Origin: Bacteroidales bacterium | GTDB taxonomy: Bacteria; Bacteroidota; Bacteroidia; Bacteroidales; JAFGXI01 | Direction of reading: 5' to 3' | DNA length: 64,000 nt | Assembly: GCA_016936665.1 (NCBI GenBank) | Contig: JAFGXI010000017.1 | Coordinates: 20,146 to 84,145, forward strand | Shown: positions 1 through 64,000 of the stretch, one piece after another | Numbering within the stretch: the first letter of the stretch is position 1 | Layout: every line of letters begins with the position of its first letter | Translations under genes and position numbers: made by a program | The notes under the pieces: model-generated | What the model was told of the DNA's origin: nothing | The model's database searches: none | Seen by the model: only the letters and a program-made list of their open reading frames with translations

Positions 1-609
1 CAGCTTGAAAAGTTTAATTAAGATGGCATTATAGGTTTCGGCGTTCTCAGGCACCGGCAAGTATTTAATGATGATGTTTTTTAAATCGTACAACTTTTCC
101 TCAACGTCTTCGTGCTCTTTTTGGTAATCGGCTATTACATATTGTTGAATGTTGTTGTAAAAAGCAGCATCGGTTTTATAATTACGTAAGGCATCGGACA
201 AAGCTGTTATGTATGGGTAAATTCGCTCTTCTTCTCTTTGAATATGTAAAATAAATTCTTGTCGGTACTCGTTAAAGAAGTTTTTGAGCAAGGCTTTATT
301 TTTTTCGTGATCTTTCGGAAATTCCAATTTTTCGATAAGATCTGCTATTTCCGGTACTTTTTTATTGAGATAAATTTTGTGCGTATTTCTCAAATAAAAC
401 AAGATGTCTTCAACGTCGTGTGCTCTCATTTTATTTTGCGGAAAATATTCCGAATCGTTGAATGAATTTACTATTTCGAGAAAAAAATCGGTATTAATAC
501 GATGCTCAGCACAAACTTCATCTACAGTTTTTTCGCTAAACCCGAGTGGTATATTAAATTTTCTTAACACAGAGAGCAATTCAAAATTATCGTGAATAAG
601 CTCAGCCAT
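1..609 (-). CDS. hemerythrin-like (RIC/ScdA-type) domain protein, partial. Start codon at 607-609; C-terminus lies beyond the window edge
   Basis: Hand translation of the minus strand is open through position 1: MAELIHDNFELLSVLRKFNIPLGFSEKTVDEVCAEHRINTDFF...HIQREEERIYPYI...YQKEHEDVEEKLYDL. The H-x3-E and HxxxEE helices are typical of hemerythrin cation-binding domains. It is missing from the ORF track because there is no stop in the window. Confidence 0.45.
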   Translation of the reverse strand, partial: MAELIHDNFELLSVLRKFNIPLGFSEKTVDEVCAEHRINTDFFLEIVNSFNDSEYFPQNKMRAHDVEDILFYLRNTHKIYLNKKVPEIADLIEKLEFPKDHEKNKALLKNFFNEYRQEFILHIQREEERIYPYITALSDALRNYKTDAAFYNNIQQYVIADYQKEHEDVEEKLYDLKNIIIKYLPVPENAETYNAILIKLFKL

Positions 610-643
610 TTTAAATGTTTTTGTAATAATCATAATCAGTAAA

Positions 644-2053
644 TTATTCTCCTAGTTGCCATTCGAAGGCTCCGGCATCGGGTTGGCCATCCAGAATATG
701 TGAGTGATTATTTAAGTCGGTAGGATAAGTTTGACCAATGGACATATCACCGATATTTTGTGCCGGTGAAAGTGTATCTAAATTAAAATCGTAATTTCTA
801 TAGTCGATAAACAAAGGATCTTTGCTATATCGACACATATTAAAATACGTATCGTTAATTTCTTCTTCGGGGATTCTTATTAAACTATTATTAACTGTTA
901 AATTAAACGCGGTCCCATCTTCTTTACTCCAAATGAATTCTTGTTCTTTATCGCCATAAATGATGCAATTGTTAAAATTTGCTTGGTGCAAATCGCCAAC
1001 ATATTGTCCCTCTTCGGTTATGAAATTATTACTAACAACAACCGATGGCTCTGTACGTCGAGAATATGGCCAATAATTTGCAAAAGTACATTGATCAAAA
1101 CTATAGTTTCCGCCAACTAATATGGCCAAATTGTAAAACGCACAATTCGCAACTAGGCAATTGTTGGCTTCGACATTAGCCGCCAAAGAAAAAATACCGG
1201 CATAATTCATATGTCGAATAATGCTATGGCTAATTTTCAATGTAGGTTTTTCATCGGAGCTTAACCCTCCCAACTGAAAGCCAATTGTTCCATTTTCTAC
1301 AACAGCCCAATTGACTTCGTGTGTTCCAGAACCATCGGCCAAAATAATATTACCCCACTGCCCTGCCACATCTTGATAGGCTTCTTCTAAACGATCGCCT
1401 TTTATCGTGACCGGATTATCGAATGTTCCATTAATTTGCAATCGTCCTTTCGCAATTAAGTATGAGTTTTTATGAAAATAAATCTTTGTTCCATGTTCAA
1501 TAGTTAAGGTATGTAAACTATCGATAAGCATAGAGTTATATATCAAGTAAGGCTTATCGGCAGTCCATGTTTGTGTTTGAACAACGCCATTGAGTCGACC
1601 ATCGATGTAATGTGCATTTTGCCCCCAAGCTCTCAACTTCATGTCGCTAATTTTTCCATTAACATTACAAACCAAGGAGTCTTCTACTACGAAAGGTGCA
1701 TTTTGGGCATTGGGTTTAACTGTCAGTTCAACCAAAATGTAAATACTGTCTTTCGGTTCCAAAGTAAGATTTCGGATTATTTCACCTGTTTGTCCATCAA
1801 CATTTATTCTGAATTGCGACAAACTACCTTTACCCAACGATACCGAATTGATATTTAATGACTTATCGTAAGGATTATGCATTGTAATATATGCTGTGGT
1901 TGAACCAACATCAGTAAAAACGGTGTCGAAAAAAAGGGTGTCGGTCGAAAAAGTAACCACTGCTTCAAGACTGTTGTTAACCTCGTCTTTTACACAGGAA
2001 ACCAATAAAAATACTATAAAAAATATTAATACAACTAATTGTCGAAAAATCAT
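644..2053 (-). CDS. lipoprotein with right-handed parallel beta-helix (PbH1-like) repeats
   Basis: 469-aa ORF with signal peptide and lipobox (FLLVSC). Repeated Asn/Cys turn motifs (ANNCLVANCAFYN, FNNCIIYG, VNNSLIR) are typical of the pectate-lyase fold. Confidence 0.6.
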   Translation of the reverse strand: MIFRQLVVLIFFIVFLLVSCVKDEVNNSLEAVVTFSTDTLFFDTVFTDVGSTTAYITMHNPYDKSLNINSVSLGKGSLSQFRINVDGQTGEIIRNLTLEPKDSIYILVELTVKPNAQNAPFVVEDSLVCNVNGKISDMKLRAWGQNAHYIDGRLNGVVQTQTWTADKPYLIYNSMLIDSLHTLTIEHGTKIYFHKNSYLIAKGRLQINGTFDNPVTIKGDRLEEAYQDVAGQWGNIILADGSGTHEVNWAVVENGTIGFQLGGLSSDEKPTLKISHSIIRHMNYAGIFSLAANVEANNCLVANCAFYNLAILVGGNYSFDQCTFANYWPYSRRTEPSVVVSNNFITEEGQYVGDLHQANFNNCIIYGDKEQEFIWSKEDGTAFNLTVNNSLIRIPEEEINDTYFNMCRYSKDPLFIDYRNYDFNLDTLSPAQNIGDMSIGQTYPTDLNNHSHILDGQPDAGAFEWQLGE

Positions 2054-2115
2054 ATTACAAAGTAACTAAAAAATGTAGAATTACTTTTGATAAACGAAGA
2101 CTTGAACAATTTATT

Positions 2116-3048
2116 TTAAATTGTTTTTTTGTAGGTATCGATATGTCTGGCTTTCTTTTCCGGATAAATATCATCCACAGTAATTAAGATTGCTGTTTCT
2201 TCAACATTACCAAAACCTTTATTAACTGAGGTTCCAAAAGTTACCATCGTTGGCGATAAATTCATATAAGAATTAATAAGTGGCGGAATATTTTCGCCTA
2301 ATTCTCTAACGGTTCTCGAAAGCGTTTTGTACGACTCATCGTAATTCTTACCTAAAAATAAAATTTTCAATTCTTCTTCAGGAGTCTGTATCTCCAATGG
2401 TTCTTTAGGATATAAAAGCCTTTGAGTATCGCCAAACTTTCGTTTAAGGAAATATAAAATGGTGTCGCGTGCTTTTAAATTATAATCGGTGTACATGGTA
2501 ACTTTCCCGAAAAAATATTTCATTTCAGGATTATCCACGATTAAAGCCCCAAGACCATCCCACAAATTATCCAGCGCAAATAAGGTTTTTCTGTTGATAC
2601 CTCTCGACTGATAATTGGGTTGCACAAACGACCGCCCCAATTCTATAGTATGTGGTAAATATTCACTAATAAACTGTTCTGATAATTCGAAGAGGTTAGC
2701 TGTTGCCATATTTACAGTACCATCGGGCTTGCGATTTACGTTATATCCTAAGATAAAACGATAACCGCCTAAAATCTCTTCGGCTTCCGGATCCCAAATT
2801 AACAATTGCTGGTATGGTTCATCGGCCATATCAAGAGCATCGATATCAGCCTCCTTACCTGTGCCTCCACCAGCATTTCTGAAAGTTAACTCTCGTAAAC
2901 GCCCTATCTCGAGCATGGTATTAGGCGAATTTAAGTGATTGACCACGTATATCTCGTTCTTACCAAAATTTGTGAAGCGAAGAAATCGTTCTTCGTTCAA
3001 TTCTTTTTTAAGCTCATTTTTTGATATTGGAGGGATAATATGTTTCAT
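2116..3048 (-). CDS. GNAT-fold N-acyltransferase of the OlsB/GlsB (hemolysin-like) lipoamino-acid synthesis type
   Basis: 310-aa ORF. The N-terminal region EIGRLRELTFRNAGGGTGKEADIDALD, the ~300-aa length and ELGRSFVQP match the Bacteroidota N-acyl amino-acid synthase family as I remember it. Confidence 0.6.
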   Translation of the reverse strand: MKHIIPPISKNELKKELNEERFLRFTNFGKNEIYVVNHLNSPNTMLEIGRLRELTFRNAGGGTGKEADIDALDMADEPYQQLLIWDPEAEEILGGYRFILGYNVNRKPDGTVNMATANLFELSEQFISEYLPHTIELGRSFVQPNYQSRGINRKTLFALDNLWDGLGALIVDNPEMKYFFGKVTMYTDYNLKARDTILYFLKRKFGDTQRLLYPKEPLEIQTPEEELKILFLGKNYDESYKTLSRTVRELGENIPPLINSYMNLSPTMVTFGTSVNKGFGNVEETAILITVDDIYPEKKARHIDTYKKTI

Positions 3049-3259
3049 ACTTCGACGTAAAATTCATCGTAAAAATAGGAATTATTATTGACTATTTATT
3101 ATTGTCGATTTGTGATTGATTATTTATTACAGTTTTTTATTTCGTTCTTAATTTAACCTCAGTCTTAGAATTTGCCTCCTCTCTGTATTATCTTCTGATT
3201 TTAAAATATTTTAAGTCTCTTTAAAAGTATATTGCCCACAAATTTTGTTTATTTGTACC

Positions 3260-4516
3260 ATGCGTAACCGAATATTATTTTTTCTGATGATTGCGATGGC
3301 CTTTCAGGTAAAAGCCTCCTATCTTCTAATTCCAATGGACGATACTCAAACCAATCATTTAAAGGCTTATGGCGTCACTTACTGGGTTTTACAAAATGGC
3401 ATTGAGGCTCAATGGTTGCTTAATTATCGTGGAGGATCGTTTCTTATTCAGAACCATTCAGAAATTCAAACCGAATGTGCCATCAGAGGTGTTTCTGTAG
3501 AAGTGATTGCTGATGGTACGGCCCAAGCTATACTTGCCGAAATCGATCGAGAAGATGAGAATATGGATCATGTAAAACTGGAAAAAGCACCAAAAATCGC
3601 GGTGTATTCTCCTAAAAACAAACAACCTTGGGACGATGCTGTAACTTTAGTCTTAACATATGCTCAAATTCCTTACGATATTGTTTACGATGGCGAAATT
3701 CTCGATGGAGAGCTCTCAAAATACGATTGGCTACACTTACATCACGAAGATTTCACCGGCCAATATGGCAAATTCTACGCAGCTTATCACCATATGAAAT
3801 GGTATCAGGATCAAGTCAACGAAAACGAAACTATGGCTGCAAAGTATGGATTTGGGAAAGTCTCTCAACTTAAACTAGCTGTAGCAAAAACCATTAAAGA
3901 ATATGTTAGAAATGGCGGTTTTTTGTTCGCTATGTGCTCAGCAACTGACAGTTACGATATAGCCTTAGCCGCAGAAGGAGTCGATATTTGCGAAAGCATG
4001 TTCGATGGCGACCCTGCCGACCCCGATGCTCAAAGCAAATTAGATTATTCGAAAACTTTAGCATTCAAAGACTTCAAACTCAGCCAAAATCCTATGGAGT
4101 ATGAATATTCCGACATCGATGCAACGCAGACTAGACGCGTGAGTAAGGAGAGTGATTATTTTACATTATTCGACTTTTCGGCCAAATGGGATCCTGTGCC
4201 TAGTATGCTTACGCAAGATCATACCCATATGATTAGAGGATTCATGGGACAAACTACAGCTTTCAAAAGCGAACTAATCAAGTCGGATGTTTTAGTTATG
4301 GGAGAAAACAAAGCTGCAGGCGAAGCCCGCTATTTACATGGTACATTGGGAAAAGGGATGTGGACTTTTTTAGGAGGACACGACCCGGCAGACTACCAAC
4401 ATCTGGTGTACGATCCTGCAACAGATTTAGACTCTTACCCTAACAGCCCCGGATACCGTTTGATTTTAAACAACGTACTTTTCCCTGCAGCTAAAAAGAA
4501 AAAACTAAAAACCTAA
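3260..4516 (+). CDS. conserved Bacteroidota secreted protein of unknown function. From memory, homologues are often database-labelled asparagine synthetase B; no such motifs are seen here
   Basis: ORF 3245-4516. I prefer the ATG at 3260 (MRNRILFFLMIAMAFQVKAS signal peptide) to the TTG at 3245. The conserved block is PKIAVYSPKNKQPWDDAVTLVLTYAQIPYD...HLHHEDFTGQYGKFY. Confidence 0.6.
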   Translation: MRNRILFFLMIAMAFQVKASYLLIPMDDTQTNHLKAYGVTYWVLQNGIEAQWLLNYRGGSFLIQNHSEIQTECAIRGVSVEVIADGTAQAILAEIDREDENMDHVKLEKAPKIAVYSPKNKQPWDDAVTLVLTYAQIPYDIVYDGEILDGELSKYDWLHLHHEDFTGQYGKFYAAYHHMKWYQDQVNENETMAAKYGFGKVSQLKLAVAKTIKEYVRNGGFLFAMCSATDSYDIALAAEGVDICESMFDGDPADPDAQSKLDYSKTLAFKDFKLSQNPMEYEYSDIDATQTRRVSKESDYFTLFDFSAKWDPVPSMLTQDHTHMIRGFMGQTTAFKSELIKSDVLVMGENKAAGEARYLHGTLGKGMWTFLGGHDPADYQHLVYDPATDLDSYPNSPGYRLILNNVLFPAAKKKKLKT

Positions 4517-4521
4517 AAATT

Positions 4522-5460
4522 TTATAATATTATCAATCTTTGAGTCGTATTATCAATTTTAACAAAATAAGATCCTCTCTTTAAATCGGAGATATCTATT
4601 TTAATATTATTTGTTGTTTTATTAAGAATAAATATCTTTTCGAGTTGTCCTGTTATGTTATAAATTTCTATAGCTTCATTTGGTATAGGAGATTCATGAA
4701 TTCTCTTGATAAACACAAAGTCGATAGCAGGATTCGGATAAATTTGCCAATCGCTCTTGTTTAGCTCCTCTACGCCACTATCATCGAAACTTAGCGTTAC
4801 AGCCCAATCATTAACTAAACCATCTACCCCAGTAAGCATATAATGAACTGTATTAGTATAATCGTTAATCGTTTCACCAGAAATTTGTTCTACTGAGCCG
4901 ATTTTAGCAATCGCACCCGGTGATATAGTAAAATCTGCAATTATACTCGATAAGTCAGTATTTTTAGTCACCTTTAAGCTTATGCTTTTCGCAGCGGCAT
5001 CGATAACAGCCTGTGTTACTTGACTGTCGAGCTCAAAGCTTAAAATATCGGCAGAGCTATATGATACAGGTGACATCCAAAGAAATGGATGATCTACATT
5101 CCCAATAATTAAATTGTTCGAGAACAAAACGAAATTATCAATCTCTGTGAGGTTTGAACTTTCATCCATCCATTTGAAGAAAATTGCATCGCCTGAACTC
5201 GCATTACTGTATATCGTTATTTGGTATAATTGATAAGTGCCATCGAGATCAGTTGGTTGACAAACGCCTACACAATCTTCATCTACAAACGCACCTAAAT
5301 ACGCATTTTGTTGACTCGTTGTTTGCGCATCTAAAGCTACATAGCCACTCATATTCATCGAAAATTGAAAATCGTTCGGATTGACAGACCATGGCTGAGC
5401 TATGAGTAAATTCATAGCCCAAACCAAAGTAGTCGTTAACATATATTTTACAGTTTTCAT
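4522..5460 (-). CDS. T9SS-sorted secreted protein. Its N-terminal domain is shared with the C-terminal part of the upstream giant protein
   Basis: 312 aa with a signal peptide. The C-terminus (IYPNPAIDFVFIK...GSYFVKIDNTTQRLIIL) is a type-A Por sorting domain. It starts 25 nt downstream of the giant gene. Confidence 0.75.
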   Translation of the reverse strand: MKTVKYMLTTTLVWAMNLLIAQPWSVNPNDFQFSMNMSGYVALDAQTTSQQNAYLGAFVDEDCVGVCQPTDLDGTYQLYQITIYSNASSGDAIFFKWMDESSNLTEIDNFVLFSNNLIIGNVDHPFLWMSPVSYSSADILSFELDSQVTQAVIDAAAKSISLKVTKNTDLSSIIADFTISPGAIAKIGSVEQISGETINDYTNTVHYMLTGVDGLVNDWAVTLSFDDSGVEELNKSDWQIYPNPAIDFVFIKRIHESPIPNEAIEIYNITGQLEKIFILNKTTNNIKIDISDLKRGSYFVKIDNTTQRLIIL

Positions 5461-5485
5461 ATTCTTTATTTTTAAACTTAAGTCT

Positions 5486-8400
5486 TTATTCTTTAATTAA
5501 TTGCATTATTTCTGTATTGCCATTCACATTGACTTTAACAATATAAACACCTTCGGCAAGTTTCGAAACCGCATCTTTCAGCAATTCAACATCGTGGTAA
5601 CCCTCAGGAAGCTTGAGTGTTTGCATTTCTACAACGACTTCGCCTAAAGCATTATACAATGTGTAAGAAATAGCTTGGTCGTATTCTAAAACCATTCCTA
5701 TCGTTACTTGATGATTAAATGGATTTGGATAAACGCTGATATTTGAAACGCCTTCGAAACCATTCTTATTAAAGCTCAATTCGAAAGGTTCGTCTAATGT
5801 ACCTTGCCTGTCGTTTGCAAAGAAGACCATATGCTCGTTAGCCTCCATGCTTCCTAAATGATGGACGGCTTCAAAGCGAATCACTTCTTTAGAATTAGCA
5901 TTGATGGTTATAAAATGGCGCACACTTCCATCTTCCAAAATTTGTGCTTCGGCTTCACCACAAAGGCCTGCTTCGTTATAAGCCTTCAGTGTGTAGGCAG
6001 AAGGGTTGTCAATCTGAAGCTCAATAATCATTGCCATATTATCTTCTGTTGAAGGTAAATTAAAGATTTCAGGATCTTGACTTACAGACCTACTTACTAA
6101 ACCGCCATCGTAATTAAGGACACCGCCATTAGCACTGTACATTACATAACCCTCACCGGCTTGCATATAAGTTAAACTACCAACCCATCCTAATACAGAA
6201 CTATAAACTGCAAATTGGTGTTGCGACTTAATCATATCGTCATCTTGCGGATTGAGAGAAGATAAAGCCTCATCGATCGGTTTTTGAACCGATAAAGGAT
6301 AACCCACCCAGTTCCAACCGGCCGCTATTGGTATTTGAATGGTATCTGGGACGACTCTGTAACCCGACATTACTAAAGTTTGCGCCTGAGCTACTTTTAG
6401 CTTATAAGCACTTGTTACCTTAAGCTGATCAAGTTCTCCAAACCAATAGCCGTTAGCACGAACGTAAGCAAATTGTTGTTGATCTTTTACAAAATCGTTT
6501 TCATGTTGATTGAGTTGTGAGAAGGCTGTGTTCAGATCGTTAAATTCATCTGAATACACATTGAAAGATATCCAATTCCAACCCGCATCAAGTTGAATAT
6601 TTTGCTCTATATAATTGGTTGCATTAATTGGTAGAGGATTGCTCACAGAACCATACAATTGATCGGCAGCAAAAGTAAACTCTGGTGTAACCCTTGTATA
6701 AACGTTGCCTGTGCTGGCATCATATACTTTAAAATACATGGTCTCGCCATTCGTATTAGCATAAGCACTAATAAATGTTAGGTAAATATTTGCATCTTCG
6801 AAATAAGTGACATGAGATACACCTCTGCATTCATCACCAACAAAGCAAGCGACGATATCATTTTCGTCGGTAGATAAAGTATTATTGACACTGAGTTGGC
6901 CGATGACATTAGCTGATAAATCAAAGTTAGAAGGATCGACCGACCAATCTGGCGCATGACCATTTACTTGAACAGAAACACCTAAGCGCTCGTTATAATC
7001 CATAGAAGCGACTAATGAAATATCTGTTTGGTATGAACCAATATTAAGTTCTGGTAGAATGGTAATTTCTATCGTTTCCGTCTCAAGAGGAGTGAGCGTG
7101 CCACTGCTTGGAGAAACGTTCATCCATGAAGGAATATTAAGGATTTGATAATTTTCGTTTAAGCCTCCTTTATTTTGAATATCTACAGTAACAGTCGTCT
7201 CTTCTTCAACAAACTTTTCGATTGTTAAATCCTGAAGATTCCATACCACCTGATTTTTATCTACAAAAGCATTCCAAGATAAAGTAGAAGGCATCATGTT
7301 ATTGTTCATATCCTTTACACGCTTAATCGAAATGTCTAAAATTTGATTTTCGATTAAATTAGCTTGAATATTTGGTGTAATCACCACCTCGTCATCGTTG
7401 ACGACGTAGGTGTGAGGAATTGATACTTCCGGAAGTTGTAGCTTAATATTAGGGCTTTCCGTTGTAAAGTAAGCACTCTCTATTAAAGTATCCCCGGCAA
7501 TTCCAATATTGTCTTGCGTAAAGTTGGCCGATGTTTCGTTACTAATACTAGGATCGGCAATGGTAACATCCTCGAAAGGGACATAAGCTTTAAGCCCTAA
7601 CTCGTCTCCCACTAAATTATGACTCATGTAACGTTTTATTTGAGACTGAGTTCTGGCAGCATTCCACACTCTAAACTCGTCTATCATACCAGTTGTAAAC
7701 TGATCGTAATAATCTTGCATAGACAAATTCCACCAACGAGCCCCTAAAACCAATCTACTAGCACCAAAACCTTCGAAGTTAGCTACCGATTGTGTTTTCA
7801 CAAGTTCGCCATCGAAATAGACCGATAAGTAACCAATTCGGTTCATACTCATTGCAAAGTGATGCCATTGATCATCCAAATAATTTTGAGCAGCTATGGT
7901 GACATTATTACCATTATTCGTTATGGTAATGTTGCCATCGCTACCGGCTGTTATATTCCAAGAATTGATATTTGGTTCCTCATCAAAATTACCATTAGAA
8001 ACCAGTGTAGCATTGCTTACAGGCATCGCCATTTTATACCAAAATTCGAGAGTAAAATCGGATTGACTAGAGAAAGCCATCTGACCGGCAGGCATATCTA
8101 ATACATTGCTACCATTCAAGGCCAAAGCATGACCATTTCTACCAACCTGCCAAGTTGCATTGACAATAGCATTTCTACCAAAAGCAATATCTTCTGCTCT
8201 ATCGCCATTGGCTTCGTTCATTGGCCACAGACCATATAAACCTTGCTCGTATCCATTTAATATCTGCGCTTTCTGAGCGGCTATCTCTGTAGATGTTCTA
8301 GCATAATTCCAGATTCTAAATTCATGCATATTTCCATAAAAAGCAGAAGCATCATCGGCACAATACCCTATACTTAAACTGCCCTCTAAAGAGGTATACA

Positions 8401-11400
8401 CATCGGCTTCGAACACCTCAGGCGTACCTCCGGCATCGCTTAAAGCAAAGAGGGTAAAACCAGCCTCAGTCTCTTCATCGCCCTGATTGTAAACTACCGA
8501 GTAGAACGCCCAGTTACCAATATTGGTATAAGTTTCGCTTGAGCTAATCGTCTGGCCATCAACTTCAACTACAAAATGATTGGCAGCATCAAAGCCAATC
8601 CACAAACCACCTTGCGAAGGCGAACCAACAGAAACTAAATTGCTTCTTTGATCTATAGCATCACGCTTTGCCCAAAACTCAATTGTAAAATTCGTATGAT
8701 CTAAATTGATGTGATTGACCTGCAAATTATTGGCGATACCATCGAAATGAATCGATGCATCGTGTAATAAATAAGGATTATTAGTCAAATCGGTACCATT
8801 TGTAATACCACGAACATCAACATAATCGACATGCGAATATAAATCGCCCGAATTGATGGTTTCGTTAAACTTAACCGAAATATCTTCGCCATAAGACAAA
8901 ACGCCATCGGATGGCTGTGGCGTACCAAACGGTGTAGGTACTACTCTATCTATCACTCCATTTAAAGGATCTGTAATATATTCCGAGCCATCGGAACAAT
9001 TCGATTTTAAATAAATCTGATACTGACCATCGTTTAGGCTGGACAATGGGAAACTATAAGCCATGGTAGCATTGCCATTGATCCATGTTTTAGGCTCGTC
9101 GGCATCTAGAAAGTCTGTTTCATCTTTATAAAACACCATGGCAGTTGTTCTAGAACCACCCGGTATTGCATATTGGAATTCGATGGTTTCGAACTCAGTG
9201 CTATTGATATTATAATCTGAGATATTGAAACTTAAAGTATCATTATTATAGACATTGGCGGTCCAGTTATCATAAATCTGTTCGAAATCGACTGATGTAC
9301 AAGTTGGTGTAAAGTAAGCCGAAATAATAATAGTATCGGCAATATCGTCAACATCGTCGGTAGGATCGAACTGACATTGAGAATGTAAAATAACCTGAAT
9401 ATCTTCGTATTCGTTAATATCTTGCTGACCTTTTTCGATGGTAAGTGCTTTGTAAACAGTCTGTCCGGCAGGTATTAAAACAGCCACAGGTGTCCCCGAA
9501 ATACTTGCACCATCCATTTTTACAACAGCACCATTTGGATTAGACGTTGGCTCAACATATAAATTGTACCAACCATCATCCCCTGTTTCCGAGTTATTAG
9601 ACATGGCCAAATTAAAGACGGCAGCTTCTGTTTCCGGCACACCGGCAACGATATTATTATCGACAGAAATATTTGGCATTTCAATTTGCATAGTCGCTTG
9701 CGAAAGAAGCGTACCAGGATTATAGTATTCGGTATAAACAGCACCCTCGTATGGGCAAGAAGACTGACCTCCAACAGTTCTAAAGATTGGACCATAACCT
9801 TCTTCAGCATCTTTTCTCACATCTACTGAGAAATAATCGCCACCATCGCCATCGGCTAAAACAAAACCAATGGTCTGGCTGGTGGTTGTGTCGTTAACTG
9901 TATTGTTAGCAGTTGTGTATTCGTAGCCCTCTTCTAAGTTTAGTGTAAAGCCAAAACCATTTACAGAGAAGCCTAGCTCGGCCATAAAGTGTGGTGAAAG
10001 TGTAAACTCGAAGGTTTTATTCTCAGAACTTAAACTGTCAATTTCAACACTTGCTTCATAAACAACACCTGCATCAAATGATATATTCGAGGGAAAATTA
10101 GGATCGTCTACTGCTGTTACTTTAGCTTTTTCGTTATTTTTAAGAACCTTTATCCATTTATTAATCTGATTATTGTAATAACGAACCGAATCGATTAAAT
10201 CATCATTATCAGGGTTTGAGAAGACATAACTAGGGCCATCGTATTTATCGTCGGAAGCTTGAGCGCCCCAAATAGCATTATCGTCGTTATTGCTTAAAAA
10301 GTTTGAACTTTCTGTATCTGTTTCGACCAAAGTGTAATACTCATTATTGTTATCGTAGGCCAAGTTTCGAATCATTTGAAGATTCGGAATCAAATAGTTT
10401 TCGATATGATTTTGCGTATAAATAAAGGTTGTAGACACCTCTTTCCCCATGTGTAAACCAGTCTTTTTAGCAATTGTATAATAGGTGCCGTCGATTAATA
10501 TGGTATCTTCTATGGTTTCACCATCAACAGGCACCTCATCAACATCCATAATATTGATAAAGTTTGATAGACCGTAAATAAGATTATTACCATGACCTAA
10601 AAATAAGTCGCCCATATCACCAACATAAGCAGGATCTTCGCTGGTCGAGAAAGATTGATTGAACTCAATCGTTACATTTTCTTCGAACTCATTACCCCAA
10701 ACATGACTGTGCTCAACACCGACACCTATATTATTTTCAACTTCAAATTCGGTTTGGGTCGAGAAGAATGGCGTTCCTGTTACGAAAGTGGTTGATGTTC
10801 CTAACTGATACACTAAAGAAGAATTGCCTGTTTGTCCATGCGAAGAACTTGTAGTCACTGTTTTAGAAATCTCTAAACCTGCTTCCATGTACGAATAACT
10901 GTTCGAGCCAGGGGGGTCGCGCAAGACAAAATCGATGCTTGTAGGACCTTTAGTTACAAAGTTGCTACCTGTTGGGATATTACCCGACACATAACCATAA
11001 AATGGCGATTGCGACCACTCGTAATAATTAGAGCCTACTAATAATTTAACCTCTAATTTTTTAGTGTATGGTGCAGATAAATTCGGATAACCTCCAAAGA
11101 ACTCATATAAAGCTTGACCATTATCATTAAAACCTAGGGAAACTTGATTGGTATTGTTGGCACATTCGTTTATAATTTGTAACTCACCATCGGAAACCAC
11201 AACAGTATCGACAACGCCTGTTTCATCATTTGTATAGGTTTCGAAAGCCGTCACTATTAACTGATATGGCTGACCTAAAGAATACACCGGTTTTCCAAAA
11301 TTATAGTAGGCTGTATCGTTAACCATACCTGCTATGTTAATGGTATCTTGGGTATCGTTACCCGCATTTACTATATATTCCTCATCACCCAAGAACTTGG

Positions 11401-14400
11401 TACCATGTATATTATCAACTGATAATTGCGGCGTAGAGCGCCATATCCAATTTTTCTCTAAATTGTATTCATATGTTGTATCTAAAGACATTGAGCCGTC
11501 ATTATCGACGGTGTCTATAGTATATTGCAATGGGAAACAATTGGTTAGGGAAACCAACTGCGACTCTCCCACTAAGAAATTGTACTCATTGTTCACTTTT
11601 ACAGTATCAATCTTATAAACTTCAGGAGGCAAGTTGATTTCATACATCCCTGTATTATCGTTGGTATAGACAACAAGTGTTGTTTTATTACCATCTTCAA
11701 CATCGAGAATATAATCTTGCTCTGTAGTGAAGGTCAGCTTACAAATACCCAAGTTGTTGACTATAGGATTTTCATCCGAGCCCAAAGGCTTAGCTTGTTC
11801 AACAGCTCCCCCGACCACTCTACCAGCCAATTTAACAGTGGTATTGTCAAAGAATTCAATATTATAAATAGGTTCGTTAAAGAAATGATAGGTAAAAGCA
11901 GAATCGCTTTGTTGCAATGGGTAATAAGCCGATACAAAGGTATGTCCTGATTTTTCAACACTGATGTAATGCTCGCCAATCGGAACTTGAATATCGAACT
12001 GACCACTGTTATCGGTCATTACAGCCTGATTGTTGTAGCCTTGAATATAATTACCATCGATTTTAACGTAGGCATTTTTCACGGGCATGTTTGTGTTTTC
12101 GTATGTTAAGCGCCCTGTAGCTCTAAATGAAGACTGATCGGTAAAATCGACATTATTATGTACAGGTTCACTATCGCCGATAAACAAATTGACATCGGTA
12201 GGGTTAAACTCATGCACCCCTAGAAATGGAACCACACTAAAAATATTACCGGAACCGGAATACCTTACCCCTTTAATAACATAATTACCGTTGGCATCGG
12301 TAATGCCAGATGGGTGTAATTGTTCGAAACTAGGGGTTTGATTGGACCAAGTTGCAAATACTTGTTCATTGCCCTGAGGAACGACCAAATGACGTTTATT
12401 AAATTCGCCATCTGTTTTAGAAATATCGTAGGCCGCTGTACCAAAACCTTCGTCTAAACGGTAATATGCAATTAAATGCGCTTCGTTTCCATTGAGGATT
12501 CTAGTATGATCGTTTTCTATTTGAACATCGGATCTAACAGATTGATAAAGGCGAACCTCATCGATGTTACCTTTGTAAAAATTTGAGTATCCATTAGCAG
12601 AACCAACCATCACTTTATTTGCACCCATTAGATTGATATTATCTACATCCATAGCTTGTAAAACCGCCATCGAATTATCCAGAGTTCCATCGTTATGAAA
12701 TTCGCCATTAACATAGAGTTGCATAAGACCTGTTTCCGGATCGAAGTTAACCGCTAAATGCGCCCATTCATCTGCATTTAATACAGAATCGCTTTGTACA
12801 GTAACTAAAGCGGTTGTGCCTTGAATATTGCCCGTCATGATACTTGAATTTATACCACAAACTGGTCGCATATTGCTTAAGCCTAAATAGAAAATTCCTG
12901 AATAAGCCGAAAAGATAATTTTTTTCTCGTTACCGGTCATTGAGGAAGGCTTTACCCATACATCGCAAGAAAATGGTTGGTATATAAGCGAATCGTCAAC
13001 AAATTTGTCAGTACCTAAATAATCTTGAATCCCGTCGAAATATAAACTGTAAGATTGAACGCTTTCTTCTGAGCAGATGCGCACTTCTGCATTTTCTACG
13101 GCATTACCTCCTTGATAGGTTATTTTACCTGCTACTATGCCAGTACTGGTTCTAAAGCCGACTGTTCCTATAGTATCGGAGCGCGTTTCGACTCCGGCAC
13201 AATCGCCAACAGCTTGAATATAATAAATGTACATTTCGTTAGCTTCAGTGCTAATATCTTCATAATAAGTTGCATTAGCATTATTAACAGTAGTTAACAA
13301 AGAAAAAGTTTCGCCATTTTTCTTTCTGTAAATCTCATAATAATCAACATCTCCTAATTTATTTGGATTAGCCGTCCACTCCAAAACTACTTTTTGGTTA
13401 AAATATCCCTTAGAAGCGTCGAAATACGACTTAGTTTCTGCATTTTCGACATAAGTAAATACATTATCAAACTTATTTTCGAGCACTGAGTAATTAGACT
13501 GAAGTGAAGTAGGACCAGCTGCCGTATTACAAGAGTTCCAAGCCTCAATTTTATAATAATATTCATTACACATTAAAGCCGTGCCGTCTTCGTATTCACG
13601 TGCATCTGGACTTATACTATTATCTAACAACTCGAAGCTACCTGCACTACCTTCTTTTCGGTACACTTTAAATTCTGTTGGAGGGCCGCCTGGTCCTGCT
13701 GCCGTATAATCCCAAGTAGCATAGATATTGCCATTTAAGGTATCGGACTGAGCGTTGCTTGGAGCTGCTGTACAAGCTTTATTACCCATACCAGAGGTTG
13801 TAGCGCTCCAGTTTTCGCAACCATCTCCCCCGCCATCAATTTTATACAAAATCTCCTTGCCATAATCATTCACATCTACATCGTAAGTGTAGGATGTTAA
13901 AGAGGAATTAACGTTACTATTTAATGTATACCAAGTGCCATTTACCTGATATTTAATTGTGTAAGCTACCGGCAAGGCATCGGGGGCTACCCACGTCAAC
14001 TCAACTGTACCATCGCAACTGGTGTGGGGCACATCCAAGTTTTGAACCTGTGCATACATTTTAGTAAGAACAGTAATATGTTCTTCTTCTGATTGATAAA
14101 CTGAGCTTGACTCGTTAAGAGGATTATCGTTGTTGTACCATGCATTGGTTACATAATATTCGTATTCTGTAGCAGCTTCAATGTCTTCATCGATATAATA
14201 GTTAGAATTGGTTCTACACAAAAGTGTATAGTTACTCTCTGCAGGAGTCGTTAATCGTTTACGATATACATAAGCGGTACCATGGTCGTCTTTTTCCCAA
14301 TCCAAGCGATTTGTAATACATGTTTTAGAAATTGTTAAGTTATAAACTTTTGGTGGATGGGCTGGATGATATTCATTATAATTTGTATTCATGTTGTATT

Positions 14401-15286
14401 CGACCATACCTATACCCAGAGTCTCATGAGTTGATGAGTTGATGTTATAAGAGTTTGAACTGGTATAATCTCGAAGCATATTAACAATTAACTTATTATG
14501 AAATACATCGTCGATGTCTGTAAAAACGGATGATGCACCAGAAAACGACTCATAGCTATGAAAGGTTTTGTCTTTTACATATGATATTTGAGATTGGTCT
14601 AAAACCATGTCCCAATGTCTGAAACCGGACATATAACCGTAAAACGACTCGTCATGATCTTCGGCAGTGCTACCGCCAAGCCCTTCTCCTAAATATGTGT
14701 ATGTTTGTCTGTCGTAGTTTCCATCAGAACTACTGTAAGAAATAAGATCAAAGCCTGTTTGTGTTTGTTTAAGACTACCATTAACATATAATCGAACCGT
14801 CCCATCTTCATCGGTTGTACTGGGAGAATCGAAAGTAACGCAAACATGATTCCATCTATCTTTCCAATTATTGGTATAATCTGTTTTAGAAAATTCCCAT
14901 ATTAAATCGCTGTTACTACCAGAGTCATTCCCATCAGAAACTCTAATGGCCCAACCCGAAACTGACTTACTTTCAAAAGCCACTAAGAAAGAATTAAAAT
15001 CGTCATCCCATCTTCCATAGCCAAACATAAACTCGTAAGCTTCTGAATTGACATCCCACTGGGGATAAACCCAGAATTCGAGCGTAAAATCTTCGTCCAT
15101 ATACCACTGCATACCCGAACTTTGTTGAGCATTTGAAATTCGAACATAAGAATTACGCTCAAAATCGGTGGCATAGAAAGGACGATCTACGCTTGTATTA
15201 CTCGAAAGACAAGTTTGAGAAAATAAACTTTGAATTGTACTCAACCAAACGATAAGAACAATTGCAGAAAACATTTTTTTGTTCAT
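5486..15286 (-). CDS. giant (3266 aa) T9SS-sorted surface protein with at least five LamG (concanavalin-A-like) domains, FN3-like and carboxypeptidase-regulatory-like domains
   Basis: Single uninterrupted 9.8-kb ORF with signal peptide MNKKMFSAIVLIVWLSTIQSLFSQ. LamG C-terminal signatures recur (IDEVRLYQSVRSDVQI, MHEFRIWNYARTSTEI, IDEFRVWNAARTQSQI). FN3-like segments are present (VELTWVAPD..YTIKYQVNG; FKVYRKEGSAGSFELL; YYEIYRKKNGETFSLL). The T9SS CTD is VYPNPFNHQVTIGM...GVYIVKVNVNGNTEIMQLIKE. Confidence 0.9.
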   Translation of the reverse strand: MNKKMFSAIVLIVWLSTIQSLFSQTCLSSNTSVDRPFYATDFERNSYVRISNAQQSSGMQWYMDEDFTLEFWVYPQWDVNSEAYEFMFGYGRWDDDFNSFLVAFESKSVSGWAIRVSDGNDSGSNSDLIWEFSKTDYTNNWKDRWNHVCVTFDSPSTTDEDGTVRLYVNGSLKQTQTGFDLISYSSSDGNYDRQTYTYLGEGLGGSTAEDHDESFYGYMSGFRHWDMVLDQSQISYVKDKTFHSYESFSGASSVFTDIDDVFHNKLIVNMLRDYTSSNSYNINSSTHETLGIGMVEYNMNTNYNEYHPAHPPKVYNLTISKTCITNRLDWEKDDHGTAYVYRKRLTTPAESNYTLLCRTNSNYYIDEDIEAATEYEYYVTNAWYNNDNPLNESSSVYQSEEEHITVLTKMYAQVQNLDVPHTSCDGTVELTWVAPDALPVAYTIKYQVNGTWYTLNSNVNSSLTSYTYDVDVNDYGKEILYKIDGGGDGCENWSATTSGMGNKACTAAPSNAQSDTLNGNIYATWDYTAAGPGGPPTEFKVYRKEGSAGSFELLDNSISPDAREYEDGTALMCNEYYYKIEAWNSCNTAAGPTSLQSNYSVLENKFDNVFTYVENAETKSYFDASKGYFNQKVVLEWTANPNKLGDVDYYEIYRKKNGETFSLLTTVNNANATYYEDISTEANEMYIYYIQAVGDCAGVETRSDTIGTVGFRTSTGIVAGKITYQGGNAVENAEVRICSEESVQSYSLYFDGIQDYLGTDKFVDDSLIYQPFSCDVWVKPSSMTGNEKKIIFSAYSGIFYLGLSNMRPVCGINSSIMTGNIQGTTALVTVQSDSVLNADEWAHLAVNFDPETGLMQLYVNGEFHNDGTLDNSMAVLQAMDVDNINLMGANKVMVGSANGYSNFYKGNIDEVRLYQSVRSDVQIENDHTRILNGNEAHLIAYYRLDEGFGTAAYDISKTDGEFNKRHLVVPQGNEQVFATWSNQTPSFEQLHPSGITDANGNYVIKGVRYSGSGNIFSVVPFLGVHEFNPTDVNLFIGDSEPVHNNVDFTDQSSFRATGRLTYENTNMPVKNAYVKIDGNYIQGYNNQAVMTDNSGQFDIQVPIGEHYISVEKSGHTFVSAYYPLQQSDSAFTYHFFNEPIYNIEFFDNTTVKLAGRVVGGAVEQAKPLGSDENPIVNNLGICKLTFTTEQDYILDVEDGNKTTLVVYTNDNTGMYEINLPPEVYKIDTVKVNNEYNFLVGESQLVSLTNCFPLQYTIDTVDNDGSMSLDTTYEYNLEKNWIWRSTPQLSVDNIHGTKFLGDEEYIVNAGNDTQDTINIAGMVNDTAYYNFGKPVYSLGQPYQLIVTAFETYTNDETGVVDTVVVSDGELQIINECANNTNQVSLGFNDNGQALYEFFGGYPNLSAPYTKKLEVKLLVGSNYYEWSQSPFYGYVSGNIPTGSNFVTKGPTSIDFVLRDPPGSNSYSYMEAGLEISKTVTTSSSHGQTGNSSLVYQLGTSTTFVTGTPFFSTQTEFEVENNIGVGVEHSHVWGNEFEENVTIEFNQSFSTSEDPAYVGDMGDLFLGHGNNLIYGLSNFINIMDVDEVPVDGETIEDTILIDGTYYTIAKKTGLHMGKEVSTTFIYTQNHIENYLIPNLQMIRNLAYDNNNEYYTLVETDTESSNFLSNNDDNAIWGAQASDDKYDGPSYVFSNPDNDDLIDSVRYYNNQINKWIKVLKNNEKAKVTAVDDPNFPSNISFDAGVVYEASVEIDSLSSENKTFEFTLSPHFMAELGFSVNGFGFTLNLEEGYEYTTANNTVNDTTTSQTIGFVLADGDGGDYFSVDVRKDAEEGYGPIFRTVGGQSSCPYEGAVYTEYYNPGTLLSQATMQIEMPNISVDNNIVAGVPETEAAVFNLAMSNNSETGDDGWYNLYVEPTSNPNGAVVKMDGASISGTPVAVLIPAGQTVYKALTIEKGQQDINEYEDIQVILHSQCQFDPTDDVDDIADTIIISAYFTPTCTSVDFEQIYDNWTANVYNNDTLSFNISDYNINSTEFETIEFQYAIPGGSRTTAMVFYKDETDFLDADEPKTWINGNATMAYSFPLSSLNDGQYQIYLKSNCSDGSEYITDPLNGVIDRVVPTPFGTPQPSDGVLSYGEDISVKFNETINSGDLYSHVDYVDVRGITNGTDLTNNPYLLHDASIHFDGIANNLQVNHINLDHTNFTIEFWAKRDAIDQRSNLVSVGSPSQGGLWIGFDAANHFVVEVDGQTISSSETYTNIGNWAFYSVVYNQGDEETEAGFTLFALSDAGGTPEVFEADVYTSLEGSLSIGYCADDASAFYGNMHEFRIWNYARTSTEIAAQKAQILNGYEQGLYGLWPMNEANGDRAEDIAFGRNAIVNATWQVGRNGHALALNGSNVLDMPAGQMAFSSQSDFTLEFWYKMAMPVSNATLVSNGNFDEEPNINSWNITAGSDGNITITNNGNNVTIAAQNYLDDQWHHFAMSMNRIGYLSVYFDGELVKTQSVANFEGFGASRLVLGARWWNLSMQDYYDQFTTGMIDEFRVWNAARTQSQIKRYMSHNLVGDELGLKAYVPFEDVTIADPSISNETSANFTQDNIGIAGDTLIESAYFTTESPNIKLQLPEVSIPHTYVVNDDEVVITPNIQANLIENQILDISIKRVKDMNNNMMPSTLSWNAFVDKNQVVWNLQDLTIEKFVEEETTVTVDIQNKGGLNENYQILNIPSWMNVSPSSGTLTPLETETIEITILPELNIGSYQTDISLVASMDYNERLGVSVQVNGHAPDWSVDPSNFDLSANVIGQLSVNNTLSTDENDIVACFVGDECRGVSHVTYFEDANIYLTFISAYANTNGETMYFKVYDASTGNVYTRVTPEFTFAADQLYGSVSNPLPINATNYIEQNIQLDAGWNWISFNVYSDEFNDLNTAFSQLNQHENDFVKDQQQFAYVRANGYWFGELDQLKVTSAYKLKVAQAQTLVMSGYRVVPDTIQIPIAAGWNWVGYPLSVQKPIDEALSSLNPQDDDMIKSQHQFAVYSSVLGWVGSLTYMQAGEGYVMYSANGGVLNYDGGLVSRSVSQDPEIFNLPSTEDNMAMIIELQIDNPSAYTLKAYNEAGLCGEAEAQILEDGSVRHFITINANSKEVIRFEAVHHLGSMEANEHMVFFANDRQGTLDEPFELSFNKNGFEGVSNISVYPNPFNHQVTIGMVLEYDQAISYTLYNALGEVVVEMQTLKLPEGYHDVELLKDAVSKLAEGVYIVKVNVNGNTEIMQLIKE

Positions 15287-15467
15287 GACTCGACAAATTT
15301 TAGTTTTTGTGATTTTGGGTTTTCACAATAATTATTCAATTAACTTTTGTAAAGTTAGAACGAAAGTATATATAGTGCTTTAAAAAAGGTAAGACATTCG
15401 ATAGGACATAATCCTAAAGATGTTGTTAAACAGTGTTTAAAAAAAATTCAAAATCAAATAGTTAGCA

Positions 15468-16913
15468 TTACAAACTATTCAAGTACTGAAATAAATCGCT
15501 GTTTTGATCAAGATTAAGTTTCTTTCTTAACCTTTGTCTACGTTTATTAATTGAGCTTAATTGAACATTTAAAATTTGAGCTATTTCCTGAGACTTGAGT
15601 TGCATTTTAAGAAGCGCACAAATCTGCAGATCATTTTCATTTAAGTTAGGATGAGTTGCTTTCAGTTTTGAGTTAAACAGAGGATGGTTTTTTCTAAAAT
15701 TTACAAAAAAGTTATCCCACTTAATACTGGTATCGATATTAGCGTTTATAAGATCTAAAGCCTCTTTTTGCTGATTTTCTTTAAGGTGTTTCTTTATGTT
15801 TTTTAGTAGATCTTTTTGTGCTACCCTGTGGGCAATGGAAGAAGTCAATTCTTTGTCGTTGGAGTCGAGCTGTTTCGATAACAAAGCATTTTCGTATAAA
15901 CTAATCTGATGTTTCTGCTTTAAGTTCTTTCGTTTAACTACAAAAAGCCATGCAAAGGAAAGCAGTACAATCGCTAAAACAATCGTAAGAATCACATAAA
16001 ACCATTTCTCTCTTTCCTCTTGCAATCGCCGATTCTCCACAATTTCAATTTCTTTTTTTTTTGTTTCTAACTCATACTTAGCAGACATTTCGTTGATCTT
16101 CTGATCCATACGATCGTAGAAATATCGTTTTTGGAGAATCCTTGCCTTTGATAAATAGAAATATGCAGAATCGAAAATATTTGCATACTCATAAATATTT
16201 GCTTTCCTTAAGTACAAGCGCATAAGCATATTGTGTTGATTTTGAGATTCCATAAGTGGTAATACATTGTCAACTACTGCTAAACTGGCTTTATAGTGCT
16301 TTTGTTTTAAATACACGCCACTTAAATTTATCGCTACATTGGCAGCATATAAATCCAAATGACTATCCTTGTAAATCGAATATGCTAATTTAAATTTTGC
16401 CTCTGCTTCGGAAAGTAAATTTCGCATGGAGTACACGTATGCAATCTCATTGTAAGAAGAGGCTAGCAAATATTTAAAATTATTTTCCTTAGCCATTTTA
16501 ATACAACGATCGGAATATAAAATTACAGAATCTTTATTATTAGGGAAATCTGCCCATTCGTTATACAAAGCAGCAATACGATTATAAGCTTTGGCTATAT
16601 AAAAAGGCTCTAGCGTTCGTTTAGCAACCAACCCAAGCAACAAATCAATGCCTTTTTGGTATTCTCGCTTTTGACGGTACGCTTCTGCTATTAACAAGGA
16701 CAATGTATCTTTTGAGACTTCGCTAACATTTTTATATTCTAGTAATTTAAACAATTTTTCTAAGGCTAAGTCCGGCATCGATTGATCGAGATGCTCTTGT
16801 ATAAAGAAATAAGTTGAATCGATTGATGGCAAGGACTCTGCTTTAAGCTTATGGATTGAGAACAAAGCTGATAATAAAATAGTCACAAATAAAACAAGCG
16901 TTTTGCCAGTCAT
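15468..16913 (-). CDS. membrane-anchored TPR sensor with a cytoplasmic LuxR/GerE-like HTH (one-component regulator)
   Basis: ORF 15468-16934 starts at TTG; ATG at 16913 gives MTGKTLVLFVTILLSALFS (signal). TPR-like Y/A-rich repeats, one TM segment (WFYVILTIVLAIVLLSFAWLFVV), and a C-terminal HTH NENDLQICALLKMQLKSQEIAQILNVQLSSINKRRQRLRKKLNL. Confidence 0.75.
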   Translation of the reverse strand: MTGKTLVLFVTILLSALFSIHKLKAESLPSIDSTYFFIQEHLDQSMPDLALEKLFKLLEYKNVSEVSKDTLSLLIAEAYRQKREYQKGIDLLLGLVAKRTLEPFYIAKAYNRIAALYNEWADFPNNKDSVILYSDRCIKMAKENNFKYLLASSYNEIAYVYSMRNLLSEAEAKFKLAYSIYKDSHLDLYAANVAINLSGVYLKQKHYKASLAVVDNVLPLMESQNQHNMLMRLYLRKANIYEYANIFDSAYFYLSKARILQKRYFYDRMDQKINEMSAKYELETKKKEIEIVENRRLQEEREKWFYVILTIVLAIVLLSFAWLFVVKRKNLKQKHQISLYENALLSKQLDSNDKELTSSIAHRVAQKDLLKNIKKHLKENQQKEALDLINANIDTSIKWDNFFVNFRKNHPLFNSKLKATHPNLNENDLQICALLKMQLKSQEIAQILNVQLSSINKRRQRLRKKLNLDQNSDLFQYLNSL

Positions 16914-16931
16914 TTTCTTCGATTTGATTTT

Positions 16932-16939
16932 CAAATTTA
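16932..16939 (-). promoter_or_regulatory. candidate -7 box TAAATTTG (Bacteroidota TAnnTTTG consensus) for the 15468-16913 regulator
   Basis: The minus strand reads TAAATTTG about 20 nt upstream of the ATG at 16913. The paralogous regulator has an identical octamer at 50297-50304. Confidence 0.35.
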
Positions 16940-17023
16940 CAAATATCTAAAATATTAGGTTCTATTGTTTTGCTGTTTATTGGATATTGTAGGTCTCAGA
17001 TATAAAGCAAGTATTAACATTTT

Positions 17024-17070
17024 TCACAAAAAAACTGCCTCCAAGTTACAAAAACAACTTTTTGGCAGTT
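17024..17070 (-). terminator. rho-independent terminator after the 326-aa LamG gene
   Basis: Minus strand: AACTGCC..AAGTT..AACTT..GGCAGTT nested hairpin followed by TTTTTTTGTG. Confidence 0.6.
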
Positions 17071-17122
17071 TCACAAGCAAAGTCAAAGCCTTGCTTGATG
17101 ACAGTTTTGTAAATCTATATTA

Positions 17123-18103
17123 TTAATGTTTTACTATGAGTTTCTGAGTAGATTCGCCGATGCGAAGCAAATAAATGCCATTTTTTAAATTCGAAACATT
17201 TAAAATCAAATTTGAAGAACCATTTCGATTGGCCTCTAATAGAACTTGTTTCCCAGCAATATTGAATAATTGCACAGTTGTACCCTCACTCACATTCACA
17301 TACACAGACTTATCAGCAGGAATGGGATAAATCATGCTTTGTTGAACATCTCTTTTATCTATCATAGTATTAATACAATGGTCCGTCCATACTTCGCTAA
17401 TATCTGCGTTATAGAGTAAGGCAGGTTTGTCCGAATTAGATAAATCGGTAGCCCTATCGTTATTTTCTTCATCCATATTCCAATAACCAATTAAGCCTGT
17501 TGTTGAAGGATCGACCGAACTATTCATGTTATTTTGTATGTCGGATTGTGTTCTTGCATAATTCCAATATCGCACCTCGTCTAACTCAGCATCTATCACC
17601 GTAGATAAATTCATTGGCCTCGCTCCCATTAAAAACATGGTAGGATCGCTTGAGATTTCAATATTATTGAAATACTGCTCAATAATCATTTCTCCATTGA
17701 TAAATAAACGATAGGTAGAATCGGCTTCGTCTAATGTATAGGCCATGTGGTACCATACGTTAGTATCTAAGTCAATAGTCGCTTCTGCATTTGAAAAAGC
17801 AGTATTATAAAAACTAATTCTAATCGTATTGGTTGAGTAGTTATACCAGCAAACCCTTGTGCCTTTTTCGGCTGCGATATAAGTAGAAGGGAAAAATGTA
17901 AAAGTGCTTAGAAAAGAATCAATTTTTACCCAATACTCTATTGTAAATGAGCTGGTTTGATAAACAACGACTGTATCGGTTTGTAAATAATCGTCAAGGC
18001 CATCAAACTGTACGGTATTGCACAATATTGTATTATTGTCTTGCTGTGCTTCAACGATTAAAACAGCTGAAAATAGACTTAAAATTAATATATAAGTTTT
18101 CAT
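17123..18103 (-). CDS. LamG-domain T9SS-sorted secreted protein
   Basis: 326 aa with a signal peptide. LamG signatures are FTIEYWVKIDS and LDEVRYWNYARTQSDIQ. The CTD is IYPIPADKSVYVNV...GIYLLRIGESTQKLIVKH. Confidence 0.8.
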   Translation of the reverse strand: MKTYILILSLFSAVLIVEAQQDNNTILCNTVQFDGLDDYLQTDTVVVYQTSSFTIEYWVKIDSFLSTFTFFPSTYIAAEKGTRVCWYNYSTNTIRISFYNTAFSNAEATIDLDTNVWYHMAYTLDEADSTYRLFINGEMIIEQYFNNIEISSDPTMFLMGARPMNLSTVIDAELDEVRYWNYARTQSDIQNNMNSSVDPSTTGLIGYWNMDEENNDRATDLSNSDKPALLYNADISEVWTDHCINTMIDKRDVQQSMIYPIPADKSVYVNVSEGTTVQLFNIAGKQVLLEANRNGSSNLILNVSNLKNGIYLLRIGESTQKLIVKH

Positions 18104-18150
18104 GGTTTTAATATTATAAAGTATGTACTCTATTTTGAAAAGCGCTGATA

Positions 18151-29300: not shown

Positions 29301-29712
29301 GGTTAACAATGCCATTGTTTTGATAGACTACATCGACTTACTCAAAGCCAGAAAACGTGTGGAATTAGGTATGGAAGAAGATGCAGTGCTCCCTCTAGAA
29401 GATGCCATCGAATGTATTGTAAAAGGAGGCCAAACCCGTTTACGACCGGTTTTGCTTACTGCAATAACTACAATTTTAGGATTGTTCCCTATGGCTGTCG
29501 GGATGAATATCAATTTCGAAACCCTTTTAAGCGAGTTTAACCCCCAAATTAGTTTTGGAGGTGATATGGCCGCTATGTGGGCTCCTCTTTCGTGGACGGT
29601 TATTTTCGGATTAACATTTGCTACCTTCCTAACCTTAGTTATTGTTCCGGTTATTTATAAAATAACCACCAAATGGGAAGTGAAAATTAAAACAGCACTT
29701 GGAAAAGTTTAA
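26305..29712 (+). CDS. efflux RND transporter permease (AcrB/HAE family), unusually long at 1135 aa
   Basis: Typical AcrB blocks are present (VDNAIVVVENIYR; VVNNAIVLIDYID), with 12 or more hydrophobic segments and the expected operon context. Confidence 0.9.
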   Translation: MEQKVREFKLTTFALKNKTSVYLLTLVIAIGGMLAYKSLPKELFPEVVIPYVMVQTAYPGNNPADIENLVTRPLEKELDGIKGLKKLSSTSMQDVSLISLEFTFDTKIKDALQDVKDAVDKAKNDLPNDLPNDPQVQDLDLTEFPFININVSGDYSIDQLKEYGDIMEEEFKGIKEVSKVAVQGISEKEVRIDVDQRKLESFQMSFGDIEEAIAQENLSLGGGQVKINGTRRAVRIIGEYENMDQIRNTIVKNEDGNIIYLKDVANVTYTYEEPESISRLGETPVISLQVIKKSGENLLSASEHVYQTIDKIRKEHLVPENLEIIATNDQSDMIKKQLNNLENSMIISMIFVVVVLFFFLGTRNALFVGLAIPMSMFLSFMVLGFMGSKINMMVLFGLILALGMLVDNAIVVVENIYRFIDHGYKKIDAARLAVGEVAIPIIASTATTLAAFFPLVFWDSLMGEFMYFLPITLIIVLTSSLFVALVLVPVVASSLIKEGNEKEIINKKRAHRWMAIFLILSIPFYILGWYTLANLLFIAAFVTFANVYIFNKLGHWFQDVFLVNLEAWYLALLNYVIRGRMPNIIIISAFLLLIGTIQLLKLSEPDIVFFPESDPNYINIKTDLPIGTDIEETDAFMKQLYQKVYEVTLPDSSIIKSIVTNVGTGAKTQDNMGGSIAEAYEGLITISFIDFEDRNGISSQKTMNHISEAIINKYPGVKISISKERKGPPTGKPINLEIIGKDYNQLIRLTDTVQSIIDNKHIPGIEGLNVDLDLGKPELLVHINREEARRFGMSTGMIASSIRTALFGKEISDYKDGEDEYPIQLRLRPDQRYNIPALMNQKMTFRNKKGKIMQIPISAVADVSYNTTYGSIKRKDLDRVITIYSNVLEGYNANEINTKLKEVLAENGHLFGDGYKYKFTGEQEEQAESMAFLITAMGIAVALILIILVSQFNSIVKPLIIASSIVLSTIGVFGGIATFGMDIIIVMTGIGIVSLAGVVVNNAIVLIDYIDLLKARKRVELGMEEDAVLPLEDAIECIVKGGQTRLRPVLLTAITTILGLFPMAVGMNINFETLLSEFNPQISFGGDMAAMWAPLSWTVIFGLTFATFLTLVIVPVIYKITTKWEVKIKTALGKV

Positions 29713-29715
29713 GAA

Positions 29716-29739
29716 TAGTTTTTAGAAGTCCACCTTAAG
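29716..29739 (-). repeat. degenerate solo copy of the GGGGACTTCTAAAAATTAGTCC repeat family
   Basis: The minus strand reads CTTAAGGTGGACTTCTAAAAACTA. Compare 37876-37907 and the termini of the element at 44343-44611. Confidence 0.4.
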
Positions 29740-29761
29740 TTTTGGTTTTTTAAATAACGAG

Positions 29762-29798
29762 AAGCTGTCCTATAAAAAACTAAAGGACAGCTTTTTAT
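29762..29798. terminator. bidirectional rho-independent terminator between the RND pump gene and yggS
   Basis: AAGCTGTCC-N14-GGACAGCTT hairpin, with an A-run before it and a T-run after it. Confidence 0.65.
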
Positions 29799-30469
29799 TT
29801 AATATAATGTCTCTCTCCAAAAATTGAGCTCCCTATACGAACCATATTGCTACCTTCTTCTATGGCAATCTGGTAATCGCCGGACATACCCATCGATAAA
29901 ATATTAAATTCATCCTTCGATTTAAAGATTCCCGTTTTAAAACGATCGAAATAAGATTTAAGCAAAGCAAATTCTGAATGAATTTGTTGAGTATCTTCGG
30001 TATAAGTAGCCATGCCCATTAAACCAACAATTTTAACGTGTTTTAGCGAAGTCCAACTTTCATCATGTATTAATACTTCCAATTCTTCGGGCGAAAATCC
30101 GAACTTGCTCTCTTCTTCAGCAATATGCATCTGCAACAAGCAATTAATTACTCGGTTGTTTTTTTCGGCTTCTTTATCGATAGCTTTTAGTAGTTTGAAG
30201 CTGTCAACTGCATGAATAAGACTAACAAATTTTGCGATATACTTTATTTTATTGCTTTGTAAATGACCAATAAAGTGCCATTCGATATCTTTTGGTAAAC
30301 GTTCGTATTTACCCAACAATTCTTGAACTTTATTTTCTCCAAAAATTATTTGCCCGGCTTGGTAGGCTTCTAACAAATCCTCGTCGGGTTTTGTTTTGGA
30401 AATCGCAACTAAAGTAACTTGCTCTGGAAGAGATGATTGTATTCTATTTAAATTATTTTTAATGCTCAT
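29795..30469 (-). CDS. yggS: YggS-family pyridoxal-phosphate homeostasis protein
   Basis: ATG at 30469 (MSIKNNL...). Contains the AISKTK Lys motif, HFIGHLQSNK and SMGMSGDY. Confidence 0.85.
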   Translation of the reverse strand: MSIKNNLNRIQSSLPEQVTLVAISKTKPDEDLLEAYQAGQIIFGENKVQELLGKYERLPKDIEWHFIGHLQSNKIKYIAKFVSLIHAVDSFKLLKAIDKEAEKNNRVINCLLQMHIAEEESKFGFSPEELEVLIHDESWTSLKHVKIVGLMGMATYTEDTQQIHSEFALLKSYFDRFKTGIFKSKDEFNILSMGMSGDYQIAIEEGSNMVRIGSSIFGERHYIK

Positions 30470-30476
30470 CGCCAAA

Positions 30477-30977
30477 CTATTTTTCTATCAGAGACTGACA
30501 TTCGTTAAGTGCATCGTCTATCAATTGATTTAACTGCTCAACTTCTTCTGTTTGAGGCCAATCGGGGCAAACATACATTTCTGTAAACGGTGTTTTATCG
30601 ACTAAAATATTATAAAGATCTTCTGCCTTAGGATTCTTAATCAATTGAGCATATTCTTGATAAGTCATTTTAACGAATGCAGTTTTTAAATTCACCCCTT
30701 TTCTGTCGAGATAATAGCCATCTTTCAATGAAACAGGCTCTCTAAATGCATTGCCATTTTTTAAATCTTGAGGTGCAGGAAAAGAAATTACTTTCATTTT
30801 ATTCTCATCCAACTGAACCGGAACGAAATGGGTGTAATCGGCCTTTGTTTTGTATATCACAACGGCCGGTTTAGGTATTTGCACTTGCCGAATTGTATTT
30901 TTCTTACTCGCGCACGATCCTGCCAAGATCAGAACTGAAAAGCTGAAAACTATAACTTTTATTGTATTACTCATCAT
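30477..30977 (-). CDS. hypothetical lipoprotein
   Basis: ORF 30477-30998. The internal start MMSNTIKVIVFSFSVLILAGSC gives a normal lipoprotein signal and reduces the overlap with the upstream GT gene. Confidence 0.55.
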   Translation of the reverse strand: MMSNTIKVIVFSFSVLILAGSCASKKNTIRQVQIPKPAVVIYKTKADYTHFVPVQLDENKMKVISFPAPQDLKNGNAFREPVSLKDGYYLDRKGVNLKTAFVKMTYQEYAQLIKNPKAEDLYNILVDKTPFTEMYVCPDWPQTEEVEQLNQLIDDALNECQSLIEK

Positions 30978-32091
30978 TGATTGTTTTTTGATACACATTA
31001 ATTAAATCTGAAGTAACCTTCTCTCTATCAAACCTCTGCACATAATCATAGCCTGAATTTTTCATATTTAATGCTAAATTACTATCGTCTAAAACAGAAC
31101 GAATCGCATGTGCTAAAGCTTCGGTATTACCTACTTCGACATATTTTGAGTTAGTGCCCCCAGCCTCGGCAAAGCAACCTCCTATGCTAGTTATCACAGG
31201 AATCTTCGAATATAAAGCTTCAATAATTGGAATACCGAAGCCTTCGAAGGTCGAAGGATAAATAAATAAACTTGCCATTTGATATATTGCCGGCAAATCG
31301 TCGTTGCCGACATCGTGTTTTAACATCACTTGAGATTCCAAATTATGCTGACGAATATACTGTTTTATTTCATCGGCATAAGCCGTACTTTTTCCGACTA
31401 TTACCAATGGAATATCTATATCGAACTGATGAATGGCTTTTACTATTTCCAGTGCATTTTTACGGGCTTCGATGGTTCCAACATATAAAAGAAAGTTCTT
31501 TGGTAACCGATGGGCTAGCCGCACTCTCTCCAAAATATCGGCAGATATTTCTTTCTTAAACCGTTCGTTACAAGTTTGATAGACGATGTCGATTCTATCG
31601 GGATTAATTTTGTAAAAATCGGTCAGATCTTGTTTGGTTTGTTCACTGATGGCCACAATTCGATTAGCATTTTGAGCCGCCGATTTAAACTTCCAATCGT
31701 ACATTGCCCTATCGAATGTCGGATACCACTGCGGAAAACGTTTAAAAATAAGATCGTGAATTGTAACTACCGTTTTTGTCACTTTGCCTAAGGTGAAAGG
31801 GATTTCGTTGCTTAAACCGTGAAAAAGATCTAAGTTGCTTTTGCGAATATCTTTTACTATTGAAAAAGAACGCCAATACGACTTAATCCGCTGATCAATA
31901 ATATCAGAAGGTTCTATAATCTTCGTTGAACTAGGAAACTCATCGTTAAAAAATTTTTGATTTTGCTTTGGGGTGAACAAAAACAGTTCATGAGAAGAAT
32001 CTTGCACCAAAGCGCGAATCACATCGCGACTATAATTACCCAAGCCACTGCCATTATTAAACGCTCGCTTTGCATCGAATCCAATTCTCAT
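30967..32091 (-). CDS. glycosyltransferase family 4 (GT-B, GT1-type C-terminal domain)
   Basis: 374 aa. The C-terminal motif FIYPSTFEGFGIPIIEAL is the E-x7-E region of the GT4 family. Confidence 0.8.
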   Translation of the reverse strand: MRIGFDAKRAFNNGSGLGNYSRDVIRALVQDSSHELFLFTPKQNQKFFNDEFPSSTKIIEPSDIIDQRIKSYWRSFSIVKDIRKSNLDLFHGLSNEIPFTLGKVTKTVVTIHDLIFKRFPQWYPTFDRAMYDWKFKSAAQNANRIVAISEQTKQDLTDFYKINPDRIDIVYQTCNERFKKEISADILERVRLAHRLPKNFLLYVGTIEARKNALEIVKAIHQFDIDIPLVIVGKSTAYADEIKQYIRQHNLESQVMLKHDVGNDDLPAIYQMASLFIYPSTFEGFGIPIIEALYSKIPVITSIGGCFAEAGGTNSKYVEVGNTEALAHAIRSVLDDSNLALNMKNSGYDYVQRFDREKVTSDLINVYQKTINDE

Positions 32092-32095
32092 CTCT

Positions 32096-32914
32096 TTATA
32101 CCGAAACGCTAAAATCTCTTAATGCATCGTTCAACGAAGTTTTTAAATCGGTAGAAGCTTTACGTTGACCAATGATTAACGCACAAGGAACTTGGTATTC
32201 TCCGGCAGGAAATTGTTTAGGATAGGTTCCCGGAATAACGACAGAACGCTCGGGTACAAAACCTTTATATTCTTTTGGTTCACTGCCTGTTACGTCAATA
32301 ATTTTTGTCGATGCTGTAAGCACGACATTTGCTCCTAATACTGCTTCCTTACCTACTCTAACACCTTCTACAACAATACAACGAGAGCCGATAAAACAGC
32401 CATCTTCTATTATTACCGGAGCTGCTTGTAAGGGTTCTAAAACGCCACCAATACCAACACCTCCGCTTAAATGCACATTTTTACCAATTTGAGCACAAGA
32501 GCCTACTGTAGCCCAAGTATCTACCATTGTTCCCTCATCGACATACGCACCAATATTGACGTAAGACGGCATCATTATTACGCCCTTACTTAAATACGAT
32601 CCATATCTGGCAATAGCATGAGGTACTACTCTTACGCCTCTAGTTTGAAACGATTTCTTCAAAGGAATTTTATCGTAAAACTCGAATGGCCCTACTTCTA
32701 TGGTTTCCATCTGCTGAATCTGGAAATACATCACCACAGCTTTTTTAGCCCACTCGTTTACCTTCCATCCTTCTTCTGTCGGTTCTGCAACCCTTAATTC
32801 GCCTTCGTCTATAAAGCGAATCACCTTTTCAATAATAGTAGAAACCGAAGGATCTTTTAATAAACTTCTTTCATCCCAAGCGTTATCAACTATTTCGCTA
32901 TATTTTTTATACAT
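32096..32914 (-). CDS. dapD: 2,3,4,5-tetrahydropyridine-2,6-dicarboxylate N-succinyltransferase
   Basis: 272 aa with hexapeptide-repeat LbH blocks (GTMVDTWATVGSCAQIGKNVHLSGGVGIGGVLEP) and a DapD-type N-terminal domain. Confidence 0.85.
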   Translation of the reverse strand: MYKKYSEIVDNAWDERSLLKDPSVSTIIEKVIRFIDEGELRVAEPTEEGWKVNEWAKKAVVMYFQIQQMETIEVGPFEFYDKIPLKKSFQTRGVRVVPHAIARYGSYLSKGVIMMPSYVNIGAYVDEGTMVDTWATVGSCAQIGKNVHLSGGVGIGGVLEPLQAAPVIIEDGCFIGSRCIVVEGVRVGKEAVLGANVVLTASTKIIDVTGSEPKEYKGFVPERSVVIPGTYPKQFPAGEYQVPCALIIGQRKASTDLKTSLNDALRDFSVSV

Positions 32915-32954
32915 TTTTCAAAACAATTTTGAAAAAGGCAAAAACGCCTTCTTA

Positions 32955-34040
32955 TTAATTATTGACTTCGATTTCGTAAAGTACCGGCCAGCGTTTTCCG
33001 GTAACATATATTTTTTTACTTTTTTTATCATAAGCAATCCCGTTCAAAACATTGTCGTGCGGGTTAGCGTAGGTATCCGGCACTAAATCTGTTAAATCCA
33101 TTTCTGCCTCTACAAAACCTGTTTTAGGATCAATCTGAACAATCGTGTTAGTTAAATAGACATTTGCCCAAATTTTGTCTTCTATCCATTCCATTTCATT
33201 CAGGTTATTCACCGGACCGATGTTATTCATTACCTGAAGTTGATCGATCACAGAAAAAGATTCCGGATCTAAAATGTATAAATTTTGAGTTCCATCGCTC
33301 ATTATCAAGTTGCCGAAATAATTTGTAATTCCCCAGCCTTCAGAGTTATAAGTAAATTCATCGACCAAGGCAAAGGTTTTCAAATCGTACTCGTAGGCTT
33401 TTCTCGATTGCCATGTAAGCTGAAATATTTTTCCGTTACGCTCGACTATGCCTTCACCAAAAACTTCTGCAGGTAAGTTGTAAGACTGGATTAATTCATT
33501 TTTACTCAAATTTATTTTTTTAAGCATCGACTCGCCTCTTTGTCCGGTGCCCTCGTACAAAAAACCATCGACAAAAATTAACCCCTGTGTATAGGCTGTT
33601 ACATCGTGAGGGTACGTTTTTACTTTGCTCACTTTTATTTTTTTAGGCTGATGATCGGCTACACAAGTAAAATAAATCGATTTCTCCTCACTCGTTCCAT
33701 CAACATTAAAAGCTTTAATTCTGAGATTATTTCTTCCGGCTCTCAGCCTGCTGTTATCTAAAACACTATCGATTACTACGGCTTGATTATTTAACCAGAA
33801 TTGTAACGAATCGATAGGCTTTTCCGAATCGATGGATTGTGTTCTAACAATAACAGCATCGCTCTGTTTAAATACCTGACCAACAACCGGAGCAACAATT
33901 TTAAGGTTCGATACTTGTTCTAAACTTACCTGTTGATGGTTGGTATCTGAATTCGTACTAGATTTTGTTTTGTCTTCTTCCTGACAAGAATATAAGACAA
34001 CAGCTGAAATTAGCAGCGAATAAAAGAATTTCAATTTCAC
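32955..34040 (-). CDS. glutaminyl-peptide cyclotransferase (plant/bacterial beta-propeller type), lipoprotein with an N-terminal Ig-like domain
   Basis: YPHDVTAYTQGLIFVDGFLYEGTGQRGESMLKKI...GEGIV...QLTWQS...EGWGIT. I take the GTG at 34040 as the start (MKLKFFYSLLISAVVLYSC). The longer track ORF to 34265 overlaps the neighbouring gene. Confidence 0.8.
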   Translation of the reverse strand: MKLKFFYSLLISAVVLYSCQEEDKTKSSTNSDTNHQQVSLEQVSNLKIVAPVVGQVFKQSDAVIVRTQSIDSEKPIDSLQFWLNNQAVVIDSVLDNSRLRAGRNNLRIKAFNVDGTSEEKSIYFTCVADHQPKKIKVSKVKTYPHDVTAYTQGLIFVDGFLYEGTGQRGESMLKKINLSKNELIQSYNLPAEVFGEGIVERNGKIFQLTWQSRKAYEYDLKTFALVDEFTYNSEGWGITNYFGNLIMSDGTQNLYILDPESFSVIDQLQVMNNIGPVNNLNEMEWIEDKIWANVYLTNTIVQIDPKTGFVEAEMDLTDLVPDTYANPHDNVLNGIAYDKKSKKIYVTGKRWPVLYEIEVNN

Positions 34041-34080
34041 TTTGAAGATTTGATTTAATTTTTTCAATTTTATCCTAAAC

Positions 34081-34731
34081 TTATTGAGCACTGATAATAA
34101 ATACGGCCGTAATTCCTGCGACAAGGCCAACAATACTGCCTTTAATGCTGTTTTTAGTGCGTTTTCTTTTTGCCGATTGGCGATAGCCTTCGACAAAGGT
34201 GGGTTGCTTCGAAAGTTCTGGGTAACGTTCAATAATTTTTCTTTCTCGTGGGCTAGTAACACCAACCACTGTGGTATTAGCAGCAGGAATAATAATAGAT
34301 ATAAATGGATTTAAACCAACAGAGGCGACTAAAAATGGAGAACCTGCACCCACAACAAATCCTTCGATCGTTGATAATGGTGCTTTGTACTCTGTGTTAG
34401 CTTTATGACCTCCGTTAACAAAATAACCCATTTCTTCTACAGTAAGTGTATCGCCTTCTTCTTGCATACTGGGGGCATATAATATTTTTGTGCTGCCATC
34501 GCTTTTGACAATTTTGTATATGTAATACACCTCAACATCTCTATGTTTTCCTTTGTGGTTAACGTAATTTAAAATCTGACCATCTTCTACAAACTGAAAG
34601 TCGGAAATCAATTCATAATCACCATTTAGATACCACAAAGTATCTTTAGCCGTTCCCGTTTCTTGCGCCACAGACAATAACGAAAAACACAAACCAAGTA
34701 AAACTAAAGTAAAGCGAATAAATATTTTCAT
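34081..34731 (-). CDS. hypothetical membrane protein
   Basis: 216 aa with a signal peptide and two C-terminal hydrophobic segments. Confidence 0.5.
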   Translation of the reverse strand: MKIFIRFTLVLLGLCFSLLSVAQETGTAKDTLWYLNGDYELISDFQFVEDGQILNYVNHKGKHRDVEVYYIYKIVKSDGSTKILYAPSMQEEGDTLTVEEMGYFVNGGHKANTEYKAPLSTIEGFVVGAGSPFLVASVGLNPFISIIIPAANTTVVGVTSPRERKIIERYPELSKQPTFVEGYRQSAKRKRTKNSIKGSIVGLVAGITAVFIISAQ

Positions 34732-34934
34732 TGTTCTAATTTTTAAGATTATAGACGACTATTCTTAAACGATTTTTCGATAAAAAAATTACCCAAGAAT
34801 GTCTTGTTAAAAAACAGGCTAAAATTAACATAAGTATTTGACTAATCAAATCATTAATACCCCAAGTTTTACTAATTTTGCCATCAGTCATTAATAAACA
34901 GATTTATTAACTTAACACCTTTACATATAAAGCT

Positions 34935-37829
34935 ATGAAGAGTTTTTCGCAACGCCATATCGGTACAAGAAATGAAGATTTGTCTTCGATGTTAAAAACT
35001 GTCGGCGTACAAAATATCGACGAATTAATCGATCAAACTATTCCTCAATCGATCAGACTTAAATCTGATTTGAATTTACCCGAAGCTTTAAGCGAGTACG
35101 AATATATGCAACACATTCGCTCTATTGCTTCTAAAAATAAAGTCTTCAAATCTTACATTGGGTTGGGTTATTATGGTACAATCACACCATCTGTAATTGT
35201 AAGAAATATTTTAGAAAACCCCAGCTGGTACACATCTTACACACCTTACCAAGCCGAAATATCTCAAGGCCGTTTAGAAGCCTTATTAAATTTTCAAACA
35301 GTAATAGCCGATTTAACCGGGTTAGAATTGGCCAATGCCTCTCTTCTCGACGAAGCTACTGCTGCATCCGAAGCTATGATTATGTTATTTAACAAACGTT
35401 CAAGAACACTATCAAAAGCCGGACACAACCAATTTTTTGTTGATAAAAATGTCTTTCCTCAAACACTAGCTGTTTTAACCACCAAAGCAGAGCCACTTGG
35501 CATTGAAGTGATAACAGGCGATTACAAAACATTCGATTTTTCCGGATTAAGCTTTGGAGCTTTAGTGCAATACCCTGCAGCAGACGGTAAGATCGAAGAT
35601 TACAAAGCATTTGTAGATAAAGCACATCAAGCAGAAAATACGGTAGCCGTTGCAGCCGATTTATTAAGCTTAGCCATATTAACGCCTCCGGGAGAATGGG
35701 GAGCCGATGTTGTTCTTGGATCTACCCAGCGTTTAGGTGTTCCTATGGGATTTGGCGGGCCACATGCCGCTTATTTCGCTACCAAAGACGATTTTAAAAG
35801 GAATATGCCCGGGCGTATTATTGGTGTTTCTAAAGACGCTCAAGGCAATTTAGCTTTACGTATGGCTTTGCAAACACGCGAACAGCACATCAAACGCGAA
35901 AAAGCAACCTCGAATATTTGTACTGCGCAAGCATTATTAGCTACCATGGCCGGTATGTACGCTGTGTATCATGGAGCAGAGGGTTTGAAAGCTATTGCTA
36001 CCGATATTCATAAAAAAGCAGGCTACTTAAACGACGAACTAATCAAATTAGGTTATCAGCAAGATAATGTCAACTATTTCGATACTTTAAGGATTCAGCT
36101 ACCACAAGGCGTAACTCAAAACGACATTAAAAAGCTAGCTGAAGAACGACAAATGAATTTCTACTATTGTGCCGATCAATCGATCTTTTTATCGGTAGGT
36201 GAGGACAATACTATAAAAGACATCAATACAATTCTAGAAGTTTTTGCATTGGCCAACCACAAAGAAGTTGAAGTACACGACGAATTGGTTAACGAAATTT
36301 ATTTCGATAGGAAATTCGAACGCCAATCGGAATTTTTAACCTTGGATGTGTTCAAAAACTATCATTCGGAAACCGATATGATGCGTTATATTAAAAAGTT
36401 AGAACGCAAAGATATTTCACTTACCCATTCGATGATTTCTTTAGGTTCTTGTACCATGAAGCTGAATGCCGCTACAGAAATGTTTGCTATTACTTGGCCA
36501 GAATTCAACGCTATACATCCATTTGTTCCTAAAAACCAAGCCGAAGGCTATTATCAATTAATCGAAGAATTAGGCGATTATTTAAAAGAAGTAACCGGAT
36601 TTGCCGGCATTTCTTTCCAACCTAATTCCGGGGCTTCGGGTGAGTACGCTGGTCTAATGACCATACGCGAGTATCATAAATCGAGAGGTGAAGGCCACAG
36701 AAACGTAGTTCTCATCCCTTCCTCCGCTCACGGAACGAACCCTGCATCGGCAGTGATGGCCGGACAAGATGTTGTGATCGTAGAATGCGACGAAAAAGGC
36801 AACATCAATATAGAAGATTTAAAAATAAAGGCAGAAGCACATAAAGACCAGTTAGCCGCTTTTATGGTAACCTATCCATCTACACACGGTGTATTTGAAG
36901 AAGGCATAATTGAAATGACCAACATTATTCATAACTATGGAGGTTTGGTTTATATGGATGGGGCAAACATGAACGCTCAAGTTGGTTTAACCAATCCGGG
37001 TAGAATTGGCGCCGATGTTTGTCATTTAAATTTACACAAAACATTTGCAATCCCTCACGGTGGTGGCGGACCAGGCGTTGGCCCAATTGCGGTTAACGAA
37101 AAACTAGTTGAGTTTTTACCCTCTAATCCGTTGGTTAAAATTGGAGGCAATAAAGCCATTGCAGCCATTTCTGCTGCTCCATTCGGTAGCGCCAGTGTAT
37201 TGCCAATATCTCACGCCTACGTAATGATGTTAGGGGCTGAAGGATTGAAAGATGCTACCAAATACGCTATCTTTAATGCTAATTACTTAGCAAGTAGCTT
37301 AAAGCCTTATTTCGATATTTTATACACCGGCAATAACGAACGTGTGGCACACGAAATGATTTTAGAATGCCGAAACTTCAGCCGCGAAGCCCATATCTCA
37401 GAATCGGATATCGCCAAACGTTTGATGGATTACGGATTCCATGCTCCTACCTTATCGTTCCCTGTACATGGCACTTTAATGGTTGAACCCACCGAAAGCG
37501 AATCGAAAGCTGAGTTAGATCGTTTTATCGAAACCATGGTAAACATCTACCACGAAATTATGGATGTGAAAAATGGAAAAGCCAACGCAGAAGATAACGT
37601 GCTTAAAAATGCACCACACACGCAAGTGGAATTAATTGGCGATGAGTGGGCTCACCCCTACAGCAGAACGCAAGCTGCATACCCTCTGCCTTGGGTTGCC
37701 GAAAATAAATTCTTCCCATCGGTAGCGCGTTTAGACGATGCCTACGGCGATAGAAATTTACAGTGCTCTTGTGCCCCTATCGACTCTTACCGTAAAGAAA
37801 CTTTTGAAGTAAAAACTATTGACTTATAA
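34935..37829 (+). CDS. gcvP: glycine dehydrogenase (aminomethyl-transferring), single-chain P protein
   Basis: 964 aa. Contains canonical GcvP blocks (SYTPYQAEISQGRLEALLNFQT; NLHKTFAIPHGGGGPG). Confidence 0.95.
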   Translation: MKSFSQRHIGTRNEDLSSMLKTVGVQNIDELIDQTIPQSIRLKSDLNLPEALSEYEYMQHIRSIASKNKVFKSYIGLGYYGTITPSVIVRNILENPSWYTSYTPYQAEISQGRLEALLNFQTVIADLTGLELANASLLDEATAASEAMIMLFNKRSRTLSKAGHNQFFVDKNVFPQTLAVLTTKAEPLGIEVITGDYKTFDFSGLSFGALVQYPAADGKIEDYKAFVDKAHQAENTVAVAADLLSLAILTPPGEWGADVVLGSTQRLGVPMGFGGPHAAYFATKDDFKRNMPGRIIGVSKDAQGNLALRMALQTREQHIKREKATSNICTAQALLATMAGMYAVYHGAEGLKAIATDIHKKAGYLNDELIKLGYQQDNVNYFDTLRIQLPQGVTQNDIKKLAEERQMNFYYCADQSIFLSVGEDNTIKDINTILEVFALANHKEVEVHDELVNEIYFDRKFERQSEFLTLDVFKNYHSETDMMRYIKKLERKDISLTHSMISLGSCTMKLNAATEMFAITWPEFNAIHPFVPKNQAEGYYQLIEELGDYLKEVTGFAGISFQPNSGASGEYAGLMTIREYHKSRGEGHRNVVLIPSSAHGTNPASAVMAGQDVVIVECDEKGNINIEDLKIKAEAHKDQLAAFMVTYPSTHGVFEEGIIEMTNIIHNYGGLVYMDGANMNAQVGLTNPGRIGADVCHLNLHKTFAIPHGGGGPGVGPIAVNEKLVEFLPSNPLVKIGGNKAIAAISAAPFGSASVLPISHAYVMMLGAEGLKDATKYAIFNANYLASSLKPYFDILYTGNNERVAHEMILECRNFSREAHISESDIAKRLMDYGFHAPTLSFPVHGTLMVEPTESESKAELDRFIETMVNIYHEIMDVKNGKANAEDNVLKNAPHTQVELIGDEWAHPYSRTQAAYPLPWVAENKFFPSVARLDDAYGDRNLQCSCAPIDSYRKETFEVKTIDL

Positions 37830-37850
37830 TAAAATTGAATTTATAAAAAA

Positions 37851-37878
37851 AGCGACTCAAATGGGTCGCTTTTTTTTA
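37851..37878 (+). terminator. rho-independent terminator of gcvP
   Basis: AGCGAC-N8-GTCGCT followed by T8. Confidence 0.7.
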
Positions 37879-37907
37879 AGGGGACTTCTAAAAATTAGTC
37901 CCCTTAA
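37876..37907. repeat. solo palindromic copy of the GGGGACTTCTAAAAATTAGTCC repeat (11-bp arms, 10-nt loop)
   Basis: TTAAGGGGACT-tctaaaaatt-AGTCCCCTTAA. The core is identical to the right terminus of the element at 44343-44611. Confidence 0.6.
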
Positions 37908-37916
37908 GATATTCGT

Positions 37917-38084
37917 TTAAATAAACATATGAACATCTCTGTTGTAATCTTCATTTTGAAAAGATTGAATAACAGACTCTACATTATTTTGCCCTTTATT
38001 AATAAAAGACTTAAACCACTTTTTTAAAGATTCCATCCACATCGGATATTTTTTTTCTGAAATTTGCTTATAAAATTTTAACAT
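37917..38084 (-). CDS. possible small ORF (55 aa), hypothetical
   Basis: Hand translation: MLKFYKQISEKKYPMWMESLKKWFKSFINKGQNNVESVIQSFQNEDYNRDVHMFI. It is too short for the ORF track and has no recognisable motif. Confidence 0.2.
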   Translation of the reverse strand: MLKFYKQISEKKYPMWMESLKKWFKSFINKGQNNVESVIQSFQNEDYNRDVHMFI

Positions 38085-38408
38085 AATTCAAATTTTTAGG
38101 TAATGTCAATTTACGAGATTATATTATTTTGGTTACAAATACTATCTCAGTGTATAAGCTAAGCTTTTGTACCCCACGCTTTTTGCTGTGAATTTTTTAT
38201 GCTAAATAGCATGTTTTAAGTTGGAATTTTATTTTTTGATGTCATTTTTTTTTTTTTTGTTTTGCTAGGTAAAAATAACTATTTACTATTGCCTTTACTT
38301 GTAACAAAGGCTCATTGGAAAAAAACTTTTGAAAACACGCTAGCACCCCAAAAGAAACCCCAATTCTGTAAATGGTAATAATTATTAACCATTAATTTTA
38401 AATTAAAA

Positions 38409-38756
38409 ATGAAACATGTAAAATTTATTGTAGGATTGGCCATTGCTGGTTCTTTGTTAATGTCTTGTACTAAAGAAGATGGGACAGAATCTTTAAAATT
38501 ATCAGAAGGAAAGGATATTCTTTTAGATGAAAACTTTAATTTAGATGGAGAGATCGGGGTTTTATACCGTACAGAAAGTAATCAGCTAATTTTAAAAGTA
38601 GACAAAAAAACTATTGAAGAAAGAGCATCTGACAGATGGACAGGCACATTTAGAGCAGCGAGTTTTGGGAAAAATCAATCATGCAGTGGAACCCCTAAAA
38701 ACTGTTACGGGGCAAAACTTGACACCGGAGAAAGTGTAATAGTAGTAAGTAATTAA
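38409..38756 (+). CDS. small lipoprotein with a single C-x7-C pair
   Basis: 115 aa with lipobox SLLMSC. The only other cysteines are in QSCSGTPKNCYG near the C-terminus. Confidence 0.6.
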   Translation: MKHVKFIVGLAIAGSLLMSCTKEDGTESLKLSEGKDILLDENFNLDGEIGVLYRTESNQLILKVDKKTIEERASDRWTGTFRAASFGKNQSCSGTPKNCYGAKLDTGESVIVVSN

Positions 38757-38806
38757 CACATAATGGCAGCCCGATCTTTATCGGGTTGCTATAAAAATTG
38801 ACATAT

Positions 38807-40450
38807 ATGAATTTAAAAATAAGCGGACTTTTAGTTTTTGTTACACTTTTACTGTCGTGTAAACAAAACGATACCATAAAACAACATATTATAATTGAAG
38901 CCACAGATTCGTTAACCATTGAATTTCCAACCAAAAAATGGTACCGTATTCTATATACAGAATTAAATGTAAAAGAAAATAAATTATTGCTTTTGTTGGG
39001 TAGTAATAGTTTCTGTTCGCCAATGTTGTACCAATACAATCTTTCTTCAGCCTCTTGGGATAGTATTTCTTTCAAAAGTATTACCCCCGAAGGCTCTCAA
39101 ATCGATTTCTTTCATTACCTTTCTAAAGATAGTATTTACCTCTTTTGTGATATTCACAGCGAAAACAATGATAGTTTAATAATTCTAACCAACGATAAAG
39201 CCGAAAACAGAAAAACAATAGCACTTAAGCACCCATATATCCGCAATACATATGCACCATATTGCGATACTTCTTTATTAGTTAAACCCGTAGCTTGGTT
39301 TAATTTTAATTCTATAAATAAACACAATATCTTTTTATCCTTTACCGACTACAATTTCACCAGATTTAAAGCCGACTCATTAAAGCACATTCAGCATCCG
39401 TTAATTGCCTACTACGATTTAGCTAAAGACAGCCTAATAATGAATAATAACATTTGGTACCCCGATTTGTCGGATGGTTTTTATCCTTGGGGAGCATACT
39501 TTACAAATATCAGCCTTGGAGCAAAAGGAAACCCATTGGTAAGCTTTTCTTACACGCCCACATTTTTAGAATGGGATATTAAAGAAAACAAGCTTATAAA
39601 ACACGAAATAAATTCGGAAGCTACAGACTCTATTTTACCGTATAAAGAATATATTGACGAACAATATAGTACTACACAACCCTACTACGGCTTACTAGTA
39701 TTCGACAATTACAATAAAACATATACCCGCCATATCGTCTACCCAAACGAAACCTATGGTGATTTTAAGAATATTCAAATTCATACAGACGAAAATTTCA
39801 ATGTCATTGGAGAATCGTACAATCAACCTCTATATATCCCATTAGCCAACGGTTGGAACTTAGACTTTTTTAATAGCCAAAATGAGAATAAAATAATACT
39901 CAAAAAAATTAAATATGCTTATCGTCCATATGATGAATCGCTTTTTGTAGAGAAGATGCGTGCCGCGCAAAACCAAAAGATTGAAAAACTAGAAAACTAT
40001 AAATGTTCTATAGGTATAAATAGGAAAGCCGACAACACTTTCGAACCATCTGAATTACTATTATACTTTAAAAATAGATTGCATATTGAAGACAGTACTT
40101 ATGTTGTATACGCAGTGCAAAACAATGCTTGCCCGGGTTGCGTAAATTATGTCTACAAGTTTTTTAAACTAAATAAAGAAATTATAGAGAGTAAACCATT
40201 TTATTTACTTATAGTTGAAGATGATAAGTCAATCGTTACATCAATTCTTAACGAATATGAAATAAAAAGTTTTAAAAACTTAAAACAAGACTCTATCTTC
40301 AATTATCAAGTTTTTCATCCATACTTAGAAAACAATCCTCGACTTATATTGATAAAAAATAATCAAATTATTACCGATAGCATATACGCTCCGGATAATT
40401 TACCAGAAATGATATACAATAGTTTAGATTTTATTAATTTTAAACACTAA
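38807..40450 (+). CDS. lipoprotein, paralog 1: ~400-aa N-terminal repeat/beta-rich region plus a C-terminal CPGC thioredoxin-like module
   Basis: ATG at 38807 (MNLKISGLLVFVTLLLSC). CPGC lies at nt 40130-40141 in YVVYAVQNNACPGCVNYVYKFF, followed later by NPRLILIKNNQIITD. It aligns full-length with the next gene. Confidence 0.7.
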   Translation: MNLKISGLLVFVTLLLSCKQNDTIKQHIIIEATDSLTIEFPTKKWYRILYTELNVKENKLLLLLGSNSFCSPMLYQYNLSSASWDSISFKSITPEGSQIDFFHYLSKDSIYLFCDIHSENNDSLIILTNDKAENRKTIALKHPYIRNTYAPYCDTSLLVKPVAWFNFNSINKHNIFLSFTDYNFTRFKADSLKHIQHPLIAYYDLAKDSLIMNNNIWYPDLSDGFYPWGAYFTNISLGAKGNPLVSFSYTPTFLEWDIKENKLIKHEINSEATDSILPYKEYIDEQYSTTQPYYGLLVFDNYNKTYTRHIVYPNETYGDFKNIQIHTDENFNVIGESYNQPLYIPLANGWNLDFFNSQNENKIILKKIKYAYRPYDESLFVEKMRAAQNQKIEKLENYKCSIGINRKADNTFEPSELLLYFKNRLHIEDSTYVVYAVQNNACPGCVNYVYKFFKLNKEIIESKPFYLLIVEDDKSIVTSILNEYEIKSFKNLKQDSIFNYQVFHPYLENNPRLILIKNNQIITDSIYAPDNLPEMIYNSLDFINFKH

Positions 40451-40582
40451 GCTCTAATCGCTTTGAGAAGCTATCTAATAACTTATCCCTTTCATAGCTG
40501 TTTATATATAATTTTCAATATCGATGTAGTTTTTTTATTAGTAATGTTTATAAGTTTTAGATAGTTTCTTAATTTCTTTTAT

Positions 40583-42253
40583 ATGATAAGTAGAATTGCT
40601 CTTTTAATAATAATTATAACATCAATATTTTCTTGCTTTCATGACAAAAACAAGGATGCTAAAAACTCTGAGTTTTTAATAAAACACAAACTTAAAGAGA
40701 TCACTTTACCCTTGCCAAAAGGCCAAATTTGGTCGGCTAATATTACGCGTTTTGTAGAAATAGAAGACAGCTTGCACTTGTTAATATATTATTACCCCAA
40801 GCCTGCTATTTTTGACTATAACGTAATAACGGAAGAATTAAGCAAAACCATTAAACTGCCTGATTATTTGCATGGCATATCCGATTTTAATTATTACAAT
40901 AAAGACTCTATCCTGCTAATGGGTTCTTCTGAATACAAATATAATAATGACAGTTCCATTGTATTAATTAATGATAAAGGGCAATACCTTGCATCTTACC
41001 CCTTAACTTACTATAAACTCATAAACTCATACAACTACCCTGAATTTATAAAAACCACATCTGATACATCTTTAAACGAAACTGCTTTTGATTCTATCTT
41101 ATTTAATTGGGCAATTTTTAATGTCATAATAAAACCCAGTACCTTAAAATATAGAATATACTCTGCTCTAAGCAATTCCAATATTGGAACTTCAAAAAAT
41201 GTAAATTTATTTCCAGTTTTAGCATATTATGATTTTAAAGAAAAAGAATACAAAGTATCAAATATCAAATACCCCGATATAAAGAAAGATGAGTATCTGC
41301 CAAATGCAAATTATTATACAATGATGGAGTTTGGCATTAAAAAGCAACTGCATTTATCTTTTATGCACACGCCTAAAATATTAATACTTAATTATGAAAT
41401 GAATGTGTTAGATTCTGTTGTTATCAATTCAAAATATGCTTCACCTGCTAAAAAAACAAACATGCCGTACCTAGAAAATGAACAGAGGCATTATCCAGTC
41501 TATTTGGACTTAATTCATTTGCCAAAAAGCAATAAATACTTGAGATTAATTAGCATTACAAAAAACATTCAGTTGGCAGTTGTTACTGACGAGCAATTCA
41601 ACTACATAGGAGAAACAATTCTAGATAATGGATTTATAGAACAAATAAATAGCGAAGGCATTTGGACTTCCGATATAAAAGGGGATTCTATATATTATAC
41701 GTTATGGGATTACGAGTTTGGAGAATATAATGAAGCCAAATTTAAATATGAGCTGGATTCCCTTATAGCAATTGAGAAAAGTTGGGAAAGCCAAGGCGAA
41801 TGCAAACCAAACGGCTTAAAAAAAGAAGCCCTCAATATAACAGAATACGCCAATAAACAATGGGGCATTCGAGACTCTAATTATGCTTTAGTAATTATCG
41901 ATGGCGGTGGTTGCCCCGGCTGTGTCGATTATGTAATGCGTTTTTTATCGGCCAACAAACAAGTCTTATTCGATATTAGCCCTACCCCTGTATATTTAGT
42001 ATATCGAGAAAACAACACCTATCATGCCAATTTAAAACGAGCTCTCTTGCAATATCAGTTAGAGCCAAGTTCGAAAATATTTACCGACTCATTAATTTTA
42101 TACGAAAAATACAACCCTTATAACACAGGTCACAATCCACGGCTTGTTCTTTTTAAAGATCAAAAAATGCTTTTAGATTCTGAATATTTACCAGATGCTC
42201 TCGATGGCTTTCCAAATGCTGTAATTGATTTCTTAGACTTTGAAACGAATTAA
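40583..42253 (+). CDS. lipoprotein, paralog 2: the same architecture with a C-terminal CPGC thioredoxin-like module
   Basis: 556 aa with lipobox SIFSC. CPGC lies at nt 41912-41923 in YALVIIDGGGCPGCVDYVMRFL, followed by NPRLVLFKDQKMLLD. Confidence 0.7.
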   Translation: MISRIALLIIIITSIFSCFHDKNKDAKNSEFLIKHKLKEITLPLPKGQIWSANITRFVEIEDSLHLLIYYYPKPAIFDYNVITEELSKTIKLPDYLHGISDFNYYNKDSILLMGSSEYKYNNDSSIVLINDKGQYLASYPLTYYKLINSYNYPEFIKTTSDTSLNETAFDSILFNWAIFNVIIKPSTLKYRIYSALSNSNIGTSKNVNLFPVLAYYDFKEKEYKVSNIKYPDIKKDEYLPNANYYTMMEFGIKKQLHLSFMHTPKILILNYEMNVLDSVVINSKYASPAKKTNMPYLENEQRHYPVYLDLIHLPKSNKYLRLISITKNIQLAVVTDEQFNYIGETILDNGFIEQINSEGIWTSDIKGDSIYYTLWDYEFGEYNEAKFKYELDSLIAIEKSWESQGECKPNGLKKEALNITEYANKQWGIRDSNYALVIIDGGGCPGCVDYVMRFLSANKQVLFDISPTPVYLVYRENNTYHANLKRALLQYQLEPSSKIFTDSLILYEKYNPYNTGHNPRLVLFKDQKMLLDSEYLPDALDGFPNAVIDFLDFETN

Positions 42254-42265
42254 AGTGTATTAATT

Positions 42266-42296
42266 AACCCACTGTTTTTTATGCACTGGGTTTTTT
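42266..42296 (+). terminator. probable terminator after paralog 2
   Basis: AACCCACTG-N9-CACTGGGTT (one internal mismatch) followed by T6. Confidence 0.45.
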
Positions 42297-42332
42297 ATAT
42301 ATTTACGCAAAACCTCTTTAAAATACTAGATT

Positions 42333-43730
42333 ATGATTTATACCGATTTGCATGTTCATCCTGTTTTGAAATGTTACGGGAAGAACCAATACCAGCCATC
42401 CGACGATCCTAAAAACGAAGCTAATTTGTTTTTTCATAAACGTTTTAATTTTTGGAACCGACTTATAGAAAATCTTTTAACGCTCACGCCTTATCGACAA
42501 GCCGATTTATTTTCTGCCAGCTTAGGCAATGCTCAACTTCTTGGCAATGCCATGTATTCGCCCGAACGCGATTTCTTTATCGGGAAGATCGATAGCCCTG
42601 CATTGGAAAATATGGTGACCGATTTTGGAAAAGATTGGATTGAAAAAATACAAGACCCTAACACAAGCTACTACGACGAAATGGTTCGGCAATTTGAGTT
42701 TATTGCCACACTTAATAATCAAAAATTTACTATTGATAAAAAAGAATATCGGTATCTTACCATCGATTCTTCCGACTCGCTCGAAAAAGCTTTAAGTTCT
42801 GTAGATGCACAAACCATTCTTTTGTTTTATACAGTTGAAGGTGGTCATAATTTATTTTCTCAGGTGGATTCGCAAGCCAAAACAGATCAAAAAATTAAAG
42901 AAGGAAGCATTGCATTTTTAAAATCTAAAAAACCTTTTTATTTCACTTTAGCTCATCACTTTTATAACCAACTGAGCGGGCACTGCATCAGCCTTCCGCC
43001 ATCGTTGCAAAAGTTAAGACATCAGACCTTCGGTACAGAAGATGGAAATAACGAATTAAGACCACAGGGCAAAGAAGTCATTAATAACCTTTTAAGTCGC
43101 GAAAATGGTCAGCGTATCTATATCGACGTTAAACATATGCATCCCGTCGCTAGAAACCAGTATTATGCAATACTCGATCAAATGGCATTACAAGGCGATA
43201 ATGTTCCTTTAATATTCAGCCATGGCGGGGCAAACGGGATGAAAAACTATGCCAACAAAACAATCACAAACAACCTATTACACAACGAAGACATAGGATT
43301 ATACGACGATGAAATTATTAGATTGATGAAGTCCGATGGCTTGTTTGGTCTGAATATGGACGAACGCGTTATGTCGAGCGAAGAGGCGCTAAAAGCTACT
43401 AAAAAATATAAATGTGCAAAAAAACGATTTAAAGCTACTTCCGGATTAATTTGGAACAATATCGAACACATTGTTAAAGTTTGTAACTCAGAGCAGATCA
43501 ATCCTTGGCCACATATCTGTATTGGTAGCGATTACGATGGTATTATTAATCCGGTAAATGGTTTCTGGACATTAGAATATCTCCCACGTTTTTATCAATA
43601 TTTATGGAAGCATATGGATGAATTTCTTAAAAAAAATCCTGCACTTTCTTTTGGAATGAGCCAAACAGATATAATGCAAGGTCTGTTTTCTAAAAACATG
43701 ATTCGGTTCATGCTTAAGTATTATAAATAA
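42333..43730 (+). CDS. membrane-dipeptidase (peptidase M19)-like amidohydrolase, atypical, with no signal peptide
   Basis: 465 aa. The motifs DLHVHP ... VEGGHNL ... TLAHHFYN ... IDVKHMH ... FSHGGA ... GSDYDG occur in the same order as the M19 metal and active-site motifs, but the first is HxH rather than HxD. Confidence 0.6.
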   Translation: MIYTDLHVHPVLKCYGKNQYQPSDDPKNEANLFFHKRFNFWNRLIENLLTLTPYRQADLFSASLGNAQLLGNAMYSPERDFFIGKIDSPALENMVTDFGKDWIEKIQDPNTSYYDEMVRQFEFIATLNNQKFTIDKKEYRYLTIDSSDSLEKALSSVDAQTILLFYTVEGGHNLFSQVDSQAKTDQKIKEGSIAFLKSKKPFYFTLAHHFYNQLSGHCISLPPSLQKLRHQTFGTEDGNNELRPQGKEVINNLLSRENGQRIYIDVKHMHPVARNQYYAILDQMALQGDNVPLIFSHGGANGMKNYANKTITNNLLHNEDIGLYDDEIIRLMKSDGLFGLNMDERVMSSEEALKATKKYKCAKKRFKATSGLIWNNIEHIVKVCNSEQINPWPHICIGSDYDGIINPVNGFWTLEYLPRFYQYLWKHMDEFLKKNPALSFGMSQTDIMQGLFSKNMIRFMLKYYK

Positions 43731-43778
43731 CTGGGAATAAGATTTATTGAATGTGTTTCTGATAAAGAGAATTATTCG

Positions 43779-44342
43779 TTATTCCCGAATAATTTTAAAC
43801 AAACCACCCATGTCCAGTTTTATAATACTCGATGCTTTACCTTTTTCAATGTCATCTTGCCGGTATTGCACAATATAATCGACGGCTTGTTTAATCTCAT
43901 CACTAATTTCGTCGAAGATAGTTGGCGCTATATCTCCACTAACATTGGCCGACGTTGATACAATTGGTTTTTGCAATAGGCCTATCAATTTCCGGCAAAA
44001 TTCGTCATTTGTCAATCTTATGCCTATAGAACCATCTTCGGCAATCAGATTTTGAGCTAAGTGCTTGGCTTTAGGATAGATAATTGTTAGAGGTTTGTCG
44101 GTATGCTCAATTAAATCCCAAGCAATTTCCGGGATTTCTTCAACATACATTTCCAAACGAAAAGGCGTATCTATTAAGCAAAGCATACTTTTTCTATCGG
44201 AACGTTGCTTAATTTGATAAATCTTTTTCACAGCGTCCTCGTTTTCAGCATCGCAACCAAGCCCCCAAATCGTGTCGGTCGGATACAAAATTACTCCACC
44301 TTGGCGTAGTACATCTACAGCTTTTTTAATATCGTCGTTCAT
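43779..44342 (-). CDS. tsaC: L-threonylcarbamoyladenylate synthase (TsaC/YrdC type)
   Basis: 187 aa. Contains ILYPTDTIWGLGCDAENEDAVKKIYQIKQRSDRKSM and STSANVSG. Confidence 0.85.
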   Translation of the reverse strand: MNDDIKKAVDVLRQGGVILYPTDTIWGLGCDAENEDAVKKIYQIKQRSDRKSMLCLIDTPFRLEMYVEEIPEIAWDLIEHTDKPLTIIYPKAKHLAQNLIAEDGSIGIRLTNDEFCRKLIGLLQKPIVSTSANVSGDIAPTIFDEISDEIKQAVDYIVQYRQDDIEKGKASSIIKLDMGGLFKIIRE

Positions 44343-44611
44343 TATAGGGGACTTCTAATAATTACTCCTTTCTGAGAAACAAAGATAGTAAATAAGATAC
44401 AAGGCATAAATTTTTATTAATAGCCGTAGCTATTTATAAAAATTTTAACGCAGTAGATTGTTTGCCATCTTTGTTCCCAAAAGGCTTTCATAAATCTTTT
44501 GCCTACTACCGAAAAATTATTCAAGTTATTTCGATAGCTCTCAAAATTTTTATTTGTATCCAAAATTTTATGAATGTCTCAGTTTGGACTAATTTTTAGA
44601 AGTCCCCTATA
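44343..44611. mobile_element. MITE-like non-coding element (269 bp) with ~35-bp imperfect terminal inverted repeats
   Basis: Left end: TATAGGGGACTTCTAATAATTACTCCTTTCTGAGAAAC. Reverse complement of right end: TATAGGGGACTTCTAAAAATTAGTCCAAACTGAGAC. There is an internal 17-bp-arm hairpin (AAATTTTTATTAATAGC/GCTATTTATAAAAATTT) and no ORF. The element fills the ispG-tsaC gap apart from a few bases. Confidence 0.5.
44380..44387 (-). promoter_or_regulatory. candidate -7 box TATCTTTG inside the MITE-like element, reading out toward tsaC
   Basis: Minus-strand TATCTTTG, 38 nt upstream of the tsaC ATG (44342). Confidence 0.3.
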
Positions 44612-44617
44612 GTTACA

Positions 44618-46417
44618 TTATGGTTCAACCCAATCGCCATGCTCTTTTATTATAGCAATTAACTCATCAACCGCTTCTTCCGAAGGTATATTTCTACGGA
44701 TCACGTCCTGACCTTTATACAAACTCACCATTCCTTTTCCGGCTCCAACATAGCCATAATCGGCGTCGGCCATCTCGCCTGGTCCATTTACAATACAGCC
44801 CATCACTCCTATCTTTAACGATTTTAAATGCGACAAACGCGATTTAATTTTATCGGTAGTTGTCTCTAAATCGAACAAGGTTCTACCACATGAAGGACAA
44901 GAAATAAATTCTGTTTTCGACATCCTGACGCGAGCTCCTTGTAAAATATTTAAAGCTATACTTGCTGCATTCGTTGTAGAATGCTCCGTTTCTAACCAAA
45001 TGCCATCGCCATAACCATCGACCAACGAAGGTCCAAAATCGCAAGCTGCATGAATTTCGAGGTTTTTTCCTATTTTAAAATGACGTCGAATTACTGTGGG
45101 TTGATTTAAATTCAGATTCGCCAATTTAAAAAAGAAAGTACGTATTTCTGCAACCGCATGAAGACTTGTCGCATTAAACACAAACGTAATCTCTGCATTT
45201 GAATCAATTTGTTCCAAAAGATCTATTTGCGATATTTCTAGCTGAACCCATGCTTTAGAATTTGGGCGGTGTATAAAATATTCATCCATCGACATCAATG
45301 GAAAAACTTGTTCTTTAGATGAATAATTTTCCCAAGGTACCAAATAGCTTTTTTGTTTATCGATATGTTCAGGCATGCTTTCCTGAAAAATCACATCTGC
45401 GTGCAAGTGCTCATTGACTCTGCCAACAACGATTGGTTTAGTATTTCCGCCAATAAATTTATAATCCGTTGATTTTCTTTTTTGATATTGATAAGGTGAA
45501 TAATCAACATCTGACACCGCTGGCAAGTTCACTGTGTTTGCCAAGCTGAAATGTTCAATAATAGTCCTCGCCACCGGTAATTCCGCTTTAGGATGCTCGG
45601 TTAAAGAGACACGAATGGTATCGCCAATCCCATCGGCCAATAAAGCCCCAATTCCAATAGCCGATTTTATTCGGGCATCTTCGCCATTGCCTGCTTCTGT
45701 AACACCTAAATGAATAGGGAATTGCATTTTTTCCTCCTTCATTTTTGCAGCCAACAAACGTGTTGAATGGGTCATCACCTGAGTATTGCTGGCTTTCATC
45801 GAAACAACCACATTTGCAAAGTTTTGTTGTTTACAAATTCGTAAAAACTCCATAGCGGCTTCGACCATTCCTTCCGGTGTGTTGCCATAACGATTGACAA
45901 TTCTATCGCTTAAAGAACCGTGGTTCGATCCCACTCTAATTGCCGTTCCATGTTTTCTGCAAAGCTCTAAAAATGGGATAAAAGTTGCTTCAATTCGTTT
46001 TAATTCTTCGGCGTAACTTTCATCGGTATAATCATGAGATTTAAAAACTTTTTTATCTACGTAGTTTCCTGGATTAATGCGTACCTTTTCGACAATTTCG
46101 GCTGCAATATCTGCTGCTTTTGGTGCAAAGTGAATATCGGCTACCAAGGGGACTGTTATTCCAAGTTCTTTAAGAGTTTGTTTAATATTTGCTAAGTTTT
46201 CTGCTTCTTTTTTCCCGGGAGCTGTGATTCTTACCAACTCGCAACCTGCTTCAACCAGCTCTTTCACTTGCGCTACCGTTTTATCAGTGTCCATTGTGGA
46301 AGTATTCACCATCGACTGCACCACTATTGGTTGCTCTCCACCAATGACAAGCGAACCTACTTTAACTTCTAGTGTAGGATATCTTTTATATTTAGAATAA
46401 TCTTCGCAATAATTCAC
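44618..46417 (-). CDS. ispG: 4-hydroxy-3-methylbut-2-en-1-yl diphosphate synthase, long form with an inserted domain
   Basis: 599 aa. Contains GcpE blocks (VRITAPGKKEAENL; RINPGN; CPSCGRT...GCIVNGPGE). Confidence 0.9.
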   Translation of the reverse strand: MNYCEDYSKYKRYPTLEVKVGSLVIGGEQPIVVQSMVNTSTMDTDKTVAQVKELVEAGCELVRITAPGKKEAENLANIKQTLKELGITVPLVADIHFAPKAADIAAEIVEKVRINPGNYVDKKVFKSHDYTDESYAEELKRIEATFIPFLELCRKHGTAIRVGSNHGSLSDRIVNRYGNTPEGMVEAAMEFLRICKQQNFANVVVSMKASNTQVMTHSTRLLAAKMKEEKMQFPIHLGVTEAGNGEDARIKSAIGIGALLADGIGDTIRVSLTEHPKAELPVARTIIEHFSLANTVNLPAVSDVDYSPYQYQKRKSTDYKFIGGNTKPIVVGRVNEHLHADVIFQESMPEHIDKQKSYLVPWENYSSKEQVFPLMSMDEYFIHRPNSKAWVQLEISQIDLLEQIDSNAEITFVFNATSLHAVAEIRTFFFKLANLNLNQPTVIRRHFKIGKNLEIHAACDFGPSLVDGYGDGIWLETEHSTTNAASIALNILQGARVRMSKTEFISCPSCGRTLFDLETTTDKIKSRLSHLKSLKIGVMGCIVNGPGEMADADYGYVGAGKGMVSLYKGQDVIRRNIPSEEAVDELIAIIKEHGDWVEP

Positions 46418-46684
46418 CGCTATTCTTTTATAGTTCTTTAATATTTAATTGTGCTCAAAATTAATTAAAATATTGGCAAGCCATACCATTCACATTTTTA
46501 ATCCAACAGATTCATTTTTCGTCAAAGCCAAAAAATAATTATCTATAAAAAGTAAGCACTAAAGTAGTTTATTGTTTAGTTTATCAAAGAGCACAAAAAA
46601 ATGAGTGAGTATTGAAACAAAAAGCTGCAACTTGCGTTTGAAATAGCAGATAGTGGTTTTTTCATAATAGTAATTAGTAGTTTT

Positions 46685-46719
46685 GCCCCGAGTCTTCCTG
46701 AATCGGGGTTTTTTCTTTT
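46685..46719 (+). terminator. orphan plus-strand intrinsic-terminator-like hairpin upstream of mtnA
   Basis: GCCCCGA-N11-TCGGGGT followed by TTTTTCTTTT. No annotated plus-strand gene lies upstream of it. Confidence 0.45.
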
Positions 46720-46727
46720 AAATACAT

Positions 46728-46735
46728 TAATTTTG
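46728..46735 (+). promoter_or_regulatory. candidate -7 box TAATTTTG for mtnA
   Basis: Matches TAnnTTTG and ends 19 nt upstream of the ATG at 46754. Confidence 0.4.
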
Positions 46736-46753
46736 CTAAACATAAGTTCAAAT

Positions 46754-47827
46754 ATGAGTATCGACACGAATATTCCCAGAGCACTTTGGTTCGACGATGA
46801 TAGAGACAGCTTGGTCGTTGTTGATCAAAAACAATTACCTTTTCGTTATGAGTTAGTGCATTTGACAAGCTACAAAGAATGTATTTTAGCCATTCAAGAC
46901 ATGACCGTTAGAGGCGCTCCGGTGATTGGTGCAACAGCTGCTTTTGCTTTATATTTTGCTTTTGTTCAACATGGATATTCATCGGCATTTTCCATAGCCT
47001 CAAAAGCAATACGTGAGGCAAGGCCAACTGCTGTAAACCTGATGTTTGCTATCGATACATTGCTTAAAAACATCAACTCAAAAACTTCCAAATTGGATGT
47101 GCTCAATTTGGCTAAACAATATGCAGAAAAAGATGTTCAAGATTGTTTTTTAATTGGTGAGCACGGATTGAAAATTATTGAAGCATTGTATGCAAAAAAA
47201 CAAGACACCATTCATATTTTAACCCATTGTAATGCCGGTTATTTGGCAACAGGAGCTCATGGAACAGCGACTGCTCCTATTTATGCAGCGCACAAAAAAG
47301 GTATTCCTGTTCATGTTTGGGTCGATGAAACCAGACCACGAAACCAAGGCGCTAATTTAACAGCTTGGGAACTCCAAAAAAATAAAGTTGATTTCACTAT
47401 TATTGCAGACAATACCGGCGGACATCTCATGCAACATCAGATGGTAGATTTGGTTATTGTTGGCAGCGATAGAACAACAGCAAATGGAGATGTAGCCAAT
47501 AAAATAGGGACATACCTTAAGGCTTTGGCAGCCTACGATAATCAAATTCCATTTTATGTAGCACTACCTACTTCAACCATCGACTTATCTATAAAAAATG
47601 GGGTTAACGAGATTGAAATTGAACAACGAGATGCACGTGAGCTGACGCACATCAAAGGCATCGACAAAAACCAAATAATACAAGAAGTTCAGATTTTTCC
47701 AAATCATGCCAAAGTTGCCAATTACGCTTTCGATGTCACACCGGCAAGGTTTGTTACGGGTCTAATAACAGAGAAAGGTGTTGTAGCTGCAAAAAAAGAA
47801 TCGATTCACGCATTATTCAAAAAATAA
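46754..47827 (+). CDS. mtnA: S-methyl-5-thioribose-1-phosphate isomerase (eIF-2B alpha/beta/delta family)
   Basis: I prefer the ATG at 46754 (MSIDTNIPRALWFDDD). Contains VRGAPVIGATAAF, THCNAG and VGSDRTTANGDVANKIGTY. Confidence 0.85.
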   Translation: MSIDTNIPRALWFDDDRDSLVVVDQKQLPFRYELVHLTSYKECILAIQDMTVRGAPVIGATAAFALYFAFVQHGYSSAFSIASKAIREARPTAVNLMFAIDTLLKNINSKTSKLDVLNLAKQYAEKDVQDCFLIGEHGLKIIEALYAKKQDTIHILTHCNAGYLATGAHGTATAPIYAAHKKGIPVHVWVDETRPRNQGANLTAWELQKNKVDFTIIADNTGGHLMQHQMVDLVIVGSDRTTANGDVANKIGTYLKALAAYDNQIPFYVALPTSTIDLSIKNGVNEIEIEQRDARELTHIKGIDKNQIIQEVQIFPNHAKVANYAFDVTPARFVTGLITEKGVVAAKKESIHALFKK

Positions 47828-47931
47828 TTGAAAAATTTAGTGAAGCGAATCTTGTCTGATTTATTAAGGAAAACACGATCGCGATTGTCAATAGTGGTGT
47901 TATTTAAAATACTCAGTAAAATTTTAAAAAG

Positions 47932-48552
47932 ATGAAAAAAGAGATTGCTTATTATATGAGAAGGCTATATCGCCAAAAACTTACAACAACAAGTGGAGGC
48001 AATATCAGTTTTTTTGAAGATCCGTATATTTACATCACACCAAGCGGTACTGATAAAGGAAGAATTCAAGCTTCAGACATTGCAGTAACCAACATCAATG
48101 GGGACTTTTTAGACTACAAAAAACGTAGTATGGAAACAGCTATGCATTTGGCTATCTATAACGCCCGCCCGGACGTAAAAGCCATTGTACATGCTCACCC
48201 TGTACATGCCACCTCTTTTGCATGTAGAAAATCGATATTTCCGACCAATTACACAAGCGAAGGACGATTGATTTTAGGAGAAGTAGGCATTGCCAAATAC
48301 GCTTTGATGGGGACTGATGATTTGGCAAAATCTGTAGCTCAAACCGCATTAAAGCACAATGTTATCCTAATGGAAAACCACGGCGTTATTGCTTTGGGAA
48401 AAAATTTATTGGAAGCTTTCGATCGACTTGAAGTGCTTGAATTCACAGCGCAATTAATTCATTTTAATCAAAACGGCGAAAATGTTAACCTTTTAAATTT
48501 TCAACAGGTCAAAGACATTGATGAATTTGCAGCAAGATTGAATTCTGAATAA
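47932..48552 (+). CDS. class II aldolase/adducin-family protein (either MtnB-type dehydratase or Ald2-type aldolase)
   Basis: 206 aa. Contains GGNISF...ITPSGTDKG, AIVHAHPVHATSF and MENHGVIALG, and sits next to mtnA. Confidence 0.75.
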   Translation: MKKEIAYYMRRLYRQKLTTTSGGNISFFEDPYIYITPSGTDKGRIQASDIAVTNINGDFLDYKKRSMETAMHLAIYNARPDVKAIVHAHPVHATSFACRKSIFPTNYTSEGRLILGEVGIAKYALMGTDDLAKSVAQTALKHNVILMENHGVIALGKNLLEAFDRLEVLEFTAQLIHFNQNGENVNLLNFQQVKDIDEFAARLNSE

Positions 48553-48634
48553 GACTTTCTATAGTTTGAATAATTTCGAAAAGATCTAAAGAAGTGTAAT
48601 TGTTTTAAATTATAATAACTGAAATTGTACTAAA

Positions 48635-50275
48635 CTATTCATTATCGATATTTTGAATAAACGTATGCAAATCTTGCTCGTTTGACAAGTTTAGTTTTTT
48701 TCGCAAACGATGACGTGCCGTTTTAACGCTATCCGGCGAAATGTTAAGGAATGAAGCCATTTCTTTTATGTTGAAATTAATTTTTATCAGTGCACAAATT
48801 TTATAATCGTTTGAAGTTAAGTTATATGAGTGTTGTTTTAATTTGTAATAAAACTGTTGATTTATTTCTTCGAAATGGGTTTTAAATTTGTTCCACTCTT
48901 CGTCATTGTGTTCGTTAGTTTTTAATGACGCCTTAACCGCTTTGATTAAATGTGGAATATCGTTTTTGTTTTCTGAAACAATTTTGTCAATTTCTTTAAT
49001 TTGATCATTGTATTTTATTTTATTTAAAGCATAAGAAACAAGTTGTTTGTTCTTTAAGTCTATGTCGGATTTTAATAGTTTTTCATTTGTTTTTTGTTTC
49101 TCGATATTCAAGTTTAATATTTCAATATTTCGATTTCTTAATTTAATACGAGTGAGCAAGAATAAGATTGTTAACGCGGCTAAAAACAATATAGATATAA
49201 GAATAAAAATATTTTTATTCTTATTTTTCTTTTCAAGTTCTAAGTTTTTTTCACGTTCCGATAGTAATTTGATAGTTTCGTTTTTTTCTTTCAAATTATA
49301 CACTACTTGAAGATTGATTAGTTTTTCCTTTATTTCAGCACCTTGAATTGAATCGGACAATTGATTAAATAGCTCAAAGTAATACAAAGCTTGATTTGAA
49401 TTATTAGTGGCTTTGTAATATTTATACTGTGATTTAAGAAGTAATTGTTTATTGTAAATGCCAGAAATTTTATTTAGTATAGTTTTATTCTCATGAATAA
49501 TCTTGAGAGCCTTAGAGTAATCGTTCAACGCCAATAGTACATTAATTATTGAATAATTAAGATGAAATATCTGGTATTCATTTTTTAGATTTTTATACAA
49601 AACTTTAGTCTGTTCAAAGTAATCTAATGCTTCTTGAAATTGGCCCATACCAAAATAAGCTTCCCCGATATTATGCATAGAAATGGGAATTGTCGATTCT
49701 TGACCAATTTTTTTTCTTAATTTGAGACTTAAGTTCGAAAAAAAGAGTGAAGAATCATACTTTTCTTTAGACAAGTATATTAAGCTGATGTTTGAAAAGG
49801 CACCTGCTATTTCGGCAGTATCTTTTAATTCTTTTTGAATTTCAAGAAATTTATTAAAATAAAGTAGGCTTTGTTCATAGTCTCTTACCCCCTGAAAAAC
49901 TAGACCAAGTTCGTTATATATTTTAGAAGTTAATATATCGTTTTTGTTATCTTTCAGATCGTTTAATGCTTCGAATAATGCATTGGCCGCTTGCTCATAT
50001 AGTCCGAAAATTTCATACGAATATCCGATTTCGTAGTGCGAAATTGCGACATATTTATCGACGGTCGATCTTTTTGCAATTTCAAGCAATTGTTGGCTCA
50101 ATAATATCCTTTCTGATAAATTATTGTTTTGTAATTTGTATATCTCGTTTAGTTTCTCTTTAAATGTTTTTTCAATATCACTAACAGGGCGTTGTTCGTA
50201 TTGTTTAGCCCAAGAAACTTCAACAAATACCAAAAAGATTATTAAAAAGGGCGTGCTTAGACCTATAAGCTTCAT
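48635..50275 (-). CDS. membrane-anchored TPR sensor with a cytoplasmic LuxR/GerE-like HTH (paralog of 15468-16913)
   Basis: 546 aa with an N-terminal signal/TM, TPR repeats and a TM segment (IFILISILFLAALTILFLL). The C-terminal HTH is SNDYKICALIKINFNIKEMASFLNISPDSVKTARHRLRKKLNL. Confidence 0.75.
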   Translation of the reverse strand: MKLIGLSTPFLIIFLVFVEVSWAKQYEQRPVSDIEKTFKEKLNEIYKLQNNNLSERILLSQQLLEIAKRSTVDKYVAISHYEIGYSYEIFGLYEQAANALFEALNDLKDNKNDILTSKIYNELGLVFQGVRDYEQSLLYFNKFLEIQKELKDTAEIAGAFSNISLIYLSKEKYDSSLFFSNLSLKLRKKIGQESTIPISMHNIGEAYFGMGQFQEALDYFEQTKVLYKNLKNEYQIFHLNYSIINVLLALNDYSKALKIIHENKTILNKISGIYNKQLLLKSQYKYYKATNNSNQALYYFELFNQLSDSIQGAEIKEKLINLQVVYNLKEKNETIKLLSEREKNLELEKKNKNKNIFILISILFLAALTILFLLTRIKLRNRNIEILNLNIEKQKTNEKLLKSDIDLKNKQLVSYALNKIKYNDQIKEIDKIVSENKNDIPHLIKAVKASLKTNEHNDEEWNKFKTHFEEINQQFYYKLKQHSYNLTSNDYKICALIKINFNIKEMASFLNISPDSVKTARHRLRKKLNLSNEQDLHTFIQNIDNE

Positions 50276-50296
50276 AGTTAACTAAATTGAGTTCGA

Positions 50297-50304
50297 CAAA
50301 TTTA
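50297..50304 (-). promoter_or_regulatory. candidate -7 box TAAATTTG for the 48635-50275 regulator
   Basis: Minus-strand TAAATTTG about 22 nt upstream of the ATG at 50275. Confidence 0.35.
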
Positions 50305-50506
50305 CTCATTTTGATTTAAGTACTCTTCTGTTTTGTATTCTATTTTGTTATCTCACTTATACAGTGGACTTTAACTAATTTTTGTTTACTTATTGTCTAC
50401 CTAAAATATTAACTCTTAGCATTGTTGATTACCAATTGACAACACACATTTTTTGGTATATACTATTTGTCAATTCAATTTTGCAGGAAAAATAAATCTT
50501 AAACAA

Positions 50507-50626
50507 ATGAATAAACTGCTTTCAATAATTGGTCTCGTGTTTATAGCTTTTGGCGTTTTGCATTTGGGCTGGGAACAGAGCTATAATGTTTTTCAATTTA
50601 TTAATAAACACAAATATCAAATATGA
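50507..50626 (+). CDS. possible 39-aa single-TM peptide
   Basis: Hand translation: MNKLLSIIGLVFIAFGVLHLGWEQSYNVFQFINKHKYQI. Its stop overlaps the next gene's start (ATGA at 50623-50626). Confidence 0.3.
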   Translation: MNKLLSIIGLVFIAFGVLHLGWEQSYNVFQFINKHKYQI

Positions 50627-53055
50627 AAACAAAAGTACTTATAACTCTCGCCATACTTTCGATTTTCTATTCTTGTAAGAAAGACGAAGAAAAAGAAACC
50701 ACCCCAAATGTAGTTTCAGAAAATACAATTGTTTTTAACGACCAAACTATCGCTTACATTAGTTCATTAGACACCTCGAATTATACTTTTGTTTTCGCCG
50801 GAAGCAATGCACAGATTGCACAATTGAAACAGGGACAAATCATTGTTGACGATACCTCTTCAATTGCTCCCAATGGTTTTCTTCGTAAAATTACATCTAT
50901 AACCAACAACAATGGCATAACAACAGTACAAACCGAACAAGCCAAATTAACAGAGGCTGTTAAATCTGGTAGTATTCATTTCAATAGCGGTCAAGTTAAA
51001 AAATCGAATATCAGGCAAATAGAACTCAGTAAAGATGTTCAGTTTTCGCAAAGTAAATTTTCTGTATTTGCATTCGATTATAACAAAACCATTGAACAAG
51101 GTAATTCAACAATAAATATTTCCGGACATACAGAACTCGACTTAGATTTTTATATGGATTACGAATGGGATTTTGACATTCTAACTCTTACGCCATATAT
51201 ATCAGAATTTGAATCAGGTATAAATATCAATCAATCGGCATCTATTGTAACTTCAGCTCAAAGCGGAATATCATTTGAAGAGCAAATTCCATTAGCAAAG
51301 TTTTACTTAACTCCTTGGATAATTCAAGTTGGCATCGTTCCGGTTGTATTTATTCCCGTAATAGACTTATATATCGATGCAAATGGTCAAATTTCCGGCA
51401 CGTTTACTATGGGCGTTACAGAAAGTTATAATGGTAAACTAGGTACAAGGTACACAAGCGAAAACGGCTTTTCTAAAGTCGATGAAGATAATTACAGTTC
51501 CGGTTACACCTACCCCAGTATAGAGCTCGAAGCTAATTTCGAAACTCATTTGAAAACAGAATTTTCACTTTTGCTTTACGGAATAGCAGGTCCTTTTGCA
51601 AATATTAGTGGTTGTACACAAATGACATCCCACCTCTATCCAATCTCAAACAATTGGGATCTAGACTTGTACGCAGGCTCGCAAGTTCAAGTTGGTTTAA
51701 AAGTAGATGTGATAGGATTTAGCGAAGACTGGGCCGATGATTATTGTCTGTTTAAAACTAATTTATTGCACTTGCAAAATGAACCTATTGGAAATGTGGT
51801 GCAAATAACATCGCCAACAGAAAATTCAAATTACGTAATTGGATATAATATTCCCATCGATGCCTCAGTAACCGGCGAAACACCACAGAAAATTGAATTT
51901 TACATTGATAATATTTTGGTCTTCTCCGATACAGAAGCTCCTTACGAGTATATTTGGGCTACATCGGGTGCAACCCCGGGACTACACCAAATTAAAGTTA
52001 TCGAATATATTGCATCGCAACAAGTTAGCTTAGACGAGCTAAATATTACTCTAAGTACGCCAAGCTGGTCGGAAATCGATTTAAGCAGTCTGGGCATGAG
52101 CAGTTCTACAACTTGTACAGATGTTATGTTTACAGACGAATCTAACGGTTGGATCACAGTAAGAGGCACAGGATATGGCTCTATTTTAAACACATTTGAT
52201 GGTGGTTTAACATGGCAAATTGTAAATTCAAGCATAATACAAATGCACGAGATAACAATGTTTGATGAATCATCGGGTTACGTGTTATCACAAAATATGG
52301 TTCAGAAAACAACCAATGGTGGTCAAAATATTTCCCCAATAGAATATTACGATGGATATAACAATGTTGGAACTTTTGCCCACGACCAAATTACAAATAT
52401 CGATTTTACTCTGAATAACGAACTCATTGCGGTTGGAGAACCTGATGCCAATGATTATTATAATTATTTTTACAGGGTTAACCTAGATACTCATAGCCCA
52501 ATCGGTAGTCCATATCAAATACCATACTTCGATCAGTATCAATCGGTTAAATTAGAAGCTACTGCAAATCTCGTTTTATTGTATTCGATTTATGACGAAA
52601 ATAATTCTACTTCGCAATACTACATGATTTCTACAGATGGTGGAATCAACTTTACGGGGCATCAGTTTAATAATCTATCTACCAATGAGATTTTAAATGG
52701 CGCTTTTATTCTCGACGAAAACAATTTATGGATTGTTGGCGGAAACAATACGAATGGTGCTGTCATATTAAATTCATCGAATGGTGGAACGACATGGAAT
52801 AAATACAACGAATCAAGTTTACCTTATTTTAGTTCTGTACATTTTATAGACTCAAACGAAGGTTATGCTTGCTCAAACAAACAAACTAGTTCTGCCCAAG
52901 CAAAAGTATTTTACACCTCCGACGGTGGACAAACTTGGACTCCTGTTAACGAAGTATCAACAACAGAAGCTATCGAAAAAATTTATTTCAAAGGTAATCA
53001 TCTTGGCTTTGCTGTTGGGCAAGGAGGGATAGTGTATAGATTCTCAAATAATTAA
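50623..53055 (+). CDS. lipoprotein with an Ig-like domain and a C-terminal BNR/Ycf48-like beta-propeller
   Basis: 810 aa with lipobox IFYSC. BNR (Asp-box) motifs are TFDGGLTW, STDGGINF, SSNGGTTW and TSDGGQTW. Confidence 0.7.
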   Translation: MKTKVLITLAILSIFYSCKKDEEKETTPNVVSENTIVFNDQTIAYISSLDTSNYTFVFAGSNAQIAQLKQGQIIVDDTSSIAPNGFLRKITSITNNNGITTVQTEQAKLTEAVKSGSIHFNSGQVKKSNIRQIELSKDVQFSQSKFSVFAFDYNKTIEQGNSTINISGHTELDLDFYMDYEWDFDILTLTPYISEFESGININQSASIVTSAQSGISFEEQIPLAKFYLTPWIIQVGIVPVVFIPVIDLYIDANGQISGTFTMGVTESYNGKLGTRYTSENGFSKVDEDNYSSGYTYPSIELEANFETHLKTEFSLLLYGIAGPFANISGCTQMTSHLYPISNNWDLDLYAGSQVQVGLKVDVIGFSEDWADDYCLFKTNLLHLQNEPIGNVVQITSPTENSNYVIGYNIPIDASVTGETPQKIEFYIDNILVFSDTEAPYEYIWATSGATPGLHQIKVIEYIASQQVSLDELNITLSTPSWSEIDLSSLGMSSSTTCTDVMFTDESNGWITVRGTGYGSILNTFDGGLTWQIVNSSIIQMHEITMFDESSGYVLSQNMVQKTTNGGQNISPIEYYDGYNNVGTFAHDQITNIDFTLNNELIAVGEPDANDYYNYFYRVNLDTHSPIGSPYQIPYFDQYQSVKLEATANLVLLYSIYDENNSTSQYYMISTDGGINFTGHQFNNLSTNEILNGAFILDENNLWIVGGNNTNGAVILNSSNGGTTWNKYNESSLPYFSSVHFIDSNEGYACSNKQTSSAQAKVFYTSDGGQTWTPVNEVSTTEAIEKIYFKGNHLGFAVGQGGIVYRFSNN

Positions 53056-53073
53056 TTTTTAATCGGTTTTAAA

Positions 53074-54576
53074 ATGAAAAAAATATTTATTATTTCGGCA
53101 ATTCTGTTTTTAATAACACAATCATTTTCTCAGACTTGGGAACAAAAAGGACTAGACATTACAGGGTCAGAAACTTACGAACAAATGGGTTTTACTACAG
53201 CACTTAATGAAACCGGTGATATTATGGTTTCAGGTCGTCCTTATACCGATTTCGGATACAGCGACGGAGGCTCCGTTATGGTATTTCAATATCTTTTAAA
53301 TCAATGGGTGCAACTTGGGCAAACCATTCATGGAAATTACACTTATGGATATCTTGGTTATAGCATCGACATCAATGCTTTGGGCAATATTATTGTTGCA
53401 GGTGCCTATGGAAACAACAATGCAAGAGGCGAAGTTAAAGTTTATCAATACAACAATGGACAATGGGAACAAATGGGACAAACCCTTTCGGGAAGCTACG
53501 ACAGTGACGAGTTAGGTTATGCTGTTTCTATCAACGAAGATGGTACAACCATAGCTTTATCAGTCGCTCAAGAAAACACAAGCGAAATATTAGTTGGAGC
53601 AGTATATATTTACGAATTTGATGGAGCAACTTGGAATCAAAAAGGAAATAAAATAACAGGTGTAAACGCATACGACCGAAGCGGGAATGACATATCGATC
53701 AATGGCTCAGGTGATGTGATAATAATTGCAACAAAAGGTGCCGAAACCTCAAATGGAAATAATTCAGGAAATGTTAAAGCATTTGAATGGTCGGGCGAAG
53801 CATGGGTGCAGAAAGGTACCGACATCATTGGAGTGCACACCGGCGAATATTTTGGATACAGTGTTGATGTCGATAATTTAGGCGAAACAATTGTTGTTGG
53901 AACTGTAAGAAACGGCCAACAGTACACCGATGCAGGAAGAGTTGCCGTCTATAAATACATCAATGATAATTGGATTCAAGTAGGTCAAAACCTATATGGC
54001 GATTATGCTAACGATTTCTTTGGGCACGATGTAGCCATCAGTGGAGACGGGAACCGAATTATATGTAGTTCGGATTATTATAGCCAGGCTGACAATGGAA
54101 AAGTTTCTGTTTTCGAAATCAATCAAGATACAATTATTCTGTCTGCTGAATTTATTGGCGATAATAGTTCCGATTTATTTGGGACTTCAGTTGCCATTAG
54201 CCAAAATGGCAATACAATTTCTGTGGGTGCCGTAGATTACGATGGCCCACAAAACGAAATTACAAGTATGGGATTAGTTAGAGTTATGGAACTTAATCAA
54301 ACATCAATACCTTTCGAACCTTCCAATCAAAAAATAAGTTGTTACCCAAACCCGGCAATTCAGTATGTCGTTATTGAAAACTTAGACGCTAAATATAATT
54401 ATCTAGCCGAATGGTTCGATGTTAGCGGAAGAAAAATAAGCCAAACCTACGTCTCTTGCTCAAATAATAAAATAACAGTACCTTCCTTGGGAGACTCAAT
54501 GTATCTTCTAAAAGTTTCTAGAGGCTTTTATTCCCAAGAATTCAAAGTTATTGTCGGCTCAAAAGCATTAAAGTAA
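53074..54576 (+). CDS. FG-GAP-like beta-propeller T9SS-sorted protein
   Basis: 500 aa with a signal peptide. It has the same G.S(V/I).I...G...(V/I)G repeat type as 18151-20715. The CTD is CYPNPAIQYVVIEN...SMYLLKVSRGFYSQEFKVIV. Confidence 0.8.
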   Translation: MKKIFIISAILFLITQSFSQTWEQKGLDITGSETYEQMGFTTALNETGDIMVSGRPYTDFGYSDGGSVMVFQYLLNQWVQLGQTIHGNYTYGYLGYSIDINALGNIIVAGAYGNNNARGEVKVYQYNNGQWEQMGQTLSGSYDSDELGYAVSINEDGTTIALSVAQENTSEILVGAVYIYEFDGATWNQKGNKITGVNAYDRSGNDISINGSGDVIIIATKGAETSNGNNSGNVKAFEWSGEAWVQKGTDIIGVHTGEYFGYSVDVDNLGETIVVGTVRNGQQYTDAGRVAVYKYINDNWIQVGQNLYGDYANDFFGHDVAISGDGNRIICSSDYYSQADNGKVSVFEINQDTIILSAEFIGDNSSDLFGTSVAISQNGNTISVGAVDYDGPQNEITSMGLVRVMELNQTSIPFEPSNQKISCYPNPAIQYVVIENLDAKYNYLAEWFDVSGRKISQTYVSCSNNKITVPSLGDSMYLLKVSRGFYSQEFKVIVGSKALK

Positions 54577-54626
54577 TGTAGAGCATTTGTAATTAATTCA
54601 GAACAGTATTGGTTTGAAATCTTTTT

Positions 54627-54683
54627 AGCCCGATTTTGCAGTAGTTTATTCTTACAATAATATTTCTACTGTTTTATCGGGTT
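54627..54683 (+). repeat. long hairpin AGCCCGAT...ATCGGGTT (possible terminator or REP-like element)
   Basis: AGCCCGATTTTGCAGTAG-N21-CTACTGTTTTATCGGGTT. The terminal octamers are the same as in the short hairpin at 38766-38789. Confidence 0.35.
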
Positions 54684-54824
54684 ATTACATTCATAAACAG
54701 CAATAATCTAAGTTTGTTTAATAATTTGCACCTTATATGCAGATTGCTATCTTTGTTATCGGAATGGAGTAATAATTTAATACTTCACTTAATATATAAA
54801 CTGCAATCTCAATAGGCTTAACTT

Positions 54825-55661
54825 ATGAACAATCTACAATTTCAATGGCAATCGTTCGACGGACATTCATTATTTGGACAATCTTGGATTCCTGAAGAGA
54901 ACCCAAAGGCAGTGATTAACTTTGTTCACGGCATTGGAGAACATAGTTCGAGATACCAAAATTGGATGCCTTTTTTTGTTGAAAATGGCTTTGCTGTATT
55001 TGCAATCGAGTATCGCGGGCACGGACATTCATTTGGGAAAAGAGGTTATATCGAATACTACGAAGATATATTAAAAGATATTGATGTGCTTTTTGAAGAA
55101 TCAAAAAAAGCGTATCCCGATTTGCCACAATTTCTCTATGGGCATAGCTTGGGAGGAAATATTGTTATCAATTACACCCTTAGAAGAAAGCCTGAAATTA
55201 TTGGGCTCATTGCCACTTCTCCTTGGTTGTGGTTAACTAAAGAGCCTCCAAAATGGCAAGTTAATTTGGTAAAATCTATTAAATCGTTTTTAGGCGGACT
55301 TACCATCCCAACCAACATTAAAGCCAATCAGATTACACAAAATTCGGAAATCGTTGAGCATTACAAGAAGGATCCGCTTGTGCATAACAAAATTTCATTA
55401 ACCCTTTTTGCATCGGCATATGAAAATGGGAAATGGGCCGTTGAAAATGCTAAAGCAATGCCCGTTCCGTTTTATTTGTTACATGGAGCTAACGACCCAA
55501 TTACATCGCCAAAGGGAAGTGAAGCTTTTTATAAGAACAATCCCGAAAAAACCCAACTAAAAATTTGGGAAGGAATGTTACACGAACTGCATAACGAACC
55601 CATCAGAGAGCAACATGCTGAGCATATAATCAATTGGATGAATCAACAATTAAATCTATAA
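54825..55661 (+). CDS. alpha/beta hydrolase (lysophospholipase / monoacylglycerol-lipase-like)
   Basis: 278 aa. Contains HGIGEHSSRY, the nucleophile elbow GHSLGG and a C-terminal MLHELHNE. Confidence 0.8.
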   Translation: MNNLQFQWQSFDGHSLFGQSWIPEENPKAVINFVHGIGEHSSRYQNWMPFFVENGFAVFAIEYRGHGHSFGKRGYIEYYEDILKDIDVLFEESKKAYPDLPQFLYGHSLGGNIVINYTLRRKPEIIGLIATSPWLWLTKEPPKWQVNLVKSIKSFLGGLTIPTNIKANQITQNSEIVEHYKKDPLVHNKISLTLFASAYENGKWAVENAKAMPVPFYLLHGANDPITSPKGSEAFYKNNPEKTQLKIWEGMLHELHNEPIREQHAEHIINWMNQQLNL

Positions 55662-55665
55662 CTCA

Positions 55666-56619
55666 TTGTTGTTTCGAACAGAAATAAAAAGTAAGCCATC
55701 GGCTTTTCAAATAGATTATCAATCTAAAATATTGATGATAGGCTCTTGCTTTTCTGATAACATCGGCAATAAATTAAAATCTAGCAATTTCGATGTACTG
55801 AGCAATCCTTTTGGGGTATTATACAATCCTATCTCTGTGGCCACTGCTTTAAGAAACATCCTTAATAACAAGCAATACAATAAATCCGATTTGTTTGTAG
55901 ATCAAGGCTTACATCATAGTTTCGACCACCACAGTATGTTTTCCGATTTGGATGAAACTGTAACATTATATCGAATTAAAGAAGCAAGCTCAACGGCTAG
56001 CAATCATTTAAAGGAAACGCAATTCTTATTTTTAACTTTTGGGACGGCCTTTGTCTATGAACTTAAAGAAACCAGACAAATTGTGTCGAATTGCCATAAA
56101 TTACCCGCTAAGTTGTTCGATCATTATTTACTAAAACCCGAAGCAATTGTTGAGATTTATTCATCATTAATAAATAATTTAAATCAATTTTTACCCAACT
56201 TACAAATCATTTTGACAGTAAGTCCTGTTCGGCATTGGAAAGATGGTGCGCACGAAAACCAAATCAGCAAATCCATTTTGCATTATAGCATACATCAGCT
56301 TGAGCAAATATTTGAAAACGTGAGTTATTTTCCGTCGTACGAATTATTGATGGACGATTTAAGAGATTATCGGTTTTATGAACAAGACCTTATTCATCCA
56401 AACAATTTAGCTGTCGATTATATTTACGAACACTTTCAATCAACTTACTTTAATGCAAGTACGCTAAAACTTGAGCAAGATATTCTTAAAATTAAGAAAG
56501 CTTTACAACATCGGCCCTTTAACCCTGAGAGTGAATCGCATTTGAAATTTTTAAAACAAGTCGACTTACAAATACAAACTTTAAAAAACCGCTTTCCAAA
56601 TATTCATTTTGATTTTTAA
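55666..56619 (+). CDS. GSCFA-domain protein
   Basis: 317 aa with a TTG start. Contains the eponymous motif IGSCFSDNIG and TVSPVRH. Confidence 0.8.
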   Translation: MLFRTEIKSKPSAFQIDYQSKILMIGSCFSDNIGNKLKSSNFDVLSNPFGVLYNPISVATALRNILNNKQYNKSDLFVDQGLHHSFDHHSMFSDLDETVTLYRIKEASSTASNHLKETQFLFLTFGTAFVYELKETRQIVSNCHKLPAKLFDHYLLKPEAIVEIYSSLINNLNQFLPNLQIILTVSPVRHWKDGAHENQISKSILHYSIHQLEQIFENVSYFPSYELLMDDLRDYRFYEQDLIHPNNLAVDYIYEHFQSTYFNASTLKLEQDILKIKKALQHRPFNPESESHLKFLKQVDLQIQTLKNRFPNIHFDF

Positions 56620-56658
56620 ACCTTTGTTTCAGACACACAAAACGATTATTTTTGGATT

Positions 56659-57126
56659 ATGCAAATTACAATAGATATCGAAGTTGTTGAAAATATTGAA
56701 CAACTCTCAGAAATTGAACGAAAACTCGTAGCATCGGCAAAGGCCATTGCCCTCCAAGCTTACGCTCCCTATTCTAAATTTTATGTTGGTGCAGCTGTTT
56801 TACTAAAAAATGGAGAAATAGTAAGCGGGAACAATCAAGAAAATGCGGCGTATCCTTCCGGTTTGTGTGCCGAGCGAACCGCTATTTTTTACGCCAATGC
56901 TCAATATCCGGAACAGTCGATTACTACACTTGCTGTTGCTGTATTTACCAATAATGAATTTACTACACAGCCCGTTACACCTTGCGGAAGTTGCAGGCAG
57001 GTCATGCTTGAAGCAGAAAACAGATACCAACAACCAATGAGGGTAATAATGGTAGGCCAAGAAAAGATTTACATTGCAAACTCAGTAAAGGACTTGTTAC
57101 CTCTTTCTTTCGACGCAATCAAATAA
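56659..57126 (+). CDS. cdd: cytidine deaminase
   Basis: 155 aa. The zinc motifs are CAERTAIF and PCGSCRQVM. Confidence 0.9.
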   Translation: MQITIDIEVVENIEQLSEIERKLVASAKAIALQAYAPYSKFYVGAAVLLKNGEIVSGNNQENAAYPSGLCAERTAIFYANAQYPEQSITTLAVAVFTNNEFTTQPVTPCGSCRQVMLEAENRYQQPMRVIMVGQEKIYIANSVKDLLPLSFDAIK

Positions 57127-57128
57127 GA

Positions 57129-57944
57129 TTATAAATGCAAGAATAGCCTAGTTCGCTTAAAATACCAGTCGGTTTTTGCTAAAAGCGATTTTGGTAAAAC
57201 TTTATAATCGCTCAACAGCAGAGCTGATTGAGAAAAACTGTTGGTTTTCAAATAATGAGTAATTGACTTTCTATAAACTTTATTTTTTAAACTTTGCTCT
57301 GTTATTAAAGTATAAACGGGAGTCGGCTTGTTTTCGACAGATTCTATAAATTTAATTTTATCTGAAACTTTTATTTTGGTTAATGTTAGGTATTCCCAAT
57401 GTTGTAACCAATTTGGATTTTGTAATGTACGTTGTTTCAATAAGGAAGACCACAATACAATATCTTTATCGAGCGATTTCTTTTGAAGGTAAATACAAAA
57501 TTTTAAAAAACTTACTGCCCTATCGTTAAACGTCTTACCTTCTATTTCCTGAGACATTTTTTCCTTTATAGAATCAATTTCTGTCAACTGAAAACCTAAT
57601 CGATATAAATTTTCGTTGAACTGCAAAGTGGCAGATTTCTCAACAGTATCGTTTGGAAAAAGAAACCGTTGTGCATAAACATAAAACATTACTTTATCAT
57701 ATTCCTTCAACAAAAAAAAGCTTTTCGATAATTCATTAATAAAAGCGGCCGCATAAGCATCGTTGGAGGCCGATTGTATAATTTGAAAAGCTTTTAATTC
57801 GGCATTTCTTATATTATCTTCAATGAGTTTTTTATCGTGTTGCGTGTGAATTAATTTCAAATATTCAAATTCGGTTTGGGTGGAGAACTGTGCAAATGCA
57901 GAATTCAACAAACTTATAAGTACAACTAAAATATAATTTCTCAT
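57129..57944 (-). CDS. hypothetical secreted, mainly helical protein
   Basis: 271 aa with a signal peptide (LLNSAFAQ). Its start lies 2 nt after the upstream gene's stop, consistent with an operon. Confidence 0.5.
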   Translation of the reverse strand: MRNYILVVLISLLNSAFAQFSTQTEFEYLKLIHTQHDKKLIEDNIRNAELKAFQIIQSASNDAYAAAFINELSKSFFLLKEYDKVMFYVYAQRFLFPNDTVEKSATLQFNENLYRLGFQLTEIDSIKEKMSQEIEGKTFNDRAVSFLKFCIYLQKKSLDKDIVLWSSLLKQRTLQNPNWLQHWEYLTLTKIKVSDKIKFIESVENKPTPVYTLITEQSLKNKVYRKSITHYLKTNSFSQSALLLSDYKVLPKSLLAKTDWYFKRTRLFLHL

Positions 57945-57946
57945 AA

Positions 57947-58537
57947 TTAAAACTGAATTGAAAACTGAATTCCTGTTGCAAAAGACATCGTATTTTTATT
58001 CTGGAAAGTTTGTTCTAGTTTGAACTTCACAGCGTACTTATAACGAATTTGCTCTTGCTTTTTTTCTAGTAGATATTTTCCATGAATCCAATCGTATAAG
58101 TAAGTTCCAACAATTACTATGGCTGCACCAACTAAAACTGCATCTCCAACATTAATACTGTAATTATCATTAATTTGAATTTTGCCTAACTGATCGCCTG
58201 TATCGTACCAATAACTTCCTAGAGCAGAACCTTTAGATTTTGCACTAAAATAAACTGCGCCAATGCTAACATATGCCATGCTCCTTAATGTAAGTAAAGT
58301 ATAGGCTTTTGATTTCTCTTGAGCTTTAAAGTGAACATAACCCGGAATAATGGCTGCGTAAGCCATATCCATCATGCGCACTTCTCGAGAAAGTAAGCGA
58401 AATTCATTTAAACTTACCGATTCGTGTAACACTGGTAATTTTACTTTATCGTCTTGTTGTTTAGGGTAGATATCAAAATCTTGAGCTATCGCTAGTTTTA
58501 TTAACAACAAAAGCCCAAAGAGCATCACAAGTCTCAT
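57947..58537 (-). CDS. hypothetical envelope protein (possibly DUF5683-like)
   Basis: 196 aa with a signal peptide and two internal hydrophobic segments (AAIIPGYVHF...; VLVGAAIVIVGTYLY). The C-terminus ends in an aromatic residue (FSIQF). Confidence 0.45.
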   Translation of the reverse strand: MRLVMLFGLLLLIKLAIAQDFDIYPKQQDDKVKLPVLHESVSLNEFRLLSREVRMMDMAYAAIIPGYVHFKAQEKSKAYTLLTLRSMAYVSIGAVYFSAKSKGSALGSYWYDTGDQLGKIQINDNYSINVGDAVLVGAAIVIVGTYLYDWIHGKYLLEKKQEQIRYKYAVKFKLEQTFQNKNTMSFATGIQFSIQF

Positions 58538-58592
58538 AATATTTTAAGCATTTGAAAAAATTGTACGTCTAAAGTCTTATTTTGTTATTAAA

Positions 58593-59567
58593 TTATTGCG
58601 ATACTTTAATACGATTCCCTTTTCTCGATATTTTTACATTCAAGCTCTCGGACACAAGTTTTAAAACAGAAGAAAGGTCTTTTTGTTCGTATTTGGCGGT
58701 CAACTTTAATGCTCGAGACACATTTTTATCTATTGAAATCTCAACATTATACTGTCTGCCAATATCTTCTGCAACAGCTTCTATCGGCGTTTCATCGAAT
58801 ACCAAGATACCGGTTTTCCACGATAAATAATTTTCGTTTTGGATTTCTGACTGGATGAGTGTTTTTGAGGTTTTTTTGTAATTGATTTGCCGACCTTTAG
58901 TTAAGACTCGCTCCTCTTGTCCATTAATTTTTACAGCGACTCTACCTTCTTCAACATAAACGTTAAACTTTTTATCGGTTTGTTCAATATAGAAAACAGT
59001 TCCTAAAACAGTAACTTCTGCCAAGTCTGTTTTAATGGTAAAAGGTAAATCAGGATTTTTGCTGACATGAAACATGGCATTGCCTTTCAGTTCGACTTCG
59101 CGATTTTTCTTATTGAATTTCCTGTTATATGCAAGTGCTGCTCCATCAGATAATTCTACCAACGATTGATCGGATAAATTAATCGACAAAACCGATTGAT
59201 GGCTTTGCACTTCTGTACTAGAAAAAAACAATTGTTGCACAGCAAAAGAAGAAACAGCAATTAAAACAAGGGCTGCCGCAATGCTCCACCATCGGCTCTT
59301 TGTTTTAATTTTTTTACCTGCTGTATTAAAACTTACCGCGCCAACAGTTTTCTGTTCAACCTTTTTCCATGCATGAGAAGAAAATTCGGGATAAGAATTG
59401 GTGTGAGTCAGTATCCATAAATGTTTTGCTTTTAGATATTGCTCCCGATGAGAAAAATCTTCTTTCACCCAATTCTCAAGCATAAGTATCTCATCTTCAT
59501 TTATATTGTGATTCAGATACTTATCAATAAGCACTTCAAAGTCGATATGTTCTTCTATGTTCTTCAC
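58593..59567 (-). CDS. FecR-family anti-sigma factor
   Basis: 324 aa with a central TM (WWSIAAALVLIAVSSFAV) and a FecR-type periplasmic domain (VELKGNAMFHVSKNPDLPFTIKT..AEVTVLGTVF). It lies directly downstream of an ECF sigma gene. Confidence 0.8.
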   Translation of the reverse strand: MKNIEEHIDFEVLIDKYLNHNINEDEILMLENWVKEDFSHREQYLKAKHLWILTHTNSYPEFSSHAWKKVEQKTVGAVSFNTAGKKIKTKSRWWSIAAALVLIAVSSFAVQQLFFSSTEVQSHQSVLSINLSDQSLVELSDGAALAYNRKFNKKNREVELKGNAMFHVSKNPDLPFTIKTDLAEVTVLGTVFYIEQTDKKFNVYVEEGRVAVKINGQEERVLTKGRQINYKKTSKTLIQSEIQNENYLSWKTGILVFDETPIEAVAEDIGRQYNVEISIDKNVSRALKLTAKYEQKDLSSVLKLVSESLNVKISRKGNRIKVSQ

Positions 59568-59587
59568 TGTTTATTTTACACACATTT

Positions 59588-60181
59588 TTACAAGTATCCC
59601 CCTACGCCTAGAGTCAGAAAAATTAATAAGGATAAATGATTTTTTAAAGCTTCTCTTAATATTTTTAAAGCTTTCGAAATTTGATTTTCTACCGTTTTAA
59701 TCGAAATACCTAATACTTCTGCAATTTCTTGGTATTTCTTGCCTTCGAACCGACTTAGCTCAAAAACTTCTCTACACTTATCTGGCAATAAATCCATAGC
59801 TTTATCGATATCGGATTGCAGATCGTTTAGTTCCATGGGTAGCACTTGGTCTTCGAATGCTTGTGTTATTTCTTCGTCGAGAAACTCGCTTCGATATTTT
59901 CCATTATCGCGTAGATAATTGAGCGAACGATTTCTTACCGATGTGTACAGATACGACTTCAACGAAGTATCGTGGCTAACAGCATCTCTTTTATGCCATA
60001 AATTGATGAAGACATTCTGAACCACTTCTTGTGCCGCATCTTCGTCGAAAACAAACGAACGCGCAAACGATACCAACATTTTGTAGTATTGATTAAAAAG
60101 TGCTTCGTAAGCTTGTGGACTTAATATTTCTGTAGAGTTATTCAAACTGTAAAAAATCAGTGGCTTTTTTCCGCCAGACAT
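59588..60181 (-). CDS. ECF (sigma-70 family) RNA polymerase sigma factor
   Basis: 197 aa. Region 2 is AQEVVQNVFINLW; the region 4 HTH is KKYQEIAEVLGISIKTVENQISKAL. Confidence 0.85.
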   Translation of the reverse strand: MSGGKKPLIFYSLNNSTEILSPQAYEALFNQYYKMLVSFARSFVFDEDAAQEVVQNVFINLWHKRDAVSHDTSLKSYLYTSVRNRSLNYLRDNGKYRSEFLDEEITQAFEDQVLPMELNDLQSDIDKAMDLLPDKCREVFELSRFEGKKYQEIAEVLGISIKTVENQISKALKILREALKNHLSLLIFLTLGVGGYL

Positions 60182-60189
60182 GAAATCAC

Positions 60190-61071
60190 TTATATACTTG
60201 CGCTCTCTGTAAGGATTTTTCTATCCACTTTTTTTATCATCCCCTGCAATGCATTGCCAGGCCCAACTTCTGTAAAAGATTCTGCGCCATCCGATAACAT
60301 ATTCATAACAATTTGTGTCCATTTAACCGGCGCAGTAAGTTGAGCTATAAGATTTGATTTAATAACAGAAGGATCGCTTGTCGCCTGTGCCGTAACATTT
60401 TGATAAACAAGACATATAGGCGCAGCAAATTCGGTATTATTAATTGCTTGTTCCAATTCGGCTCTGGCCGGTTCCATCAAAGGAGAATGAAAAGCACCGC
60501 CAACAGCTAGTTTCAATGCTCTTTTCGCACCGGCTTCTGTAAGTTTCTCAATCGCTTTATCTATCCCTTCAATACTTCCGCTAATGACTAATTGGCCGAC
60601 TGTATTGTAATTGGCAGGAACGACGACCGCATCGATATCCGCACATATTTTTTCGACAACGTCATCGTCTAAGCCAATAATTGCAGCCATTGTAGATGGT
60701 TCAATCTCACATGCTTTTTGCATTGCATTAGCTCTTTTAGAAACCAATTTCAAACCATCATCGAAGTTCATTGCGCCTGCAGCTACCAACGCTGAAAACT
60801 CACCTAAAGAATGACCGGCAACCATACTTGGTTTAAATTGATCGCCCATGGTCTTGGCTAAAATAACCGAATGTAAAAAAACAGCTGGCTGTGTTACTTT
60901 AGTTTGTTTTAAATCCTCGTCGGTACCTTCGAACATTAAATCTGTTATTCTAAAACCTAAAATTTCGTTAGCTCTTTCGAATAAATCTTTTGCTTCTTGA
61001 GAAGATTCGTATAAATCTTTACCCATGCCTACAAACTGAGCGCCTTGCCCCGGAAAAACGTATGATTTCAT
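60190..61071 (-). CDS. fabD: ACP S-malonyltransferase
   Basis: 293 aa. Contains FPGQGAQ, GHSLGEFSAL and GGAFHSPLM. Confidence 0.9.
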   Translation of the reverse strand: MKSYVFPGQGAQFVGMGKDLYESSQEAKDLFERANEILGFRITDLMFEGTDEDLKQTKVTQPAVFLHSVILAKTMGDQFKPSMVAGHSLGEFSALVAAGAMNFDDGLKLVSKRANAMQKACEIEPSTMAAIIGLDDDVVEKICADIDAVVVPANYNTVGQLVISGSIEGIDKAIEKLTEAGAKRALKLAVGGAFHSPLMEPARAELEQAINNTEFAAPICLVYQNVTAQATSDPSVIKSNLIAQLTAPVKWTQIVMNMLSDGAESFTEVGPGNALQGMIKKVDRKILTESASI

Positions 61072-61081
61072 ATTGTATTGA

Positions 61082-61717
61082 TTATCTTAAATTTGATTGA
61101 ATTAAATTGATAAACTCGTCACGAGTAGCCTGCTTTTGGAAAGCACCACTAAAATCGGAAGTCGTTGTTACTGAGTGTTGTTTTTGAACGCCTCTCATCA
61201 CCATACACATATGCTGAGCTTCGATAACAACCGCCACGCCTAATGGATTTAGAGTATCTTGAATACATTCTTTTATTTGAGTTGTTAGTCGTTCTTGAAC
61301 CTGCAACCGTCTGGAGAATGCATCAACCACTCTAGCGATTTTACTTAAACCGGTAATATATCCATTTGGAATATAAGCGACATGCGCCTTACCAAAAAAC
61401 GGTAGCATATGATGTTCGCACATAGAGAATATTTCGATGTCTTTAACCAAAACCATTTGTCTGTATTCTTCTTTAAACATTGCCGATTTTAAAATCTCAA
61501 CCGGATCTTGTTGGTAACCTTGGGTTAAAAACTGAATAGATTTCGCCACTCTTAAAGGTGTTTTAACTAGCCCTTCGCGTTTAGAGTCTTCTCCAGAAAT
61601 ATTATCTAAAACAGTTTGATAAGCATTTTGCAACACTTGTATCGAAGCATCATTGTATCGTTCAATTTTCACATACCCCTCTTCAGCATTTTCTAAATTT
61701 TGAATTGTACAATCCAT
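61082..61717 (-). CDS. folE: GTP cyclohydrolase I
   Basis: 211 aa. Contains [21 protein letters not shown] and [12 protein letters not shown]. Confidence 0.9.
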
Positions 61718-62013
61718 CTTGTATGTATTTAAGCCAAAAAATTGACAGGTTATTTATAATAAATTTAAACAAAGGTAATGTTTTTTACTTTTTTGAAAAT
61801 CGAAAAAGTAGAGATAAAAAATGATCGATAAAAAAAGCAATTAAATTCATCAACATATTTTAACATATCACAACAACTTTAGGTCTTCATTAAGCAAACC
61901 AGCATGCTCTACTATATGCAGAAATACTTAATACAGGCAAAAGTTTGACGGGCTGATTTTACACCATAGGTCAGGGGAGCTTTGTTTAAGTTGCTTTTAA
62001 ATAAAAATAATGT

Positions 62014-62021
62014 TAAATTTG
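62014..62021 (+). promoter_or_regulatory. candidate -7 box TAAATTTG for the C25 peptidase gene
   Basis: Matches TAnnTTTG and ends 29 nt upstream of the ATG at 62050. Confidence 0.35.
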
Positions 62022-62049
62022 ATTTCAATATTTTATTACTTAAAATGCT

Positions 62050-64000
62050 ATGAGAAATTTTTATTTTACAATTTTAACCTTAACCTTAGTATTGCTTATA
62101 GGTAATACATGGGCACAAACGCAAAGAGTGAATTTGAGTAGCTCAAATGCAAAAAATCAATTAGAAGTTATTTCAAAATCAAGCACCAATCTTACATTGC
62201 TGAACTCCATTTCGAATTTTGCTTACGAAATTTTAAGCCTAAAAGGAGAAAACTATATCAACATCAGCGCGCAAGGTTTTTATAAGAGTAATGCTGTAGG
62301 TTTACCAAACCTTCCAGAAGTCCACAAACTAATCGAAATACCGTTTGGATCAGAAATTAGAATCTCAGTAATTGATTACGATGAAGAAGTAATTGAATTG
62401 TCTTCTTTAGGCATAACAGACAAAATACTTCCTGTTCAAGAATCTTACTCTAAAAGCGAAGATCCGGACTCGAAGCCTTTCAGAATAAACGATCAGATAT
62501 TTTCTCAGAACGATTTTTATTCTAAAGATTTAATTGAAATTGAAGAAGTCGGCATAAGCCGTGGTGTTCATATAGGACGATTGATTGTTAATCCATTTTC
62601 TTATAATCCTGTTACAAACGAACTTAAAGTAAAAACGAATTTAATTTTCAAAATAGAATTTGAAAATGCAGACTTATCGTTAACAAGATCGATGAAACAG
62701 CAATTCTATTCGCCTGCATTCAATAGTGTTTTTGAGACACTACTAACCACAGAACAAGCTTCTACTAAAGATGGCATTGTTGATTATGGACCTGTAAAAT
62801 ACATTATTGTTGCAAATAGGATGTTCGAAACAGCGTTACAACCTTTTATTGAATGGAAAACACTTAAAGGCTTCAATGTAATTGTTGCTTATACCGATGT
62901 TATTGGAACTACAACTAGCAATATTAAATCGTACCTGCAAGACCAATACGAAAATCCTTCTGATGGCATTAGTCCTTCATATATTTTGTTTGTAGGAGAC
63001 AATGCCCAAATACCAGCATGGAACAGCACTAACAGTGGCTCTGGAGGAACAGACCACGTGAGTGATTTATATTATGCCGAATACACAGGAGATTATATTC
63101 CTGAAGTGTATTATGGTAGGTTTTCGGCTAACTCAGTTGCAGAGCTAACTCCACAAATTGACAAAACCATCGAATACGAAAGATATGAGATGGCTGATCC
63201 TTCTTTTTTGAACGAAGCCGTTCTTGTAGCAGGAGTTGACTCTTACGGTAATTCCGAAAGTTATGGCAATGGACAAATATATTACGCAATCAATGAATAT
63301 TTCAATTCGGCTCACGGTTATACCGATGTTCACACCTATTTATATGGTAGTGGTTCGCCAATAACTTCCGACGATAATGCGGCACCTGCAGCTATACACC
63401 AAAATGTTTCTGATGGTGTCGGTTTTGTAAATTATACAGCACATTGCGATTGGAATGGTTGGGCAGACCCCTCTTTCGACGTTGATGATATTGACGATTT
63501 AACTAATGATGGAATGTATTCGTTAATGATTGGCAATTGCTGTCGTTCCAATAGATTTAACACTACCAGCAATGGAGGAACATGCTTTGGTGAAAAAATT
63601 ATGAGGGCAGAAAACGCTGGTGTTATAGGCTATATTGGCGGATCGGATTATACCTATTGGGATGAAGATTTTTATTGGGGAGTAGGAGTCGATCAAATCG
63701 GAATTACATCAGGAACAGCACAAAATCATACTTATGAAAATACCGGCCTTGGAGCGTATGATGGTGCTTTTCACGAAAACGGAGAAGCAGAATCAGATTG
63801 GTATGTTACCTCAGGTCAAATGATGTATGTTGGTAACTTAGCAGTTACTGAGGGAGGTTCAAGTTATGTTCATTATTACTGGGAAATATACCATTTAATG
63901 GGAGATCCATCCTTGATGGCTTATTACACAGTACCTTCTGCACTTACAGCAACACATTCTTCGTCTGAACCAGTTGGTATTACAACATATACTGTAAACA
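62050..64000 (+). CDS. peptidase C25 (gingipain-family cysteine peptidase), partial; continues beyond the window
   Basis: Hand translation is open to the window end: MRNFYFTILTLTLVLLIGNTWAQ (signal), a propeptide-like region, then YIIVANRMF..FIEWKTLKGFNV, YILFVGDNAQIPAW, NYTAHCDWNGW (His region) and IGNCCRSNRF (Cys region). It is missing from the ORF track because there is no stop in the window. Confidence 0.75.
   Translation, partial: MRNFYFTILTLTLVLLIGNTWAQTQRVNLSSSNAKNQLEVISKSSTNLTLLNSISNFAYEILSLKGENYINISAQGFYKSNAVGLPNLPEVHKLIEIPFGSEIRISVIDYDEEVIELSSLGITDKILPVQESYSKSEDPDSKPFRINDQIFSQNDFYSKDLIEIEEVGISRGVHIGRLIVNPFSYNPVTNELKVKTNLIFKIEFENADLSLTRSMKQQFYSPAFNSVFETLLTTEQASTKDGIVDYGPVKYIIVANRMFETALQPFIEWKTLKGFNVIVAYTDVIGTTTSNIKSYLQDQYENPSDGISPSYILFVGDNAQIPAWNSTNSGSGGTDHVSDLYYAEYTGDYIPEVYYGRFSANSVAELTPQIDKTIEYERYEMADPSFLNEAVLVAGVDSYGNSESYGNGQIYYAINEYFNSAHGYTDVHTYLYGSGSPITSDDNAAPAAIHQNVSDGVGFVNYTAHCDWNGWADPSFDVDDIDDLTNDGMYSLMIGNCCRSNRFNTTSNGGTCFGEKIMRAENAGVIGYIGGSDYTYWDEDFYWGVGVDQIGITSGTAQNHTYENTGLGAYDGAFHENGEAESDWYVTSGQMMYVGNLAVTEGGSSYVHYYWEIYHLMGDPSLMAYYTVPSALTATHSSSEPVGITTYTVN

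Follow-up and report, generated by a model that had tools for sequence, protein, structure and literature searches.

Putative membrane one-component regulators with periplasmic TPR sensors beside T9SS cargo genes in a Bacteroidales bacterium

Three regulator genes and their relatives

The window analyzed here is a stretch of 64,000 nt from a Bacteroidales bacterium (GCA_016936665.1, contig JAFGXI010000017.1, positions 20,146-84,145, forward strand). Three regulator genes, here called g1, g2 and g3, were found in it, the first encoding a protein 100% identical to JXR60_07215, an NCBI protein from a Bacteroidales MAG. The genes, their parts and the -7 boxes in front of them are as follows.

15468..16913 (-): g1, 481 aa, with signal peptide, TPR sensor, TM helix, linker and LuxR-like HTH
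15471..15911 (-): cytoplasmic output module of g1, residues 335-481, a helical linker plus LuxR/GerE-like HTH
15519..15638 (-): HTH core of g1, ENDLQICALLKMQLKSQEIAQILNVQLSSINKRRQRLRKK, from HTH profile searches and the AF2 model
15939..15995 (-): TM helix of g1, VILTIVLAIVLLSFAWLFV, residues 307-325, Kyte-Doolittle 2.95
16185..16823 (-): periplasmic TPR domain of g1, residues 31-243, 12 helices in the AF2 model
16932..16939 (-): -7 box of g1, TAAATTTG, 18 nt ahead of the ATG start
20875..22961 (-): g2, AraC-type counterpart of this layout (signal peptide, TPR, TM), now a pseudogene
22993..23000 (-): -7 box of g2, TACATTTG, 31 nt before the GTG
48635..50275 (-): g3, 546 aa, intact signal peptide-TPR-TM-LuxR-like regulator, TM segment at 49154-49210
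50297..50304 (-): -7 box of g3, TAAATTTG, 21 nt before the ATG

Each of the three products carries an N-terminal hydrophobic, signal-like segment and exactly one other TM-like peak in hydropathy, at Kyte-Doolittle values of 2.8-3.1 and with the C-terminal flank more positively charged, and the Pfam TPR matches (TPR_MalT in g2) all fall between the two hydrophobic segments. Together with the AF2 model of g1, this hydropathy, charge bias and TPR placement confirmed the layout that the original prediction had given to all three genes, namely a signal peptide followed by a periplasmic TPR region, a single TM helix and a helical linker that leads to the HTH at the C-terminus. The model (pLDDT 85.9) contains 12 TPR helices and a C-terminal helical bundle; its helix 247-378 is unbroken through the TM segment, while model confidence is lowest at the cytoplasmic residues 350-400 (pLDDT 53-64). 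The best Foldseek matches of the TPR fold are peptide- or protein-binding TPRs (KLC, LGN, Rap), and strongly conserved motifs were observed in the family alignment of the g1-type periplasmic domain. Since TPR families are the only Pfam matches in this part of g1 and the model is all-helical, a beta-propeller/Y_Y_Y sensor can be set aside.

The assignment of the HTH as LuxR/GerE-like in two of the genes and AraC-type in the third also held, with g1 and g3 scoring below the 23.5-bit gathering threshold of GerE PF00196 (14.8-15.6 and 20.6-23.3 bits, respectively). A family member, P0028, passes that threshold with 25.4 bits, and the C-terminal domain of g1 scores similarly against Sigma70_r4_2 and against GerE. 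In a comparison with solved structures, a profile of the C-terminal module matched EsrB, DevR, EL222, EvgA, NarL and VpsT with E values of 3e-4 to 1e-2, and SdiA and other chains of the LuxR/NarL/FixJ type up to E 0.06; the sole other HTH class among the significant matches was an RpiR-family chain (3iwf, E 0.0035). No HisKA or HATPase_c domain was found by Pfam search in g1, g2 or g3, and g1 and g3 thus combine a periplasmic sensor, a TM helix and a cytoplasmic HTH without a kinase or receiver domain.

The g2 gene is a nonfunctional copy of a sister architecture in which the output is of the AraC type. It is disrupted twice, by a frameshift at an A5 run (21454-21458) and by an in-frame TAG (21106-21108) inside the AraC HTH, and its C-terminal piece, 20875-21105, is HTH_18 with 53.7 bits against a cut-off of 33.6. 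Homologues that are intact over their full length occur as well, such as P0181 (36% identity, 96% coverage). The description of the three genes as paralog-like stands in part: g1 and g3 align from the TPR region across the TM helix to the C-terminus (E 2e-17), but pairwise identity among the three is only 22-24%, and g2 can be aligned to the others over the TPR region and the TM helix only.

The earlier remark that g1 and g3 share an identical -7 box about 20 nt before the ATG was correct as to its presence, but the identity is uninformative because TAAATTTG is a generic Bacteroidota -7 box fitting TAnnTTTG. That pattern lies within 80 nt upstream of 12 of the 43 ORFs in the window, against 4% of random 80-nt windows, and another gene of the window (62050) also carries TAAATTTG, which rules out the shared box as a mark of common regulation. 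A longer g1 ORF with a TTG start, extending to 16934, begins inside the -7 box.

Three output types were found fused to the g1-type periplasmic domain (HMM E values of 1e-66 to 1e-116): the LuxR-like module in 24 proteins, a HisKA_3/HATPase_c kinase in 45 and AraC in 3. The kinase form, here called HK-type, occurs in 45 species and is followed by a response regulator with REC and GerE domains. The proposal that outputs have been swapped on a common sensor is thereby borne out, and in the sensor tree the proteins of each output type group into a single clade, which makes the swaps few and ancient; frequent recent domain swapping is ruled out by the same tree. The g1/g3 family is large and mostly from Bacteroidota. 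When the g1 output module was searched against 1.84 billion cluster representatives (50% identity), 14,490 matches were obtained at E<=1e-3; the module is C-terminal in the matches listed, which include Y_Y_Y+GerE proteins of about 920-1015 aa.

Cargo genes and a tandem repeat

The neighbors of the regulators in the window include five genes with a T9SS CTD (Por_Secre_tail PF18962 above threshold).

4522..5460 (-): 312-aa T9SS-CTD protein, Por_Secre_tail 50.8 bits, 25 nt downstream of the giant gene
5486..15286 (-): giant gene for a 3266-aa secreted protein with four LamG (Laminin_G_3) matches and a T9SS CTD (Pfam), the predicted g1 target
about 17030-17072: terminator-like hairpin after the 17123..18103 gene, read from the sequence
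17123..18103 (-): LamG + T9SS-CTD protein (Pfam), upstream of g1
18151..20787 (-): FG-GAP + HYR + T9SS-CTD protein (Pfam), directly downstream of g2, likely true start 20715
50623..54576 (+): two divergent neighbors of g3 (Pfam), its candidate targets
50623-53055 (+): the first of these, a lipoprotein with Big_7 and BNR/Ycf48-like domains and without a CTD (Pfam), direct neighbor of g3
53074-54576 (+): the second, an FG-GAP + T9SS-CTD protein (Pfam), one gene beyond the direct neighbor

All five CTD genes found among the 43 ORFs of the window lie at most two genes from g1, g2 or g3; these genes are clustered, so the five are not a set of independent events. The statement that every copy abuts T9SS cargo is true of g1 and g2, whose LamG or FG-GAP neighbors carry Por_Secre_tail, but the direct neighbor of g3 is a lipoprotein in which PF18962 was not above threshold. 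No SusC/D pair adjoins g1 or g3, the neighbors being T9SS cargo or lipoprotein genes, and no beta-glucan PUL is therefore present there. The 4522..5460 gene is possibly in the same operon as the giant gene, to judge by the short gap. A scan found no intrinsic terminator between g1 and the giant gene, while a sigma-70 promoter scan is uninformative in Bacteroidota.

The co-localization with T9SS-CTD genes that the original prediction suggested checking was examined for g1-type loci in 24 non-redundant LuxR-type orthologue loci from GTDB species representatives, and enrichment at the +1 position was found (p 8e-6 to 6e-17). Of 21 informative loci of other species, 19 have T9SS cargo downstream of the g1 orthologue (p=6e-17). 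The count includes genes that extend beyond the retrieved locus but are orthologous to those of CTD-bearing proteins, so that the CTD of many +1 genes was inferred by orthology rather than seen. Where the C-terminus was visible, Por_Secre_tail was present at +1 in 6 of 10 cases, at -1 in 0 of 22 and four or more positions away in 3 of 98 (Fisher p=8e-6 for +1 versus distant genes of the same loci). In-house CTD calls agreed with Pfam in 6/6 tested cases, and the CTD background in the retrieved loci is 58 of 789 ORF tails (7%). An orthologue of the giant protein is encoded downstream of the g1 orthologue in 10 other loci, in nine directly and in L004 one gene further. In Maribellus comscasis WC007, a relative in culture, the regulator (GM418_12360) and a small CTD gene are both present. 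HK-type relatives have a CTD gene at +1 in 0 of 42 cases and at +2 in 0 of 39; two HK-type loci, L038 and L042, are the ones in which an orthologue of the giant gene stands beside the g1-type sensor kinase.

The intergenic region between g1 and the giant gene contains a tandem direct repeat followed by a putative promoter element.

15389..15408 (-): candidate operator TGTCCTAT-CGAA-TGTCTTAC, found once in the 64 kb
15350..15357 (-): TAACTTTA, a -7 box candidate for the giant gene with one mismatch, separated from the repeat by 31 nt

The repeat, TGTCnTAC-N4-TGTCnTAC, occurs in 24 of 25 LuxR-type loci, where the -7 box of the cargo gene follows about 31 nt further downstream, and TAACTTTA lies at the position of the -7 box conserved in orthologous loci. 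One unit of the window repeat is TGTCCTAT rather than ending in TAC, and only one half-site, at the right spacing, was found in M. comscasis. The exact form TGTCNTA-N5-TGTCNTA matches once in the window (15390-15408) and in 19 loci, which are all LuxR-type and all have it on the regulator's strand; in 18 of the 19 it lies in the intergenic region between regulator and cargo, and in L024 the exact match is about 90 nt inside the called +1 ORF, with a better one-mismatch copy upstream of that ORF. No repeat was found with zero or one mismatch in HK-type or AraC-type loci, and when up to two mismatches were allowed the LuxR-type loci (446 kb) gave 26 matches and the HK-type loci (611 kb) only 3, each of these three with two mismatches. 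L038 and L042 have the giant gene and lack the repeat, from which it follows that the repeat tracks the DNA-binding module and not the target gene.

At a distance of 30-32 nt beyond the repeat, 12 of the 24 loci have an exact -7 box and another 9 have one with a single mismatch, against chance expectations of 0.5% and 6.4%, and the intergenic sequence outside the repeat and the -7 box is not conserved. The distance from the end of the regulator gene to the repeat is 0-70 nt in most loci. The sole locus without a repeat, L002, is one of only two with a non-T9SS downstream gene and the only one whose downstream gene product is not exported, whereas L016 has a second copy of the repeat 67 nt upstream of its third cargo gene. 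The pairing of predicted regulator, candidate repeat and cargo gene is shown by this comparison to be conserved across species for g1. The proposal of dedicated regulators for local cargo genes accordingly finds its support in the synteny and the conserved repeat of g1, while the link is not established for g2 and g3.

For g3, no orthologue closer than 29% identity was found and hence no orthologous loci were available for footprinting, and no further copy of the g1-type repeat with up to two mismatches exists in the 64-kb window, the g3 region included. The neighbors of g2 and g3 relatives are mixed (six and two neighborhoods, respectively), comprising a TonB-dependent receptor and phytase, periplasmic binding proteins, trimeric lectin-like proteins and some CTD proteins; a T9SS association is not claimed as a rule for relatives of the g2 (AraC) and g3 types. 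An inverted repeat, AATTGACAA-N24-TTGTCAATT, lies near g3 at 50434-50475.

Relation to known regulators

No characterized member of this design had been known to the original prediction, a view that is superseded by SusR and BguR, which are characterized membrane-spanning one-component regulators of the same overall design. A search of open-access papers yielded no report of TPR-LuxR regulators of T9SS cargo. The design of g1 and g3 thus has precedent, and the two genes represent a variant with a TPR sensor, a LuxR-like HTH and, for g1, a link to T9SS cargo.

Like g1 and g3, SusR (BT3705) resides in the inner membrane with a periplasmic sensor and a cytoplasmic C-terminal HTH and uses no phosphorelay, and it activates adjacent genes for envelope proteins, as is proposed for g1. 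Its sensor is of the TPR type, judged from the Pfam family name TPR_SusR PF28559; weak PF28559 matches occur in relatives of g1, g2 and g3, and the family is absent from the precomputed domain lists of P0001 (g1) and P0121 (g3). SusR-like regulators and HTCS are predicted to bind direct repeats, and the SusR DNA-binding domain was described as unlike other families (PMC3878776). The differences are that the HTH of g1 and g3 is LuxR/GerE-like, that the predicted SusR sites are 67-77 bp apart whereas the g1 repeat units are 12 bp apart, and that SusR-like regulators target PULs, with maltose as the ligand of SusR, while the predicted target of g1 is a T9SS cargo gene. A classification of g1 and g3 as DUF6377 (PF19904)/SusR-like was rejected, as the C-terminal half of g1 gave E=2 and 8.4 bits against a cut-off of 36.7 and g3 gave nothing; an AraC-type relative with a g1-type sensor has a sub-threshold DUF6377 match over its membrane-proximal region.

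BguR of Formosa agariphila is a one-component activator whose deletion abolishes induction of a laminarin PUL and whose predicted site lies in the intergenic region between regulator and target; only SusR had previously been described with a similar design (bioRxiv 10.64898/2026.01.10.698779). Its parts come in the same order as in g1 and g3, the signal peptide and periplasmic sensor being followed by a single TM helix, a helical linker and, at the C-terminus, a GerE-type HTH, but its sensor is a tandem beta-propeller plus Y_Y_Y instead of TPR and its targets are beta-glucan PULs instead of the T9SS cargo predicted for g1. The cytoplasmic parts of g1 and g3 are 34-35% identical over 145-153 aa (E 4e-22 and 1e-21) to P0166, a 941-aa Y_Y_Y+GerE protein likened to BguR by architecture, the g1 module matching its C-terminus with 34% over 153 aa.

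In FimS of Porphyromonas gingivalis, too, a TM helix follows a periplasmic TPR sensor, and the protein controls a surface structure, the fimbriae. The NCBIfam model of FimS matches residues 89-466 of g3 (E 6e-20) and also g2 (E 4e-34), at scores far under the 600-bit cut-off; FimS acts by phosphotransfer to FimR, whereas g1 and g3 have neither kinase nor receiver domain. BT_3442 of Bacteroides thetaiotaomicron, itself uncharacterized, is a TPR protein heading a cluster of lipoprotein and MACPF genes and thus, like g1-g3, stands beside genes for surface proteins. The full-length layout of its family, NF053779, resembles theirs: g3 residues 70-534 align to positions 96-551 of the 563-position model and g1 residues 358-485 to positions 438-559, with scores (30-38 bits) far under the 940-bit cut-off. 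ToxR/CadC-type regulators are single-pass membrane proteins that couple a periplasmic sensor to DNA binding, and ToxR recognizes direct repeats; their polarity is opposite to that of g1, with an N-terminal winged helix of another fold (OmpR-like) and a C-terminal sensor, and their sequences are unrelated. MalT, which joins a LuxR-type HTH to a TPR-like sensor, recognizes asymmetric boxes that lie as direct repeats ahead of the promoter, but unlike g1 it is a cytoplasmic ATP-dependent STAND protein without a membrane segment.

A model for g1 and its alternatives

On balance, g1 and g3 are probably membrane one-component transcription factors, with g1 binding the repeat and switching on the giant LamG gene. 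In both proteins the signal sequence places the TPR solenoid in the periplasm, and one long helix spans the inner membrane and runs on, in the cytoplasm, into a module of about 150 aa ending in the LuxR/GerE-type HTH. In the model for g1, a periplasmic ligand would bind the TPR domain and alter dimer packing along the TM helix, upon which two membrane-tethered HTH domains might bind TGTCnTAC-N4-TGTCnTAC at 15389-15408. With 31 nt between its end and the -7 box, the repeat would span positions of roughly -64 to -45 and lie close to the -33 element on its upstream side, a location suited to an activator. Binding would then turn on the gene for the 3266-aa LamG protein (5486-15286) and probably also the small CTD gene behind it.

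An unlikely alternative, though the one that fares best, is that the repeat is a promoter element for another factor and that g1 acts differently, for example as a scaffold in the membrane or, with a C-terminal domain resembling sigma-70 region 4, as an anti-sigma-like protein. The near-equal scores against Sigma70_r4_2 and GerE would fit such a role, as would the direct orientation of the repeat, which is atypical of LuxR-type dimers; inverted repeats are the commoner targets of LuxR-type proteins, and the 12-bp period is unusual. However, the repeat occurs only where a LuxR-like module is encoded next door and is lacking in HK-type loci even when the same giant gene is there, and none of the other four CTD genes of the window has a repeat upstream. 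The homologous output module in a BguR-type architecture moreover belongs to a genetically proven class of activators with a predicted intergenic site.

It seems less likely still that g1 binds the repeat as a repressor or dual regulator. The direction of regulation is unreadable from sequence, and with the short distance between the regulator gene and the repeat in most loci a bound protein could block read-through. Yet the site is upstream of the -33 region at a fixed 31 nt from the -7 box, clear of the core promoter; the -7 box is imperfect in about half of the loci, as is common in activator-dependent promoters, and both BguR and SusR are activators.

That the T9SS adjacency is incidental in CTD-rich genomes, with the regulators controlling something else or nothing nearby, is improbable: such genes are indeed common, the neighbors of g2 and g3 relatives are mixed, the direct g3 neighbor has no CTD and HK-type relatives show no CTD gene at +1 or +2, but the g1-type link is directional, with cargo at +1 and never at -1, frequently involves the same giant orthologue, exceeds the frequency among distant genes of the same loci (Fisher p 8e-6 to 6e-17) and is accompanied by a conserved promoter-linked repeat.

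As a speculative idea to which we give little credence, the periplasmic TPR domain might sense its own cargo or the state of the T9SS, for example by binding the CTD or unfolded LamG repeats of the giant protein in the periplasm, rather than an external nutrient. The peptide- and protein-binding TPR relatives and the strict one-to-one cargo pairing are compatible with this reading, in which case each regulator-cargo pair would be a private feedback loop matching the synthesis of a 3000-residue protein to the capacity for its secretion.

The regulation of T9SS is understood mainly for its machinery (PorX/PorY/SigP, Porphyromonas), and to our knowledge little is known of how individual T9SS cargo genes, especially giant adhesin-like ones, are switched on. 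The cross-species comparison yields a testable unit for this, consisting of a sensor-regulator, a 20-bp candidate operator at a fixed promoter distance and a defined target gene. With 14,490 output-module matches and only SusR described before BguR, most of this class of membrane one-component proteins is unexplored. A natural comparison of two designs is also offered, as the g1-type sensor exists both as a one-component and as a two-component system, the latter standing beside the same giant gene in two loci.

Regulator genes and their cargo neighbours

The regulator genes, the genes for proteins with a T9SS C-terminal sorting domain (CTD; Pfam Por_Secre_tail) and the candidate operator are located in the window as follows; G+C of the metagenome-assembled genome is 35.6%.

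Features of the window (domains by Pfam)
15468-16913, minus strand: regulator g1, 481 aa, protein identical to NCBI JXR60_07215
20875-22961, minus strand: regulator g2, two lesions
48635-50275, minus strand: regulator g3, 546 aa, identical to an NCBI 'tetratricopeptide repeat protein' entry on the same 184.6-kb contig as JXR60_07215
4522-5460, minus strand: CTD protein, 312 aa, Por_Secre_tail and a sub-threshold DUF5018 match
5486-15286, minus strand: CTD protein (giant LamG cargo), 3266 aa, Por_Secre_tail and four LamG matches
17123-18103, minus strand: CTD protein, 326 aa, Por_Secre_tail and LamG
18151-20787, minus strand: CTD protein, 878 aa, Por_Secre_tail, FG-GAP and HYR
53074-54576: CTD protein, 500 aa, Por_Secre_tail and FG-GAP
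15389-15408, minus strand: candidate operator TGTCCTATCGAATGTCTTAC, sole match in 64 kb at no more than one mismatch

In all three regulators, a hydrophobic N-terminal segment with a plausible signal-peptidase site is followed by exactly one further hydrophobic peak (307-325 in g1, 356-374 in g3, 481-499 in g2) with a more basic C-terminal flank, and Pfam places the TPR repeats between both segments. An AlphaFold2 model of g1, built from 43 homologues (mean pLDDT 85.9), revealed a signal helix, twelve TPR helices (31-243), an unbroken helix (247-378) containing the TM segment, and a helical bundle including the HTH. The predicted signal-TPR-TM-HTH topology is therefore consistent with hydropathy, charge, Pfam and model, all the tests run. 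The closest solved folds to the g1 TPR region in Foldseek were peptide- or protein-binding TPRs, with kinesin light chain, LGN and a phage Rap receptor among them. For g1 and g3, the HTH was read as LuxR/GerE-like; although it scores below the Pfam GerE cut-off, a profile built on the final 115 residues of 19 family members, run against all solved structures, matched LuxR/NarL/FixJ-type DNA-binding domains, with one RpiR-family chain as the single exception. The AraC-type HTH assigned to g2 was recovered in its last 76 codons (HTH_18, 53.7 bits).

The gene g2 was found to be disrupted twice: its reading frame shifts at an A5 run (21454-21458), after which a 516-aa ORF ends, and there is an in-frame TAG (21106-21108) within the AraC domain ('YVS*IINE'), where a CAG-like codon is read as TAG. 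Assembly error or slippage could account for the frameshift, but since there are two independent lesions, a true pseudogene is more likely. The trio had been called paralog-like. They can be aligned, g1 with g3 at 24% identity over 395 residues (E 2e-17), including the TM helix and the entire cytoplasmic part, and g2 with both over the TPR and TM regions only; these alignments point to distant superfamily relatives rather than recent paralogues.

The minus-strand order is g2, FG-GAP cargo, LamG cargo, a terminator-like hairpin, g1, giant LamG cargo and small cargo, so that g1 and g2 do abut cargo genes as claimed of every copy. The immediate neighbour of g3 (50623-53055) instead encodes a lipoprotein in which Big_7 and BNR/Ycf48-like domains are present but no sorting domain is. 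An in-house CTD model, derived from the five Pfam-verified tails of the window and confirmed by Pfam in 6/6 re-tested calls, detected none beyond these five in the 43 window ORFs. The hairpin (AACTGCC-N24-GGCAGTT, then T7; about 17030-17072, minus strand), between the 17123-18103 LamG cargo gene and g1, is likely a terminator, overlooked by the terminator scan because of its long loop, and g1 would therefore probably have its own promoter.

An identical candidate -7 box had been noticed ahead of g1 and g3. TAAATTTG sits 18 nt 5' of the g1 ATG, where a longer g1 ORF would begin inside the box (TTG 16934, differing from the annotated start), and 21 nt 5' of the g3 ATG; the g2 box, TACATTTG, is 31 nt from its start. 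TAAATTTG fits the general Bacteroidota -7 consensus, TAnnTTTG, which occurs within 80 nt upstream of 12/43 window ORFs versus 4% of random 80-nt windows, and TAAATTTG itself is found at one other gene. Because the box is generic, its identity is no evidence of common control. Save for these two over-readings, box and universal abutment, the original prediction described something real.

Divergent from g2, a verified TetR-family regulator gene is followed by genes for 450, 348 and 1135 aa (23234-29712, plus strand), which by size alone would fit an outer-membrane factor, adaptor and RND pump.

Conserved cargo and a candidate operator downstream of g1

Searching one genome per species with a family alignment of 43 sequences gave 80 loci. 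Where the g1-type sensor is fused to a LuxR-type output, the next downstream same-strand (+1) gene carried a CTD in 6/10 cases with the C-terminus inside the fetched DNA, versus 3/98 genes at least four positions off (Fisher p=8e-6); the gene upstream of the regulator did so in 0/22. The other +1 genes were mostly very long ORFs exceeding the locus end. Searching by phmmer with the 3266-aa protein detected giant orthologues downstream in L006, L007, L009, L015, L018 and L025, a complete one in L005 (3204 aa, with CTD), and others fragmented (L019), cut off (L003) or one gene further (L004), while four more incomplete +1 genes encode proteins 51-72% identical to CTD-bearing proteins from other loci. 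T9SS cargo, with the CTD partly assigned by orthology, lies downstream in 19/21 informative LuxR-type loci; the exceptions have a lipoprotein esterase (L022) and a citrate transporter (L002). The expected co-localisation across genomes is supported for the g1 type.

A tandem direct repeat, TGTCnTAC-N4-TGTCnTAC, is common to the regulator-to-cargo intergenic regions. Its exact core occurs in 19 fetched loci, all LuxR-type and always on the regulator's strand, in 18 of them intergenic and downstream of the regulator and in L024 about 90 nt within the called +1 ORF. At up to two mismatches, 26 matches were found in 446 kb of LuxR-type loci versus three, all with two mismatches, in 611 kb of kinase-type loci. 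The repeat is present in 24/25 loci including the window, and missing from L002, whose neighbour is non-secreted. Its distance from the regulator stop codon varies (0-838 nt), and that to the -7 box is constant at 30-32 nt; 12 loci match this box exactly and 9 more with one mismatch (chance 0.5% and 6.4%), and the window reads TAACTTTA there (15350-15357). Beyond repeat and box, the aligned regions hold almost no information. The candidate operator would lie at roughly -45 to -64, an activator-site position. A second copy precedes the third cargo gene of L016 by 67 nt.

In kinase-type L038 and L042, the giant orthologue is divergent from the kinase gene and the loci lack the repeat, which argues that the repeat tracks the LuxR-like DNA-binding module, not the target gene or T9SS cargo generally. 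The proposal of a dedicated regulator of local cargo is supported for g1, by conserved synteny and this promoter-linked repeat.

One sensor with exchanged outputs

An HMM covering residues 25-300 of g1, its periplasmic domain, recognised 82 proteins at E < 1e-60, with output classes confirmed on examples by Pfam.

Outputs of the g1-type sensor
LuxR-like module: 24 proteins
HisKA_3/HATPase_c kinase: 45 proteins
AraC: 3 proteins
Unclear: 10 proteins

One homologous sensor has therefore been joined to three outputs, which supports the suggested domain swapping. In a neighbour-joining tree built on the sensor domain, the proteins group by output, with one clade per type, so the swaps were few and old. 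The L042 (9698-12196) and L038 kinases carry the g1-type TPR domain; a REC+GerE response regulator follows in L042, and L038 ends inside the kinase gene. In both loci, the g1-type sensor and the same target come wired as a two-component system.

Searched against 1.84 billion cluster representatives, the output module alone gave 14,490 matches (E<=1e-3); it is C-terminal in all matches listed, whose lengths are about 480-660, 915-1015 or 300-400 residues. About 30 clusters (P0089-P0120) of 323-aa proteins, one of 311 aa, join a receiver (REC) to g1's ~150-aa linker-HTH module, which therefore serves as response-regulator output too.

Known systems and relatives of g2 and g3

Over their entire cytoplasmic part, g1 and g3 show 34-35% identity with the C-terminus of a 941-aa Y_Y_Y + GerE protein that shares BguR's architecture. 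SusR was named as the sole earlier example of the BguR design (bioRxiv 10.64898/2026.01.10.698779), and SusR-like regulators combine a periplasmic sensor and cytoplasmic HTH, with direct-repeat binding predicted (PMC3878776). A family with the name TPR_SusR now exists in Pfam; g1 and g3 failed the DUF6377 test for SusR-like proteins. FimS, a TPR-sensor kinase of P. gingivalis, and the uncharacterised BT3442 family, whose founder gene heads a lipoprotein/MACPF cluster, gave comparable NCBIfam matches, partial and far sub-threshold. SusR and BguR already exemplify the general plan of this regulator class; the combination of TPR sensor, BguR-like LuxR-type output, T9SS cargo target and candidate operator of 12-bp period appears undescribed, and we infer all mechanistic steps past architecture, synteny and motif.

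No g3 relative above 29% identity was found, and four neighbourhoods of distant ones contained a CTD protein, a TonB-dependent receptor with phytase, trimeric lectin-like proteins and a contig end. Intact TPR-TM-AraC proteins resembling g2 exist (for example P0181, 36% identity, 96% coverage), and their neighbourhoods are likewise mixed; further fusion partners of the g2-type TPR region are kinases, SpoIIE phosphatases, cyclases and CHAT domains. No T9SS link is therefore claimed for g2 or g3.

Between g3 and the divergent lipoprotein operon lies a perfect 9-nt inverted repeat, AATTGACAA-N24-TTGTCAATT (50434-50475), with TTGTC cores resembling the g1 repeat, which could be a g3 operator. A 39-codon ORF, MNKLLSIIGLVFIAFGVLHLGWEQSYNVFQFINKHKYQI (50508-50627, plus strand), encodes one hydrophobic helix; the TGA that ends it shares bases with the start codon of the 810-aa lipoprotein gene (ATGA), an arrangement suggestive of translational coupling. 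In Flagellimonas eckloniae (L093, 8001-17562), three TPR regulators (614, 581 and 618 aa) are interleaved with two unannotated proteins (560 and 571 aa) without Pfam match, a repeated cassette of regulator and unannotated gene.

Follow-up and report, generated by a model that had tools for sequence, protein, structure and literature searches.

The stretch of DNA analysed here (the window; 64,000 nt of a Bacteroidales contig) carries on its minus strand tsaC (43779-44342; Sua5/YciO/YrdC family) and ispG (44618-46417; GcpE), which are parted by a non-coding, AT-rich segment of 269 bp at 44343-44611. The G+C content of this segment is 28.6%, compared with 35.6% across the window. Its left edge, 44343, is the base adjoining the tsaC start codon (the gene starts at 44342), and 6 nt (44612-44617) lie between its right edge at 44611 and the ispG stop codon (44618-44620). 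Re-reading of the coordinates confirmed the position, length and non-coding character that a first-pass annotation had given to the segment: its open reading frames (ORFs) extend to at most 48 aa (the longest two, of 48 and 45 aa, have TTG starts), match no Pfam or NCBIfam family and do not occur in the protein collection. These ORFs were rejected as real genes on account of the missing family and collection matches, together with frame-breaking gaps and a stop codon in the alignment with a related element (L007/L008, described below). Elsewhere in the window, a very long minus-strand ORF (5486-15286) encodes 3266 aa.

The segment is bounded by terminal inverted repeats of 35 nt (44343-44377 and 44577-44611) that match at 30 of 35 positions (86% complementary). 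None of 100,000 shuffles of the segment reached 30 matches, the maximum being 23, in agreement with the imperfect repeats of about 35 bp that had been described at its ends. The two repeats differ at five of their 35 positions and have only 16 identical bases in common; between the TATA flanks, the segment measures 261 nt. Each terminus had also been described as a small hairpin, which holds for the right end, where the hairpin is perfect (GGACT...AGTCC), but not fully for the left, where four of five positions pair (GGACT...ACTCC). The AT-rich interior hairpin with 17-nt arms is real and sits at the centre of a larger imperfect palindrome with 47-nt arms that are 74% complementary and a 4-nt loop, the predicted RNA fold of which has an energy of -29 kcal/mol (z = -7.2). 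Neither a transposase gene, as had been noted, nor a full second copy of the element was found within the 64-kb window. Miniature inverted-repeat transposable elements (MITEs) are delimited by a size of ~50-1000 bp and by the lack of transposase coding capacity, and the 269-bp segment falls within these bounds. The features of the segment and of two related sites are listed in Table 1.

Table 1. Parts of the element between tsaC and ispG, and related sites in the window
Feature	Coordinates	Strand	Basis or remark
Left flank TATA, putative 4-bp target-site duplication	44343..44346		Same tetranucleotide at 44608-44611
Left terminal inverted repeat GGGGACTTCTAATAATTACTCCTTTCTGAGA	44347..44377	+	Inverted-repeat search, shuffle test
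Interior imperfect palindrome	44378..44475		RNA fold; arm and loop best conserved against L007/L008
Candidate -7 box TATCTTTG	44380..44387	-	TAnnTTTG match, outward-reading, 37 nt before the tsaC ATG
Rest of non-coding interior	44476..44576		Collinear with the L007/L008 element; ORFs without protein family match
Right terminal inverted repeat, minus-strand reading GGGGACTTCTAAAAATTAGTCCAAACTGAGA	44577..44607	-	Inverted-repeat search, shuffle test
Right flank TATA, second copy of putative duplication	44608..44611		Equals left flank
Probable collapsed copy TTAA-GGGGACTTCTAAAAATTAGTCCCC-TTAA	37876..37907 (24-bp core 37880-37903)		Perfect hairpin 3' of the gcvP terminator
One-ended degenerate trace GGTGGACTTCTAAAAACTATTC	29716..29737	-	Two mismatches in first 18 nt; IRR-like

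The ends of the element recur elsewhere in the window. An exact repeat of the first 22 nt of the terminus lies at 37880-37901, inside a hairpin with a perfect 11-bp stem (TTAAGGGGACT/AGTCCCCTTAA; fold -18.4 kcal/mol, z = -4.9). A deletion that joined the AGTCC pentamer of one inverted repeat to that of the other would leave exactly the 24-mer at 37880-37903, and the site as a whole is probably, as read from its sequence, a collapsed second insertion of a like element. A more degenerate trace has the IRR-like form GGTGGACTTCTAAAAAC (29713-29741), is enclosed between two TTAA tetranucleotides directly after the stop codon of an acrB-like gene (26305-29712) and resembles the right inverted repeat (IRR) of the parent insertion sequences described below (L064, L017). 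Further recurrences of the terminus in the window were weaker matches, all at the level of shuffles.

A public assembly of the same organism points to additional copies. Exact TsaC and exact IspG are each encoded on one contig in Logan; the contig bearing the identical tsaC stops after 32 nt of the element, and that bearing the identical ispG after 31 nt. Logan assembles its contigs with k = 31, and a repeat boundary leaves a contig whose final k-mer starts right at the edge of a sequence. The breaks imply that other loci share ~30 nt or more with each end, because the element's own inverted repeats, with only their 16 shared bases, cannot cause them. We therefore infer that contig ends 31-32 nt inside each terminus represent a repeat signature. 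The other end of the 6126-nt tsaC-bearing contig falls, by arithmetic, at ~38249. This position lies at a long T run, most pronounced at 38245-38262, within an AT-rich stretch of ~500 nt without an ORF (37910-38408).

IS5-family insertion sequences in Flavobacteriales and Bacteroidales assemblies have, as their left end, the same tip as the element, GGGGACTTCTAA. A scan with the query GGGGACTTCTAANAATTANTCC of a collection holding one genome per species, which does not include the host genome, returned three loci (L003, L004 and L005). L004 and L005 are two contigs of a single Flavobacteriaceae metagenome-assembled genome that have their first 141 nt in common, then diverge, and have different flanks. 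Their left inverted repeat (IRL) differs from the first 22 nt of the element at one position at most, and the terminus is followed inward, ~90 nt on, by a transposase ATG and MYKTQGKKGLFDEEFTEER. L003 is a short, decayed copy, a translated fragment of which matches NF033581 (E = 2.6e-6). A search with the N-terminal peptide led to a protein (P0127) that bears the NCBI name 'IS5/IS1182 family transposase, partial', and whose gene in L016 has GGGGACTTCTAAAATTTA upstream. A copy of ~1.3 kb with both ends was found in L064, with the IRL GGGGACTTCTATAATTTA, an IRR reading ...AATTTTTAGAACCCACC and a broken reading frame; the IRR form that it shares with L017 is AGGTGGGTTCTAAAAATTC. When its frameshifts were bridged, the repaired L064 transposase scored 257 bits against NCBIfam NF033581 (cut-off 140 bits) over profile positions 3-285 of 285, and the conceptual protein also matched Pfam DUF772 and DDE_Tnp_1. 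L017 and L065 hold further decayed copies, and the termini in L016, L064, L017 and L065 are more diverged than those in L004 and L005; in this set of copies, too, the transposase gene starts ~90 nt inward of the terminus. Because the same ends flank the L064 copy and its relatives with an NF033581-type transposase, the termini of the window element are, judged by their sequence, those of an IS5-family insertion sequence.

This group of insertion sequences appears to be mostly decayed or fragmented by assembly in the assemblies at hand. No intact parent transposase was found among 104 relatives of the N-terminal fragment (P0127-P0230), all of which have at most 126 aa and most of which lie on tiny contigs, and the copies inspected on longer contigs (L003, L017, L064 and L065) have frameshifts, stop codons or internal deletions. 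Four further loci (L060-L063) were considered as bearers of the same ends and rejected, as they have a related DUF772 ORF but lack the GGGGACTTC ends. The 3' non-coding region of the insertion sequences contains a GATA/GATAGATAG microsatellite (1170-1210 in L064, ~3490-3530 in L017 and ~3290-3305 in L065), which is kept in L006 at 2665-2687. In L065 (1-2418), the decayed copy adjoins a gene with matches to TraG-type P-loop and DUF87 ATPase domains, a neighbour that suggests possible carriage on a conjugative element.

The element itself, rather than only its ends, has a counterpart elsewhere. A metagenome scan with the terminal 22-mer yielded three contigs, all of which end inside the element. 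Two of these (L007 and L008) represent the same locus in two other metagenomes, in which the terminus lies directly 3' of the galK stop codon and has a TTAA flank. The 201 nt available of the L007/L008 element align collinearly with the minus-strand sequence of the window element at 70% identity, with three single-base gaps; interior identity is 68%, compared with 29% expected from composition, and the best block spans the loop of the interior palindrome and one of its arms. As aligned, the small non-coding element is thus a family of its own with a homologue at an unrelated locus, a family of two members (the window element and the L007/L008 copy), the latter of which is cut off. Searches of viral contigs gave a single chance match inside a phage gene for an 18-mer of the terminus, no match for a 25-mer of the conserved block, and 42 matches for an interior 16-mer, none of which extended similarity beyond ~23 nt when the element was compared with all fetched loci. 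Plasmid and phage collections contained no match to the element.

The homologue bears on how the element arose. A full insertion sequence between ispG and tsaC could have lost its interior in place, leaving a dead remnant that was never mobile as a small unit, and deletion derivatives are indeed known in this group: L006 consists of the IRL and ~60 nt joined to the GATA-repeat 3' non-coding region, and most of the transposase gene is lost from L003 and L065. However, derivation of the element interior from the interior of an insertion sequence was considered and rejected, as alignment scores against the insertion sequences found were at shuffle level, whereas the same interior is collinear with, and 68% identical to, that of the element at the galK locus. 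Furthermore, the retrieved insertion sequences have an IRL that is distinct from their IRR, but the window element has an IRL-type sequence at both ends. Because of the interior unlike that of the insertion sequences and the L007/L008 homologue, we favour spread of the non-coding unit as such over its formation on the spot by deletion, and regard a relic formed in situ as improbable.

A role for the segment as a structured intergenic element maintained by the host, such as a REP-like element, a processing or stabilizing hairpin or a small RNA gene, would make its likeness to insertion sequence ends secondary. The very stable fold predicted for the whole segment (-91.7 kcal/mol, z = -10.6) would suit such a role, as would the solo hairpin at 37876-37907, which sits just after a gene terminator in the manner of REP elements. 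However, such stability is a trivial result of the inverted repeats, transposase-bearing elements have the same termini, and an Rfam scan of the whole window matched no family. Nor did a sigma-70/terminator scan, which is uninformative for this phylum, find a G+C-rich stem with a T-run in the element. Maintenance by the host in this sense is quite improbable.

The flanks are consistent with insertion into a short AT-rich site. Across 11 IRL-type ends, GGGGACTTCTA is nearly constant and the outer four bases vary (TATA, TTAA, TTTA, TAGT, ATAT and TTGT). Because the flanks vary between copies while GGGGACTTCTA stays constant, TATA belongs to the flank and not to the inverted repeat. Each of the two complete units in the window has the same palindromic tetranucleotide on its two sides (TATA at 44343-44611 and TTAA at the collapsed copy, 37876-37907), which would fit a 4-bp duplication, whereas L064, the sole insertion sequence copy with both ends, is flanked by TTA and TTA, a 3-bp rather than a 4-bp match, and would fit a 3-bp duplication better. 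Matching flanks are weak proof of duplication in this setting because TATA is palindromic and seemingly a preferred target. The IS5 subgroup is catalogued in ISfinder as generating 4-bp duplications at YTAR-like targets, which the TTAA flanks fit.

Removal of the element together with one TATA leaves TAA-TGTAAC-TATA-ATG, a 10-nt ispG-tsaC spacer like that at an operon junction. The predicted empty site, with ispG joined directly to tsaC, would read ...TAATGTAACTATAATG... at the junction. The element is not conserved at this locus, a finding in keeping with the view of the segment as a mobile element: in the nearest TsaC relatives (L010, L011 and L013; 72-78% identity, with none closer than 78% found), the gene upstream of tsaC is not ispG but a GT4 glycosyltransferase gene, at a distance of 16, 38 or 114 nt. 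No TAnnTTTG motif lies between the glycosyltransferase gene and tsaC in these relatives, the genes downstream of tsaC also vary among them, and no empty site was found through TsaC homologues, as the relatives have a different upstream gene. Because the relatives have the glycosyltransferase gene in this position, tsaC is usually a distal operon gene, and its adjacency to ispG is lineage-specific. That recombination between two element copies gave rise to the adjacency, so that the element marks a rearrangement junction, a reading to which the absence of the adjacency from the nearest relatives and the five differences between the element ends would lend themselves, is highly improbable, given that the identical TATA on both sides fits simple insertion, that excision leaves a tidy, operon-like stop-to-start spacer, and that tsaC synteny varies among the relatives themselves, so its loss needs no element.

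We conclude that the segment is very probably a MITE with IS5-type ends that inserted into a former 10-nt ispG-tsaC spacer, presumably mobilized in trans. The anatomy of the element, the recurrence of its ends, their link to IS5-family elements and the homologue at another locus are direct observations, from which the mobilization in trans, the 4-bp duplication, the former spacer and the promoter activity are deduced. The MITE-like character proposed in the first-pass annotation is supported by the recurrence of the ends at 37880-37903 and 29716-29737, by their presence in other genomes as IS5-family ends, and by the L007/L008 homologue.

The first-pass annotation had further pointed to the octamer TATCTTTG within the element, and this sequence does occur on the minus strand there and again at 23202-23209. 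At the element, 37 nt separate it from the tsaC ATG; at the second site, it lies 24 nt before an ORF starting at 23234. In the Bacteroidetes sigma-A consensus, a -33 TTTG precedes the -7 TAnnTTTG by ~19 nt. Of 39 genes examined in the window, 8 have TAnnTTTG 21-54 nt before their start, among them ispG (38 nt) and the ORF that begins at 23234 (24 nt), compared with ~0.02 expected per gene; the overall frequency of the motif in the window is 0.56 per kb per strand. Because it is concentrated 21-54 nt upstream of genes, the motif behaves as the -7 box of the phylum. The distance between the candidate box and tsaC is typical of the other promoters in the window, and a leader starting just after the box is predicted to be essentially unstructured (-2.2 kcal/mol). 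Reading by eye upstream of TATCTTTG showed no good TTTG for a -33 element with the usual spacing. At the right end, the position symmetrical to the box reads TATGAATG instead, and the end of the L007/L008 copy that is available lacks the box, which is therefore not a demonstrated feature of the family. It is plausible that a promoter borne by the element now drives tsaC.

Together, these observations suggest a course of events by which the locus could have reached its present form. An IS5-type transposase (DUF772 and DDE_Tnp_1) encoded elsewhere would recognize termini of the GGGGACTTCTAA type and insert the element at TATA in the 10 nt that formerly lay between the ispG stop and tsaC start codons, with duplication of TATA. 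The insertion would part tsaC from ispG, its probable former co-transcription partner. A transcript reading through from ispG would then fold the whole element as one long hairpin, with its 3' arm ending at -1 of the tsaC AUG, and the outward-facing -7 box, 37 nt from the AUG, would start a short, unstructured leader, such that at least part of tsaC transcription would now probably start inside the element. A bolder extension, which we consider unlikely, is that the element has been co-opted: the -7 box would now serve as the main promoter of tsaC, an essential tRNA-modification gene, the read-through hairpin would uncouple this gene from ispG, and collapse through microhomology deletion between inverted repeats, as at 37880-37903, would be one route to REP-like intergenic hairpins in Bacteroidales.

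For annotation, 44343-44611 should be labelled as a mobile-element insertion and not as an ordinary spacer, and the element accounts for the break at ispG-tsaC in short-read assemblies of this organism. The analysis defines, in marine Bacteroidales and Flavobacteriales, an undescribed MITE together with the group of IS5-family ends that match it (GGGGACTTCTAA); in the literature searched, the terminus string occurred in no relevant paper and once in an unrelated context. If the internal promoter is real, the insertion adds one more mobile element that rewires expression of an essential gene, a phenomenon already documented for Correia elements and Porphyromonas gingivalis MITEs, and involves no new mechanism.

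Among known systems, IS5-family insertion sequences of the NF033581 type have the same terminal GGGGACTTCTA(A/T)AA and insert into short AT-rich sites, but carry a transposase and distinct IRL and IRR, whereas the window element is 261 nt long, lacks a transposase and has an unrelated interior. The functionally closest picture is provided by the Correia elements of Neisseria, small inverted-repeat elements that occupy TA-containing intergenic sites, have outward promoters depending on the copy and, when co-transcribed, fold into long hairpins that RNase III processes. They are unrelated to the window element in sequence and host phylum, and the window element is known from sequence alone. We know of no transposase identified as moving Correia elements, whereas the window element has an evident IS5-family source.

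Closer in host are BrickBuilt and other MITEs of P. gingivalis (MITEPgRS/MITE464 and MITE239), which are non-coding, intergenic and have IS5-family-like inverted repeats with short, variable duplications (PMC4596501); their host belongs to the same order, Bacteroidales, and in being non-coding and intergenic with IS5-like ends they resemble the window element. A P. gingivalis MITE with IS5-like ends showed outward promoter activity in lacZ fusions, and the promoter of argS has been suggested to lie within a neighbouring MITE copy (PMC4596501). However, the termini of BrickBuilt (GAGACCTTTGCA) differ from GGGGACTTCTAA, the elements are not similar in sequence, and BrickBuilt has a 23-nt minisatellite that the window element lacks. 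The ATR element of Neisseria meningitidis is a type II MITE that was assigned to the IS5-family ISNme1 through its inverted repeats (cited in PMC4596501). Although its termini and host differ from those of the window element, the two are alike in that only the terminal inverted repeats link each to its presumed parent insertion sequence, the AT-rich interior being unrelated.
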